A DNA stretch of 64,000 nt, taken from the NCBI GenBank assembly GCA_030867685.1, contig JAQOWU010000003.1, positions 62,001 to 126,000 of the forward strand, given 5' to 3'. A program made the translations under genes and the position numbers. Below the pieces are notes generated by a model. That model searched no databases. It saw only the letters and a program-made list of their open reading frames with translations, and was not told the DNA's origin. This DNA comes from Wickerhamiella versatilis. Its lineage: Eukaryota. This document shows positions 1-64,000 of the stretch, piece by piece (position 1 is the stretch's first letter; each line of letters starts with the position of its first letter).

Positions 1-1248
1 TTAATGAAGCCACCAATCAAGTTATCTTGCAACAGGGAATTATTTGAGGTATGTGCTGCCATCTACATAAGCACTCCGAGCATTTTTACACATCCCCTCC
101 TATCGCCTGAGGATATTATTTCGTCACAAAACCATCGGGATCCTTTAGTCCTGCAAGGTATTGAGTGCGTGGTTATGATCTTCGGATGCGTGAGTATGCG
201 CAGAAGTTCGGACTTCGGGTCTTTTTCTATTCCACTTGTCGAATCACAAGAAAGAGCTGCATGCTTCCAGGCTATTCAATGTATAAATTCAATTCGATAC
301 TCAGAGCCAACCTATTTCAATTTCAGACTTGCTGTCTTGCTATTGTGGCTCCTGCATGCATTTAGCGCATTCCCCTCCATGTTGGATATACTTTATTCGG
401 TGCTTAATATGGGACATGCCCTGAGAATCAATGATCCTGAGTTCTTTATAGACCAGGATCACGATAGACAGAGAATTGTCTGGTTCCTGGCGGTCAATTT
501 AGAGTACCTCTTCGCAATACCAATGTCCAGTAAACCGCGTAATAATCCAAATCTCCCCGCAGTGGTGATCCCCGAATCTTACTCGGACCATGTGAAAGCT
601 TTTCTCCTTTATGTTTCTGAGATTCATGACATTTATAGAAGGGCCTGGGATATTTCCTTCTCTTATAATGGCCATCGACGTTCTATTGAGGACATTGGTG
701 AACATATCTCTATTCTTGTAAAAGACACCAGCGATTGGCGGAATAAGGTCCCCAATGATATCTGGGCTCGACCAATCTTCAACTCGACATTCTCTGAGCA
801 TCTTACCACAATGAGTTCAGGAAATTTGAAATTCAAATATTACCATACCTTGATAGCGATTCACTCTATCTGGGCATTTGCTCCTGCAACATTTGAAGAG
901 CTATCTTTTTCATCATTGAGCAAGGTATGCGACGCAGCACGTTCCCTGTTTCTTGATGCAGTAAGCACCCAGAGTGTAAAGGGTGACTGTACGATACTAC
1001 ATTCGATTGGTGTAACTACTAGCATTTCGGTACTGCTTTACAAGCAGATTTACTACCCTAGGAATGTGATGAATGCTCAGGATGTGGTATTTCTCAAAAC
1101 CCATATGGGGTATTTTCACCAAAAACCCAGGTTCTCAATAGGTGAGGTAAATCCTCTGGTGGATGTATGGAGCCTACTTGTCGATTTAATATCAAAGCAT
1201 TACGATTATTACCATAGTAATCCAGACTCGAATTTTCTGGTTTTTTAA
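1..1248 (+). CDS. Fungal-specific transcription factor (Zn2Cys6-type middle homology / Fungal_trans region), probably 5'-truncated by the window edge
   Basis: 414-aa ORF whose frame is open to base 1. The segment 'GHALRIN...RQRIVWFLAVNLEYLFAI...KPR' resembles the R.RxxW...D/E motif of Fungal_trans domains. No Zn cluster is visible inside the window. Confidence 0.6.
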   Translation, partial: LMKPPIKLSCNRELFEVCAAIYISTPSIFTHPLLSPEDIISSQNHRDPLVLQGIECVVMIFGCVSMRRSSDFGSFSIPLVESQERAACFQAIQCINSIRYSEPTYFNFRLAVLLLWLLHAFSAFPSMLDILYSVLNMGHALRINDPEFFIDQDHDRQRIVWFLAVNLEYLFAIPMSSKPRNNPNLPAVVIPESYSDHVKAFLLYVSEIHDIYRRAWDISFSYNGHRRSIEDIGEHISILVKDTSDWRNKVPNDIWARPIFNSTFSEHLTTMSSGNLKFKYYHTLIAIHSIWAFAPATFEELSFSSLSKVCDAARSLFLDAVSTQSVKGDCTILHSIGVTTSISVLLYKQIYYPRNVMNAQDVVFLKTHMGYFHQKPRFSIGEVNPLVDVWSLLVDLISKHYDYYHSNPDSNFLVF

Positions 1249-1347
1249 ATTTTTTTCTTACATTCAGGATGTGAATGGGCTTTATTGCATTGTCTACCCA
1301 GTCTCAGGTCAGGTGATATAGAGTAATAATGTTAGGATTGAGAACCC

Positions 1348-1875
1348 TCATGACAGGGGGGTTTGAGTATTCTCGTAGTATTTAGCGCACAATTGCTCAA
1401 ATACTTGGTTGGGACAAATACAGACCAACAGGTATACCAGTCTCGGAAATCCCAAGAAAAAAAACCTCATAATGACCCCCTTTGACCACTTTCGAAGGGC
1501 TAGCAGGGGTAAGAGACCTATTAATGTAATCCAGATCGCGGATTCTGCCAGCCGATAGACGTCCATTTCAGAAAGCGGTTGACTGGCCAAATCAATGTAT
1601 GTAACGTATGCTACGTAGCCGCACAAAGTATATTTCATGTTATACCTGCGTACAAGTCTATCGCTGGTCGCCTCTCTGATATCAGTATCATTTTTGAGTT
1701 CGTCACTTTCACAGATTTCCTTCAATCGTCGACTAATAAGGCGATCACCCAAGATCAAAAGACCAACAGCAAAAATCTGGATAACACGAGTGAGAAATGT
1801 TAATAAATTCAGCAGCATTATTATGCCACCATTGTAAAAAGCATTATGCCATGCATTATGGTAGACGTCCGCCAT
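1348..1875 (-). CDS. Hypothetical membrane protein
   Basis: 175-aa ATG ORF with several hydrophobic segments; no family recognised. Confidence 0.4.
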   Translation of the reverse strand: MADVYHNAWHNAFYNGGIIMLLNLLTFLTRVIQIFAVGLLILGDRLISRRLKEICESDELKNDTDIREATSDRLVRRYNMKYTLCGYVAYVTYIDLASQPLSEMDVYRLAESAIWITLIGLLPLLALRKWSKGVIMRFFFLGFPRLVYLLVCICPNQVFEQLCAKYYENTQTPLS

Positions 1876-2282
1876 ATGTGTTCCTAGATAAACAGGGAAG
1901 TGTTACTAATAATAGCAATGTCATGTCATCAGGAAGAAGTGACGGGCTGTCTCATGCTAGACTTACTCATCAAGTTAGATCGACAAGTCAGCGGTAGGAC
2001 TGGCAGCATTTAGTGAATATTTAGCTTTGACGCGTGATGTGGATAACTATCAGACAAAGTAGAGATAATTACACTAGCCACGAGAAGATATGAACCTGAA
2101 ACACGAGATATATTATTATTGGTATTTTCCGCGTGATTAACTTCTCGAAACGATATTAGCCTATATGAACTTAAAAGCATAAACTATTAGAGAAATTGTT
2201 TCAGGATTATGATCTAATTTTTCAGGAATTGTTTAAATACAGTAGCCATAATACCCAAGAAACCTATCGTTCACGTTCCCTC

Positions 2283-2840
2283 ATGCAATTCGCCACTCTT
2301 TCCATCCTCGCTTCTTTCGCCCTTGCCGCCCCATCGAAATTCGATAACACTGTCGAGGACTGTTTCGACCAAAGCGACTACGATTCCAACTCCAATCCTA
2401 ACATGGCTGGTCTTCATAACGCCATCACCAACTCAAAGCAGGTCGTTGACACCCTTGCTGGCCAGATAAAATCCGGTGATGGTCACGCCGTTGCCAGCTC
2501 TCTTAACGCCTTGATCACAGGCACTGACTCCCAGATTGACAACGTCCTTGGTATGCTCACCGACTCCAAGGCATTGACCTATGCTACCCTTGGTGTTAAC
2601 AAGGATATTGGTAACTTCCTCCTTGGTGACTTCTTCCAGTCCGTAACCAATGGAGTCGAGGTTCTGATCGGTAATATTGGCGGTGGCGCAATTGACCTTG
2701 TTACTGATGGTGGCATCAAGGATCTTTCGCAAGCCATTGGCAAACTGAACGACATGGCATCCAAAGACTTCCACGTCAGTGACGATAAGGTAAACGCGTT
2801 GACCAATGTTAATACCCAGCTCATGCAGCTCAAGCACTAG
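2283..2840 (+). CDS. Small secreted protein of unknown function
   Basis: ATG at 2283 gives the signal peptide MQFATLSILASFALA-AP. Codons are strongly C/T-ending by eye. The longer ORF-track start at 2196 is a TTG. Confidence 0.75.
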   Translation: MQFATLSILASFALAAPSKFDNTVEDCFDQSDYDSNSNPNMAGLHNAITNSKQVVDTLAGQIKSGDGHAVASSLNALITGTDSQIDNVLGMLTDSKALTYATLGVNKDIGNFLLGDFFQSVTNGVEVLIGNIGGGAIDLVTDGGIKDLSQAIGKLNDMASKDFHVSDDKVNALTNVNTQLMQLKH

Positions 2841-2963
2841 ATTAGAATTAAGTGTACTTTGTATAGATATGAATTATATTGCAATCATTTAAGGCATCAC
2901 CAGAGGATACACATTGCTTTTATGGAGAAGTAATCATCATGTGACAAAATGTAAGGCGATCAA

Positions 2964-3062
2964 GGCAGTGTGGCCGAGTGGTTAAGGCGAGAGATTAGAA
3001 TCTCCAGATAGCTTGCTATCTCTTGGGCTCTGCCCTCGCAGGTTCGAATCCTGCCGCTGTCG
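2964..3062 (+). tRNA. tRNA-Ser(AGA) with a 17-nt intron (3001-3017)
   Basis: Acceptor stem GGCAGTG/CGCTGTC plus G73; A-box TGGCCGAGTGG; anticodon arm AGAGA-TT-AGA-A^A-TCTCT with the intron at canonical position 37/38; long variable arm GGGC-TCT-GCCC; B-box GGTTCGAATCC. Confidence 0.95.
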
Positions 3063-3069
3063 TCATTCC

Positions 3070-3076
3070 TTTTTTT
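3070..3076 (+). terminator. RNA polymerase III oligo-T terminator of the tRNA gene
   Basis: T7 run 8 nt after the tRNA 3' end. Confidence 0.75.
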
Positions 3077-3851
3077 CCAGGAATTATTTTTTTCTGATTT
3101 CTGAGGTTTTTTTTTCTTTTTGCTGATGATAGTAGCATTCCACAATTCATCCTTAGACTGAAGGGACAATGCGGGACAATCCTAGTGCATGATTTTTGCG
3201 CAATTTGCATATGAGCCATGGAGCCGCAGCCAGCCAGCTGCTTGTACTCTCATAATGTATAGCACTCTTTGTACGATCATCGAGATTAACTAACTAACTA
3301 ACTAGTATAACGGTTTCATCTAATCAGCCCTAGGAGAAGATCTAATTAGAGTGGAAAAGATATTACGCCAACCAAACTGGTGGGATCCTATCTATATTTC
3401 CACTGTGAATCGCCTTTTTCCTGAGAGTTCTACGAGCAGACATAGACCTGGGCGGCTCGGGTAGCTATACTCTTAACGGATTATCTGGAGTTAAGCAATC
3501 GGGCTTGCCTAACCAGATTCGCGTGAGTTAGTAATACGATAGTAACATTGCTCTTATCACACGTTAGGAAAGGCAAAGGTAGCCGAGATTTCAGAAACAC
3601 TCTCCTATAGAGGGGATCAGCATCAGCATTCGAATGTCCAAAAAGACCATTAGAGCTCTTTCGATGAACCTCTTATTTCGAAATTTGTCTTACGGTTTGC
3701 AGAGAGTGTCGCAGTATCGCAAGGGTTGTGGTGAAAAGCAGTGAGTAATTTATGTGTCATGTAGCTTTTAATTAATTCCGTGGCATCGTAGTCTTATCAA
3801 ATCTCCCGCCAAATAGTTACTTGTACAGCTAACGGCGAGATAGGGAAGGAA

Positions 3852-5513
3852 ATGGGGTCATATGGTATAGACAGGATCTTTTATCGGGGACGTATCTACA
3901 CTGGTGACAAGAAATGTCCTTGGGTCGAGGCACTGGCAGTATCCGAGGGTAAGATCAAGGCTCTGGGCAGCACTCAAGAGATCCAGAAACTGGCTTCAGG
4001 GAACACCCATCAGGTTGATCTTGGTGACCGTTTTATGATGCCTGGAATCAGTGATGGCCACATCCACTTAGGTCTCGGGGGTAAATTGATCGCTTTTGAA
4101 CTCAGTTTGGATCCCACAGACTCCCTTGATACCGTATTAAAGAAGGTAGAGGACTGGGCCACTAATTTAGACGAAGGAGAATGGGTTGTTGGTGGAACAG
4201 TAGGTAGTACGGAGCTCGACAAAGCTTTCTATGATGTCACAATCCTGGCTAGGCTGGATGCTGCTTCGCAAGGACATCCAGTCCTACTGCGTGATGATAC
4301 CATGCACAACCGCTGGGTGAACACGGCAGCCATGAAGATCATGGGTATTGACGACAAGACTCCTGACCCAGAGGGTGGGCGCTATGTTAAGGACAAGGAA
4401 GGGCGACTTACCGGCGTTTTTGCGGAGCTTGCATCAACTGTCGTGGAGGAGCATCATGAAAAGTCTATTGCAGATCCTGAAAAGTATCAGCTGGAAGCAG
4501 TCCGCGCTGCTATAAAGCTGCTCAACTCCCATGGCATCACAAGCTTACAGGAATCAGCAAGTATGAAGCAAATGTTTCGCGCCCTCTCCCAGTTGGAGAA
4601 TGAAGGAGAACTGACTTCATGGGTAGTGACCTCCACCCCCTCACGAACCTTCATCGAACCTGGTGAGACGGGTAAAGGGCTTTACGACTACGCAGCCAAT
4701 TACCGGACGAAACACGTGTTCCCTGACTTTGTGAAGTTCGTCCTAGATGGTGTCCCCATGACTCGCACCTCTGCAATGCTGGCGCCATACATTTGCCACC
4801 ACCATGGAGAGGATCCTGACTTCTGTGGTGTCGCATTCTGGGAGCTCAAGGACCTGGTATTGGAACTCCAGCGGATCGCGGAACGCGGCTTGGGCGCTAA
4901 ACTCCATGCGACAGGAGACGCTGCCGTCCGCTTGGCTTTAGATGCTATACAGAAGATCAGAGAGGAGGGCAACCATGACGCTAAGTATCATATTGCCCAT
5001 ACCGAATTTATCTCTCCCAGTGACATGGCACGTTTCGCTGGCCTCAATGTTGTGGCTGATGCCTCCCCTCATATTTGGTATCCTGGAGTCGTTCAAGCGG
5101 GTAATGCCACGCAGATTCCAGCCAAGACAGTGAACAGCAGTTGGCCGAATAAAACGCTTCTAGAATCGGGGGCAATCGTGGCAGCCGGTTCCGACTGGCC
5201 TTGCTCCCTCCCGGATCCCTCACCTTGGATCGGCCTGGAATCTATCGTCACAAGAAAGAACCCCCTGAATCCCACTGCTGAAACTCTCAATTTCCCAGAG
5301 GCACTGAGTCTTGAACAGGCTATCTATAGCTTTACTGCGGGACCCGCCCAGGCTATGGGACTCGGTAAAGTGACGGGGACTTTGGAGGAAGGAATGTCGG
5401 CGGATTTTATTGTCTTGAACCATAATCTGTTTGAAATTCCTTTAGACCAGATTCACTCCACGAAAGTGGAGTCCACATGGTTCGAGGGGCGCGAAGTGTT
5501 CAAAAGAGAGTAA
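3852..5513 (+). CDS. Metal-dependent amidohydrolase, Amidohydro_3 / YtcJ-like (NfdA N-substituted formamide deformylase-related)
   Basis: N-terminal 'GRIYTGD...WVEALAV'; metal motifs DGHIH, KFVLDG, HATGD, HIAHTE, GSDWP; C-terminal 'GTLEEGMSADFIVL'. Confidence 0.9.
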   Translation: MGSYGIDRIFYRGRIYTGDKKCPWVEALAVSEGKIKALGSTQEIQKLASGNTHQVDLGDRFMMPGISDGHIHLGLGGKLIAFELSLDPTDSLDTVLKKVEDWATNLDEGEWVVGGTVGSTELDKAFYDVTILARLDAASQGHPVLLRDDTMHNRWVNTAAMKIMGIDDKTPDPEGGRYVKDKEGRLTGVFAELASTVVEEHHEKSIADPEKYQLEAVRAAIKLLNSHGITSLQESASMKQMFRALSQLENEGELTSWVVTSTPSRTFIEPGETGKGLYDYAANYRTKHVFPDFVKFVLDGVPMTRTSAMLAPYICHHHGEDPDFCGVAFWELKDLVLELQRIAERGLGAKLHATGDAAVRLALDAIQKIREEGNHDAKYHIAHTEFISPSDMARFAGLNVVADASPHIWYPGVVQAGNATQIPAKTVNSSWPNKTLLESGAIVAAGSDWPCSLPDPSPWIGLESIVTRKNPLNPTAETLNFPEALSLEQAIYSFTAGPAQAMGLGKVTGTLEEGMSADFIVLNHNLFEIPLDQIHSTKVESTWFEGREVFKRE

Positions 5514-5867
5514 CGGAATATAGTATCTTAGCCTAACCATAGAATAGTATACTACATGCATTGTTTGTCGAGCTACCACTCCACCTGGGTTAACGTGAGA
5601 CGAGTCTTTTGAATCATTCCCCAGTCTTTTAGACCCTGAACTGAGGTTAGTGGGGGTTTCTGTGTTTGGTAGGATTTAAAAACGTCCAACTTAGTGGGCA
5701 ATTTTTCGCTGTTGTTTAATATACATGATTAGTTTTCCTATTCCAAAGAATTTTAATTAAGCAGTTCAAATATAAAACCGACCAGCTCTTGTCAACCTTT
5801 CTTGTCACTTTTCAAGCCACCATTCATGTATGCGGTCGGGTATTTAGCTTCTAGCACCTTGGCATTT

Positions 5868-7427
5868 TCAGGGGAGGCTTATTTCATCTGATAGCTGCTC
5901 CTTCTCAGCAAGTTCGTGCTCGCGTCTATGATGCCTAGGTAAAGTAATCCAGAGAACTAATCCAGTTACAGAAGCAAGCGATGAAACCCCAATCGAAAAA
6001 TACATTGCTCCACGCCAAGCTCTTAGATCCGGATCAGGATGGTTCTGCTGTAGGGTGAGCTGATGGGAGACGGTACCGGCCATTCCCAGGAATATAGAAA
6101 CACCGTAATTTAATGCAGTGGAGACTAGAGAACCAGCAAGACCTTGTAAATGTGGAGGTAATGTGTCGCTCATGATTATAGATGCACCAGGAAAAGACCA
6201 TTCCATGCCAAAGACTGCAATAAGCCATAGTCCAAATGTTGAACGCCAATATGTTTCATGGACAGGACAAGTGGCCAGAATTATGTCCCCAGCCAGGAAA
6301 CACAGCATGCTCCCCAAGAAAACATGGCGCACGTTTTGCTTGTGTTTCATTAACAAACCACAGGTGATGGATGCCACCATACCCATCACAATCGCAGGAC
6401 AATTGGCCGCACCCGCAGCCACGGGTGTATAATGCCGGAAATTTAGGAGGAAGAGGAAAAATTGATATGTCTTTATCCCGAAAGAGCCCCAGCCGAGAAA
6501 CGTACAAGCCAGTGTGAGTAGAAGCACGCCATTGTCGAGTATCTCGCGTCCGAGTAACGGAGCTCTTGCGAACTTCAGCTCATACACCAAAAAAATGGGT
6601 ATTAGAAGGACCCCTATTATCAGCAAAACGATAATATATGGACTATTCCACCCCACTACCGGTGCTTGATTCCATGCAAAATTAAATAACACAAGCCCCC
6701 CCACGCCCAAAACCGAGCCGATCCAATCAACTTCATTATACCTATGAGGCTCAATATGCGGTATAGATACGAGCGAGAGCAGCATACCTACAAAACACAG
6801 AATAGAATATGAGTAAAAAGCCCAATCCCACCTCGGTGTTTCTGTGCCAATAATGCCGGCAAACAGCGTGCCCAGGCAGCCCCCTAAGGGCGCACAAAGT
6901 CCAATAAGAGCGAATACCATGTTCTTCCTGAGGGTGCCGGGCTTATATATACGACCAACGGCGCCCAGTATGTTGGGTAAAATAAAGGCCAGTCCGCAGC
7001 CTTGGAAAGTTCTGCAGCAAACGAAGAAGTTGGAATTTACATAGTAGCTGAAACCACATAGTAAAGACCACACTAATGTCCAGGCATAGCCTCCTAGGAT
7101 TGCAATTTTCAATCCGTATTTATCGCCAATCGAGCCGCTAGGAAGAATGAGCGTACCCAACCCCAATCCAACACTTGCGACATACCATGTGGCCGCGTCG
7201 GAAGACACATCGAAGTCACTCTGCATGATTCGCAGGATAGACATCACATTTGTGGTTGCACTCAATGCTAATGTCTGGCCCATCATTGCAGATGTAATGA
7301 ACGCATACTCTAAAAAGGGATTCTTCGCAAAGTAGCGTGGATCGGTAAACCTCTGCTCTTGGATTGATTCAGAAACCTGCTTCACATCCTCCTTCTCCTC
7401 GAAACCTGATTCTGCACCTGTATCCAT
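5868..7427 (-). CDS. MFS drug:H+ antiporter, DHA2 family (ATR1-like)
   Basis: About 14 hydrophobic segments; ATR1-family motifs 'GTLILPSGSIGDKYG', 'FNFAWNQAPVVGW..PY', 'GMEWSFP', 'QGLAGSLV'. Confidence 0.88.
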   Translation of the reverse strand: MDTGAESGFEEKEDVKQVSESIQEQRFTDPRYFAKNPFLEYAFITSAMMGQTLALSATTNVMSILRIMQSDFDVSSDAATWYVASVGLGLGTLILPSGSIGDKYGLKIAILGGYAWTLVWSLLCGFSYYVNSNFFVCCRTFQGCGLAFILPNILGAVGRIYKPGTLRKNMVFALIGLCAPLGGCLGTLFAGIIGTETPRWDWAFYSYSILCFVGMLLSLVSIPHIEPHRYNEVDWIGSVLGVGGLVLFNFAWNQAPVVGWNSPYIIVLLIIGVLLIPIFLVYELKFARAPLLGREILDNGVLLLTLACTFLGWGSFGIKTYQFFLFLLNFRHYTPVAAGAANCPAIVMGMVASITCGLLMKHKQNVRHVFLGSMLCFLAGDIILATCPVHETYWRSTFGLWLIAVFGMEWSFPGASIIMSDTLPPHLQGLAGSLVSTALNYGVSIFLGMAGTVSHQLTLQQNHPDPDLRAWRGAMYFSIGVSSLASVTGLVLWITLPRHHRREHELAEKEQLSDEISLP

Positions 7428-8045
7428 CGTAAGTTCTGGTACCTATTTATCGAGGTTGCGAACTTCCGGATGACGGGATGTCGCTTAGTCACGTTTTTTT
7501 GTGGTGTCACGCTTTATTATTACGACATTGGTGCTTAACTGACATCACACTACAGCTATTACATATATTGCGTCCGGTGACAAAGAGTTTTCAGTCTTTT
7601 TTTTTAAATGCGATGTGGAGAAATGCCTTGCGGTAATTTGCCCTCTATGTTTAGTATTTGGGTTTTGAGCCCTCCCCCTGCATATGTGATAGATAGCGCT
7701 ATTAAGTGCATTTGCCTAAATTCTGAAAGCCAAAGAACCTCACAATCTAATCTTTGGGCTCCCTTCTAAATGACTCACTAAATTAATGACTTGTAATGAA
7801 TTCGGTACATGTTACCTGATGTGTGAAGGCGAGGGTAAGATAAACAGAGGATTACATAATAGATATGTACTAAAAGCGAATCATTTGGCGAGCTTATGTT
7901 AGCCCACTACTACCTGGTGGCAACTGAAAAGAGGAGCCAAAATTAGCTGCCCAATGTTTGAGTAGGATTTTTTAAACAAGTAAGTTATGTCTCTATAAAG
8001 CTAGAATGACACTTATGTGCCATGTAACTAAGTTCGTAGGTGAAA

Positions 8046-9746
8046 TCATTCCAATTCGTCTTCCGCGATCCAGTTGTAGTAAGTTTCTGCTGATCGGGCT
8101 CTACTATTTTTACCCCACAAGAGCATTGGTATAGAGGTTATCCAGAAAGCGAAGCCAAAAATAAAGGCAACAGATATAAACGCATTTTGCATTCCCATCC
8201 CGCCAATCCAGGCAGTGATTCCGAATGAAACCGCAAAACTGATAGTGTTACGCATGAGAACAATCGCAACTATGCAGTCGCTGCCTATTCCTCCTGCAGC
8301 ATCAATGGCATATGTGTAAGGAACCACTGAGGACAATGCCATACAGAATCCTAACATGCCTAGGCCGAAAACCGGCCCAATCCAGTGGATTCCCTTTGCT
8401 GCACCAACACCGTACAAAATATATGCAGCAGGGAACATAACAATGAGCGGTAAAACTCCATATATACGATCCTCAGCTTCGTGAACACCTCCCCGCTTTC
8501 CAGCAATGTAGAGACAGAGCCAGTCATTGAGCGGGCCTGCAACAAGACATCCTATAATTATACCAACAGCACCACCTATGTAGGTAAGACCAACCGCTCC
8601 TTCAGAGAAATTATAAGGTGGTCCAGAGAAAGTGGTTGAGATTGTCCCCGTGAGGACCTGAAACCCACACAACGACGAGGCTACCATCCATCCTGCCCAC
8701 TGTATGTGGGGCAGTTTGTATAGGACTACGAAAGGACGCAGAAACTGCCAGAGAGTAGGAAACTTCCGCAATCTCGAGAAGAGCTTGATCTTTTGCCAGT
8801 ACGGCTTGCGTTTGTATACATCGGATTGCGATTCGACTTCTTTATCATAGGTGGGAGACTCATCTTTGTACTGATTTGGCGGCGGTCGTACGGTCTTCTC
8901 TTGTTCCATTACTTGTGAGATGTTCGGCAAATCAGCAGGTTCTTTCTGGGGTGTTGCGCCGCTCAAAACTGGCAGTTTACGGACATACCCGCTCTCCTCG
9001 AAAAAGAAAAACAGAAACACACCAGCCGCACCGGAGAATATAGCGACAAAGTAAAATACCCATTGCAAAGACATATTTTGGGCAACCCAAGCCGCTGCTA
9101 ATGGGCCGAAAAATGTGCCTCCATTTAGAGCGAATCCATAGAGGGACATCCAGAAGGCACGCTCGTGCTCAAAGAATACGTCAGCCACTAGAAGCTCTAT
9201 CAAACTCTCTACAGGAGCGCCGAGAATACCTTGCAATGCACGCGCTCCGTAGTAACTTCCGTTGGTGTAAGTGTAGGCGTTCCACATGACTGCACCTACG
9301 CCGCAACCAAAAGACATCATAAGTACGAGAAAGCGGCGTCCATAGCTCATAGACAGCGGCTGAAAAAGCACATTAAGCCAGCCGAAAAGCAGGAAGGACA
9401 CCGAGGTCCCTCGAGTCACAACGGTTACGTTTACGTGCATTTTTTGAAAGCCTTCCACTAATACTCCGAAAACAGAGGTCAGACAGCAAATAAGAAACGT
9501 AATAAAGATAGCCTGAGAAATAAAAAAGATTTTGCGAAACTTCGTCCAGTTCAAAGGGTCATCAGGATCTGACGACGGCTGCGGTACTAGCACAATGCCA
9601 TTTCCACGATGTTTGACATCTTCGCGCTTATGCTGAAGATCGAGAATATTTGTAGTTCCAGGAGTACCATCATGCTGCTCTCGCTGCGCGATCTGCTCGA
9701 TGTTTTCCTGCGACGCTGTGGTCTTCACCGGTTGGAACCACTCCAT
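8046..9746 (-). CDS. MFS permease, HOL1-like (copy 1)
   Basis: First ATG is at 9746 (MEWFQPV). Motifs 'LVPQPSSDPDDPLNW', 'DVFFEHER', 'EAEDR'; about 12 TM segments. Confidence 0.88.
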   Translation of the reverse strand: MEWFQPVKTTASQENIEQIAQREQHDGTPGTTNILDLQHKREDVKHRGNGIVLVPQPSSDPDDPLNWTKFRKIFFISQAIFITFLICCLTSVFGVLVEGFQKMHVNVTVVTRGTSVSFLLFGWLNVLFQPLSMSYGRRFLVLMMSFGCGVGAVMWNAYTYTNGSYYGARALQGILGAPVESLIELLVADVFFEHERAFWMSLYGFALNGGTFFGPLAAAWVAQNMSLQWVFYFVAIFSGAAGVFLFFFFEESGYVRKLPVLSGATPQKEPADLPNISQVMEQEKTVRPPPNQYKDESPTYDKEVESQSDVYKRKPYWQKIKLFSRLRKFPTLWQFLRPFVVLYKLPHIQWAGWMVASSLCGFQVLTGTISTTFSGPPYNFSEGAVGLTYIGGAVGIIIGCLVAGPLNDWLCLYIAGKRGGVHEAEDRIYGVLPLIVMFPAAYILYGVGAAKGIHWIGPVFGLGMLGFCMALSSVVPYTYAIDAAGGIGSDCIVAIVLMRNTISFAVSFGITAWIGGMGMQNAFISVAFIFGFAFWITSIPMLLWGKNSRARSAETYYNWIAEDELE

Positions 9747-10303
9747 TGAAGATACGAAATTATGTAAGCGCGCTTTGCGCTTTAATCCTAGGCTTATCAC
9801 ATATCTCCCGATGCATAAGGTAAAGTTAACCGGGGTGCTTGATCGCAAAGATACTAAGTTTATATTGGTTCCATTGAGTATATTAGGGCCTAGAAATTAG
9901 GTTTTAAATATTAAATCAATATAAATGCGCCTTCCCGGTCGATCTTGTTCGGAGCTCATTTATCTCAGACAGCTGAGCACGTGACACCTGTCGTATAGCA
10001 ATATAGGATGGTTGCCTCCTGGTTAGGCCGAAAACAAAGTATCTGCGTACAGAGCCAAGCTAGTAATCTCTCTATGTGGGTCTAATCACTTATATTGTCA
10101 GGCGAGCAGCCCTCAGTGGCGAAGAATTCATGGAAGTCTAGCTGCTTCTCAGGTCTCAGGTCAGACATAACACAACGAAGAAGGGTTGCATGTTATGAAA
10201 CGTGTTTCAAGACGTGATAGAGGTGAGAGGGTAATCTTGTATATCTAATTATGGAGGTGTGTGCTATTCCGGCCATAATGTCGACTAGTCTAATAGAAGT
10301 CGT

Positions 10304-11137
10304 TCATATATCTTCTAATGTATCTTCACCATGTTCACGCCAGCTAAGGATATCCGTGTCACGAGCCTTGGTTGCTTGACCATAGAGTTCAAATGCATCT
10401 CGACCAAGCATTAGTCGCAGTGGTGCTTTGGGGTCATTCACGGCCTTGATAACACAGAGTGCCGCCTTTCGAGGGTCACCGACCGGATCACTGGGCTTTT
10501 GCATACCATTAATCCATTCTTCAATAGGTTTCGTTACAGTATCGTAGTCATCTATATGGCCAACTGCTTTTTCGTTTGACCATACTTCGGTACGGAACGC
10601 ACCAGGCTCAACTATCAAAGTTTTTATTCCCAAATCTTTGAGCTCATAAGATAGTGTCTCACTATAAGCTTCAAATCCATATTTGGCAACTGAATAAGGT
10701 CCAATTGCTGGCTGGCAAATGAGCCCGCTTATACTGCTGACGTTCACAATGCAGCCTGATCTCTGCTTCCGCAGTGTGGGCAAAATCAAATTCGTAAGTT
10801 CATAGGGAGCAAAAAGATTCAGTTCAACGATGTTACGAAATTGGTCGCTGCTATACTCCTCGATAGCTCCCACGCATGACCGACCAGCATTATTTACTAC
10901 GACATCGATTCGCCCAAACTTATCGAGTGCCGTGGCAACTGCCGATTCTCTCGAGGCTGCATCAGTGACATCCAAGCGTATCGGAAGTGCTCGGTCCCCA
11001 AACTTGCTAGCAGTCTTCTCAAGTGCCGGCAAACGCCGAGCCGTTATAACGGCCTTATCACCGCTCTCAAGTACTTGTTCCGCCAGTTGCTGACCGAGTC
11101 CAGAGGACGCGCCAGTGATAAACCACACTTTTGTCAT
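10304..11137 (-). CDS. Classical short-chain dehydrogenase/reductase (bacterial-like)
   Basis: TGASSGLG Rossmann motif, NNAG, catalytic S and YSVAK, and the 'EPGAFRT', 'GDPRKAA', 'PLRLMLGRDA' subgroup motifs. Confidence 0.92.
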   Translation of the reverse strand: MTKVWFITGASSGLGQQLAEQVLESGDKAVITARRLPALEKTASKFGDRALPIRLDVTDAASRESAVATALDKFGRIDVVVNNAGRSCVGAIEEYSSDQFRNIVELNLFAPYELTNLILPTLRKQRSGCIVNVSSISGLICQPAIGPYSVAKYGFEAYSETLSYELKDLGIKTLIVEPGAFRTEVWSNEKAVGHIDDYDTVTKPIEEWINGMQKPSDPVGDPRKAALCVIKAVNDPKAPLRLMLGRDAFELYGQATKARDTDILSWREHGEDTLEDI

Positions 11138-11302
11138 GATAGTAAACTAGTAGAAGTGGTGCCTAGTTTAAATAGTGGTTGCTAATGATTACAAACATAT
11201 AGACGGACGATGCAGTGATAAGTAATGAGACATTGGATTACAGATTTCTAATTCTTAAAGGGGTTTTGATTGCTAACATTTGATTCGTCTATTTAGCTCG
11301 TT

Positions 11303-12109
11303 TTAACTCTTTAGTACTTCATCATAATTGGTCACGTTCAATACTTTACAGTACGAGGCCATGCGGAAGTTTGATAGTTTGTCAAGACTGTTATTCTCAT
11401 ACCCGCATATCTTTCCGTCACTGCGATGCTGCCTTAAATCTATTGTCACAACTCCAAGTGTAGGTACAATCTTTTCCTGCCAGACAAACAGATAAAGTTC
11501 GTCCGATATCTTGAAGTAGTGACATTTGTCGGTATCACAGAGACCCTTTTCCGCACCAGAAAGGCACTGCCAGGTGTAAAAATTTGAGTTAAGGTAAATA
11601 TGCTCATACATTTCCGAGTCGCTATAACGATAGCGGTTTCGAGAACCGATCAGTTCTGTAGTACGCGAATGTAGTTGACTGTCCTGGACATAAGGACGAT
11701 CAACCGTACCATGGAAAAATTCTGCTTTCACCGCGGTGAGATCCTTTCCCGACAGTGCACGATGGTAAATACTTTCGTTAATTTCTTCTTGTGATGGAAG
11801 TGTGCCCACGACTGCTGTAAACGACATTTTCTCCAGATCGAGCACCAATGTAGTGGATTCCGCTGGTTCCTTGGAAATGAAATCAACGAAGAAAATTTTG
11901 GGCCTGAGGGAAGTAGCTCTATAAAGCGCTTTACCTCCAGTGGGTCCATCCCAATTGATGTACTCATCCCCGAAGCTATACTTTATAGAAGTTTCAGGGC
12001 CAAAATTCAGCAAGAGCTCCTTGTTGTTCAGCTCTGATGCTTGCGGTAGGGCATAAGACCCAGGGGCAAAACCGGACTCAAGATCTCCCACGCTAATCCA
12101 AGCACTCAT
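11303..12109 (-). CDS. moaF: MoaF-family protein (Klebsiella monoamine-regulon MoaF homologue; function unknown)
   Basis: Motifs recalled for the MoaF family: 'WISVGDL..GF', 'YRATSLRPKIFFVDF', 'YRYS..E.YEHIYLN..FYTWQCL.G.EKGL.DTD.C', 'LYLFVWQEKIVPTLG', 'DGKI.GY'. Confidence 0.8.
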   Translation of the reverse strand: MSAWISVGDLESGFAPGSYALPQASELNNKELLLNFGPETSIKYSFGDEYINWDGPTGGKALYRATSLRPKIFFVDFISKEPAESTTLVLDLEKMSFTAVVGTLPSQEEINESIYHRALSGKDLTAVKAEFFHGTVDRPYVQDSQLHSRTTELIGSRNRYRYSDSEMYEHIYLNSNFYTWQCLSGAEKGLCDTDKCHYFKISDELYLFVWQEKIVPTLGVVTIDLRQHRSDGKICGYENNSLDKLSNFRMASYCKVLNVTNYDEVLKS

Positions 12110-12540
12110 AATGCCAGTATGAAAATAAGTCTCCTAACGCTTCAATAGCTTAATAAGCTTATCGGCTAAGGATGCCTGAAGTGGCTTATCAAGGGCGTTG
12201 AATCAGGGTGTTACCTAAGTCGGTGTAGCGTCGGTCTTCCGATTTCTTTGTCAAGTGATCCTTTGTTTCTTGTTTGAGAGGCTCTTGATTTATTGTACTA
12301 AATTCATGCGCAAAAATGTGATAAAGCTGCTATTAAGAAGAATAAAGTGTTTTATAATCTGGTTCCTAAATTACCACACAGATTTCTGGCAGAGAAATTC
12401 GAAACTAATATATGGAATTACTATGTATTTTTGTCTTGGTTTGTGATTTCTGGTCACTTTTACAGGAGATCTCTGTGGGCTTTTACTAGAAATAGTTGCT
12501 TGCTAACCCTAACCGTAACCGCATATAACAGCTAAAGTTA
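12110..12540. promoter_or_regulatory. Divergent promoter (MoaF / aminotransferase) with GATA elements
   Basis: Head-to-head genes; CTTATC at 12158-12163 and 12185-12190; CGG/CCG triplets at 12221, 12232 and 12239. Confidence 0.5.
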
Positions 12541-13884
12541 ATGTTTAGTAATTATAACACCATGGGTACGCAGAACAATTTTGACGCGAACTATCTCGAA
12601 AGCCTCCCGGAGAAAGACTCCCGTCTTATTGCTAAGAGGGAAGCCCTTCTTGGTCCACTCTACCAACTTTTGTATAAGAATCCAATCAGGGTCGTAGACA
12701 GTAAAGGGGTTCACCTCATTGACGCTTATGGCAACCACTTTCTTGATTGTTATAATAATGTTTCATCTGTTGGACATTGTAATCAGAGAGTGGTAGATGC
12801 AGTGGCTAAACAAATGGGAATATTGAATACCAATACTCGGTATGTTACCGAAGGAATTTTGGATTACTCCGAGAAGCTGCTAGCGACGTTTGCACCTGAG
12901 CTAGGAAATGTTATGTACACTTGTACAGCAAGTGAGGCCATAGACTTAGCAATGCGTACTGCTAAATGTGCTACTGGTGGAACTGGGTTCATTGTTAGCG
13001 CCAATGCATATCATGGATTCACTCAGGCTGCTGAATCGATATCACCATCCATGACCAAGGGTGTTCCACTGGATGCCAACGCAAGAATGGTTGCCCCGCC
13101 AGATACCTATCACACCCCTCCGGGGGCTGATATAGGCAAGATCTTTACCGAGAACGTTCAGGCTGCTATCGATGATATGAAGAAAAGCGGCATTAAGCTT
13201 GCAGGGTTAATTCTGGATCCCGTATTCACGAGCGACGGTCTATATTTTGGGCCACCAGGGTTTTTGAAAGGCGCAGTGAAATGTGTACACGAAAATGGTG
13301 GTTTGTTCATTGCAGACGAGGTCCAATCTGGGTTTGGCCGTATAGGAGATTATTTGTGGGGACATCAGTATCATGATTTGGTCCCTGACCTCGTTGTCAT
13401 GGGGAAGGCCATGGGAAATGGGTTACCTATTGCGGCGATGGTGGCGAAACCGCCCCTTTTACAAAAATTTGGTCGCAACTTTCACTACGTAAATACATTT
13501 GGTGGCAATCCCGTATGTGTGGCAGCCGCTAATGCAGTGCTAGATGAAATTCAGGAGAACAAAGTGCTTGATAACTGTCAAGAGATTGGAAGCTATCTGT
13601 TGGGCTCTTTCCGCAAGATGGCATCGAAATATGATTGCATTGGTGACGTTAGGGGGTTGGGTATGATCTTTGGCATAGAGTTTGTTAAGGATCGAACTAC
13701 CAAAGAACCAAATCCTGAGATTGCAGACAAGCTTGTTACTGAACTTCGAGAGCGCCTTATGCTAATTAATACTACGGGAATTCATGGGAATATACTCAAG
13801 ATACGCCCCATATTGATATTTTCAAAGGAGAATGCAGACTATTTCCTGGCTCAGTTTGAAGCTGCTATGGATAAATTGGTCTGA
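12541..13884 (+). CDS. Class III PLP enzyme of the AGXT2L / phospho-lyase subgroup (ethanolamine-phosphate / 5-phosphohydroxylysine phospho-lyase-like)
   Basis: Subgroup hallmarks 'FLDCYNNV..VGH' and 'LNTNTRY'; DEVQSGFGR; PLP lysine in 'VMGKAMGNG'; 'NTFGGNPV'; 'LKIRP'. Alternative start at 12562. Confidence 0.88.
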   Translation: MFSNYNTMGTQNNFDANYLESLPEKDSRLIAKREALLGPLYQLLYKNPIRVVDSKGVHLIDAYGNHFLDCYNNVSSVGHCNQRVVDAVAKQMGILNTNTRYVTEGILDYSEKLLATFAPELGNVMYTCTASEAIDLAMRTAKCATGGTGFIVSANAYHGFTQAAESISPSMTKGVPLDANARMVAPPDTYHTPPGADIGKIFTENVQAAIDDMKKSGIKLAGLILDPVFTSDGLYFGPPGFLKGAVKCVHENGGLFIADEVQSGFGRIGDYLWGHQYHDLVPDLVVMGKAMGNGLPIAAMVAKPPLLQKFGRNFHYVNTFGGNPVCVAAANAVLDEIQENKVLDNCQEIGSYLLGSFRKMASKYDCIGDVRGLGMIFGIEFVKDRTTKEPNPEIADKLVTELRERLMLINTTGIHGNILKIRPILIFSKENADYFLAQFEAAMDKLV

Positions 13885-14435
13885 GTTCTACCTGAAATAT
13901 CCGAGACGGAATACGAATTGGCATCCTATGCATATAGAACTCGGTTGCTGCGTCATTGTCTCCCGTCAAATCATCGGCTGAACACATCTTAACTGGACTC
14001 TATCTCTTTTACGGTCTTTCTATGATAATACATTCTCCGTAAAGCAGAAAAAATAAGAAAGAACTGTGGCATTCCAACAATGTTTTTCATTTCTTAGACG
14101 TAATCAGCAAATATCAAGAATTGTAGACTTGTGGCACAAGGCAATTATATCTCGAGGATTATTTTCTGAAATATATTTGCAGCATAGAGATAGCCAGGAA
14201 GGAGATATTTCACGGGCCTATGCTTATACTTTGCTGATAGTTAGGAATGCTCGTTGTTTGTCATAGGTAGCCCTTTTACACATCATAACCATTTGTTTGC
14301 TGAGATACACGCACTATTCGGCGAAAATTACCCTTTTGTAGCCTCTAACTTATCAAACTAAACTAATTGTCATCAGCACCTTAGTCAAGCAAGTTAGGTG
14401 TTGGTACCCGCGAAGTTCAACCACCATCCACGATC

Positions 14436-15461
14436 ATGGCTAACTCTGACAGCACTGAATCAACATTTTTGGATTGTGAGTTTGCGAAAGATGTGTTATT
14501 GAGGCATTATGGGAGGTCGTGCTCGGTTAAGAAGGTGCATAGCGATCGTGATCAGAATTTTTGCGCTACTGACACAAACGGCGAAAAATTCATCATTAAA
14601 TTCGCACATCCTGATGAAAGCCACGATGAGGGATGTATGCAAACAGAGATTATGCGCTCTTTGGCTGAACAAGATTTTTCTGTACCCGTTCCACACGTAA
14701 TACCTGCTAAGTCGGGGGAATTTGATCTACTTCTTGAGTGTAATGGTCGCACACGAATGGTTCGCGTTATAGAGTTCCTGCCAGGGACGATTTTGAGTTC
14801 TACCGAAAGGACTCTTAAACAAAGCTACAACTTGGGCAGAATATCTGGTCTCCTTACGAAGAGTCTCACTAACTTCAGTCATCCAGGACAAGATAGAATC
14901 ATTCTGCCTGATATACAGCACGCGAGCCGTCTTAGAAATTACTACCATCTCATCAAGGACCCAGCCATTGTTTCCCTCTTGGAAGACAGCATTCGAATTT
15001 TTGAGTCGGCAGTGAAGCCTAAACTCGAATTATTGCGAAAGCAGGTTGTCCACAATGATATACACGGAGGCAATGTATTGGTAGATAGCGGCTCGCCAGA
15101 GAAAATTACAGGTGTCATAGATTTTGGTGACTCTGTTTATACACCCCTGATAAATGACGTAGTTATCGGTGCCACCAGTCTTCTTGGAGTTGGTGGGTCT
15201 TTTCTTGACCATCCACGTTCATTTATAAGAGGATATGACTCAGTTGTAAAACTTACGGCGTTGGAAAAGTCCCTCCTTCTGGACTTAACCATTGTTCGTT
15301 CTGCGATAACACTTATTTTGTACGCGGAATGGGAAGCTGAAAAGCCTGAGAACAAGGAAGTAAGCCAATATTTTTTACCTTTGAATGTTAAACAACTGAA
15401 GCAACTCCACGGGCTTCGGGATAAGAATGAAGTATTCTATAGCGATTCTCACGAGATATGA
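14436..15461 (+). CDS. APH-fold small-molecule kinase, hydroxylysine kinase (HYKK/AGPHD1)-like
   Basis: 'SDRDQNF' (SERDQNF-type), catalytic loop HNDIHGGN, and 'VIDFGD'. Confidence 0.85.
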   Translation: MANSDSTESTFLDCEFAKDVLLRHYGRSCSVKKVHSDRDQNFCATDTNGEKFIIKFAHPDESHDEGCMQTEIMRSLAEQDFSVPVPHVIPAKSGEFDLLLECNGRTRMVRVIEFLPGTILSSTERTLKQSYNLGRISGLLTKSLTNFSHPGQDRIILPDIQHASRLRNYYHLIKDPAIVSLLEDSIRIFESAVKPKLELLRKQVVHNDIHGGNVLVDSGSPEKITGVIDFGDSVYTPLINDVVIGATSLLGVGGSFLDHPRSFIRGYDSVVKLTALEKSLLLDLTIVRSAITLILYAEWEAEKPENKEVSQYFLPLNVKQLKQLHGLRDKNEVFYSDSHEI

Positions 15462-15781
15462 GGTTCCTAACGTCATAATCACCTTTGACTTGTCTTCCAG
15501 GAATAAAAATAAAACACTATGCTATAGAGGTTAGTTTTATATTTTTTTTTGTTTCTCTGTTGGTTAACAACTAGACCATGATAATGCGCGGCATTGTGGT
15601 TTGGGCTGGTTGAACAATGTAAGATGGCTGTCCATGGAGATCATATATAACATGAAATGGACTACTTCACCTAAATATACTATGGTCGAAGCTATTCCAA
15701 TTCACTCAACCTCAAAAAAAGCTATTGAAAAAACCATGTTATTATTATTACTTGTAATGACTATTAAGCATATAGAGCTCA

Positions 15782-17446
15782 CTAGTGACCTGATTCAGCC
15801 ACCCAGTTAAAGTACGTATGAGCCGTACGGACCCTACTGGCTTTACCCCACAAAAGCATAGGAATGGTTGTAATCCAAAAAACAAACCCAAAGATGAATG
15901 CAACTGATATGAATGCATTTTGTAGGCCCATACCACTAATCCAGGGTGTAATCCCGTATGATACGGCAAAGCTAATTGTGTTACGCATGAGGACAATTGA
16001 GATAATACAGTCGCTCCCAATCCCACTTGCAGCATCTACGGCATAAGTGTAAGGAACCACGGCGGAATTCACCATACAGAACGCCAAAAGACCCAAACCA
16101 AATATTGGCCCGATCCAATGGATACCATGAGCTGCTCCTACCCCATACAAGATGTAACCAGCTGGAAACAAGATAATAAGTGGCAGCGTGACATATAGTC
16201 GGTCTTCAGCTTCATGGACACCTCCCCGTGCCGCCGCGATCCTAAGGCAGAGCCAGTCGTTTAATGGACCAGCAACAAGGCAACCTAGAATTGTACCAAT
16301 TGCACCACCTATATAGCAGAGACCGACGATTCCCTCGGAGAAGTTGTATGGTGGACCGGAAAAGATAGATGAAATCGTTCCTGTGACCACCTGGAAACCA
16401 CACAATGATGAAGCGACCATCCATCCAGCCCATTGTATATGGGGAAGCTTATACAATATCACAAGAGGGCGTAGAAATTGCTGCAAGGTAGGAAATGGCC
16501 TCAGTTTCGTGAATATCTGTATTCTGTTCAGATAAGGTTTTCGCGCATGCATTTCTGAAGGTACTTCCTCGTTTATTTCGACCTCAGAGATATCTTGGGT
16601 TCCTTCTTTACCATTTAGCTTGCCAGTAGTTTCGTTATTCGATTTCTTTTGGGGTCTGCCATCTATATGAGGAATCTTGCGAACATAACCACTTTCTTCG
16701 AAACAGAAGAGCATGACAACCCCGACAGCACCAGAGAAAATGGCAATGAAATAGAAGACCCACTGCCAAGACATATTTTGGGAAATCCACGCACCGGCTA
16801 GCGGTCCAAAAAAAGTCCCTCCATTCAGTGCAAACCCGTATAGAGACATCCAAAACGCGCGTTCGTGCTCGAAGAAAACATCTGCCACCAAAACCTCTAT
16901 CAAACTCTCTACTGGAGCTCCAAGAATACCTTGTAGGATACGCGCACCATAGTAGCTTCCATTTGACGAAGTATAAGCATTCCACGTAACCGCTCCAACA
17001 CCGCAGCCTAGTGTCATCATGAGCACAAGAAAGCGTCGGCCATACGACATGGACAGCGGCTGAAAGAATACATTCATCCAGCCAAATAGAATAAATGAGG
17101 CCGCAGTCCCTTGATTTACCGTGTCAGTGCTGACGCCCTCTTTGGAAAGTCCCATCATGGTCACACCAAAGATGGCCGTCAAGACACAGATCATGAAGGT
17201 TGCGAAAATCGCCTGGGCCATGAAAATGTATTTACGAAATTTGCTCCAGTTCAATGGATCATTGGGGTCTGACGATGGCTGTGGCACGAGCACGATATTA
17301 GTACCAGAGTGCTTGACGTCTTCTCTATTTCTGGAGACATCCACAAGGTCGTTTGTGCCTGGCACTCCCACGTTCTGCTCGTGAAACTGGATTCCCTCAA
17401 TTTCCTGCTCTGTTGCTGTCGTTCTAACTGGCCTGAACCACTCCAT
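15782..17446 (-). CDS. MFS permease, HOL1-like (copy 2; close paralogue of 8046-9746)
   Basis: ATG at 17446 (MEWFRPV). Shares long identical peptide blocks with copy 1, e.g. VADVFFEHERAFWMSLYGFALNGGTFFGPLA and LYKLPHIQWAGWMVASSLCGFQV. Confidence 0.9.
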   Translation of the reverse strand: MEWFRPVRTTATEQEIEGIQFHEQNVGVPGTNDLVDVSRNREDVKHSGTNIVLVPQPSSDPNDPLNWSKFRKYIFMAQAIFATFMICVLTAIFGVTMMGLSKEGVSTDTVNQGTAASFILFGWMNVFFQPLSMSYGRRFLVLMMTLGCGVGAVTWNAYTSSNGSYYGARILQGILGAPVESLIEVLVADVFFEHERAFWMSLYGFALNGGTFFGPLAGAWISQNMSWQWVFYFIAIFSGAVGVVMLFCFEESGYVRKIPHIDGRPQKKSNNETTGKLNGKEGTQDISEVEINEEVPSEMHARKPYLNRIQIFTKLRPFPTLQQFLRPLVILYKLPHIQWAGWMVASSLCGFQVVTGTISSIFSGPPYNFSEGIVGLCYIGGAIGTILGCLVAGPLNDWLCLRIAAARGGVHEAEDRLYVTLPLIILFPAGYILYGVGAAHGIHWIGPIFGLGLLAFCMVNSAVVPYTYAVDAASGIGSDCIISIVLMRNTISFAVSYGITPWISGMGLQNAFISVAFIFGFVFWITTIPMLLWGKASRVRTAHTYFNWVAESGH

Positions 17447-20413
17447 TATCAAAATAGGATAAGATTTGTAAGATATATATGCAAGCTGGTTCAGGTCCTG
17501 TCTTTATCAACTTACAAATGAGGCGAAAATAAGCGAAATGTCAGATACAATAATTATGATCGTAAATCACCACGCTAGAGTCAAAAATGCTACAGATATT
17601 ACACAAACGAAGGGGTTTTGTACTCGGCCAAAGCAAAAGAATCCTCCAGTTTAGGGAATGTTATCTCTTGATTACCAATATACTTCCGTAATACGATCAC
17701 GAAGAAAAGAAGAGGAATAGAATAGACAAGGTGGCAATAATAGAGAAAAGCCAAAATCCAAAAGAAAAGAGTGAGATGGGGAGAAGTGGCATATATAGAA
17801 TTATTAACTCGTTCCTTGCATATCTATACATGCCAGCTGTCACCAGATAACGCGAAATATACGTCTATGGTCACCCGATCCAACACAAAAGCGGTTGGCA
17901 GCTAGCTAATAAAATCTAATGAGCACATCATGATTCACATCTTACTGCCTACACCTGCTATTTTTTTTTGCGGTATGTTCTGAAAAGATAGCCAAAATAT
18001 TAGGGTTTCTCGCATATATATAAGTTGCTGAGCTAGCTGGTAGCCGAACCATAACCGTATGGAATCAAATATTTTTTGACTCTTCTGAATCGTCACTTTG
18101 AATTTCTGACGTCATATCAGATCCATGATAGCATGTATCCGACGATAAGCGCGATACGTCTCTGTCATACTCGGCAAGGTCCTGGAATTATTTTTGGTTT
18201 TCTCCTAGCTTCGTTTCTAAATAATGCTGCGTGTTTATTCCGAGAGTATTTCAATTTCTACTACTTTCTTTTATAGCTTCAGTGGATACCTATATTGTCG
18301 GTACCTATACTTTGGTATGACCATACCAAGTTATTATCTATCTGCTACTCTCATTTGCCTTAGCTACTCTCCTTGGGTAATGAAGAGGTATTAATTGGCC
18401 TGGATCGCTATACACTCCGTCACTAGTAATTCCTATGGTGACTTGCCGTCATGTCCAGCCTGACTAGATGCGTTTAATATAGCTGGGATAATAAAATGCG
18501 CACATGGGATAGTATCTCCTCTTTTCACAGCTAATCACTTTGATGAATGACGAAGCTTGATCACCAATTTCCTACTTATAAGTTCACTTTTTGCTTACGG
18601 TTTCATTACTACTACACTCGCTTGTCTACCGCACAAACTAGTCTAAACCGTAGCCTCGACCTTACTGCCTTCGCCAACACCTAGAGTAATCGTTTTATTT
18701 ATATTATTCTACTTGTGACGATCACTGTTGTATGAATCAAGCGGAACCTCGAAGCAGAGCCATCAACACTTAGCGGCACTGACACTCTTTGTGGCGTCTC
18801 TTTCTAGGCTCTAATCAGTGCACGCCACGTGCTTACCAAGTGAGGGAGTCTCTACTCATCATAAAAAGTGTGGTTTTCGCGAAAGCGTTTTCACCAAAAG
18901 GAAATCCAATCTCCCATTGCACAATTTGCATATCACGTTTGCTCGGCCTTTGTGTTTTTGCAAGATAGCCCACTGAGATGTCAACTACGGCAAGGTTTGA
19001 GCTAGGAATGTTCACGGAGTGCCGACCTCGTTCCGAGGTTGAGTCATGTGGTCGCACAAATCATTGATAACGCGGTAAATCCGATACGAAACCCATGTCA
19101 TTGACATTGCATTCCAACAACGCATTTATAAGGGGCCTAAACTAGTCGGGTTGCTAGGTTCATGTTTCGTGGTGGCAATAAATCGCCACATCGCGCGAGG
19201 ATCCAGGCATAACTGCGTACAATAATGACTTTGGCACTAACAATAGCAGGACTCGGGAAATGAGTGCTCAATATTATAAATAGGTTTCTCTTTGGCTGTT
19301 TGAGCACTCTAATTAACCCCATCTCGCTTTGGTCCCTAGTAGGGCTGGCTCATTCAGTCAGTATTTTCCACCGACCAATACTTTGTTCTAGGTTTAGGGC
19401 TGCCATGAGATCCCAAACCTGAGCTGACCGGGATTTTGTAAATCCTCCGTGGAAGTTTCCGACCCTAGCCCTCTATCATATGACATCAGGCTTCCTGTAT
19501 ACACAAGCAAAGGCACGTGGCCCTTGTAAAGTAATCTAGGCAAATCATTAAGTAGACTTGCATGCCTTTATAGGAGCTAGCGTCTAGTAGTGTGAAAGGC
19601 AGTATCTTATAGGTGAAAGGTTATAAATCGTACAATTCAACATTTAACCAGTGCACTGACAACATGCTCATAAATAACCTGACTGAGTCTTATATCTGTA
19701 GCCGAGAAGCCTGTTTACAAGACTAGCTGTCACATATGACTGCAGAACAATGTTATCATCGTTTACCAAATTACTGTCTGTAGTTGTGGTATACGTGGTA
19801 GTTCATGAGCTATCAGGAATATTCATTTGTCTAGCAAAGTAATTATCTATGAGAAACCTATATCAGTATCACCCTGGGAAGATCTAGTTGGAGAATGTGG
19901 CCGCATACAGAGTAACAAACAAATTTTATAGTCAGTTATTTAAGATACTCTATTATTTATCAACAATATTGATACGATGTAATATTCCTAAATTCTCGAT
20001 AGTAGATCATCACTAGGCTGATGCTATAGTGGTTTACAATGTACTCTGCAGATCCAGATTAAGATCGTTCTGTCACACAAAAGCACATTTACGCATAATT
20101 TCACGGTACTTCGTTAATTTTGGAGAATCCCATCTAGCTTTACCACGAAATAAATCTACATCTACCGTAGTGTAGTAGCCTCAATTGTCTACTTAGTGAC
20201 TCTTACTACTATATAGAGAGCTCATATCAGGGTAGGAAATATCGAACGAAGGTCTTGTCGTTGTGTTATATTGTAATAGTTCAAGAACAAAGAAGTCCAC
20301 GGGCAGCCGCCACAGCATGAAATAATTATCTCAAAAGTCCCCAGATCAGGGGGCGTGGGAACAATCTGGTACACTTCTCACAGTATATCTACGGCCTGAA
20401 GTCAGCAAACGTC

Positions 20414-21475
20414 TTAGCAGGATGAAATGTTATCCGTGTAACCATAGCAATGACTAAGTGGCTCCCCATTATCACTTTCTGCGGCTTCACCGTTACTAGC
20501 ATATTGATCACACCAAGAGAGCACTGCTCCGTTAGAATCAATGATCTTATCCTTGTATGATTGAGTGACCGAGACCGCTGAATAACTCTTCTTGGTACCA
20601 TCCACATAATTCCCCCATTCACCTATCTGAGGTGTGATCTTCGCGGTATTAACTATGGCATCGATCTCCTTTTCGACAGAGTCAGGAGTGACACCATCAT
20701 AAAGATGAAAGCTAGCAATTAAATGATTGCTACTCCCACCGTTTCCCTGCTTAATCCAATCAAACAAGTATTCCTTAGTTTTCCCCTTGGTTGAAAAAAG
20801 ACTACCATTATCACCAGTATTGGCCAGGCCAGACGCAGACCATCCAGCATCTTCAATGACGATAAAGCCCTCATGACCGGCTTCCCTTGATGCCTGTACG
20901 AGGTATCCATTCCACTCGGCCCAAGAATCATCTGGAGCGTTACCCCCATCTCCAGACTCATTCACTATATCAAGGACAAAGTTCTTGTATCCCTTCAATC
21001 CAGATGAGAGGTCGCTTATCACATGATGAGCTATTTCTAGGTTGTTGTTGGTGATTTTTTTGTTTATACTTGGTTGTCGAAGATTGATCTGAGTCACTAT
21101 ACCTTTCTTGTTACCTTCATCCACAATTGCTTCAATGATTTGGTATATTCTCTTCCATTTGGCAGGATCACTGTAGTAGTACTGGGTTGGAAATCCGAAG
21201 CGAAACCAGCCTCCGTCGACACTGTCAACAAGGTTTCTTGCAGCAGCCTGTGCATCGCTATCGGTATCACAGATATGTCCACCTTTTGCACCTCCGCAGT
21301 CGATTAGACCATTTGTACCAGTAAGCTTTCCATTCCATTGTGGAAACCAGTCTGAAATTGAGTCGGCGGGGATATCTCGCTTGGTCATTGCCTCAGATAC
21401 CGAGGACACTGCTCCTAGAGGCAAAGCCAATGCAATTGCAATCAAGTTAGCTGAAGTGAGAAGGGGTAGCATCAT
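20414..21475 (-). CDS. Secreted GH5-like glycoside hydrolase
   Basis: ATG at 21475 gives a signal peptide and a KR (Kex2-type) site; acid/base motif 'DIVNE', 'IVIEDAGW', 'ASFHLY', nucleophile 'IGEWG'. Confidence 0.7.
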   Translation of the reverse strand: MMLPLLTSANLIAIALALPLGAVSSVSEAMTKRDIPADSISDWFPQWNGKLTGTNGLIDCGGAKGGHICDTDSDAQAAARNLVDSVDGGWFRFGFPTQYYYSDPAKWKRIYQIIEAIVDEGNKKGIVTQINLRQPSINKKITNNNLEIAHHVISDLSSGLKGYKNFVLDIVNESGDGGNAPDDSWAEWNGYLVQASREAGHEGFIVIEDAGWSASGLANTGDNGSLFSTKGKTKEYLFDWIKQGNGGSSNHLIASFHLYDGVTPDSVEKEIDAIVNTAKITPQIGEWGNYVDGTKKSYSAVSVTQSYKDKIIDSNGAVLSWCDQYASNGEAAESDNGEPLSHCYGYTDNISSC

Positions 21476-22475
21476 TTTTAGAGTGACCTTACCAGCTGAG
21501 GGGTATTTTATCGGGTTATATAGCTGTCGAATATTACTAACGTGGACGAAAATCATATGAAACTCTTGGGTTGCGGTATGGACCACAATACATTGGGCTA
21601 CTTGCATTGCATAACCAGGTTGGACAATGCAAGATAGCCCACTCCAGGAAAAACACCACGTCGGAATATAGTTTGCCAAATAATGTCTATTTACTCATGT
21701 TGTGACTGACATGGTCTTCAAGTGTCCACATTGATACGAAACCTTTTTCGTAAGTTTTCAACAATTGCGTGCACACATATGTGAAGACAAGGCTCACAGC
21801 TATATCAATAATAAACTGTGGCGGCAAATAGCATTCAGTGAAACATTACTTAAAAACCTCGCCCTGCGGAGTGTGGCATCCGACAGGCAGATGTATATTC
21901 TAGGACAGCTCAACCATATACCATTGCAATTACTATTATGCAAATCCAATATTTCAAGCGACATTCTATTCTATGCGAAGGCGATCATCATCACGTTGTA
22001 ATGGTTAATAATTAAACTCATTCTTGGTATGCGTAGGGTTTCAAGGTAGACTCTCGGAGAATATCGTATAACTACTTACAAAGTCATATTGCTTATTGCT
22101 GGTGAATGGTACAAGAATGTTATCAAAGTGTAATCAACTTCCTGAAGCAGTTCAAATTGAATAATGGGGTTGAAGCAAAAACGTTCTAACGCTCTCGCTG
22201 TAATTTGAATCTTCAAGTAGCCGATAATCACCGAGTAAGCAATCCTAGAATATTCAGAGACCATAAAGACTTTCGTAAGTATTTAACACACATATACGAG
22301 AACCCAAGCGGTTTGACATAGATTCCACCGCGTCTAAATAACAATAGACGCAAATTGCCTTAAAACGAACCTGTCCAATAACATCATGACCCAATTGCTC
22401 CGTTCTCTGAGCTTCTTCTCGTCGCTCAAGCATGCCACCGCAAAAATAAACAATAAGACGTTATAGTAGCAATGT

Positions 22476-22493
22476 CCAATCAGTCTCAGGTAG
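22476..22493 (+). repeat. Dispersed 18-bp intergenic motif, copy CCAATCAGTCTCAGGTAG
   Basis: One mismatch to the copy at 33164. Confidence 0.7.
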
Positions 22494-22923
22494 TTGTACG
22501 GCAACTAATTAAACTATGTAGAGGTATTCTTTAGGGGAACATCAATACAGCAAGAAATTGAGTGCCCATGCACCAGGCGCTGTTCAAAACCGTACCCGAA
22601 CTGACGTAGGTTGGAGATCTTCTGCGGAAACAACCGACCCCAACCTCCTGCATATTTCGACATCTGCATAACCCCATACATGGCTCATGCAGGGTGCTCT
22701 GAATTCCTCGGGTGGAAGCGAAGCACGTGTAAGCATCGATTCTTCGTCGCAGTCCAATACTATTCAGTATTGATTTCCTAGATTCGTATATAATTACGAG
22801 AGCATCGGCCTGGCACCTACCGTTTATAATTCGAGTTACATTGTTCGCTAGTAGCTTTACTATGGGTATCTAGATTCAGGCTAAGGTTATATGGTAGGCT
22901 AACGATCGTTGTATATGATGCGC

Positions 22924-23868
22924 TTAACCAAACAACTGGTCTCCTACAAACTCGTCATAGGTTTTCCCATCAGTAAGAACCTTTGTATTCTTACGGGCTT
23001 GGTCTGCATCCCATAGCATAACACCACCAAAGTTTGAGCTGCTATCAATTTCACCCAAATATTTCTTAAAATCCTGTTCGTTGAGATAGGCGTCCTCGTT
23101 GGCTGCTTGCTTTGAAGCAGGAATGCCAAGTAGAATCGATGAGGAGTGATCCTTTCCATAAGAATTCCACTTGTCCCAGTTAAAAACGTTACCGTCTTTA
23201 CCAGATGTAGTGGGCTGGCAAACTTCGTTGTTGTAGAACTGAACGAAGAGGTAGTCAAAATGAATGTTGTAGCTCAGTAAGGCATTGCCAATATGCTGGC
23301 TTTCAATTTTCAGCTCATCGTTAGACTCATCCCAGGGGCACTCAGGAGCAGCGGAGATCTGAACGCCAGGATACAGCTCTTTCAGTTTGTTTATCAGAGC
23401 TATGTAACTCTGGTCATTCCCAGTAGATTGCTCAACATCGAAGTCGATACCATGAACAATGGTGTTGCCGCCAAACACACTGTTAGAAGGATCAAGAAAT
23501 GTCGAATAAATCTTCTGAACGACATCCTCAGCATCATTATCATCTTGTAATCCATAGGAACCATCGCTACCGCCGAGAGAGACAAAAATTTTCTTGCCTC
23601 TACTATCGCACTCTCTGATTTGGTTGCCAAGATTTTGACATCCTTCACCGCTCTGCGAGCAGCTGCCAAGACTATATTGCAAATCTTGACCGTATCCGAA
23701 AGCGTTTACAAAACTCAAAACAATGATATTCGCGGGCGAATTGTTGCAGATATCAGAAAGTGAATTGTATCCTCCGTTTTCGTTGTCCCAATAGACAACA
23801 AGATCAGCTGCGTATACAAGCGGGAGCAAAAGTGCTGAAAGGGTTGCGATAACGCTTGGGGTTCTCAT
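22924..23868 (-). CDS. Secreted GH18 class III chitinase (Cts1-like catalytic domain only)
   Basis: Signal peptide; 'VVYW', 'SLGG', catalytic 'GIDFDVE', 'SAAPECP', 'VQFYNN', 'FGGVMLWD'. No Ser/Thr linker or chitin-binding module. Confidence 0.92.
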   Translation of the reverse strand: MRTPSVIATLSALLLPLVYAADLVVYWDNENGGYNSLSDICNNSPANIIVLSFVNAFGYGQDLQYSLGSCSQSGEGCQNLGNQIRECDSRGKKIFVSLGGSDGSYGLQDDNDAEDVVQKIYSTFLDPSNSVFGGNTIVHGIDFDVEQSTGNDQSYIALINKLKELYPGVQISAAPECPWDESNDELKIESQHIGNALLSYNIHFDYLFVQFYNNEVCQPTTSGKDGNVFNWDKWNSYGKDHSSSILLGIPASKQAANEDAYLNEQDFKKYLGEIDSSSNFGGVMLWDADQARKNTKVLTDGKTYDEFVGDQLFG

Positions 23869-26515
23869 AGTCGAAAGCAGAAGTTGAGTACAGTGGAGTT
23901 GCCCAGCTGCCTATTTATACCTAAGACTATCGTGTGGGCTGGGGCTCGGAGTGCAGCCCTCCCAAAAATTGAATCATTAAGCTCCCTGGATCTACAGGGA
24001 TAATTCAGGTTGCTTTCGAGGACCACTTAAACTCAAGATGGTGTAGAGTACTGAGCTCAGATGGGACCATAAGTACTGAGTTTCGGAGAAATTCCAGCAA
24101 CCTAGTAGCAATTTCTTAGCGTTGATCCTGTTACAGCTGCGAAATGCGGAATGCGTGCAGAGCAAATTCAATGTAGAGGTATGGGCTTGTGGATGCAGGG
24201 TTCGTTGCGTCAGGATCTTCGGTCCGTTATGAGATAAATTACGAATACTCGTGGGCTACGTGTGGGCAGCAACACCCTCTCACTTGAATCCTGTATACAT
24301 ATTCTTTGCTTTTTGCACCGGGCTATATCGCACAGCTAAAGCGGATCGGTAGGAAATTTAAGCCTAGCATACATTATCCACTAAACATTGATAAGCCTGG
24401 AGTAAGAGCACGTGGTCGATGATTGCTTTAGTGGGCTATCCTGCACTGTTCAACTAGTCTCTATGAGACCGCTTAGCCAAGAAGGCCCACTAAAATGCTA
24501 TGAGAAAATCAATGGGTACTGTTTGTATGAAGTCAATTCTTAACAGATTTAGCTCATTTTATTTATCTTTAGCTACTACAAGTTGCCGAATCCTGGCCTC
24601 CTTAAGTAGATCGTGCAGAATATCAGAGGCCCAGCTCACCAATAAGTTTCCATAGTTATCGGTATTCAGTATTTGTGACCCTAACTGGGCCCCACACCAG
24701 GAATGTGGGTATGTTCAAAAGTTAACCCCCAAACTCCCAGCATTTTTCGCGCATATTTCACCTGGAAAGCAACAAGCAGATGCAAAAAATGGTCCCAGAA
24801 CTCTATTCATCCTTTTTAGCAATCTGATAAGCTTTGTCGGCCAAAACACCTCTGCGTTCTTCTGTCACTCTGAGAGAAGACCTGCTATACTCCCTTTTTT
24901 ACGCCTTTCCTAAACAAATTTACCCTATCATAGTGCAGTGAGCATAAATTAATGAAACCCTTATGACGATGCTAAGTATATCCAATTTTGGAGAATCAAA
25001 ACGTTTCTTCGCATTTCTGATCTCTTTTTTCGTGTATTTGGTGCCTAATCTGTGCTCCTGCTCGCGAGAAGCGAGACTATCATCGCGTATCCTGAATGCT
25101 ACATCGGGGCAGGGGTCGGAAAAGTCCGATGTGCCTTGGGGACCGTGTGAGTTGCTCAGATCACGGCTTTAATTGATCAAGATATCAATTTTAGGATGTT
25201 ATTCATGGAATTTCAGTTTCAAGTGTTATCACATTGGTGGGTCGTGATGGTGGCAGTCGAAAGAGCATAATGGTAAATAGCTTCTTTATGGAGATCCTGC
25301 TCAAGATCTTACAGACTGTAGCCACCCTCTTTATGCACAAGTTCTAGCATTTTTTTTTAAGCGCCCCTTTTGGTTTGCTCTACGGCAGATCTGGACCGGC
25401 ATGTTCAGAAATGGGCTTCACGACATGAACTCACTTATCTTTCAGACATACTTTTTACACTTAATTTATAAAATCTATACGAAGAAAATTCCACCTCTAT
25501 TTAAACAAAATCAAGTTTATTAGTCCTGACTCCAATTTTGGAATTCTCGGATTATGTTGCATGAAAGCGAGAGTTAATTACAATTCTAAAAGCCAGCTGT
25601 GTACTAGACTCTGCAAATTTTGCTGCAAATCTTATGGCGGTGACAATTCTCCAATCCGCATTGTCATCTTGATGAATTCATTCCATGCGACAGCCAAGGG
25701 CTGAAGTATAGGTGACCTCTTCAAGTCACACCGTTCGTGAAAACATTTATCGATTAGCACCATCCAGAAGTATGGCAATTTACATGCCTTTTTCGGGCTA
25801 GCAACTTCTTTTTCTTTAGCAATATGACCAACTAGACTAAACTACGAACCTTTCGGTTTCATTACTAATCCCTTATCATGCAGGGTCCAGTTACTCCGGC
25901 GGATTAATTCGCGTAAGTAATACTTGCACAAATATGGTGATTTGTTTACCTAAATCATTGTTTAAACAAGTTAGTTTCATGCCGCGAGTGGTTCCGATGA
26001 AATTTCTTACGGAGTACTCAAGTACTCCAGACGGAGGAGGTAGGGGTAGGGGCATGCCTGCGTCCTGGAACATCTTGCCCCTGATTACGCAGCACAGGAT
26101 TGTATGTCTCGAGATAATATACTAATCTGAATCGAAGAAGAACCATCTTGTTACAATTGGAACCCTTTTCAAAAGAGATGCTAATAAGTGTCGACTGATA
26201 TACTCGGATTTGGTTTTCTCCTGCGCAGAGACGCGGTGTGGGCTATCTTGCATCGTCCCCCATGTTCCACGTCAATCAATATTTTGCTGCAGTGTTTTAA
26301 ACAGCTAAAACATCTACTGTTTTAATGTTTTTCGAAACTTATCAATTTGATCTTTCCTCGCTTCAGTTCGCGAAGTTTGCTCGGTATGCTATATTCGACT
26401 GTCAATAGACAATAACAGGATTATAAGCGACTATGAGTTGCAATCGTTAAAGTGAGCTCGCAGTAGATCTAACAAAGCCTCGGGAAACCTTCATGCTGCA
26501 ATATCCTACAGGTGT

Positions 26516-27514
26516 TTAGCTGTCACGAGTCAGGTTCCAACACACTTCTAACGCAAACCGGATGGTATCGGTAAACTTCTTGAGCGTATCATTTTGATGG
26601 TTATAACCTATGGAGGGGTCAAATTCGACCTCTATCTCTTTGGTTTGGTCGTGCTCTGACTCAACCGAAGTGGTATCGATGCGGATGCTATTCATGATCC
26701 AACTCTTCCTCAACTTATTCCTTACATGCAGTGCTTGAGTCATCGATGGTTCAAAGGCTAGTGGGCGTTTTGTACTAAGCGTGAGCCTTAAATCTAAGCC
26801 TGATTTTGGGTTCACTATTACCAGATTGCCAATATGTATTTTCTCCATAACACGTATGACAGTGTTATCCGAGTCATAAGCCAAACGAACGTTATCAGGA
26901 TGCGTCTCTTCTCTTTCCACAAAATCTTCTCGATGGACCTTCCCTGTAAATGTCGAGGAGTCTAAGCTGGCCAGCATGCTCTGAAGTTTAAGAAACATCC
27001 AGCCAGGCACTTGAGAATGGAACCTGGTGCATTTATACGCGTAAGTGGGGTCGACCACGGTCACACATGGGATCGCGAACTTCACATGTCGAGTTAAGAA
27101 CCTATCCGTCAGGATTCCCAGCTTAAACTCAAGTTCAATATTATTTTTCCGCACATCATCTAGTCCTTCCACAAGGTTGGACACCCACTCAGCGATGTAC
27201 GCTTCAACTCCACAGGTGGGAAATATGCAGTTTGAACCGGAGCGTAAACTCCATTGCTTAGCAAAACTTCCTGATGGAGCCTCCTTACGATGAGTTAACC
27301 CACGAATATTACTTTCCCGAGGCGTCGAGTTCTGGTTTTGAGTATAATCTGCCATGTAGTCTAAGAAGTTTTTGCGAAATCTGTGGACTTCATTCTCTTC
27401 CTCTTCCTTTTCGGTGTTACTAGGCAAAGGGGACTTCTGATTCTCTGACACATGGACTGAAGCGGTATCAGTACTAACCGTTGTATCCCGTTTTAAACGG
27501 TCTTGATTTGTCAT
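26516..27514 (-). CDS. mRNA 5'-triphosphatase of the Cet1/Ctl1 (CYTH tunnel) family
   Basis: 'IELEFKLG' motif A, 'RNKLRKSW', 'RIDTTSV', 'EIEVE' motif C. First ATG is at 27514. Confidence 0.8.
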   Translation of the reverse strand: MTNQDRLKRDTTVSTDTASVHVSENQKSPLPSNTEKEEEENEVHRFRKNFLDYMADYTQNQNSTPRESNIRGLTHRKEAPSGSFAKQWSLRSGSNCIFPTCGVEAYIAEWVSNLVEGLDDVRKNNIELEFKLGILTDRFLTRHVKFAIPCVTVVDPTYAYKCTRFHSQVPGWMFLKLQSMLASLDSSTFTGKVHREDFVEREETHPDNVRLAYDSDNTVIRVMEKIHIGNLVIVNPKSGLDLRLTLSTKRPLAFEPSMTQALHVRNKLRKSWIMNSIRIDTTSVESEHDQTKEIEVEFDPSIGYNHQNDTLKKFTDTIRFALEVCWNLTRDS

Positions 27515-28758
27515 GTGGATGACAAATCTGCCATGGGTTAAGAGATGAATGGACACATAGTTATATCGAGGGACCTTTCACATAAGGCATTTATCATTCT
27601 CGATATATATAAAACTAGTTAACAAAAACGCGACAAGTGCAAAAAATTCTGTCCTTTAAACCCTTACTTCACGCACTGTGACTTCTCCGGATAGAGGAAC
27701 GCGATAGACTTTAAAACTCTATGGTGCATCGTTGACAAAGTATACTAGCTCTTGAGCCTTCTCAGGCTATAATTATGCGATACTATCTCATTCGACACTT
27801 TGCGTCGACAGCAGCTAATTTACGGGAGAAGGGAGAGGACTTGATACACAAGGTCAACATCGAAAAAGACTTCACTATAAGCTTTGATCGAGGACAGAAC
27901 GAGACATCAGTAAGGTAACGTATCAAGAAAGAATATCCTATATATCGTGGGCAGCTCACTTTCTTTATCAACGCGGTTCACGATTGGGCCAAGCATTCAG
28001 CGATCATCGAATGCTGGTGGTATGCCTGGGTCCCCAAATACCGAAACTCTATATCTTTTGCAGAGAGGAGAATAATCGACATGCATACAGGCGCGCTATT
28101 TCTTACAAGTGCATATCAAATTGAATGCATCGAGATTGAACCTCCATGCTGGACAACGTGGCTCAATCCTGATTGCGTTTCGTTAACCGAATAAATGCAG
28201 TACGTAATTAATTTTCAAAATTTCAACTGCCGATTATCTACCATTACGATGTGGGTTACATCGGCTGTCGATATTTCTCTCAGCCACATATGTTGCTAAA
28301 GTTAGAGGTGGGAGCATATATTTTACATAAAATTTTGCTTACACTCTTGTATAAGTCCTCATGACTATTTCCGCTCTATTCCTTCTTATTTAGCGATACT
28401 TCCTGGTGTAATTTGTAGAATTCTCCCCTTTTTCAGTTCATGGTCGTGACTTACAACCCATATGCAGGGTAACATACGCGTGCGTCGGGTGTAGCCACCT
28501 ACAAAGGAAAAAGTTACGTAAATTAATTTTTAATGCCAGATATCTCTCAGATCAGTATCTTAGCCGTACTTTTATCGAGCCTTTTCGGCTTGCGATGCGT
28601 TGCATCGAAGATAATTATCAAAGACCTCAAATTCTTAAGCCGTACAAGCATGGGCCACTTCCTAGATTTGAAAGAAACTTGAATTTTTATCTCTATATGA
28701 AATATTATGCTTTATAACTTCGTAAATCAATAACTCATTATACCCGGCTAGCTCGAGG

Positions 28759-29829
28759 TTACCTCAAATGAGGAAACAGCTCAAACACTGTGTTATCCAA
28801 GTACCCATGAGTATCTTGCGAAAACCTCTTCACATCAGCTTCATCAAAAGAATCTGCAGCGATCAGTCTCTCACGCTGGATACGGCAGCGCTCCTCCAAT
28901 GCTTTCAACCTGTAATCCAGCCATTGGCGTCCTAGCTCCTTCATATCGGAAACTTTCCAGGCCTCATTCAACCTGGTCGTATCACGAGCAAAAGGGTCAC
29001 GAGGACGCAAACTTGTCACCATTGCAATTCGTTCCGAGCAATTGCGCGCACGGAGAGCTGCATGCTTAATCTGGGAACCCTGTAGCAGCACTACCTTGCC
29101 CATGCCTGGACCAGGAACTACAGTCGTCGTACCATCCTTCTTCATAACCGCCGTTTCCCCGCCTTCCATTCCCGTGGTATCAGATACCATCAATACGGCA
29201 ACAAAAGGCACATAATCATAATGCCAGTCGTCAACAGGACGGTCATCATAGATGCTTGGAGACGTACGTTCCGAGTCGGGGAGAGGACGCGTCGGGGTGT
29301 CCAACAGGTCTTTAACTCCTTCTCTCCCTTTAGGGCCCAGTTGTATGTTTGTGTGGCCGATCTCGTAGTCACATACAGGTACCACGTCGAGGTTCAATGC
29401 CTTCGAGATAGCTCCCAGGACTTGGGGACTCATCCAGGCATCGTGCAGAAACTTTGAATGGGTCGGTGCGTAGCCGCGAACAACGTAGGGAGCACGTTCC
29501 GATGAATAGACGTGGTTGCTTTGTACAGGTTCAGAGAGTAGATCATTACGCAACAATCGTACGGCCTCCTCAGTAAACATCTGAAAAGGTGCTACTGCTG
29601 CAATATCGCTTATACCATCCTTTTCATCGTCATAGCCAAAATCGCTTAGTTTTAGTCTCCATTCCGGCTCCTGAATATTGAGGTGTACTTTAGGGTCGAA
29701 TTGAACCTTGGTAGGCATATATTTCCACTGTCGAGCTTGGTTTCGAGGCTCAGATAGCGCAGAGAGCTCACTAGCTGGCTCGAACAAGTGTTCAGAAAAA
29801 GGCGTTGGCTGGGTTATTGTCGAAGCCAT
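28759..29829 (-). CDS. Putative Fe(II)/2-oxoglutarate oxygenase-like conserved fungal protein
   Basis: HxD in 'WHYD', 'GGET', distal His in 'IKHAA', Arg in 'ERIAMVTS', matching the DSBH facial-triad layout. Confidence 0.7.
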   Translation of the reverse strand: MASTITQPTPFSEHLFEPASELSALSEPRNQARQWKYMPTKVQFDPKVHLNIQEPEWRLKLSDFGYDDEKDGISDIAAVAPFQMFTEEAVRLLRNDLLSEPVQSNHVYSSERAPYVVRGYAPTHSKFLHDAWMSPQVLGAISKALNLDVVPVCDYEIGHTNIQLGPKGREGVKDLLDTPTRPLPDSERTSPSIYDDRPVDDWHYDYVPFVAVLMVSDTTGMEGGETAVMKKDGTTTVVPGPGMGKVVLLQGSQIKHAALRARNCSERIAMVTSLRPRDPFARDTTRLNEAWKVSDMKELGRQWLDYRLKALEERCRIQRERLIAADSFDEADVKRFSQDTHGYLDNTVFELFPHLR

Positions 29830-30478
29830 ATGGATAAGATAAGATGATTGCCAGACTTCTGGTCAATCTAACCGAGAGATCCCACCTTGCTTAAATAGCC
29901 AACATCGATTTGGGGGGAAATCGGCTTTGGGCAATGAACCCTGGCTGGCAATTGATAAGTCGGTTCGGCTAATCCGGGTTTCGAACGGGTTTGTAATCCT
30001 ACCTTAATTGCGAGGATATCTGATGGCTTATGTCAGTGCGGTAACGGTGAAATATGGATTTTAGTTCGCACAGATGGCAGCGAATAACTTGAGAAATTTG
30101 TACTTACTTTATGTGGCTATGAATTGACCAGAATTAGTGTTAATCTGGCTCGGTAAGAATATCCAAGCAGTGCCTGATACATAGTCATTCACCATTTACA
30201 CTGCTAAATTAAGATCCATAACCGTCGAGTACCATTATAGTATTTATCCCACACTGCGATTATAAGAAGCATATTAAAGGTGAAAAATCAGGGAAAAAAG
30301 TGCAGCGATCAGCAATATCGGTATGGAGATTTAAGTGTACTACGTATTAAACTAATCCGAAAACTCGGCACATTCTATGCTAATATCTCACCACCAATAA
30401 CCTTGGTTTAGGCTGATTTCCGGTAATTCAATCCAGTATTTATCGTAGAAATAAACTAGCAGTCACTTCACGTAAAGG

Positions 30479-30763
30479 CTACTTGGAGGAAGCCTTTTCT
30501 TTAGCATCACATTTTCCATGTGCTACATCCCAAGCTAGCTTGATAAGTAGCCCTGGAATTCCAAGGATGCAACAGCATAACCAAGCGTTACAATCGCAGA
30601 ATTCGTATTCTTCTTCCTCTTTCTCTTCAGGCGATGTTACCGTGGTATCCTGCGTCTTCTGGTTACCCTCAACTGTGACCGAAGCCTTTGACTTCTCACT
30701 CAGATTTTCAGATTTCTTTGTGCCAATGGCATCTTCTTTTGACGATGCACTGACTGCTGCCAT
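30479..30763 (-). CDS. Small protein with Cys-rich hydrophobic segment (CYSTM-like)
   Basis: 94 aa; charged, low-complexity N-terminus followed by 'FCDCNAWLCCCILGIPGLLI'. Confidence 0.5.
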   Translation of the reverse strand: MAAVSASSKEDAIGTKKSENLSEKSKASVTVEGNQKTQDTTVTSPEEKEEEEYEFCDCNAWLCCCILGIPGLLIKLAWDVAHGKCDAKEKASSK

Positions 30764-31899
30764 GCTAAGTGGAGGATGTCACATTCATAGCTGAAAAGGT
30801 GATGGAAGCCCTAAACCTATGTCTTGGCAGAAAGCTGCATTAAGGGCAGTTGATATATGCTTTGTGTTTCGCATATTTAAAATTTGTAAACATTAAGAAC
30901 TTCTTTGATAGTCGAGGATGGTCTTAATTCAATCAGATTCGGAGCATGCCTGGCCTCACCATGGCGCTTTATAATATCTTGTTAGATTAAAAACATCGCA
31001 GCTACTAATTGCTCTTCTTATCACTGCCTTAGTCTTCACTCTATGTTGGGGTACGTGTGAGGCTCTTAGCATACCACTATGGTAATTCAACACATATCAC
31101 AAATCACTTGCTGCTGGCATAAGCTCAAAGCTTATTTGGTAAAAAAAAATATCACAGAAAGCTAGGTTGTCACTTGAAAACCGCCAGAAATGAGAATCCT
31201 CCATCAAGCTGTTAATGTACGACTTCTATAGGTGGATTCGTATCATCCAAGAACAATAATACTTGTTCATAGCTCCACTGCAATCCTATGTAAGGCTCTA
31301 CTAGGTTGAGCGAATGACTGTATATTCCAATATTTCAGCAGAATTACTGATAAAGAATTAAATTGGACTGTATTCCACTGTACCCATAGTCTCAAGTAGT
31401 GGAGTAGGTTATCGTGCACTATACTCTCCTCAGGACACCTCAATTCTTTTTAGGGATGTATTGAAACTCAGAAGCAACCTCTTTTAATAGGCAGATGTGC
31501 TTGTTTCACTGCTTTATAGGTTTCTGGCTGCATCATCACTGAAAGTCACTAATTCTTATCTACTGGGCTAGGGGATTTCATATTCAAGCTAGTACTGTAT
31601 ATTATCCCCTGCAATAGCGATATAGTATATATTTATACATACCTAAACCCGTCATATACATTGAATCGCGGCTACTAGTTATATTCATGATTTCTTGACG
31701 TGTTTATCCGATTATATTCTCGTAGTCGTTGTCACGTTGATCTCTATAGGTGGGAGATGACCACTATATCGCAATTATAATAAAATGAAAACAAAATATT
31801 CCCTCACTGGCCGCCAAAGTCTAGTTCCAGCTAAAATTACATTACTTCTAAAGGACCGAAATATTGATTAATAATATTTGATAACAACAAGACAAGGCC

Positions 31900-33072
31900 A
31901 TGAGTAGCGTGGAATGTGACGTTGTCGTGGTTGGACTTGGTGCATTGGGATCATCAATATTGGATCAAATGGCTATTCGAGGAATTGATGTGGTCGGTAT
32001 AGACCGGTTTGTCCCTCCACATGACCGAGGTTCCAGCCACGGAAGCTCTCGCATTACTCGTGAAGCATTGGGAGAAGGGCTTGAATTTGTTCAATTTGTC
32101 CGTGAGTCGCACAAAAGATGGAAGGAATTGGAACATGAGACAGGAGAGAACCTATTTGAGCAATGTGGTGTAATTATGATAGGTCCTTCATATGAAGGCA
32201 AGTCCCCCAATACGGAAACTGACTTCATGAAGACCACATTTGAAACTGCGGAAAAATTAGGCGTCAAGCATGAAAAGCTTGATCGTCAGGGTGTTGTCTC
32301 AAGGTATCCCCAGTTCTCAGGGATGAGCGAGGATGAAGTAGCATATTATGAACCCGGTGGTGGCTACATTCGCCCAGAAAAATGTATTGAGGTACAGCTT
32401 AACCATGCACAACGTAATGGGGCAAGAATATACACTGGTGAAGCTGTAACTAATATTCAGAACACAGAGTCCGGGGTGACGGTAAGCACCCATAATTTGG
32501 AAATCAAGGCGAATAAGGCTGTTGTAGCGACGGGTGCCTGGATACCTAGTTTTCTGGGAGAAAAATACGAAAAGTTATTCTCCGTAACTCGCCAGGTACA
32601 GTTTTGGTTCGCTTTAGAGGGAGGCAGCCATTTCACACCAGAGTCTCCCAGTTATATCTGGAAGGATGGTGATGGCGACAGTGGCTCGTTCTATGGATTC
32701 CCCCCTCTCTCTAATGAAAACTCCATAAAAGTAGGAAGTGGACAGCGCCTCACTACCACGGATCCTGATGAGCTCGATCGCAATGTTACAGACGATGAGG
32801 CCAAAGAGCTGGTGGACATTCATCTGAAAGGGAGATTGAAGGGTGTCTCAGACAAAGTAGTGAAATCATATGCTTGCCTTGTTACTTTTCTTCCGAAAAA
32901 AGGGTTCATTCTTGATTATGTTCCAGATTCGCCTAATGTGTTCGTTGTTGCTGCTTGCTCTGGACACGGGTTTAAAAATTCTGCTGGGGTGGGTCAAGCT
33001 GTTGCCAAAGAAATCACTGGGGAGAAATCAGAGTTTGACTTGTCCCCATTTCGTTTTGACAGATTTATATAG
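31900..33072 (+). CDS. solA: Monomeric sarcosine / N-methyltryptophan oxidase-type flavoprotein (SolA/MSOX family)
   Basis: GLGALG FAD motif, 'PPHDRGSSHGSSRITR', flavinylation Cys in 'ACLVT', 'CSGHGFK', C-terminal 'DLSPFRFDRF'. Confidence 0.88.
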   Translation: MSSVECDVVVVGLGALGSSILDQMAIRGIDVVGIDRFVPPHDRGSSHGSSRITREALGEGLEFVQFVRESHKRWKELEHETGENLFEQCGVIMIGPSYEGKSPNTETDFMKTTFETAEKLGVKHEKLDRQGVVSRYPQFSGMSEDEVAYYEPGGGYIRPEKCIEVQLNHAQRNGARIYTGEAVTNIQNTESGVTVSTHNLEIKANKAVVATGAWIPSFLGEKYEKLFSVTRQVQFWFALEGGSHFTPESPSYIWKDGDGDSGSFYGFPPLSNENSIKVGSGQRLTTTDPDELDRNVTDDEAKELVDIHLKGRLKGVSDKVVKSYACLVTFLPKKGFILDYVPDSPNVFVVAACSGHGFKNSAGVGQAVAKEITGEKSEFDLSPFRFDRFI

Positions 33073-33163
33073 GTCACAGATACTGTTAGTTTCTGCCCGC
33101 GGAAGTTACCTAAGAAACTAGACAATGCAATGTCGAGTCAAGTACGAATACAGTTCACACGGA

Positions 33164-33181
33164 CCAACCAGTCTCAGGTAG
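33164..33181 (+). repeat. Dispersed 18-bp intergenic motif, copy CCAACCAGTCTCAGGTAG
   Basis: Near-identical copies at 22476 (+) and 58139 (-). Confidence 0.7.
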
Positions 33182-34285
33182 CAGATCACATGGGAATGTT
33201 GATTCCTGCTCCAGTTAAAATGGTGTGCCAAAGTTTAACTATTCGATCCACTTAGCTCCAGGTGCCGCATATATGATCGGTATAGATCACGAAAGTCTAA
33301 AATGCAATTAGCATAAATAGAGGAAAGTGTTGGAGATTTCCAAGGAAAGACTTTTTTTTTGTCGAACTGATTTGCTGCTTCAACCACTATCATCCCATCT
33401 TAAGTGCCTAATATCGTATTAAGATGCAGCATGCCTCCCAGTCATGTTGAATAGCCTACTAAGTGGCGTAACACCAAGTAGAGATGACATCGTGCATGAA
33501 TGTATGTACCGGAAGAGATAGAGTATCAGTACTGTATTCCTAGTGGCATTTGACGATCTTTACCAAAAATATCATCTTAAATCACTATCATGGCAGCATA
33601 TATCACATTCACCTAGCCCAGTAGTTCATCCAGAGGCTAACGTGAGACATAGGGTAAGGAGCCAGGTCAACTGATTCCACATACAAGTGTAGAAGAGGTA
33701 GCTGACAGGGGATGGGTACAAAATAGTTGAGACTTTATAACTTTTGCAGCATTTTTAGCAGAACATCCTTTGGTTTCTACAGTCAGTCACCAAAAATAGC
33801 ACACAGCTGTGCATGAACTAATCAAAGACTAATCAAAGCAATTTCAGTACTTACGACATTGCCGCAGAAGCTGCATTCAAAAATACTGCATTCTTCTTAG
33901 ATAATTTCCATGGTTGTGGGTGCTCCCTACCCTGAGCTTCTGTTGGTAGTTGGCTTGGATGAATTATTATTCAAGTTATGAGTCTGCCGGCATGTGAAGA
34001 CTTGCTTACGTAGGAACACCCTGAATTCTTCTGAAGCCTGATATTATTAATTTTCTTCGCGTAGTTGAAACACTCAGATATGTACTGCTAAAAATATACG
34101 TATTCAATCCGCCAAGCCACTGCAATAAGCAAGCATATTGGAAGGTATTATTTTGGATATTGCCTAAACGGAATAACGTTCAATTAGATACACGGATTCA
34201 CCAACCGGAAATATTATATATTTAACCGAGGCGGTGCTTAGGATCTTACCTAAGGGAACTTTCACTGTTCACCAATACGAACAAT

Positions 34286-35452
34286 ATGATGAAAGTAGCA
34301 AGTCTATGCATATGGCTTTCTAGCATGGCCCTGGTCCAGTCGAAGGATTCAGACACTTCTGCTTCAAAGTATTCACATGCCGAAGATGTCATTCAGTTCA
34401 TGAATCTCGGTTTTGAAGGACGCTATAAGATGGTTTCGGCACTCAATGATGTCGATAGTGATGACTGCAGCTGTGAATTAGAGAGCGGCAGCACTCATTT
34501 TAATGGAACGAATACTCCACTGAATGAGGAACTTTCAGTGCATGTGAGAGGCCCAGTTGAGCTCTTGGAATTTGGCTTTTATGTCGCGTCAGAATTCAAC
34601 TTGAGTAGCGACGATTCGGCTGCAGACTGGAATAGGCTGGCATATTACAATGCAACCAATGGGACAGCAGACAATATCACGTTCACCAATAACAAAGGTG
34701 ACAAGTCCCCATGCTTGGGCAAAGCGTTATCATTTGCGGACTCAGACGGGGTGAATGCATCCTCCGACTCGACAGTTCTGTCTCAAACAACGATCCCCTC
34801 CAATGAGGAAATCGTAATGTTTTCCTCGTCGAAATGCGGTTCTTCAAGCAGCGACGGGGACTGTGGTATTTATAGATCCAACATACCCGCCTACCATGGG
34901 TTTGATGGCACTACAAAGATGTTTCTATTTCGATTCAATGCCCCAAATGACTCAAGTGTAGATCCGAATACTACCTACCCGAATCTCCCTGCGATATGGC
35001 TTCTCAATGCCCATATCCCACGAACTTCGGAATACCCGGCAAACTACAGCTGCTCTTGCTGGGATTCTGGTTGTGGTGAGTTTGATATCTTTGAGGTAAT
35101 GAACACCACTGACATGTACAAATTCACCAGTACCCTGCATACATACCAGCAAACAGACAATGTTCAGGATGGGACTCAAGCCCAAGCGTGGACAGACCGT
35201 ACAACTCACTCGGAAATGGTTGGAGGAGTTGTATTCGACTCTAATGGAACTGCTTCGGTTTTCATGTCAAATCAGACAAGCTTGGACGACACAATTTCTG
35301 CCTCTACGCTTCGCTCATGGCTCTCTTCGACAAGTAATTACAGCATCTCATTAAAGTCAGGCTCGGATTCATCCAGTTCAAATGTAGGTGTACTTTCAGG
35401 ACCTACTCCAGTGTTAGCCGGTCTGGCAGCTTTATTGAGCTTTTTTATCTAA
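34286..35452 (+). CDS. GPI-anchored Tos1/YJL171C(Toh1)/Pga52-family cell-wall protein
   Basis: Signal peptide; 'PLNEELSVHVRGP', 'PAIWLLNAHIPRT', 'CSCWDSGCGEFDIFE'; Ser-rich region and hydrophobic C-terminal tail. Confidence 0.9.
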   Translation: MMKVASLCIWLSSMALVQSKDSDTSASKYSHAEDVIQFMNLGFEGRYKMVSALNDVDSDDCSCELESGSTHFNGTNTPLNEELSVHVRGPVELLEFGFYVASEFNLSSDDSAADWNRLAYYNATNGTADNITFTNNKGDKSPCLGKALSFADSDGVNASSDSTVLSQTTIPSNEEIVMFSSSKCGSSSSDGDCGIYRSNIPAYHGFDGTTKMFLFRFNAPNDSSVDPNTTYPNLPAIWLLNAHIPRTSEYPANYSCSCWDSGCGEFDIFEVMNTTDMYKFTSTLHTYQQTDNVQDGTQAQAWTDRTTHSEMVGGVVFDSNGTASVFMSNQTSLDDTISASTLRSWLSSTSNYSISLKSGSDSSSSNVGVLSGPTPVLAGLAALLSFFI

Positions 35453-36161
35453 ACTGTCATAAATAGATTAAACCACTCCACCTTACATAATGGTATATGA
35501 TGCACTTCAAGTATTCACCGTTATAGGAGCATGCAGTGGCTAGGGAAAAGTTTTAGGCAGTCCAGCTGAGCCAGTATAAGTGAATCTCATCTCCATATCA
35601 CATAGGTAGTTTGCAATATAGTTCAGGCAAAGTGAGACACTATGTATTCGGATCTCGCTCACTTAGTGTAAGGTGATGCTAGGGTAAGGCATAGTACAAT
35701 ACTGGGAGAACACCTATTAAAAGTGTGATATAGGCATAATATGTAATTCGTAACATCATATTATGTCCTTGGTCTCTCTCATTATTAGAGAGATGAATGC
35801 TTTATGGGTCCCGGATTATGTATTCTGATAGGATGTTATCGTTATTTCTACAATACGTACCAATATGGTTGATACTAGTTCGATGACCGATTAGATAAAT
35901 TGCTGTAATATTAGTGTCCTCCGTAGCAATATTAATATTAGGATTCGTGATGGATGTTAAGGCTTTATTTTCGATTCAGTTGCTTTCGATCTGATAGCCC
36001 ACTGTACATGTCATCGGTCAATCGTCAATTAACTTCCTCATGAGGTGTTGTGTACCATTTTTTACTTAATGATAAATTGCTATATATTCTAAATCTATAT
36101 AGTTTTACATGAAGAAGTAATTACTCACAACAAATTAACAAGACCAACTCGGCATATCCAC

Positions 36162-36803
36162 TTAGATGCGGTCAAACAGGCGTTTTACACTACCTTTGAT
36201 ACCAGTTGGCATGGAGGCTCCAAAATCCGCAGCGAGTTTATTGCCCACAATTTTAGCGGTTTGGTAGGCTGCCTGGCCCTGAGGGTCCTCGGTGACTTGA
36301 GCAAGAGCCACATTGGCCTTACTGATAGCATGCTTGGCATGTACAGGGTAGCGTTGTTTTCCCCCATTGCCATACTTCTCAACAAGAACTTGCGCATCAT
36401 CTGTTGCCTTTGCGATGTTGAAGTTCTTGGCAGCAGAACGAACGTACTGGGCGTAATTTGTGTATCCAGGCTTCTTTGCAGCACCTTCGTACATCTGATG
36501 TGCCTGGTTGGCAAGAGACAGCATTTGTGATGGGTCCATTGTAGGACCATTGTTACCTACATGGCTAATAGCTCCCTCAACAATTGCTGTGGCCTGCGGC
36601 TGTTTCAATATTTGCTCGACTGCGTAGGATGCTTGAGAACTGGCTACAGACTCAGGTACACCGACATGCTTGTAGCGCATAGCATAATTTACCATAGCTT
36701 TTGAGGCCACATCCATGTAGTATGGGCGAGGCTTGGTGGCCTGTGTGGGTTCAGCTGCAAGAACAGTGGCGGTGAGGGTGAGGAGAAGTTGAACAGATAC
36801 CAT
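36162..36803 (-). CDS. Secreted Ala/Gln-rich hypothetical protein
   Basis: ATG at 36803 gives the signal peptide MVSVQLLLTLTATVLA; predicted helical; no family recognised. Confidence 0.65.
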   Translation of the reverse strand: MVSVQLLLTLTATVLAAEPTQATKPRPYYMDVASKAMVNYAMRYKHVGVPESVASSQASYAVEQILKQPQATAIVEGAISHVGNNGPTMDPSQMLSLANQAHQMYEGAAKKPGYTNYAQYVRSAAKNFNIAKATDDAQVLVEKYGNGGKQRYPVHAKHAISKANVALAQVTEDPQGQAAYQTAKIVGNKLAADFGASMPTGIKGSVKRLFDRI

Positions 36804-37640
36804 TTTTGTTGTGAGATGCATGCTGGAAAAATGTCCTTAAGTACTATTCTGTTCATCTGTTCTTTAATTTTTAAAGTTCTATTGCCGTGTTTCAAAAAGA
36901 AGAGATGCATTAGCGAGGGTTGATGCTAAATTATCACCTTAAACATTCCTAGAGGAATTTTGAATATGCATTTAAAATAGATTTCGATAAATTTTGGCTT
37001 ACACGCAAGGAATAGTTGGTGGCAATGACCAAACGACGTTATCAATAACTCGCTTAGTAGAATGCTAGCTTACTAAGACTAGCCGAATTACCAGTGAATC
37101 ATATTTGCATTTAACTTTTAGCTATTAGCTCATCTTAACTGACAAAAGTCATATTTGAAGTTTAATACAGGAAATTTCTGTAATTGGGCAGGTAGAGTAC
37201 TGACGAAACGCCGAGCCCGAGAAAAAAAATTAGGAAGATTCATGCCTTTTTTCAATTCTATCGGATCAACTCAAAGATGCAAACAAAACTAAGCAGTGAG
37301 TAGAAGTTTAGCTTTAGTATATAGAGTCCAATGGCAATAACCGTGGGGTAGGCAATAAAAAGCATATCCCAGATGATAAATATCCGAGGTCCTATGCTTT
37401 TTTCCCTGAATTTATCAGCACGACAAGACTCGTATTTGTTCGTCTCATACTTTCATGCTTTATAGAAACGAATGGGAAATAACTTGGAGTACTTCTTACC
37501 AAAATAATAATAACTAGTGAAACAAGTTGTAGCGATAAAAGTATGAGGTGATTGCTGTCCACATGTCATCCCACATGATATACCCTGCGACGCAAAGAAA
37601 TGCAGCACGTGGTGCAGCATTTATAAGCTATTGATATAAG

Positions 37641-38717
37641 ATGGAACTACTAAATCATATTATCATGCTGAATCCATTGAAGTTTTTACGTCAACTGTTG
37701 CTAGTAGTAGCAATTGCTAGTGCCTCTGGCGTGAACATCACCTACCAAACGGGGATAAATGATACACTTGTACCAGATGGGCCTCTACCCCCTGCGTCGC
37801 CCCAACAGGATGTCAATAGGTTGATAGAACTTTTTACCAATCTCGGTAGATCCACCGTGTGGAATCTTGTGGATAAGGTAAGATTCGAGGGTGATACCGG
37901 GGAACCTGAAGGCATGGTGAAGATTGGAGACAATAGGTGGTTTGTTAGCTCCAACTACTACACAGAAGCTACAAAGAGCTACGGGAAGAACATAGTGGTC
38001 AATGGAACTGATCGGAGCTCTGGTGCAGGGTTTGGTCAGATCCTGGTGTATACAGATCGCGGCCAACAGATTGCGGCCATCACTTTGACAAACCCAGGAG
38101 ACATCGAATATCACTCTGGTGGAATAGACTATGACGGTACGTATATTTGGGATGCAATTGGACAGTACCGACCAAATTCTACTGCCCACGTGGTAAAAAT
38201 CGATCCTCGAACAGGCAGACAGAATGCTCTTTTGCATTATGAGGATCACTTGGGCACGATTGTTTTTGATCCTTGGACAGATGAAGCAGTTACCTGGAAT
38301 TGGGGTGGACGCAATGCGACGACCTGGTCGTTTAGTGATTTCGGTCAGAAGCAACCGATGAAGAAATACCCTGAATTTTCCCAACCTGACTTTACGGTCA
38401 AGACTCCCAGCTTCCATATCGATTATCAAGACTGTAAATTCATCGGTCACCCAAGAGCATTCGATTTCAGGGGGGTGGCAGCTTGTGCAGGCGTTTCTAA
38501 TAAGTATGGCGGTATTGCCTTAGTTGACACTACATCGCTAGTGCCCTTATATGAGGTCCCCATAAATATGGTTTCCGAAAATAATGTCTCAGTATGTGAG
38601 AATCCATTTCATATATGTGTTGTGAATGACACTTTACGTGTCTACTTCCTACCCGATCAACACAACTCTACATTGTACGTCTACGAACCTGACATAAATA
38701 GTCCCTATGAGTTTTAG
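37641..38717 (+). CDS. Secreted protein, probable DUF6454 family (beta-propeller-like)
   Basis: Signal peptide (start 37641 or 37665); 'RSTVWNLV...EPEGMVKIG', 'YHSGGIDYDG.YIW', 'YRPNS', 'DHLG', 'NWGGR', 'IDYQDCK' recalled as DUF6454 motifs. Confidence 0.65.
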   Translation: MELLNHIIMLNPLKFLRQLLLVVAIASASGVNITYQTGINDTLVPDGPLPPASPQQDVNRLIELFTNLGRSTVWNLVDKVRFEGDTGEPEGMVKIGDNRWFVSSNYYTEATKSYGKNIVVNGTDRSSGAGFGQILVYTDRGQQIAAITLTNPGDIEYHSGGIDYDGTYIWDAIGQYRPNSTAHVVKIDPRTGRQNALLHYEDHLGTIVFDPWTDEAVTWNWGGRNATTWSFSDFGQKQPMKKYPEFSQPDFTVKTPSFHIDYQDCKFIGHPRAFDFRGVAACAGVSNKYGGIALVDTTSLVPLYEVPINMVSENNVSVCENPFHICVVNDTLRVYFLPDQHNSTLYVYEPDINSPYEF

Positions 38718-39194
38718 TTGGCCAAAAAAAGCCTAATATTTTGGAATACTTAAGAATAAAACATGCTTGGGAAGATGGCGTCATCGACACAGATATCAAG
38801 AAGCCGAGGTGGATAGCACGCAGCCCCCCAGGAATTGTACATGTTTCCGATTAAATGATAGAAAATGCTTAGTGATTTTGACCTACCAAAAATTGAATTC
38901 TGTAGAATTGCATGTATGAAGATAGTAGAATATAGCCGCTTTTGGACTACAATCCGAGTTTCTGCAAGGACTGTGCGCTGCCTGCTATGCAAGAACGATG
39001 AGTCATCAGGTATACTTCATTGGTAATCAATCTTGTGTTCGACCAAGTAAAAACCTGCCTCAAGCAATTTAGATTACAGTGATATTCATTCGTTATCAAA
39101 TAGAAAAAATGTTTATTTCAATCATATACCTAAATGGTTTTATGCTCAACTAACACCGATCAATGTACTATCTTGTTGTTGTTTAAGGCCCAAC

Positions 39195-40694
39195 CTAATT
39201 TGTATTGGAAGTAAGGAAATCCGCTGCTGGTAACAATGCTGCATAATAACTTGTTGAGTGGCTACTTAATGGCACTCTCCAATACTTCACATCCGTTCCT
39301 TGGCTTTTGTAAAAACTCACGGTTTTATCAACCTCCGATATGGGCTCCACCTCGTCATTTGTACCGTGATATATGAATACTGGATATCCTTGAGGGGCGC
39401 TATGACCCAAGCTGTTGTTTTGAAGAACTTTAAGGACCTCTGGGTTCAGGAGTCCATCTACTCCACCCTCTAGGTACGTGGAGATATTTTGATTGGCGTA
39501 CTGTGTTAAGTAAGTGGTGCCACACTCATGTTCGACATCATAAAACTCACTTTCTGTTTCTGGACGAAGCTTTTGATGCAAGACATCAGCAATTTCATTG
39601 TATTCTCTCGAAAGTCCCACTATGGCTGCAGGTACATAGCCAAACTCAGATGCTCCATTCGTTACCTCAAACGATGCAGTCAAGTTTACCACAAACCCAC
39701 CAACTGCGGCGGCAGCAATGTTAAGTTCTGGAGCATACGAATCCTTCTGTTCTATTGCCTGGCCTACCCCTAGAGATCCACCAGAGAATCCCCACAAAGC
39801 CACTTTCGGACTGGATGACAACTTTGTAAAATTTCTCATATTGTTTGCTGCTCTTATAGAGTCAAGCGTTCGTCTTCCAGCACTGATACCTGCGCCAAAT
39901 GCTGAATTTGGCCCGACAAAGTCAGCGGCAATCACTGAGAATCCTCGACTCATCATCAGTTCCAGGGCAGGGTCGGCTTGCGTTGTCAGTAGAGTATATG
40001 AGGGATGACAGTTTGCGTATACCTCATCATTTGCTTCGTTGAATACCATAATTCGATCATTAGTTGACTTCTTAGGAACCATTACCAGGGCAACTGTTGC
40101 TTGAGGGTTCCCTGCGTGGTCCTCTGTGCGGTAAAGAACTTGAAACATCTGCGATGCCCAAGTATAGTTTGCACTGAAGACCTCCCTCCAGTCCAATACA
40201 GTTCCTAAATCGTACGAGGAAAGGTCATTCCCAGTGTAGTTGTAAAAAGAGTCATCTGTAGGTAGAGGTGGGAGGTTTCCCTTATTGCCGACCCAAGGAT
40301 CCTCACCAGACGATATCTCCAGCGAAGATGCTGCCTCACAAATAATGTTCGTAACCTCACTTAAATCCCCCATAGATAATTTCTGTAGCTGATGGAGGAT
40401 TTTAATGGTTTTCTCTATGTCTGATGTGGTCGAGTTTACGATGTCACCCAAGGTGGTAGGCAAATTCTGCAAATCATCCTTGAGTGATGGTTTCTTCATA
40501 ACGAGCCATTCAGGAATTTGGGAGAAATCAGTTGATACAACAGTAACCAAGTCACAGGATGGCGATGAAGTCGCTGCAGCAGCCGCTGCAGTAGCACTAG
40601 TCTCTGTACTCACGGCTCTTCTGACATTTGAAATGGCTCGTGCATGTGATCCGCACAATACCGAAAGGGGTATCAAGCAGCTTGAGAGTCTCAT
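39195..40694 (-). CDS. Secretory lipase (LIP / CalA-like family) with an N-terminal extension
   Basis: Signal peptide; 'QVLYRT', 'CHPSY', 'LDSIRA'; nucleophile elbow GFSGG; Asp in 'HGTNDEV'; His in 'SSHS'. Confidence 0.88.
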   Translation of the reverse strand: MRLSSCLIPLSVLCGSHARAISNVRRAVSTETSATAAAAAATSSPSCDLVTVVSTDFSQIPEWLVMKKPSLKDDLQNLPTTLGDIVNSTTSDIEKTIKILHQLQKLSMGDLSEVTNIICEAASSLEISSGEDPWVGNKGNLPPLPTDDSFYNYTGNDLSSYDLGTVLDWREVFSANYTWASQMFQVLYRTEDHAGNPQATVALVMVPKKSTNDRIMVFNEANDEVYANCHPSYTLLTTQADPALELMMSRGFSVIAADFVGPNSAFGAGISAGRRTLDSIRAANNMRNFTKLSSSPKVALWGFSGGSLGVGQAIEQKDSYAPELNIAAAAVGGFVVNLTASFEVTNGASEFGYVPAAIVGLSREYNEIADVLHQKLRPETESEFYDVEHECGTTYLTQYANQNISTYLEGGVDGLLNPEVLKVLQNNSLGHSAPQGYPVFIYHGTNDEVEPISEVDKTVSFYKSQGTDVKYWRVPLSSHSTSYYAALLPAADFLTSNTN

Positions 40695-41270
40695 CTCGGA
40701 CTAGAACCGCAATCTCATCAATCAAGCTGCATTCTGACTTATATAGTAGGTGTGGGCACGGGTTTGTGTCGGCTTGTGTGATGATCATCATCTCCAATAC
40801 CAACGGCTCATCTCACCAGGGAAATATCACGATACACACGTTAAAAAAGATTATCTTTGTGGAAATTATCTTATTTTGCTACCTGAGATTGCCCTAATTT
40901 AACGTGGCACGGTAAGACTGAGACGAAGTGGAGCTGCAATATCGCAGCGATCTTAAACAAGAAGATTTATCAAATTCAAAAGGTTATTCCTGTTTACAGA
41001 ATTCGCTAACTCGTGTTCACAAGGCCTAGCCTGATCTATTGTCATGGTGCGGGCGTATTAAAATTCTCCCGAAATGTATTCTCGGGCTAGGGCTCATGAA
41101 TAAGGGCGGGCCGATGATCATCATTCATCCAGATGAAGAACTCTTTAGGTGCATGTCTCTCCGCGTAGAGGACAACCAATCATGACAAGTGCTATATAGG
41201 TCTATTGAAAAATATGTTGACAAAGGATTTAATTCAGAAAACAGTGGTACCAAATGCAAGATAGCCCTCT

Positions 41271-42182
41271 TCAAGCCAGATCAATAAAATATGTCTCGGC
41301 TGCTTCTTCTGAGGATGATGGTTTCTTATGAAAACCGTTTCGAATGCATAATTGACGTACAGTGTCTAAACCTGGTTGTAAGGTCAAAATTAGCTCCTTA
41401 TATCCTTTTTGCTTAGCAAAGTCATGTGTATGGGTTAAAAGAGCAGTTGCAATTCCATGTCGACGTGCAAACTGCTCCACGTATAAGAGATGGATGCAAG
41501 CCTTACCTTGGCCACCATTGATTATTACCACTGCTCCAACCATTGTGAGTCCAATTTCTGCAACAAAGCATTGCTCACTGATCGGATCGAAATTCCGAAG
41601 AAATGCCGTGGATAGCTCTGACTCAAGCAATTCAAGAGTTTGACTATTTTCGTGGTTGGATGCAAAGGTCTTTGATTGTCTCAATGCTATTGTCCCAACG
41701 TCGCCAGTGCGGAACGGCCGGATCCGAAAATCAAACAGTGCCTTTTGGCTAGTACACCGGCTGAGTATTAATCGCACTTTTGTCAATGCATCTACAAGGT
41801 CTTCTTGTTCCAGTCTGCTCAGATGTGCTATATTGGACATAAAGCTGTATCTCTGCCGCTCATCTCGCTCATTAAAAAACTCACGTCCCTTCGGGGTCAG
41901 TCGAATTACACGCATCCTTGCATCAGTCCCCTCCGTCTCTCGATAAATTAACTCGTGTGCCTCAAGGCGGGAGACCGTACGGCTGACACCACTGCGCTCA
42001 AGGTTTAGTTTTTGTTGGATGCGTAATTGTGAAATAGGCTCATTTATTGCGATTTCAAAAAAAACACGTGAGTCTAAAAATTTCATGTCTCCACCAAAGA
42101 GCTTGGTAGTAATACCATTTGCAAACTCCGTGTAGAACAGATGAAATTCCCTCATCGCTGCCACAACATCCAGCGTTGCCAT
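41271..42182 (-). CDS. Bacterial-type bifunctional MarR winged-helix / GNAT acetyltransferase fusion
   Basis: N-terminal 'VAAMREFHLFYT'; HTH 'LNLERSGVSRTVSRLE'; MarR wing 'DARMRVIRLTPKGR'; GNAT domain 'IRPFRTGD...LYVEQFARRHGIA'. Confidence 0.85.
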   Translation of the reverse strand: MATLDVVAAMREFHLFYTEFANGITTKLFGGDMKFLDSRVFFEIAINEPISQLRIQQKLNLERSGVSRTVSRLEAHELIYRETEGTDARMRVIRLTPKGREFFNERDERQRYSFMSNIAHLSRLEQEDLVDALTKVRLILSRCTSQKALFDFRIRPFRTGDVGTIALRQSKTFASNHENSQTLELLESELSTAFLRNFDPISEQCFVAEIGLTMVGAVVIINGGQGKACIHLLYVEQFARRHGIATALLTHTHDFAKQKGYKELILTLQPGLDTVRQLCIRNGFHKKPSSSEEAAETYFIDLA

Positions 42183-42776
42183 ATGACTACCATATGACTA
42201 ACCAGTAATCTCGATAATAAGCCCCTGTTTTTTTCTCTCACAGCGATAGGGCTGGACAATTTCGCATATATTGATTTACACCTGTATCATCATCTTTGAA
42301 CTCTGGACCGCTCGTCAAATCGTCTTAACGCAAAGCTCTATCAATATATTAAATTGAAATGTAATGTGATATGTGGCTATCTCAGGTCACATAGGAATTT
42401 TGCTATATACAATTATACTTGACTTTCTTGAGGTTTTAAGTATTCCTATCGTCTCGATAATCCTGATCCAAAGAAAGTTAGTCATCAGATGACAACTAGT
42501 TGCAAAAAACAACCAATATATTACTAACCAACCAGTCTCTGTAGCCTAATTCCTATATATATGCGCTGAAAAAGTGGTCAGGACATACAAAAAATTTGTC
42601 GTATTGGTTTGAAATTCAATTTCTGTTCTCCTATATAATAGGGCTCGCAATTGCTGGCTAAAAAGTTATTACAAATTTACTGCTGCATGAGATGACATTC
42701 ATTAGTAAAGAGAAGATCGAAAGTATTTAAAAAACAGTATCACAATGGGCAATGCAGCTTCATATTGAGATTTTAA
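42183..42776. promoter_or_regulatory. Divergent promoter with multiple Yap1/AP-1-type elements
   Basis: TGACTAA 42195-42201, TTAGTCA 42478-42484, TTACTAA 42521-42527, TTACAAA 42669-42675, TTAGTAA 42702-42708. Confidence 0.55.
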
Positions 42777-44393
42777 ATGAACGATGAGGACTCACCAGAG
42801 GAATATACACCCGAAAAGCAGGTAACAAGCTACCCAACAAAGGTTAAGCATGACTGTTTTACCGACCCTCGCTTCTTCGCTGAGCATCCATGGCATGAGT
42901 ATCTGTTTATTTTTTCTGCCTGTCTAGGACAGATCCTCACCTTAGCCGGTGCCGACTATACTCTTTCAATTCTTAGTGTTCTTGAAGAATTTTACCAGTC
43001 TCCAGCTACCGAGAGAGGCTGGTATATGTCGAGTTTCGCGTTGACTTGCGGAACGTTTATTCTTGCTAGCGGTAGGCTTGGGGATGTTTATGGTCCGAAA
43101 CCTGTTATATTAGTTGGGCATGTTATCACCTTCATATGGGCGATTCTTGGTGGGGTCGCTTACTGGGTTCGCAATGAGACTTTTTTCATTTGTTGCAGAG
43201 CATTTCAAGGTGCTGGAGTTGCCCTGATTCTTCCAAACGTTCTTGGTGCGGCTGGACGAGTTTACAAGGCAGGGACGCTCCGTAAGCACTTGATATTTGG
43301 CTTGATAGGGTGGTGTGCCCCAGTTGGTGGAATTCTTGCACCATTTTTCGCAGGTTTAATTGCAGTGAAGACCAATTACTGGAACTGGATATGCTGGTCG
43401 TTTGCAATAGCTACATTTGTGGGGTTCGTGTTTGTTTGGATAAGTTTCCCCTATTTCCCACCGAAGCACAAAGAGATATCAGTGGACTGGATTGGGTGCG
43501 GATTAGGAATATCTGGAATGCTTTTATTGAATTTTGTGTGGAATCAGGCTCCAAATGCGGGCAGTGGTTGGGCTAATCCTTACATCATTGTTCTTCTCGT
43601 GGTTAGCATCCTCCTCCTGGGTATCTTTGTGTGGTATGAACTTCACTATCCCTCTAATCCACTCATACCCAAAGCAGTGTTGGCAAACTATCGAATAATG
43701 TGCGTGCTAGTTTGCCTATTTCTTTGTTGGGGTTCGTTTGGTATTCTTATTTATCACTATTACATTTTCAATGTTTGGTTGAGAGGTTACAGTCCGCTTG
43801 GAGTAGGTGCTGCGGCAATACCAGCAGTATGCTTTGGCCTTCTTGCTGCAATGAGCTGTCCATTTGCTATTCGCCTTATTCCTATAGAGATTGTGATGGT
43901 GTTTAGCATGACGGCTTTCCTCGGAGGGATGATAATGTTATCTGTCTTGGAACCCGAGCAGGGATATTGGCATCTCACATTCGCCATGCCAACCATGATG
44001 GCATTTGGGATGGATTGGAGTTTTCCTGCGTCATCGATCCTTTTATCTGACGAACTGCCACATGAAATTCAAGGGATGGCAGGGTCGCTGATAATGACAA
44101 TGATTAATTATGGTTTATCGTTTTTTGTGGGGATTTCGGGTACAATCGAGAGTCAAGTTGGTCGTCATAATAATAACGACTTACTTGGCGAGATTAGGGC
44201 TTGTGCTTACTTTTCCATTGGGCTGGCGGGTGCTTCAACGCTTCTCGCTATAATATTGGGTATATATCATCATTTCCACAGTTCTCATAGAGAAAATGCT
44301 GATATGGAAGTAGGATTCGAAAATGAAGATATTGATGATGGCATTCAAGAGCTGCCTAGTCGTAGTGTTAGAAGCTTTTCTCAGGCTCAATAA
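42777..44393 (+). CDS. MFS drug:H+ antiporter, DHA2 family (ATR1-like; paralogue of 5868-7427)
   Basis: 'FTDPRFF', 'GTFILASGRLGDVYG', 'NFVWNQAP', 'GMDWSFP', 'QGMAGSL'. Confidence 0.9.
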   Translation: MNDEDSPEEYTPEKQVTSYPTKVKHDCFTDPRFFAEHPWHEYLFIFSACLGQILTLAGADYTLSILSVLEEFYQSPATERGWYMSSFALTCGTFILASGRLGDVYGPKPVILVGHVITFIWAILGGVAYWVRNETFFICCRAFQGAGVALILPNVLGAAGRVYKAGTLRKHLIFGLIGWCAPVGGILAPFFAGLIAVKTNYWNWICWSFAIATFVGFVFVWISFPYFPPKHKEISVDWIGCGLGISGMLLLNFVWNQAPNAGSGWANPYIIVLLVVSILLLGIFVWYELHYPSNPLIPKAVLANYRIMCVLVCLFLCWGSFGILIYHYYIFNVWLRGYSPLGVGAAAIPAVCFGLLAAMSCPFAIRLIPIEIVMVFSMTAFLGGMIMLSVLEPEQGYWHLTFAMPTMMAFGMDWSFPASSILLSDELPHEIQGMAGSLIMTMINYGLSFFVGISGTIESQVGRHNNNDLLGEIRACAYFSIGLAGASTLLAIILGIYHHFHSSHRENADMEVGFENEDIDDGIQELPSRSVRSFSQAQ

Positions 44394-44614
44394 CATCGTC
44401 TCATTCGCGTGGCCAAAAAGTACTGTCAAGGATTATATATAGAATATGAGTTATACTGTAACCGAATTGAGGTATCTAATTATCATGTCTACCGATACGC
44501 TAGTAAGTGAATGTAAATTAAAACTCGTATAGCGCTACCTTGCATTGTTTCAGAAAGCGTATAAATATGAAGAAGTAATACTCATTGACAGTTTTGCTCT
44601 GTCTGCATTGAGAG

Positions 44615-46339
44615 CTATGTTTTCATAGCATATGGCGATCTAAGCCGCAGAGAATAGCCGAATTTATAAAAAAGAAACGGAAAAGGAAGTGCTATCACAC
44701 TCAGACAGCCAATTAGTGTTCCTGCCCACTGAATACCCAGGTTTTCAAACATTTGCGTGGCAAATAGTGGAAATGCTGCTGCCATCCCAGCTCGGAGGAA
44801 CGCATTGGCGGCATTAGCTGAAGCGGCAAAACTAATGTACACATCAGTGATATAGTTAATAGCACCCAAGAATATCTGGAAAATACCATATTGGACAAAT
44901 GATGCCCCGATACAAGGCACTATCCAGTGAACCTGTTCCGGATAGGCGCCAGACCAGCATAGCCAGAAAATACCAATGGGAAATGAGATCGCACCCGCCA
45001 TCATAACAATGAGCCGCTGCTCTGGTAAGTAGTCAGTTTGATATTTCTTCACAAGCCGGGAAAACCTTGGTTCGAAAAATAATTTATTTGATAATCCTGC
45101 CACAAATGTTCCGGACAATAATCCCACGTAGGGAAGGAATTTAACGCCCTTGTGAAACCCACGTCCTGCATTTTCGTAGCCAGTGAAAATAATTGGGAAT
45201 GCCTCGAGACACATATACTGAATGCCATATACGTAGCCAACATAAATGGAGAGAATGAGGAGCACAGGTTCCGTAACCAGCATCTTCACTGGTCTCACAA
45301 TATTATTTTCACAGACCTCCCTGAGACTGAACGAGACATCTTCATGATCTGCATGTATTCCCCAGATCCCAGTTCGTTCCCGTAGTTCCTCTGCCCTCTC
45401 AACGAGCAGGATGGGACGATATGTTTCCTTCGCAGCGAGCACGAACAACACTGCTGTAGCACATGCAGGGATAGCTATAATATACTGAGTCCAGCGCCAT
45501 CCAAGATAGCTATATGCTATGAATCCTCCGAGAATAGGACTTGCCAATGGACCCGTAACAACGGCTACCGAATATATCGACATGATGTTCCCGCGAGTCT
45601 CCGCTGTAAATTCATCGGAAATCATAGCCGGAAGAATTGCGATAGCTCCTGCTCCAAATGATCCACCAAAAAAGCGGGAGAGCATCTGTGTTTGTACGTT
45701 TGGAGCCGATGCAGCCGCAAAACTGCTACAAATAAAGGCAATTTGACAAATTACATATGGCGGTATCCGGCCATAGACTTCAGAGAGAGGCCCCCAGATT
45801 ACTGGGCCAACAGCAAAACCGAGAATAAAAAGACTCACACCCAGCGCTGCAGGCGTTACTCCGAGATGGAACTCCTCCTGGATCATAGGCATCGCAGGAC
45901 CATAAATACTTGACATAAATGACACCATCAAGTTTGGTAACAGATAAATCATTAGTTGTAGAGATTTCTTTCGGAGTCTCCAGTTATAGGGAATGCATGG
46001 ATCATCCGGACCTTCGAATTCAACTGTGTATAGCTCCCTAGGTGGTAAAGGTGGAGGTAACTGTCTTTCGAAGCCTATGTCCGGGAGTCTCGAGGAATAT
46101 CTTCGTTTGCCTCTACGGCTTATCTCCCGAGAGATTTCCCTGTCAGTAGTTGCAGCTATACTGTTGATCGAGTTATTCGTTCTAGTTCTTCCTGCTGGAC
46201 TGGATTCATCTAGCCCCACAGTATCATCGTATATTTCATTAGGGGTTTCCATATCATCTCCACTAGAAGGAATGCTTTTCAAATCCCCTCCATAGCTGTG
46301 CTGATCTGCTCTGCCGTTGGACCCTTCCTCTTTTTTCAT
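44615..46339 (-). CDS. MFS DHA1 antiporter (TPO/FLR1/MDR1-like)
   Basis: 'VEFEGPDDP..PYNW', 'WGPLSEVYGR', 'ETY.PILL', 'EPVL', 'PEQRL', 'FPLFA.QMF..LG..WA'. Confidence 0.92.
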   Translation of the reverse strand: MKKEEGSNGRADQHSYGGDLKSIPSSGDDMETPNEIYDDTVGLDESSPAGRTRTNNSINSIAATTDREISREISRRGKRRYSSRLPDIGFERQLPPPLPPRELYTVEFEGPDDPCIPYNWRLRKKSLQLMIYLLPNLMVSFMSSIYGPAMPMIQEEFHLGVTPAALGVSLFILGFAVGPVIWGPLSEVYGRIPPYVICQIAFICSSFAAASAPNVQTQMLSRFFGGSFGAGAIAILPAMISDEFTAETRGNIMSIYSVAVVTGPLASPILGGFIAYSYLGWRWTQYIIAIPACATAVLFVLAAKETYRPILLVERAEELRERTGIWGIHADHEDVSFSLREVCENNIVRPVKMLVTEPVLLILSIYVGYVYGIQYMCLEAFPIIFTGYENAGRGFHKGVKFLPYVGLLSGTFVAGLSNKLFFEPRFSRLVKKYQTDYLPEQRLIVMMAGAISFPIGIFWLCWSGAYPEQVHWIVPCIGASFVQYGIFQIFLGAINYITDVYISFAASANAANAFLRAGMAAAFPLFATQMFENLGIQWAGTLIGCLSVIALPFPFLFYKFGYSLRLRSPYAMKT

Positions 46340-46680
46340 CCGATGAAAAAGGTTAGGGTTTGCAGATCCCGATATTTCAACCGAGTATTTACTTCCTTCA
46401 CCGCTGGAATTGTTTTGGATTATATAGGTATACTATCTATAAACAGAAATTATAGACTGCCATAACATAACTGTTAACTGTTACTTACCATGTGTTTCAT
46501 GGCCCTATTAATATCATATCCCCACTTCATCTCTAACTGCTAATTTCTAATTACATACGCATAGCAATGATATATTGACTCCTTCGCAATTATCAAGCAT
46601 GGAACCGAGAATACTAAAAAAATCAATATAACCTAGTTTCTGGTAATAAGTAATATATCTATCTCGTCATTCGTTCATCT

Positions 46681-47175
46681 CTAGGCCGCGGACCTCCAAC
46701 TCTTTCCTGTTCCTGGAGTTCTACCTACAACAATTTGGTAGGTGTCAGTTCCTAATGTGAAAAGACTAAAAGCGAAGGAAATCCAGAGGAATGATTCCAT
46801 TGCATGCCATCGGCCACAATCCGACTGCCAATCTTCACCAAACCCCCACTTTTCCCAGTTAGCCGCATAGTTACTACCACAGCGACTGTTCCAATCTCCA
46901 ATTGCAGCACCTCCTGCTACTAGGAAGATCATACTTATGATGTCCATACCAAGTACACAGCACTTGCCTACAGTTGGAACCTTGTTACTGAGAAGCGACA
47001 TACAGGTGGTAACTATTAGTAGAGCTGTCGCAATGACGCTTGCAGCCAACACATAATTCACCCGGGTTTCATCCCATCCGTTGGCGCGAAGATCTGCTGA
47101 AATACCGAGCACAATTACTGCAAAAGCAAACGTACAAAAGTGTAAACACGAGTCACAAATCTTTCCAGCCTCCAT
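46681..47175 (-). CDS. Four-TM MARVEL-domain protein (Nce102-like)
   Basis: 164 aa with four hydrophobic segments; 'FAVIVLGISA', 'D..SMIFLVAGG', paired loop cysteines, 'FLWISF'. Confidence 0.7.
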   Translation of the reverse strand: MEAGKICDSCLHFCTFAFAVIVLGISADLRANGWDETRVNYVLAASVIATALLIVTTCMSLLSNKVPTVGKCCVLGMDIISMIFLVAGGAAIGDWNSRCGSNYAANWEKWGFGEDWQSDCGRWHAMESFLWISFAFSLFTLGTDTYQIVVGRTPGTGKSWRSAA

Positions 47176-49186
47176 TCGAGTCGAAAAAAAAACTATTCTG
47201 TATGGTTTCCCTAAAGTCCCAACATGATGCTTTTTATATATATAATTTTGCTTTCCTCACGGGAAAGGGATGTCGGCAGACTCGCATCCCATTAATTAAC
47301 TTACATAACAATGTCCGACGTAATGTGGGGAATACGAAGTTTTTTCTGCGACAGACACTTGCAATTGCCGTGATTTAATTTTAAATTTGACTGCTCCTAC
47401 ATATTGTATAAGACCGTACTGTTCCAGTCCATATTCATGTGTTTAATGACAGGGGCTTTTTGGATGATCTCAGGACGAGAAGCAAACTATGTCATAACCC
47501 CAGCCCTGTCGGTTGGCAACGGGTTTTCATTTTTGCAATGAATGAAGTGGCGCCGGCCTAAATAGCTAGACAAATAGTTGTGCGATCTCCATTGGGAATA
47601 TAAGTGGGCAACTTGAAATTAATATAGTGCTGCAGGGCTTGTTATCTCATTACCGACCGATAGGTACCATCGTATTTCAATATATTCGTAATATTTTAAG
47701 GAAGATCGCAGATCTTCTAGAAGACAAAGTCGAATTGTTTTCCGAGATAAGTTACCTAGATTATGCGATTGCTATAATCTGCACGTGATGCCATTCTAGG
47801 TCTATTTCCACCCTGCTGCGTCTTGGTCTTCCCAACCGATCCTGGGTTTGTGCTGAACGGGACATCTTGGGCGCAGAAGACTCACTTAACCGTACAATGA
47901 GCTATCCTTATTCACATCATCAATTTTAGACACAACTTTTGTACTTGGTGGAGGAATGTGTTGCGGGACGTGAATGTTTTAAACAGCCTTGCACTGAATT
48001 TCACGTCTTTCTATTATAACATGCTAATATATGGGTGCTGGTGTCACATAACGAAGCCATATGATACTATCTGGTATCAAAAGGGAACATAGATGGTTCT
48101 GAACTAGGGACATTAAAACTCAATGGATAACCAACGTCGCTTAATTCAACCATCTGTCATGTAGATGTGGCATTTGGTGGATTAAAAAATTATGACATCA
48201 GGTCTTCCAGTATCAAGTCACTTATAATGGTTACTATGATTGTACTGAGGGGTTTTCAAAAGGCATAATATGGGAAGGCTAACCTTCATCTGGGTGAGTT
48301 TTCACGGAATCGGATTATTAGTTAAACCTGTCACACATCCGTACCGAGTACCGAAGATGATAATGTTCAGTACTTGGACAAAGAATGATGTAAAACCAGG
48401 AGGATTTGGGTGGCGATACAGTTGAGTCATGGGGAACTCCAAAATGCCTGACCATCATTGGCCGTGACATAAGGATGCCGCCTGGCCGCATCAGTCCTCA
48501 TGAAGAGCAGTATAGCGCGAAATGTAGCGTCAGATCCACTTGAACTACCTGGAGTAAGTAGCGAGTATCCAATCCCCACCCTGTGGGCACCTTACATATT
48601 ATTATTGTAGCAAAATTTGCTGATGGGCAGCTGGATATTCGCAGCTTGGTATATCAATTACGGATGAAAGGTTGGGTGCCCTCAAGTAATTCATCTCAGT
48701 CCATGCATGATGCTTTGATGTCTAGAATACAAAAATGCGTAACTTTTTCCACTTTATGAGATTATATCTTGCTGCATCTCGTAATAGCCTGCATGAAATG
48801 TCCCAGTTAGTGATTACGACTTGTCTGCAGGAGGTTCGTTACCTCCCCCCATCGCGACTTGTTCATTTATAATGCGACGCTTCACAAATTTGGGGCGCAG
48901 TACTAGCCACGATATTTCTTTCATCGCCATAAGACTACAGATTAATATTTAATAATAAAAATAAATCAAAATCGCTCGCGGACTAAAAGCCGCTTGAAAT
49001 CGACGACTACGACAGCAATCACGTGACCTTGGTGGGGGAGGGGTTGAGAATAATGGTCCCCGACCCCACATTTATCACCGTTAAGCCGCAGCTTCCTCGG
49101 TTGGTGTTTCACCGAGAGGTCCATAAAGCTGGTAATTGTAAAAAAAAAGAAAAAAGGGACTATTTCTGAGAATTTTCTTGCTTGAT

Positions 49187-50821
49187 TCAAGACAAACCAT
49201 CTCTGAGCTCGATGTAACGATAATATAAAGTCATGGTCTTGCGTCTCCAAAACTTTCCTGAGAATATTAATGGGATTGTAAGACAGCAGAGCAAGAATTG
49301 AACCGCTGCGCAGGAAATATACGTGTTCATTTGACCTATCTTGAACCAAGGCTCAATCACGAAACACAGGATAAAGGATATCAAGGTGTATATCATGGAC
49401 ACTCCAATTACAGATTCCAGCGACATCTCAGGATAGCAATCCACGAGATATGCCATTGGGATGTCTGTTGTAATTCCAAAGCTTGCCCCGACAAATGCGA
49501 GACCTAAGTAAGGCGCGGGCCATGACCATTGATACTCTGTACCTGCTCCAAACAGTAATAGGCCTAAGGGACCAAGAATAAACGAAGGTGCCATGCACCA
49601 CAGACGTGATTCTGCCTCCTGGATTCCGTGATTGCGTTTGGCGGCATAAGCCACGAGCCAGTCGGTGGCATATATTGAGTAAAAGCATCCGACGACAGCA
49701 CCAATGAAAACCGGAACCATCATTATTCCCAGCGCCACACTGCCATAGTTCCATGGTGAGAGAATCCATACCTCCTCCTCAGTGGTCATGTAGAAACTGA
49801 GCCATGATATGCCCCACCCCCAATGAAGACCAGTATACCACGTTGCAGGAAACAAAAATACTCGAAACTGCAAGAAGAGGCGCTGAACATACTGCTTGAA
49901 GCCGTACCCTTTTATCGCTCTCGATTTTTTGACGATGGCTAGTCGCTTCCAGTAGGGTTTGATCACTTCAGCGTCGTAGATTGTGGTCCTTGTGGGTATT
50001 TGTTGAGTGGTATTTTCGAATGCAACAGGCTCCTTTTTCTCTGAGGACGCCTCCACATTGTTCTCAAGAATGGTTTCTACAGTGTGTTGCGAGAAGGCTG
50101 CTCGGTCAAACGACGTCTCCTCCAGCAGGAAAAAAAACACTACCAACGTAACACCCTCAAGAATCAGACCTAACCATCCAATCCATTGCCAGCCAAGATC
50201 ATTGACTATGTATCCTCCAATCAACGGCCCAATATACGAGCCCGCTGCAAGAGATATGACATAAAAAGCAATGAAGTCTGCAAGCTCGTGCTGATAGTAT
50301 ATTTGGGAAATGGAGAGCTGCGCCAGACCTTCAATTGCGCTTGTAGACATCCCAATAAAGAGCTGGGAGCCAATTATGTCGCCTGTAGTCTTGTAATTTG
50401 CCATCCAAGCGGACCCAATAATTCCAAAACATGTGCACAGGATATATAGCAGTCTCACGCCCCAGATATGAGGTATCGGTCCCAGCAGTGCTGATCCTGC
50501 CCATCCAATGCCAATGAATAATATAGCCGTTGCAATATTAACGTCTGTATATGTCCAGGTCGGATGATCAGCAAGGAACCCGTTGCTTTGGATACTAAGG
50601 ATGTTAGCCATTGCTCCCATGAAGCCTTTGTTCCAGAGTATGAGTGACAGTTGGATATGCTTCTTCCATCGCGGCATTTTCAAGGGATCATTTGGTGATT
50701 TTGTGGGCTGGGGGTGAAGGACTATATCACCGTCCCGTTCAAGCCCCTCCTCATCGATATCGTGGGAATTAAACATAACAATTGTTCCTGGAATCTCCTC
50801 GGCCCCACCAGAATCCTTCAT
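49187..50821 (-). CDS. HOL1: MFS permease, HOL1 family
   Basis: 'IPGT', 'LHPQPTKSPNDPL', 'SFYMTTEE...PWNY', 'GIQEAESRLW', 'AYLVDCYP' match my recollection of yeast Hol1. Confidence 0.8.
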   Translation of the reverse strand: MKDSGGAEEIPGTIVMFNSHDIDEEGLERDGDIVLHPQPTKSPNDPLKMPRWKKHIQLSLILWNKGFMGAMANILSIQSNGFLADHPTWTYTDVNIATAILFIGIGWAGSALLGPIPHIWGVRLLYILCTCFGIIGSAWMANYKTTGDIIGSQLFIGMSTSAIEGLAQLSISQIYYQHELADFIAFYVISLAAGSYIGPLIGGYIVNDLGWQWIGWLGLILEGVTLVVFFFLLEETSFDRAAFSQHTVETILENNVEASSEKKEPVAFENTTQQIPTRTTIYDAEVIKPYWKRLAIVKKSRAIKGYGFKQYVQRLFLQFRVFLFPATWYTGLHWGWGISWLSFYMTTEEEVWILSPWNYGSVALGIMMVPVFIGAVVGCFYSIYATDWLVAYAAKRNHGIQEAESRLWCMAPSFILGPLGLLLFGAGTEYQWSWPAPYLGLAFVGASFGITTDIPMAYLVDCYPEMSLESVIGVSMIYTLISFILCFVIEPWFKIGQMNTYISCAAVQFLLCCLTIPLIFSGKFWRRKTMTLYYRYIELRDGLS

Positions 50822-51699
50822 ATCAACTTTTTAGTGTCTCTCTGATACAAGAAGAGGGGCGCAGTGATTAGATGAAACGTAGTCATAGCGGGAAGTTATA
50901 CTGTTGTGATAAGATTTTCTACGTTGGTGACATTTCGATACGAAAGTTAGCCAAAATACCCATACTCCAATCAAAGAAGAAGCATTATAAGGGTGATATC
51001 GTCGTGCAGCACACAGTGCGGACGTTAAAATTTTAGTCCAAGCGAATTGCTAGGGCTAGGGCTGCTGAGATAGCGATGTGATTTGCTATCAGGATTAGTG
51101 TCTGAACAAGCGAGATACTCTCACAACTATATTCGGTGTATGCTGTATAGGGGTGGAAATGATCTAAAGTGTTGAGCGACTCCCTCATATCAGGAAAGGC
51201 TAAGTTTATCTTCACAGCCGCTAACTCAATAAAACATGCCTGTGGCAGGAGCCATAAATTTCGATCGCCTTCTCACTCTATTGCCGCCAGAAAGAGACTA
51301 GTTAGGTCCCTTTTCGGCCAAGTTCAAGGACATGGAAACGAAACATAACTGTCTGTAGCTTCGTGATTAGCCACAGGTACCGACATTTTTGAGCTCCAGG
51401 AAACTGCGAGGGAAAGTAGGCTCATATCATCTTATTTGCCGACAGATACCAACCTAATCTACTTAGTGACCTAAGATCGAACCACGTTACATAATATTGT
51501 CTTATATGGATAAGCCAAAACAAGTATGGCAACATCCAGAAATTATAATTTCGAAAGAATGATAAAAGGGTCCTGAGCCCTCGCTGCCCTCATATTCTTG
51601 CAAAAGATGACTGCCAGGCCGTATATGCTAACTCTTGCATATGCCAAGAAATAGCGTTATGTAACTTGGTTTCTTGGCATTTAACAAGAACCTTTCAGT

Positions 51700-53523
51700 A
51701 TGTCGAACGAGCTTTTGGTAGCAGCTGTATTAAAACACGTGCCGCAGGCTGATCCTGGGATAATTTTTTGAACTTCTTGTTTCGTGTGATGGTGATGTCA
51801 AGCGAGTGATCGAGCTGACAGGAGGTGTTGTCTCCTCTGACGATGTCGTACGCCCGAAAGAACTGGGTACTGTATCAAAATTCAAGGAACGTGAGTATCT
51901 GGTTGAATCCATTATGAATGAAATGCCAGATGCAGACCGCGATACTGTACGGGAGCTCCTATTAACATTTGATGGTGATGTCAAACAAATCTTTGAGATT
52001 ATCGGTCCTCTAACAGACAGCAGGATGTCGGAGCAACAGGTCTTATTGCGGAAGACCCAGAATTCTAAATCAAAAAAAGGCGATTCGGACCTGCCAAGTT
52101 ATGACGAAGTTTTAGGCGAGGGTGCCATAATTAAGAAGAAGGTTGCGCCTGCTTTTCCACAAGCCTCATCAGCAAAACTGAAATATCAAGTAGCCACCCA
52201 ACTCCCTTTACAGGAGCCCATGCGCGGAATGGGACCCTCTAACGAAATCCTCAGGTTCTGTCCTATGCGGGCCCCTTTGTCGTTTGCCAGCTACCAGTAC
52301 CATCATCACAGCATTCCAGACTTCCCCATCTGCACTTTATGCTATTCAAAATATATAAGCTCCTCTCCATTCTCGAATGAATTTGTCATAACCGACCGCC
52401 CAGTCGAGGATGGGATCTGTCTCTTCAATTGCCCTCGTATGACAAAACTCCTGTGGCCAGCTGCAGTGAACTCTGGAGAATTTAAATCGATAGTTTCCTA
52501 TATGGCCCAAAGATCCGAAATCAGGAATTGCAAACGCACAGAAGCTGCGTATTCCCATGAGGGTCACAAGTGGTACACATCAGAAGATGCTGCTTTCGAA
52601 GGACTTGAGTTCGCTATATGTGGTGCATGCTACGAGGAATTTGTGGTGGACTCAAGTTTGGAGTCTGCTTCGACTCCATTGAAGCAGCGAATCAATCAGC
52701 GTCTCAAATACAGTGGTGTCGTACCATACGTTTACAAATTGTTCGATAGGTCAATGGATAGACCGAACTCTGCTGACCCTGTGCAGTTTGCTACGGGGGT
52801 TGCTGAGCGCATTTCGTTACAGCACTGCAATGGTGTGCCGATCAGACCTGGATAGGGCGAGGCGCTTTGGTACAAGCCCACATGGTATACATCTAAGCCA
52901 GAAGTCACGAGGTTTGCCATATGCAGGGCCTGTTACCTGGATCAAGTTATCCTTTCAGGCTTTGAGGGCGAGTTTGAGGGAATAATGGATTCACAAGAGT
53001 TCTATAGTGTTGATCCACGCCAGTGCTATTTCAAGTCACATGGCGGGGGATTTGCATGGGTCATCTCAATAGAGTTGGAGAGAAACTTGCCGCTTTGGCA
53101 CAAAATCGTTGATGTTATGTCACGCGCAAATGCATATCATACTCCACGACATTTTACACTTTCTCTCCCTACAGACCGCTGGAGAACTTTGGGATCTGCA
53201 CTTCGTGTTTCCATGCCTATGTAGTCTCCTGCCACTCCCAAAACTTATTTGAGGTCCTGGATATACCAAAATTGGCACATGAGGAGATGAGAAGCTTTTG
53301 TCCAGAAGGAAGGTGCACGGAGTGCGAGAAAAACTTTAGCTATATCTGTAACTTTAGCCGGAAGAACCCCAATGCAGGTTCTAATATTGCGAAGTTCATA
53401 GAGGCTGCACAGCTCAGCAACTTGAGTGTTTTCCGTGACTATGTAGCAAACCAGGGTAGCGTGCCTGACTATCCTAGATTCGAGATGAGCGGCTATGGCC
53501 TATTTCCCGAAAGGCTAAGATAA
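51700..53523 (+). pseudogene. Disrupted gene for a protein with two CUE/UBA-like N-terminal repeats and four F-x-I-C-x-x-C-[YF] repeats
   Basis: ATG at 51700; frameshift in the T6 run 51764-51769; in-frame TAG 52853-52855 with the repeat continuing after it; a second frameshift at about 53150-53176. Confidence 0.7.
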
Positions 53524-53773
53524 TCCTAGTTTATATCATCCACATTGTGGTGAGATGGAGTTACAAAAGATCAAACAAGCTGTTTCACGACCTTCAACCA
53601 GTCAAAAATCTCTTGCTCATGGGCACACTATGCTCACGCACGACAAGCCGCATGAAATTTTTGATCCTACTATATTGATCACGTGCCGATGGGGGTAAAT
53701 GGTACCCCTGTACCCCGTGCCCCCAGCTCGTCTGTTATTAAGCTAACATATTTCACTATAAATGGATACTAAT

Positions 53774-55534
53774 TTAGATAAAGCGAGCTGACTTGATATA
53801 GCGACGATACACGGGGCGCCACATCTGGCTTTTAACCCATTTAAGACGTTCTTCGTAGTCCTCAGGAATCTCTATGGGCTCATCATTGTACACACTGTCA
53901 CGTTCAGTTATCTGTGCAATGCCTTCACACTTTGCCTCATAGGCCACAGCACTAGCCACTCTGGCAGAGATTTCCTGGATATCTTTAACGTCGGGGAGTA
54001 AACTGCCTTCAGGATCATTTCTTACAGGGCTAAGGGCGGCAAGCTCATCGACAGCAGCTGCAAGCATTCTCTTTGAGATACTTGTTGCTCGGCTTACAAC
54101 GGCACCAAATCCTACGCCTGGGAAAATAAAGCAGTTATTGTTCTCTGAGATTTCTCTCCCGTTAACCGGTTCAAAAGGGGATCCAGTTGCCACAAGCACT
54201 CGGCCGTCGGTCCACTCAATAAGATTAGCCGGAGTTGCCTCATGGAGTCTAGTAGGATTTGACAGGGGTAGAATTACTGGGCGTTTAACATGAGATGCCA
54301 TTTCTTTGACAATCTCCTCAGTGAAAGCACCTGCCTGCGTGGAGCATCCCACTAGAACATCGGGTTTTAGTTCCTTCACGACTTCGTACAAACTCTTGGT
54401 GTTTAGGGCTGAGAGATCATCTCGATTCTTCGCATAGGGAACTTGTCCAGACCTCAGAGACATCCCTTTAAGAAGAAGGCCGTCACGATCCATAAGATAT
54501 ATCTTTTCAGTTGCCTTTTCTTCACTGATGCCCTCAGAAGTGACTAGATTATCTACCACCTGGTCTGCAATACCCATTCCCGCAGATCCAGCACCGTAAA
54601 TCAGTATGGTGGCGTCCTGGATCTTCCTGTTAACAGATCCGAGCCCCCCTTTCAAAGTAGCCATGGTGACGGCCCCTGTGCCCTGGATGTCGTCATCCCA
54701 AACAGCCAGTTTGTCCTTGTATCGATGAAGAATGTTGTATCCATTGGCAGTTCCAAAATCTTCAAGGTGAAGTACACTGTCCGGGAATTGGCTCTTCACT
54801 ACTTTCATGAATTTGTCAATAAATTCATCATATTCTTCTCCTCTAATGCGAGGATGTCGATTGCCCATGTATAGAGGATCATTGAGCAATTCCTGATTAT
54901 CGGTTCCCGTGTCCAGTACCACTGGAATGACGCGGTCAGGACTTACTCCACCGCATGCTGTCATTAGGGCGAGCTTAGCAACGGAAATACCAACTCCGCC
55001 GACACCTTGATCACCAATTCCGAGGATACCCTCTGAATCCGTCACCACAATGTAATCAATATCCTCTGACGCTCCCCAGTGGCTCAAATGGTGGGAGATC
55101 CGATCAGGATCATGAATGTTTAGGAAGCACCCTTCAGGTTCCCTGAAAAGATGAGAGTAATTCTCAATTGCCTCGCCTTGGGTAGGTGTGTAAATTATAC
55201 CCATCATTTCCTTCAGATATCTCTGAACCAAAGCGAAGTACAAGGTCTTATTCTGGCGCTTCATGGAATGCATGAACTGATTACGCTCGAGTGGGGCTTT
55301 AAGGCTCAAGAATTGCTGCCTTGCACGCTCCACCTGTGACTCCAAAGTATTTACCACTTCCGGCAATAGACTTTCAAGATCAAACATCCTACGCTCTTTA
55401 TGAGTGAAAGCAGAGCCCTTGTTCAAGGAAGAATTGCGCAAAAGTTCCTTGCTGAACAAGCTCACATGTATATTAGGTTCAAATGTTAGCCTTGTGGCTT
55501 GCTTGGCTGGTTGCGATACGAATTTGCTCATCAT
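53774..55534 (-). CDS. MAE1: Malic enzyme (NAD(P)-dependent malate dehydrogenase, decarboxylating)
   Basis: 'NKGSAF', 'IIYTPT', 'VTDSEGILGIGDQG', 'HLEDF', 'DDIQGTG', 'GAGSAG', 'PLSNPT', 'NNNCFIFPG'. Confidence 0.96.
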   Translation of the reverse strand: MMSKFVSQPAKQATRLTFEPNIHVSLFSKELLRNSSLNKGSAFTHKERRMFDLESLLPEVVNTLESQVERARQQFLSLKAPLERNQFMHSMKRQNKTLYFALVQRYLKEMMGIIYTPTQGEAIENYSHLFREPEGCFLNIHDPDRISHHLSHWGASEDIDYIVVTDSEGILGIGDQGVGGVGISVAKLALMTACGGVSPDRVIPVVLDTGTDNQELLNDPLYMGNRHPRIRGEEYDEFIDKFMKVVKSQFPDSVLHLEDFGTANGYNILHRYKDKLAVWDDDIQGTGAVTMATLKGGLGSVNRKIQDATILIYGAGSAGMGIADQVVDNLVTSEGISEEKATEKIYLMDRDGLLLKGMSLRSGQVPYAKNRDDLSALNTKSLYEVVKELKPDVLVGCSTQAGAFTEEIVKEMASHVKRPVILPLSNPTRLHEATPANLIEWTDGRVLVATGSPFEPVNGREISENNNCFIFPGVGFGAVVSRATSISKRMLAAAVDELAALSPVRNDPEGSLLPDVKDIQEISARVASAVAYEAKCEGIAQITERDSVYNDEPIEIPEDYEERLKWVKSQMWRPVYRRYIKSARFI

Positions 55535-56480
55535 GAGAAAGGAAACACTTAGTACGGGAGGAACATATTATGCTTAAGCGCTGCTGGGTATCTACCCAAC
55601 CCTGTGTGCGTGCATAAATCGAATGCTGCTGAAGATTGCGCCGTTTACCGAGGAGTTGCATGTCACACATTATATGGGAAGATAGATAGTATTCATGTTG
55701 CACAAAAGAATAGTTTCATGGCTATTCGTTCACAAATCTCTTCCAAAACGTACACTCGTAACCCCACACGTGTACCCCCAGTCTCTCAGATTACTAATAT
55801 ATGCAAGCTTGAACGACCACACGAATATGATAAATGATCAACGGGATCATAAGATTTTTTTCTTGAGATCCTAGCGTATAAATAAATACTTTGGGGTGTT
55901 TACATTCTTCTTCGTTCTTAACAAAAAGTGTCCACTTGGTGCATTAGCGTGAGAATACTTCTACGCTTATTCGTATATGTGGGTTAGGACACGGGTTGTT
56001 TGGTACCAACCCTAGCCACTCCGGCACGCTTCAATAGGACTTGCGACCTGAATATCACCCGTATTGTGCAGGATCTTTTCTTAAAGCACTTAGGATGGAA
56101 TTAAAGACCACTGATAAATTGTATGAAATAAAAAAAAGTTCTGTTTGCACCTTCTTTTCTTGGAATCTCTGGTCGAAACGTCAGTAACCCCGGAGACTAT
56201 CCGGATTTATCAGGCGCGGGAAATACGTCAAATGGGATCAATAGGGGCCCCGAGCTATCATAATGGTCTTAATTTTCTCATTTTAAAAGAGCTCTATTTG
56301 ATTGTGGTAGTAATTTCACGACCTGACACTGGTTTTATACTTGAAACAACCCGATTTGGAACGGATAAAAAAACGCTTAATAACATTTATCTGTCAGCAA
56401 ACAGATTGCCTGCAGCCTTTAAAGGTGTGATTCATATATCGTCTTAGCTAACCGAGCTATACTTTTGAATCTCTAACCAG

Positions 56481-57635
56481 ATGTTGCCGTTCAAGGTGAG
56501 AATCAAGCACTTCACCTGGTCGCATTTCATCTCCACCATCGCAGGTGGCGGTGTGGGTACTTTGCTGGGCGCCTTGCCGTACACTGGCTTCTGGGTCAAG
56601 GTTATTGGTATGATAGTGTTTTTATTCAACTTTGGGGAGCTTTGCCTATTCACTTCATTAATGTGTGCCCGATTCTATTTATTCCCAAGACATTTCATTA
56701 GGTCGCTACTGCATCCTGTCGAGGCTACCTTTATTCCCGCCTTTTTTCTGAGCTGGGCCAATATGATAATGTGTACTGCTTCGTATGCCACTCCGCATGT
56801 AGGACCATGGCTGCTAGTGCTACTTAGGGTTCTTTTTTGGGTCTACTTTGGCGTAACAATAATCCAGGCATTCCTGCAATTCGTGTGGTTGTACTGCTAC
56901 GATGAGAGATCCATTAAGGATGTGACACCTGTATGGCTTCTTCTAATCTTTCCCGTAATGCTGTGCGGATCGATTTCTAATACAATCGCGCCACACCAGC
57001 CTCAGCAGTCGGCAATACAACTAGTCTTCGCTGGTATCACCTGTCAGGCGGTGGGATTCCACGTTTCACTGTTTATGTACGGACTTATAGTGAATAAGTT
57101 CAGTATGTATGGCCCACCTGAACCTTCTGGGCGCCCAGGAATGTTCATCACTGTGGGTCCATTGGCGTTCACAGGTCTGGCATTTGTAGGCCTAGGGCGG
57201 ACAGCTGAGGAAAAGTTTCCTGAATACTTTATCACGTATGGTGTCAATGCTAAAGCAGTTTTCAGACTCATTGGTCTCTGGTTTGGAATTGTATTCTGGG
57301 CGACTTGCTTTTGGTTCTTCGGTGTGGCGCTTATCTCCGTAATTATTGGGGGCGTACGGCACGGCATGAAATTCAAGATTGGATGGTTTGGCACAGTATT
57401 CCCAAATGCTGGATTTGCAATTCTCACCATGCAAATCGGGGAGAGTCTATCGAGCCCTGCTATCAAGTGGGTAGGCACAATTATGGCACCCTGTATTGCT
57501 GCTGCTTACGCATTCGTGCTTCCGTTTTACATTAAGGCGATTATTCAAGAAAAAGTTATGGCCCCCGGTGTAGATGCTGATGCGACGCATTTCAAGTTCG
57601 ATGATGAGCAAGTTAAAAAAGATATTGAAGTTTAA
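56481..57635 (+). CDS. SLAC1/TDT-family C4-dicarboxylate (malate) transporter
   Basis: 'RIKHFTW..F..T..GGG', 'SLLHPVEATF.P', 'P.WLL.IFPVMLCG', 'RPGMFITVGP', 'VFPNAGF'; about 10 TM segments. Confidence 0.85.
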   Translation: MLPFKVRIKHFTWSHFISTIAGGGVGTLLGALPYTGFWVKVIGMIVFLFNFGELCLFTSLMCARFYLFPRHFIRSLLHPVEATFIPAFFLSWANMIMCTASYATPHVGPWLLVLLRVLFWVYFGVTIIQAFLQFVWLYCYDERSIKDVTPVWLLLIFPVMLCGSISNTIAPHQPQQSAIQLVFAGITCQAVGFHVSLFMYGLIVNKFSMYGPPEPSGRPGMFITVGPLAFTGLAFVGLGRTAEEKFPEYFITYGVNAKAVFRLIGLWFGIVFWATCFWFFGVALISVIIGGVRHGMKFKIGWFGTVFPNAGFAILTMQIGESLSSPAIKWVGTIMAPCIAAAYAFVLPFYIKAIIQEKVMAPGVDADATHFKFDDEQVKKDIEV

Positions 57636-58138
57636 GTTTTGGGTGACCTACCCATGTCTGCCATCTGGGAACATGACCATGTCATTGCCGGTTAGTCTTA
57701 TGATTATGGCTTCTTAGATCCCATGCTCTTTCTCTCACAAGACTGCCTCGGAGAGTGGCTACTATGGATCTTTTTTTTCTTTTGTAATGCTTTTTTAGTC
57801 TGGGAACTTTGATTAGCATTGTACTTACATTAATTATCGTCGCTTTGCTATAGTTAACGCTAGAAATAATTGTAACTATACATGGGATATTTCTGGTACC
57901 AGCATAGGCATTTGTACAGACCGTCATTCGTGCCCTATGCAGCCCAAACATAGCAGTATTCTTCGGGTCTTCTCTTTGGACGGGTGCGCTATTATTACGA
58001 GAGTATAGCGATTTTGCAAGACTATCAACTTTGTGAGCTTTTCTCTGCGGTTTATGTTTTCAAGTGAACCTTTGAGGATGACAGGATCATGTTTTGACTT
58101 ATAACGCAGGTTGATGACCAATACTAACCACCATATCA

Positions 58139-58156
58139 CTACCTGAGATTGGTTGG
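58139..58156 (-). repeat. Dispersed 18-bp intergenic motif, copy CCAACCAATCTCAGGTAG
   Basis: The + strand reads CTACCTGAGATTGGTTGG; one mismatch to the copy at 33164. Confidence 0.7.
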
Positions 58157-58274
58157 TGTATACACATCTTACTATACAAAATGTATAACATATGGTTTAT
58201 CTTAATTCACACAATTGAACCAACCTGAAAAAATACTTAAAAAGCTCAAAAAAAAGAATCACTACTTGATTCTT

Positions 58275-58977
58275 TTACGCTTTACGATCACGCAGAAGCT
58301 GCTCGTATCGGTGGAGATAAAACCCTTCAGCGGAGATAGCGGGATATGTGAAGGAACTGTCATGCTGACTAGCCAACAAAGTTAGCTCACCAAGCGCTAC
58401 CATAAAAATTAGGGTAATCAGGATGACAGTCATCCATTCGTGTCCAGTGAGCAGATTGCCATCAATGAACTCATACAATCCCCAAATCGCAAATGGTGCA
58501 AAACCTAGAAAGGCAGTGAAGTTCCCTGGGAAGTATACGGTTGTCTTTCCAACAACACTGTACCGACGAAGCGCAACCCAACCAAAATTCAGGTGGCCTA
58601 AAACCTCAAGAATTGCGAAGAGAATGAGAAATGCTACCAGCTGTTTGCTCGGCCACACAAATAACCAAACCCCCACACAATAAGCGACACAATGTCGACA
58701 AATGTGGCGGAAAGGCTGTTTCCCGGATAATTCTCCGGTGTCTTCGAGCCTAGAGTCATGTTTAGGCCCCACACAAAGCCACCGGGGAATCGATACTCCT
58801 CAAGCTAGTGAAAACATAGAATGATGAATAGGCTGTATCCAACCAGTATCCAAGTTTCGATAAAGTTTCGTCGAATCAGCGAGAGAGATATTGCCGCCAC
58901 CCCTGAAATGACGTTGATAGGAAAGTGCGTCTGTACGAAGGCTTGCCCAAGTCTAATGCATGTTGGCTATCTTGCAT
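58275..58977 (-). pseudogene. Disrupted HXXEE-domain membrane protein gene
   Basis: An upstream frame reads ...IILCFH*LEEYRFPGGFVWGLN...PENYPGN, with TAG at 58807-58805 inside HxxEE. A frameshift near the C5 run at 58670-58674 joins the C-terminal ORF (LEVLGH...YFPG). The 5' end is uncertain. Confidence 0.75.
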
Positions 58978-60226
58978 TGTGATTCACTTTGTGGTTTGCT
59001 CATCCAAAATTCTTTTTGTCTTATGTCCTCGGCTATCCGACGTTGATCAAGTGGAAGAAGTAGTAATCAGTCGCGGAGTCAAATCTACTATGATTAGTGA
59101 CAGAGGAGCAAAGGTTATTAAGTTATTATGTTAATTATATCACATATATTAATATTCTGGCCACTGTAGCACCAAGCATGAGACTATTGCGCTTTACCCT
59201 ACGAAGCTCAGAACATAAAGACCACTTGTTGACTAATGATAGCCACCTACTAAAGTAATGCCTAACTCTGCTATCCAAATGACGCCAATAACCATACTGA
59301 TCTTCAGCTAGTTCAAGTGCATTTAGAACGTATTGAAGCCATTTTATTTCACAACGAGGCCGGTATTAACCCATCTTGTGTGATATGGGCCACTCTTGTG
59401 GATATTATGACTAAACATTGGCGTGTGAAGGAAGCAAAGACGACAACAGAATTGTCACATGAGGGCAGGGGAAAAGATCCCTCAGGAACAGACTCAAATC
59501 AATTGAACTATTCTTGCTCGATTATGTAGCCAGTAAGCCTTTTATGATTCTTACTAGTAGGCTAGCGTGTCATAATTTATCTATAATGAAATGTAAATAT
59601 GAAACAGAAAAAATTATGATGAATACCTAGAGTACTTTATATGAATATAATAGCTCAAAATCGTATAATCCTTATCATGATAGATCCTTCTGGGTAGACA
59701 AATATCAGGTACTAATGCTCTTGTCTTACATTTTCTGAACCAATTCGTTCTCTGATCACATGATGACTAATTCACCGTCTGAGTAGCATGGGTGTCTTCT
59801 GTAATACTTGCAGTTATGCCGCTTGTAGATTAAGCACTGTCTCGGACTTAAGAGCAAAATAGCTGTATGATAACTTCTTAAAGAATCATAAAGCTTTTTA
59901 TGATATCGAGGTATAGCAAAGCATAGTCCAAATTATAATACCTAATTTATCATCGCACTGTTATGTTCAAATTATGAAGGATTTTTTATGTTTTTTTTGG
60001 CTATATATTATCACAATACTAATTAAGAAACATTTTTTTCCGAACTACAGAGTTGGATTGTGCACGAATGATCTTGAAAATAGACACACGACATCTTCTT
60101 GAGAATATCACGAGAAGGTTGCGTAACAGTGATGTGATGGTTTTCAGTGAGGAGAGGAGAGGTCTAGACTTGAGCAAAAATTGTGCGATACCGAACAAAC
60201 ATAAATCTAATCTTTTAGCACTACCA

Positions 60227-60871
60227 TCAAGATAATTTAAGCGATTTTCTGGCTAAGGCACCTACCTGCTTTTCAACCAGTTTTCCCATTAGATCTACTT
60301 CAATATTCAGCAAATCCCCTTCTCTATTTTGTGAGAGTGTCACATTCTGTTGCGTATGGGCGATAAGCATCACGCTAAAAGTACCTTTTGCATCATCAAC
60401 CGTTGTAACTGTCAGTGATGTACCATCGATAGCAACAAAGCCCTTCTCAACGATATACTGCAATACTTTTGAATCTCTGGGTTTTAGATATAGACGCAGT
60501 GTATTTCCATCTTCCAATAGACTGACGAGTTCAGCTACTGTATCAATATGTCCTTGCACAAAGTGACCTCCAAACCTAGTATGGCCAGCCACAGCCCGTT
60601 CTAAGTTAACGTTATCACCACGTTCGAGTTTACGAATATTTGTACGCTGTAGTGTTTCAGGAGCAATACCAACTTTGAACTTATTATCATCAAATTCTGT
60701 TACCGTCAAACAAACGCCATTTACTGCTATACTGTCTCCAATATGGCAATCTTCTAAAATGTTTGAGACATTACCGATTACTAGAGAGAATCCGTGGCCT
60801 CCTGTAGCACTGTCATCGCAAGTCTGAATCTTCTGGACAGCACCTACTTCCTCAACTATCCCAGTAAACAT
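60227..60871 (-). CDS. RIB5: Riboflavin synthase
   Basis: MFTGIVE N-terminus, fungal-type insert 'DDSATGGHG', 'GDSIAVNGVCLTV', 'GGHFVQGHID', 'KGFVAIDGTSLTV', 'NIEVD'. Confidence 0.97.
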   Translation of the reverse strand: MFTGIVEEVGAVQKIQTCDDSATGGHGFSLVIGNVSNILEDCHIGDSIAVNGVCLTVTEFDDNKFKVGIAPETLQRTNIRKLERGDNVNLERAVAGHTRFGGHFVQGHIDTVAELVSLLEDGNTLRLYLKPRDSKVLQYIVEKGFVAIDGTSLTVTTVDDAKGTFSVMLIAHTQQNVTLSQNREGDLLNIEVDLMGKLVEKQVGALARKSLKLS

Positions 60872-61650
60872 GGCTACACGTACTATTAATTAGTCACAAG
60901 CCATCGAAGTATTGATCGTCAATCCGAACCCTACGCCATCAAGACTAACAAAATATAGGATATATGCCATTCGTGACTTACTCCATTTCACAATATGAAA
61001 GTATAGCATACTTAAGTTAACACAAAAAAGTATTAAGCAAATGATGGGGCCTTGAAAAATTTCTTATACACCGGACAAGGGCTCAAACTAAGATTTTGAG
61101 GGGTACATGTTGGCAAAAAATCTTATTAAAACGTCAATCTCCAAGTTTAACCGCTACCTTAGTGCTTCGATTTTGAGAGGTCGACTTAGACCATAGGTTG
61201 GAACGTGAGTCTGCATCGGGGAAAGGGTACTAGAGATCGGCCTGCATATACTGCGCTGCAGCCACGCGACTCGAAATAGATCCCGCCATTCAGGTCAGGG
61301 TGAGTGCATAGCCCTCCGATCGGTTATGCAACATCTATTTTGCACAACTTGTTTACCTTTTATTTAATGGCCACGAGGTGTTTTTGGTCTGGCAAATGCT
61401 ATTAGTTGGTAAATAATGTATCAAACCCTGTCAAAGTTGTGCTTGGTTTTGGATTAAGTTAAGCTTTCAGATTTCTTTCAGCGTCCTTTCAGCGTGCATT
61501 GTGAACAATACTGAGCTTCGTTCATATAAGATAAACTATCTTAGAGACTAAGAGAGTGTCGTCGAATGGCGATGAAAGTTTGATGATCAGTTAGTCACAC
61601 ATATCACACTATAAAAGCGGTTAGCTAAGTTAGTCTTTCGTCAACATAAT

Positions 61651-62148
61651 ATGGTGATTAAAGGTATCGGTGAAGTCGATCAACAATACAGTGGTTCAGA
61701 TCTCAAAGTGGGAATAGTTCATGCTCGTTGGAACACCCGTGTGGTGAAAGCACTGGTTGACGGCACCGTAGAAAAACTTGAGTCCCTTGGTGTTCGTAAC
61801 ATAGTTTCAACTTCGGTCCCTGGAAGCTTTGAATTACCCATGGGCGTCCGTATAATGAATGCATCCGAAAAGCCTGACGTGATAATTTCCATCGGAACTC
61901 TCATTAAAGGGGCCACGATGCATTTTGAGTACATTTCCGAAGCCGTAACCAATGAGACGATGCGACAGCAGAGAGACCTGAAAATCCCCGTCATATTTGG
62001 TCTTTTGACTTGCTTGACTGAGGAACAGGCTTTAGTGCGAGCAGGACTGGTACCAAATGGGCACAATCACGGAGAAGATTGGGGAGCAGCTGCTGTCGAA
62101 ATGGCTATTAAGGCCAAGGAGGCAGGTAGAAAGGGTGATATTTTCTAA
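61651..62148 (+). CDS. RIB4: 6,7-dimethyl-8-ribityllumazine synthase
   Basis: Fungal-type 'KG.G..DQ.Y.GS', 'HARWN', 'VPGSFELP', 'LIKG.TMHFEYI', 'PVIFGLLTC', 'HNHGEDWG.AAVEM'. Confidence 0.97.
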   Translation: MVIKGIGEVDQQYSGSDLKVGIVHARWNTRVVKALVDGTVEKLESLGVRNIVSTSVPGSFELPMGVRIMNASEKPDVIISIGTLIKGATMHFEYISEAVTNETMRQQRDLKIPVIFGLLTCLTEEQALVRAGLVPNGHNHGEDWGAAAVEMAIKAKEAGRKGDIF

Positions 62149-63694
62149 GCGGACTATATAGCTTCTTAAGCGTAGACTATGTACTCATTCAGTGTGATTT
62201 TCAACAAAGGGATTTAAGAATTTATCTGCTTGAAAGGACTTGCAACGTGCACCAGCTCAACACTGGCATAGGCCGATTTCGGCACAGATTTCAGGTTAGG
62301 TCTCACAAATGAACCGCTTCCCCTCATTACATATACAAACATATGCTCCCGTTCATGTAATCTAAGAACCTCGAGGCTGAATTATTCGAGTTACGATCCC
62401 AGTATACTAAGAGAAGAAATATGTTTTTATTCTATACGGCTGTAACTCTTGAATAAGTAATTGCATATTATACTTATTAATACAATCTCGATAATCAATA
62501 GGCCAAAAAAGGTCTACCTAGCCATCAGACTGAAAAATAAATACATACCTAGAATTTCTACAGATATTAACTTATTGTGTCACCGAACGTTAGGCGCAAC
62601 GTCGCCTTTTCAACTGGGGCCCTCTTCTGCTGCGGAGCGAACAGTCCCCTCCCTTCAAGATGTGCTGCCAGCTTCTTAAAGAATACGTTATTGACACATG
62701 TCATTCAAGGAGATTTAAAAGGATTATGAAAATGTATTTGCCTATTATATCTTGAATAACGCGCTTCTTTGATATCATAAATAGAACGGGATCTGGCTCG
62801 ATGCCCACCTTGTGTTAGTAATTATACCTGGCGATGTAAGCGTATTTGCCCTTGCACATTTACTCTTGAGTCTTCTCTATCGATCTGAACTTCCAATATT
62901 TTCGTCCATGGTGAGGTATCTTTTCTCCCCTCGAGACTTCATAGGGCTCAGCAAAGTGTGGGGCAAGAAAGTTCTAGAACTTACTCTTTTGAGAAAATCG
63001 GATATTTAATATTTTGGTAGTAAGCACGGAAGTACCGGCGATGGGCACCCCAAACCATCTTTGGGAGAAGGGTAAGGGTGTCGTGCTTGACAAGTGAGTG
63101 GGCTATGTATACGTGGGGAAAAGGAAAGGAGATCGGCATACGTGGTAATTTTGAAAACGGGTCCTGAGTTATTTCCGTAATTTTTTGTACCGGAACATCA
63201 GAAACAAGGAATTTTTCAGGTGAAAATCGATATGTAGGATCATGGCAGCTATTTCAGAGTGGCACTACTGGACCAAGACATATTCGATTTCAAAAAAGTC
63301 GTTTTGCCCGTTGTTTCCGGGAGGCCTACTCAGTTTGCCTTCAAACTACATCAAGTCACTGATCTTAGATCTTGCATCTGTGATCGATCTTCTAGTTAGT
63401 AACGCAATTTTTTTTCCTTACCGAATGCGACAGCAATGCGATTACTAACAAGTAACGCACATAACTGGTGGAGATTTCGGGTATTCAAAGGCTTGCCAAC
63501 GAAGACTAGGATCAGAAACACATTGAATATTTGGTAATAAATGTTTCATACTAGTCAATGCCACCCAGAAAAGAAGTTCAAAGACCTTGAAATGGCCATG
63601 TCTAGAAAAGTATATTTTGATTGTTGTTACCAATAGATTACACATCGAGGCTCTGCAAGCTATATATTACCGCAATCTACCCAATCAAAGACAT

Positions 63695-64000
63695 ATGCTG
63701 TTTTCCGTCCTTGTCGGCTGTTTAGCGACGGCGTCGGCCTTTGTACATCACCTGAACTGGAGCATAGATTGGACTATAGCCAATCCCGATGGTAAAAAAC
63801 CGCGTCCCGTTGTCGGCATCAATGGTCAGTGGCCCTTTCCTGTCCTACATGTCTCGAAAGGTGATAGGATAGAGGCGTACGTGTATAACAACTTGACTGA
63901 ACCTTATCGGAACTCTACTATTCATTTCCATGGTATTTCTCAGAACGGTACCAATGATATGGACGGTGCGCCTTTCGTGACACAAGCACCGATTGCTCCT
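63695..64000 (+). CDS. FET3: Multicopper ferroxidase Fet3-like (5' part; runs off the window, absent from the ORF track)
   Basis: My translation: MLFSVLVGCLATASAFVHHLNWSIDWTIANPDGKKPRPVVGINGQWPFPVLHVSKGDRIEAYVYNNLTEPYRNSTIHFHGISQNGTNDMDGAPFVTQAPIAP. Signal peptide, NPDG, NGQWP and the HFHG copper motif are present. A Fet5-type paralogue cannot be excluded. Confidence 0.85.
   Translation, partial: MLFSVLVGCLATASAFVHHLNWSIDWTIANPDGKKPRPVVGINGQWPFPVLHVSKGDRIEAYVYNNLTEPYRNSTIHFHGISQNGTNDMDGAPFVTQAPIAP

Follow-up and report, generated by a model that had tools for sequence, protein, structure and literature searches.

A MarR–GNAT fusion gene of bacterial ancestry, divergent to an ATR1-family efflux pump gene in the yeast Wickerhamiella versatilis

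Introduction

Stand-alone regulators of the MarR family that are divergent to efflux genes are familiar from bacteria, as in the case of E. coli MarR, EmrR/MprA and SlyA. Members of this family regulate transcription from palindromic or pseudopalindromic operators, in most cases under the influence of a ligand. A MarR-type domain is also found in a large family of bacterial fusion proteins (400 representatives at E ≤ 1e-10) that carry the NCBI name [quoted passage not shown]. These proteins are approximately 300–320 aa long and combine MarR_2 and Acetyltransf_1 in that order; a literature search returned no published functional study of the family.

The bacterial genes kept by yeasts are mostly stand-alone enzymes and transporters. 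In the Wickerhamiella/Starmerella clade, xenologues described by Goncalves et al. 2018 (PMC5897096) are bacterial genes that have been integrated, ameliorated and passed on to several related yeasts, and the supplement of that paper tabulates a bacterial helix-turn-helix regulator (LysR family, Gammaproteobacteria) for C. versatilis and W. domercqiae. Sequence similarity ties the window only weakly to that clade: its malic enzyme matches W. sorbophila best among named entries, at 58%, with several other yeasts at 56%. The MarR entry IPR000835 appears among the fungal DBD families, where its occurrence is sporadic, mostly 0 or 1 per species (Shelest 2017, PMC5415576). This census consists of counts only, without architecture, phylogeny, synteny or function. 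In the light of the census (PMC5415576), the initial annotation of this locus goes too far in calling MarR regulators prokaryotic. A precedent for the fungal partner in this locus is ATR1 of S. cerevisiae, which is regulated by Yap1 according to PMC8450079.

Here we describe a gene from W. versatilis that resembles the bacterial fusions in domain order (25–38% identity), in its wing motif and acetyl-CoA motif A, and in its position within the family tree, and that differs from them in lying on a eukaryotic chromosome and in following the codon usage of its host. With the stand-alone MarR regulators it shares the winged helix-turn-helix fold, the dimer helices, the DxR...LTxxG wing and the pump-divergent layout. 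In contrast to those systems, the neighbouring pump gene belongs to the eukaryotic ATR1 family and has a promoter of eukaryotic type, no operator was found in the region scanned (42150–42810), a GNAT half is added, and DNA binding in yeast is hypothetical. Throughout, "the window" refers to the whole 64,000-nt stretch of DNA that was analysed.

Results

The fusion gene (41271..42182, minus strand) is an open reading frame from ATG to stop, with 303 codons plus the stop codon and no need for an intron. Residues 7–285 of its product are collinear with bacterial MarR–GNAT fusions in alignments, and the AF2 model of the protein has a pLDDT of 91.1 and a pTM of 0.82. Two of the conserved leucines, L95 and L302, are encoded by CTG. 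The Pfam-supported fusion, the full 303-aa frame and the supported nesting in the bacterial tree described below uphold the proposal that this is an intact gene of bacterial origin.

The MarR-type half (aa 1–145; 41748..42182, minus strand) is predicted by the AF2 model to adopt the six-helix MarR fold (a1 6–29, a2 35–47, a3 52–59, a4 63–75, a5 97–117, a6 123–144) with a beta-wing formed by strands 79–83 and 91–95. Pfam recognises MarR_2 at aa 32–89 (E 1.7e-10, 41.3 bits, cut-off 27) and MarR at aa 44–89 (E 1.3e-6, 28.6 bits, cut-off 24.6), MarR_2 is recognised in all 14 aligned relatives, and the top PDB sequence matches of this half are stand-alone MarR proteins, with 3f3x at 1.2e-6. The MarR wing consensus is D-x-R-x5-(L/I)-T-x2-G. 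The corresponding motif of the yeast protein, D87-x-R89-x5-L95-T-x2-G99 (41886..41924, minus strand), agrees with it throughout, T96 included.

The GNAT half (aa 153–303; 41274..41726, minus strand) matches Acetyltransf_1 at aa 201–271 (E 8.7e-10, 39.3 bits, cut-off 20.7) as well as Acetyltransf_7 and Acetyltransf_10. Its GNAT fold is apparent from VIA-align, in which 3d8p_B scores Z 19.1 (rmsd 2.2, 148 aligned) and 49 more GNAT entries at least Z 15.5; E. coli RimI scores Z 17.9, and the Foldseek match is 2r7h_B at 7.5e-9. The acetyl-CoA motif A of GNATs has the consensus (Q/R)-x-x-G-x-(G/A), which is found here as R240-R-H-G-I-A245 (41448..41465, minus strand). None of the NCBIfam models attains its own cut-off against the fusion protein, and no solved structure with MarR fused to GNAT was found by PDB sequence search, Foldseek or VIA-align.

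The fusion protein is predicted to form a homodimer, with an ipSAE of 0.74 against 0.00 for the best control; among proteins of solved structure, 20 of 30 pairs and 1 of 23 single chains attained the ipSAE mark applied. Contacts agree by at least 86% between runs, partner pLDDT is at least 81, and the predicted interface consists of a1 and a6 (residues 4–25 and 120–144), as in MarR dimers, although the prediction may echo solved MarR dimers that the model has learnt.

Conservation was examined in an alignment of 72 rows, comprising 65 bacterial rows and others that include the homologue P0014 and four yeast-type rows. At least 90% of the 72 rows share the residues D87, R89, L95, G99, R240 and G243. 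In the MarR half, R39, S67, R68, D87, R89, L95 and G99 are retained in all four yeast-type rows. In motif A, R240 and G243 are 98% conserved among the bacterial rows and present in every yeast-type row, while position 245 is A in the window protein and G in the remaining rows. The motifs quoted in the initial annotation, D87-A-R89 ... L95-T-P-K-G99, R240-R-H-G-I-A245 and "RQLCIRNGF" with C279, are all there.

What sets the yeast proteins apart from the bacterial fusions is a group of residues present in 82–100% of bacterial rows and replaced in every yeast-type row that covers them: R15, R231, T268, A275 and Y279 (at least 91% of bacterial rows) and W206 and W267 (82–88%). R15, invariant in bacteria, has given way to L or Q in the yeast proteins. 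In the GNAT half, the changes at sites conserved in bacteria include Y279C, R231H, W206F, W267T and T268L, and the yeast protein has lost six residues relative to the bacterial ones in its C-terminal "HxxFGxxxxGExW" hairpin. A Tyr on helix a4 is the general acid in many, though not all, GNATs. At the equivalent position 279 (codon 41346..41348, minus strand), 91% of the 65 bacterial rows have Y, as does P0014, and the four yeast-type rows all have C; since this Tyr is not a universal GNAT feature, C279 concerns the mechanism and not the assignment to the fold, and it could alter or abolish catalysis. Judged from the alignment, the GNAT site was probably remodelled after transfer and thereafter fixed in the yeast lineages, and the yeast clade is best regarded as a derived offshoot, atypical of the bacterial fusion family.

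The wing is more basic in yeasts, with 5 K+R per yeast row versus 3.58 ± 1.2 over the 65 bacterial rows. The ratio of MarR to GNAT identity is 0.81–0.93 for yeast pairs versus 0.79 ± 0.13 for 1079 bacterial pairs of similar divergence, which suggests that over long times both halves have been conserved about as in bacteria, the MarR half as well as the GNAT half.

The phylogeny called for by the initial annotation places the yeast-type sequences inside the Alphaproteobacteria. In a careful tree (46 rows), the five yeast-type sequences form a clade (100/100) that is joined with P0014 at 100/96. Both nest in a group at 99/97 together with Acetobacteraceae, Caulobacteraceae and a Vulcanimicrobiota MAG, and this group sits inside a Sphingomonadales-rich alphaproteobacterial clade at 100/100. 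A quick tree of 99 rows has the same topology. All 80 loci retained in a prokaryote genome scan are bacterial (best 35–38% identity), and the 10 matches listed out of 30 in an Atlas search are each 92–100% bacterial. A search of 5.8 billion proteins gave 13 matches, among which only four yeast-type clusters were found besides the window's own, the other matches being unassigned to taxa; the gene thus appears narrowly distributed in the recipient group. Because the yeast-type clade is nested with support in an alphaproteobacterial clade, a bacterial origin is shown. Together with the host flanks on independent assemblies, the host-like composition and the narrow distribution, the supported nesting identifies a horizontally acquired bacterial gene, and the sequences show an ancient bacterium-to-yeast transfer from an alphaproteobacterial donor, for which the nearest named groups are Acetobacteraceae, Caulobacteraceae and Sphingomonadales.

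The gene is embedded among fungal genes, the flanks encoding Tos1, a Cet1-type triphosphatase, a LIP lipase and a MARVEL protein. The secretory lipase of the fungal LIP family lies downstream of the fusion gene (39195..40694, minus strand; PF03583 LIP, 1e-52). A single 68,066-nt contig from the isolate run X10 is collinear with 34001–47998 and bridges both junctions, and the 97%-identical homologue P0001 is located on a 1.35-Mb contig. A contig of run X1 covers 41315–46400 with zero differences; X1 is a possible source sample and is hence non-independent. The GC3 of the fusion gene is 0.391, compared with 0.445 ± 0.045 for 25 other ORFs and 0.82–0.93 for bacterial relatives. Homologues at 60, 53 and 45% identity all have open frames. 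Since the transfer, the base composition of the gene has come to match that of its host, and at least four diverged lineages have kept it intact.

Among close relatives, three shared strain differences within the ORF (41661, 41733 and 41976) are all at third codon positions, and 8 amino-acid differences separate the 97%-identical variants. An in-frame 15-nt deletion at 42060 in X10 removes codons 37–41, including that of the near-invariant R39. Variable sites in close variants number 1 of 133 in the GNAT core versus 10 of 145 in the MarR half (Fisher p 0.011). On these counts the GNAT core appears to be the most constrained part in recent variants, with recent amino-acid variants clustering in the MarR half; this clustering and the loss of codons 37–41 count against a role for the MarR half.

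The pump gene (42777..44393, plus strand) encodes a 538-aa MFS protein of the ATR1 family (DHA2 type; Pfam MFS_1 1e-25, TRI12 3.9e-8). Among named proteins, its best matches (40–41% identity) come from Saccharomycetaceae, under the names ATR1, aminotriazole resistance protein or borate transporter. The divergent ATR1-like neighbour reported earlier is thus confirmed, on the opposite strand and 594 nt away. A second ATR1-family DHA2 gene is present in the window (5868..7427, minus strand; TIGR00711 EmrB/DHA2, 4.4e-31). By blastp, the S. cerevisiae protein P0192, which is of ATR1-like length, is 43% identical to the product of this second gene versus 40% to the pump at 42777, and the pump adjoining the fusion gene is therefore regarded as a clade-specific ATR1-family paralogue, a point of difference from S. 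cerevisiae ATR1 itself. Convergent with the pump is a further MFS transporter gene (44615..46339, minus strand; MFS_1 2e-39, Sugar_tr 8e-14).

Judging by equal contig sizes alone, the fusion gene also seems to be linked to a pump gene in two other species: P0002 and P0170, the latter a pump of 80% identity, are each assigned to 2 contigs, the longest of 29,200 nt, and P0003 and the ATR1-family protein P0184 are each assigned to 2 contigs, the longest of 4,269 nt. For P0163 and P0169 the size is 13,789 nt in both cases. The neighbour in the P0003 species is 50% identical to the window's other ATR1-family gene versus 43% to the pump. In bacteria, an MFS gene adjoins the fusion in 1 of 12 loci, and a conserved pump partner is absent.

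The divergent promoter region between the two genes (42183..42776) is 594 nt long with 34% G+C. It contains Yap1/AP-1-type words at 42195, 42478, 42521, 42669 and 42702, and a repeat search revealed a tandem CCATATGACTA x2 at 42179–42200. The Yap1 sites given in PMC6545440 include TGACTAA, TTAGTCA and TTACTAA. Five YRE-type words are present, four of them strict, which is the maximum over all 594-nt segments (22 strict words in 64 kb); the count was made post hoc, and so AT-rich a stretch favours such words. Across the window, TGACTAA is unenriched, with 10 found versus 9.42 expected. The Yap1-type words of the promoter resemble those described for ATR1, although the sites for a Yap1 orthologue are putative here. 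Neither a strong palindrome nor a clear MarR-type operator was found in 42150–42810, where the best inverted repeats are 79–85% complementary. By eye, a 6-1-6 palindrome is visible at approximately 42481–42493 (chance expectation about 0.15).

Discussion

The initial annotation had left two alternatives, a detoxifying acetyltransferase co-regulated with the pump and a prokaryotic ligand sensor still binding DNA in a eukaryote. The former fits best, given the constraint on the GNAT core, the Yap1/AP-1 words and the lack of a clear MarR operator in the region scanned. The product is most likely a detoxifying enzyme and not a bacterial-style regulator. In its full form, that of a dimeric acetyltransferase co-expressed with the ATR1-family pump under host control as an "acetylate and export" pair after an alphaproteobacterial transfer, we give this explanation somewhat better than an even chance. 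A gene of the "bifunctional HTH regulator/GNAT acetyltransferase" kind passed from an alphaproteobacterium into the ancestor of a small budding-yeast group. Its product would form a homodimer through the MarR-type helices a1 and a6, with acyl transfer by the GNAT half as the selected activity. The acceptor site would have been rebuilt after transfer (Y279C, R231H, W206F, W267T/T268L and the C-terminal hairpin shortened by six residues) and then fixed. The 594-nt bidirectional promoter, with its four to five Yap1/AP-1-type sites, would be common to both genes, and because of these sites a host bZIP stress regulator is proposed to switch both on, so that the two could act as an "acetylate and export" detoxification pair. 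The MarR half would then be mainly a scaffold for dimerisation or ligand holding, yet its conservation and its extra-basic wing are not obviously needed by a pure scaffold.

If this plain reading is true, the gene is another domesticated xenologue, of moderate interest, in a lineage known for many. Its novelty is likewise moderate, fungal MarR-type domains and bacterial regulators in yeasts having already been catalogued. It nevertheless offers a handle on the bacterial MarR–GNAT fusion family, and the fixed Tyr-to-Cys change is a ready mutagenesis target. A complete bacterial DNA-binding module kept for long beside a drug pump also provides a case in which one-component regulator function in chromatin can be set against re-use as a scaffold.

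It is improbable, in our estimation, that the MarR half still regulates transcription in the yeast nucleus by binding DNA in response to a ligand, so as to control the pump gene, the fusion gene itself or both, while the GNAT half serves as sensor or modifier. The confidently modelled helices and wing, the seven residues retained in all four yeast-type rows, a wing with more K+R than the bacterial mean, the canonical a1/a6 dimer (ipSAE well above the control), long-term conservation at the bacterial level and a layout that recalls bacterial MarR loci, with its seeming recurrence in two more species, are all consistent with such a role. However, no strong palindrome was found between 42150 and 42810, and with a fungal pump, and bacterial relatives that lack a conserved pump partner, any operator would have had to evolve afresh. 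The missing R39 in X10, the recent variants gathered in the MarR half and the replacement of R15 also argue against it. The boldest version, a whole bacterial one-component regulator in a eukaryote, whose MarR dimer would bind the shared promoter or another site while the remodelled GNAT half would detect a small molecule or acetylate it, thereby placing a prokaryotic ligand-to-DNA switch over a fungal efflux gene, is compatible with the retained residues of the wing and recognition helix but quite improbable. Alternatively, the winged helix could take the GNAT half to DNA, chromatin or RNA as a tethered protein or RNA acetyltransferase, the pump being a coincidental neighbour. The co-conservation of the halves as a unit in bacteria and yeasts and the basic wing would suit this role, as would near folds among N-terminal and lysine acetyltransferases (RimI; HP0935, Z 18.2; Ard1/Naa10-type, Z 16.6–17.8), but Z is similar across all kinds of GNAT, including the small-molecule enzymes BAR/PAT (Z 17.9) and AAC(6') (Z 16.1), the NCBIfam models all stay below cut-off, and the apparent recurrence of pump linkage speaks against coincidence. 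We consider this role, too, improbable.

A chimeric assembly, or contamination of a metagenome-derived yeast contig by bacterial DNA, could be suspected because the runs that best cover the stretch are metagenomic and may be the window's source, and the X1 contigs listed leave 41153–41315 unbridged. This has next to no chance of being correct and is already contradicted, as the isolate contig of 68 kb spans the full 14 kb and both junctions, composition and GC3 are host-like rather than those of bacterial relatives, no bacterium exceeds 38% identity, and related copies are found in several yeast-type assemblies. It is very unlikely that the gene is instead a passenger, weakly transcribed or untranscribed, without selected function and slowly decaying. 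Such decay could account for the 5-codon deletion in X10 and the 8 amino-acid differences between 97%-identical variants, and none of the listed holder runs is on record as RNA. On the other hand, frames are open down to 45% identity, yeast-specific substitutions are fixed in all four lineages, the GNAT core is nearly invariant in close variants, the conserved motif residues are kept, and the three shared strain differences all fall at third codon positions. Depth in the run X20, guessed to be RNA, is patchy (Tos1 120, MARVEL 102, lipase and DUF6454 approximately 0), and a 785-nt contig of this run across 41430–42215, at a depth of 6.6, provides a hint of expression of the fusion gene.

The fusion gene and its pump neighbour

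The initial annotation had described a full-length MarR-GNAT fusion gene transcribed divergently from an ATR1-like efflux pump, and this description is borne out. An intron-free open reading frame at 41271–42182 (minus strand) encodes a protein of 303 aa, in which Pfam recognizes MarR_2 (aa 32–89, E = 1.7e-10) and Acetyltransf_1 (aa 201–271, 8.7e-10) together with MarR, Acetyltransf_7 and Acetyltransf_10; all five exceed their curated cut-offs. The motifs quoted earlier are present as D87-x-R89...L95-T-x2-G99, R240-R-H-G-I-A245 and C279 in the context RQLCIRNGF. On the opposite strand, 594 nt away, lies the pump gene (42777–44393), which matches Pfam MFS_1/TRI12 and whose best named relatives, at 40–41% identity, bear the names ATR1, aminotriazole resistance protein or borate transporter. 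The MarR-GNAT gene is intact and divergent to an ATR1-family pump. Eighteen NCBIfam families match the fusion protein at E ≤ 0.01, none close to its own cut-off, and therefore no substrate can be named.

The 64 kb hold six MFS transporter genes (5868–7427, 8046–9746, 15782–17446, 42777–44393, 44615–46339 and 49187–50821), two of which are ATR1-family paralogues 41% identical to one another. Accessory and transport genes abound in this region.

Phylogenetic placement

Among 5.8 billion proteins, a word-indexed search picked out 13 matches, four of them yeast-type (97, 60, 53 and 45% identity) and the remainder bacterial MarR-GNAT fusions at 25–29% identity. In an exhaustive HMMER search, 1506 of 1.84 billion representatives matched at E ≤ 1e-3 and 400 at E ≤ 1e-10. 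Prokaryotes were scanned at one genome per species with a pattern built from a five-row alignment, yielding 520 relatives among the 590 pattern matches listed (at least 590 exist). The best 80 of these relatives, which number at least 520, are all bacterial, with Sphingomonadales leading at 35–38% identity; further close bacterial relatives may exist beyond the matches listed.

A quick tree of 99 rows, which omits the frameshifted L001, two proteins with frameshifted tails (P0017 and P0024), representatives shorter than 285 aa and 26 lower-ranked loci, agrees in topology with a careful tree of 46 rows. The five yeast-type rows form one clade (100/100), to which the protein P0014 is sister (100/96). 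Together they group with two Acetobacteraceae, one Caulobacteraceae and one Vulcanimicrobiota MAG (99/97), and this group is nested in a Sphingomonadales-rich clade (100/100). The yeast-type rows lie inside a bacterial clade in both trees, so a bacterial origin of the fusion gene is upheld on phylogenetic grounds. The donor was probably alphaproteobacterial; its exact identity is uncertain because the yeast clade has a long stem (1.16 changes per column).

P0014 is a protein of 314 aa with an AT-rich amino-acid make-up, found in four variants on contigs of up to 102 kb. It is 47–50% identical to bacterial members of the family and 38% identical to the yeast ones, and its top identity against the 80 best scan loci is 47%. 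In the order to which the Acetobacteraceae MAG belongs, 57 of 301 sampled genomes contain a match, the best at 50%. P0014 may be another copy in a eukaryote or may come from an AT-rich bacterium yet to be sampled. Some of the genomes from this order (G086, G171, G204, G036 and others) have matches to a single half, either the MarR-like one, in open frames of about 386 aa, or the GNAT one, in frames of 170–240 aa; bacteria therefore also have split or re-fused versions of the family.

Integration in the yeast chromosome

The runs that best match this stretch are metagenomes, possibly the window's own source. Sequencing run X10 from an isolate, which is organism-labelled and comprises about 10 million letters, was counted as independent support. 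A single X10 contig of 68,066 nt is collinear with 34001–47998 at about 96.5% identity and runs unbroken over this interval. A contig from run X1 covers 41315–46400 without differences, X1 being a possible source sample and hence not independent. The window is yeast-like in composition (39–49% G+C), its ORFs are without introns, and the genes around the fusion gene are fungal, encoding a Tos1 cell-wall protein, a Cet1-type mRNA triphosphatase, a LIP secretory lipase, a MARVEL protein and a malic enzyme, the last with its best named match in Wickerhamiella sorbophila (58%) and matches of 56% in several other yeasts. GC3 of the fusion ORF is 0.391, compared with 0.445 ± 0.045 for 25 other ORFs of the window and 0.82–0.93 for the closest bacterial genes. 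The 97%-identical protein sits on a contig of 1.35 Mb. An assembly chimera or contamination was rejected on the X10 contig, the fungal neighbours, the host-like GC3 and this 97% copy, and is very unlikely; the fusion gene is integrated in a yeast chromosome. CTG accounts for 7 of its 34 leucine codons, including those of the conserved L95 and L302, and therefore the standard code applies.

X10 also differs structurally from the window, with about 464 extra letters at 41249, immediately downstream of the fusion gene stop, and 76 different letters in place of a 75-nt stretch near 37323–37399. A DUF6454 protein (37641–38717, plus strand, 8.2e-40) is encoded two genes away from the fusion gene.

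Retention and divergence of the two halves

The frame is open in yeast lineages down to 45% identity, and by this comparison the fusion gene is old and retained in several of them. Dividing MarR-half identity by GNAT-half identity gives 0.81–0.93 for the six yeast pairs versus 0.79 ± 0.13 for 1079 similarly diverged bacterial pairs, which indicates that long-term decay of the MarR half is no faster in yeasts than in bacteria. The MarR half has 36 bacterial-conserved sites, 14 of them intact in all yeast rows and 9 altered in all; the corresponding figures for the GNAT half are 22 and 12 of 44. R39, S67, R68, D87, R89, L95 and G99 are among the residues retained, and the wing carries five K + R residues per yeast row versus 3.58 ± 1.2 in bacteria.

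Recent variation gives a different picture from this long-term conservation. When the window sequence is compared with three closely related variants, 10 of 145 sites vary in the MarR half versus 1 of 133 in the GNAT core (Fisher p = 0.011; p = 0.19 when the MarR half is set against the whole remainder of the protein). X10 has an in-frame 15-nt deletion at 42060 that removes codons 37–41, R39 included, and is found in neither of the runs X4 and X20. Three strain differences fall inside the fusion ORF, all at third codon positions, among the 40 of 556 differences listed.

Several sites conserved in 82–100% of bacterial rows carry yeast-wide replacements (bacterial state in brackets): H14 (N), L/Q15 (R), F/L206 (W), H231 (R), T267-L268 (W-T), V/I275 (A) and C279 (Y). 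The yeast C-terminal hairpin is six residues shorter than the bacterial one. P0014 retains the bacterial states at most sites replaced in yeasts. This pattern, a burst of change and then fixation, points to an altered acceptor or chemistry more than to decay.

Predicted structure

AlphaFold2, supplied with 72 aligned sequences, gave a model (pLDDT 91.1, pTM 0.82) with a complete MarR fold (helices a1–a6 and the wing) joined to a GNAT fold. The GNAT half resembles many solved GNATs, among them 3d8p (Z 19.1), RimI (17.9), BAR (17.9) and Naa-type enzymes (16–17.8), no single substrate class being prominent among these structural matches. No solved fused MarR-GNAT structure was found by PDB sequence search, Foldseek or VIA-align: the first gave 15 matches, all stand-alone MarR proteins, the Foldseek matches listed are GNATs only, and the 50 matches listed from a wide VIA-align search all fall within residues 136–303. 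Prediction as a homodimer gave an ipSAE of 0.74 (best of three controls 0.00), with at least 86% contact agreement between runs and pLDDT of at least 81. This passes a mark that 20 of 30 proteins with solved paired structures reach, against 1 of 23 whose solved structures are single chains. The predicted contacts involve a1 and a6, the helices that also pair in MarR dimers, and parts of the GNAT half; the prediction may stem from solved MarR dimers that the model has memorized.

Shared promoter, pump linkage and expression

The initial annotation had offered two readings of the gene pair: a detoxifying acetyltransferase co-regulated with the pump, or a prokaryotic ligand sensor still binding DNA in a eukaryote. 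The 594-nt intergenic stretch contains weak palindromes only and no convincing MarR-type operator. A persisting role on DNA for the MarR half is considered improbable. The same stretch contains the Yap1/AP-1-type words TGACTAA (42195), TTAGTCA (42478), TTACTAA (42521), TTACAAA (42669) and TTAGTAA (42702). Four of them are strict, more than in any other 594-nt stretch of the window, where such words total 22 in 64 kb and three are reached at only one other place; the words were counted post hoc, once the sequence had been inspected, and in an AT-rich stretch. These words appear as Yap1 sites in PMC6545440, and S. cerevisiae ATR1 is described in PMC8450079 as a Yap1-regulated gene carrying three of these elements. 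The most likely reading would be an acetyltransferase that works as a dimer and is expressed together with the pump, both controlled by a stress regulator of the host.

Linkage to a pump is uncommon at the bacterial loci. Pfam was run on 45 of 79 crude ORFs at 12 loci (fusion genes, overlapping ORFs and distal ORFs omitted), and 23 of the 45 had no Pfam family. Neighbours vary, with GGDEF-EAL genes in three Sphingobium loci and tgt, queA or both in three loci; no partner gene is conserved across the 12 loci, and an MFS gene lies beside the fusion gene at one of them. The pump linkage therefore arose in yeasts. Within yeasts it seems to recur, judging by equal contig sizes rather than viewed sequence: the homologue P0002 and an 80%-identical pump share a contig number and size (2; 29,200), as do the homologue P0003 and an ATR1-family protein (2; 4,269). 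The latter is nearer to the window gene 5868–7427 than to the pump (50% vs 43%).

Among the runs listed as matching 39000–45000, none is on record as RNA. Run X20, RNA by guess, covers 14 kb gene by gene, with Tos1 at about 120, MARVEL at about 102 and the lipase and DUF6454 genes at about 0; its 785-nt contig over 41430–42215 (depth 6.6) gives a hint that the fusion gene is transcribed.

At 42179–42200 the 11-nt unit CCATATGACTA is repeated perfectly in tandem, overlapping the fusion gene start codon and enclosing one of the TGACTAA words. Elsewhere, a 2.6-kb region (57636–60226), in which no ORF reaches 90 aa and no tandem repeat was found, has TGACTAA three times on the same strand, at positions 59230, 59408 and 59764 (intervals of 178 and 356).

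Related reports and other possible bacterial-type genes

In the literature searched, no paper on MarR-GNAT fusions was found; among the matches opened for MarR with GNAT, there was just the acetylation of the MarR-family protein SlyA. MarR-type domains are sporadic in a census of fungal transcription factors (PMC5415576). Many bacterial genes are known from the Wickerhamiella/Starmerella clade (PMC5897096, a 2018 eLife study). The supplement to that paper tabulates a LysR regulator of bacterial origin, and no MarR or GNAT entry was found in it; the tables of the 2018 Cell budding-yeast survey may list the gene.

Other genes of the window may also be bacterial in type. An FAD oxidoreductase (31900–33072, plus strand) matches the NCBIfam equivalog of SolA, the bacterial N-methyl-L-tryptophan oxidase, with 385 bits (cut-off 257) and may be another gene of bacterial origin. 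A MoaF-domain protein (11303–12109, minus strand) adjoins a class-III aminotransferase (12541–13884, plus strand) and an APH-type kinase (14436–15461, plus strand), a group that looks like further bacterial-type genes. The aminotransferase and kinase match opposite ends of the long bacterial model PRK06148 (425.7 bits, positions 576–1009, and 196.1 bits, positions 8–309, respectively).
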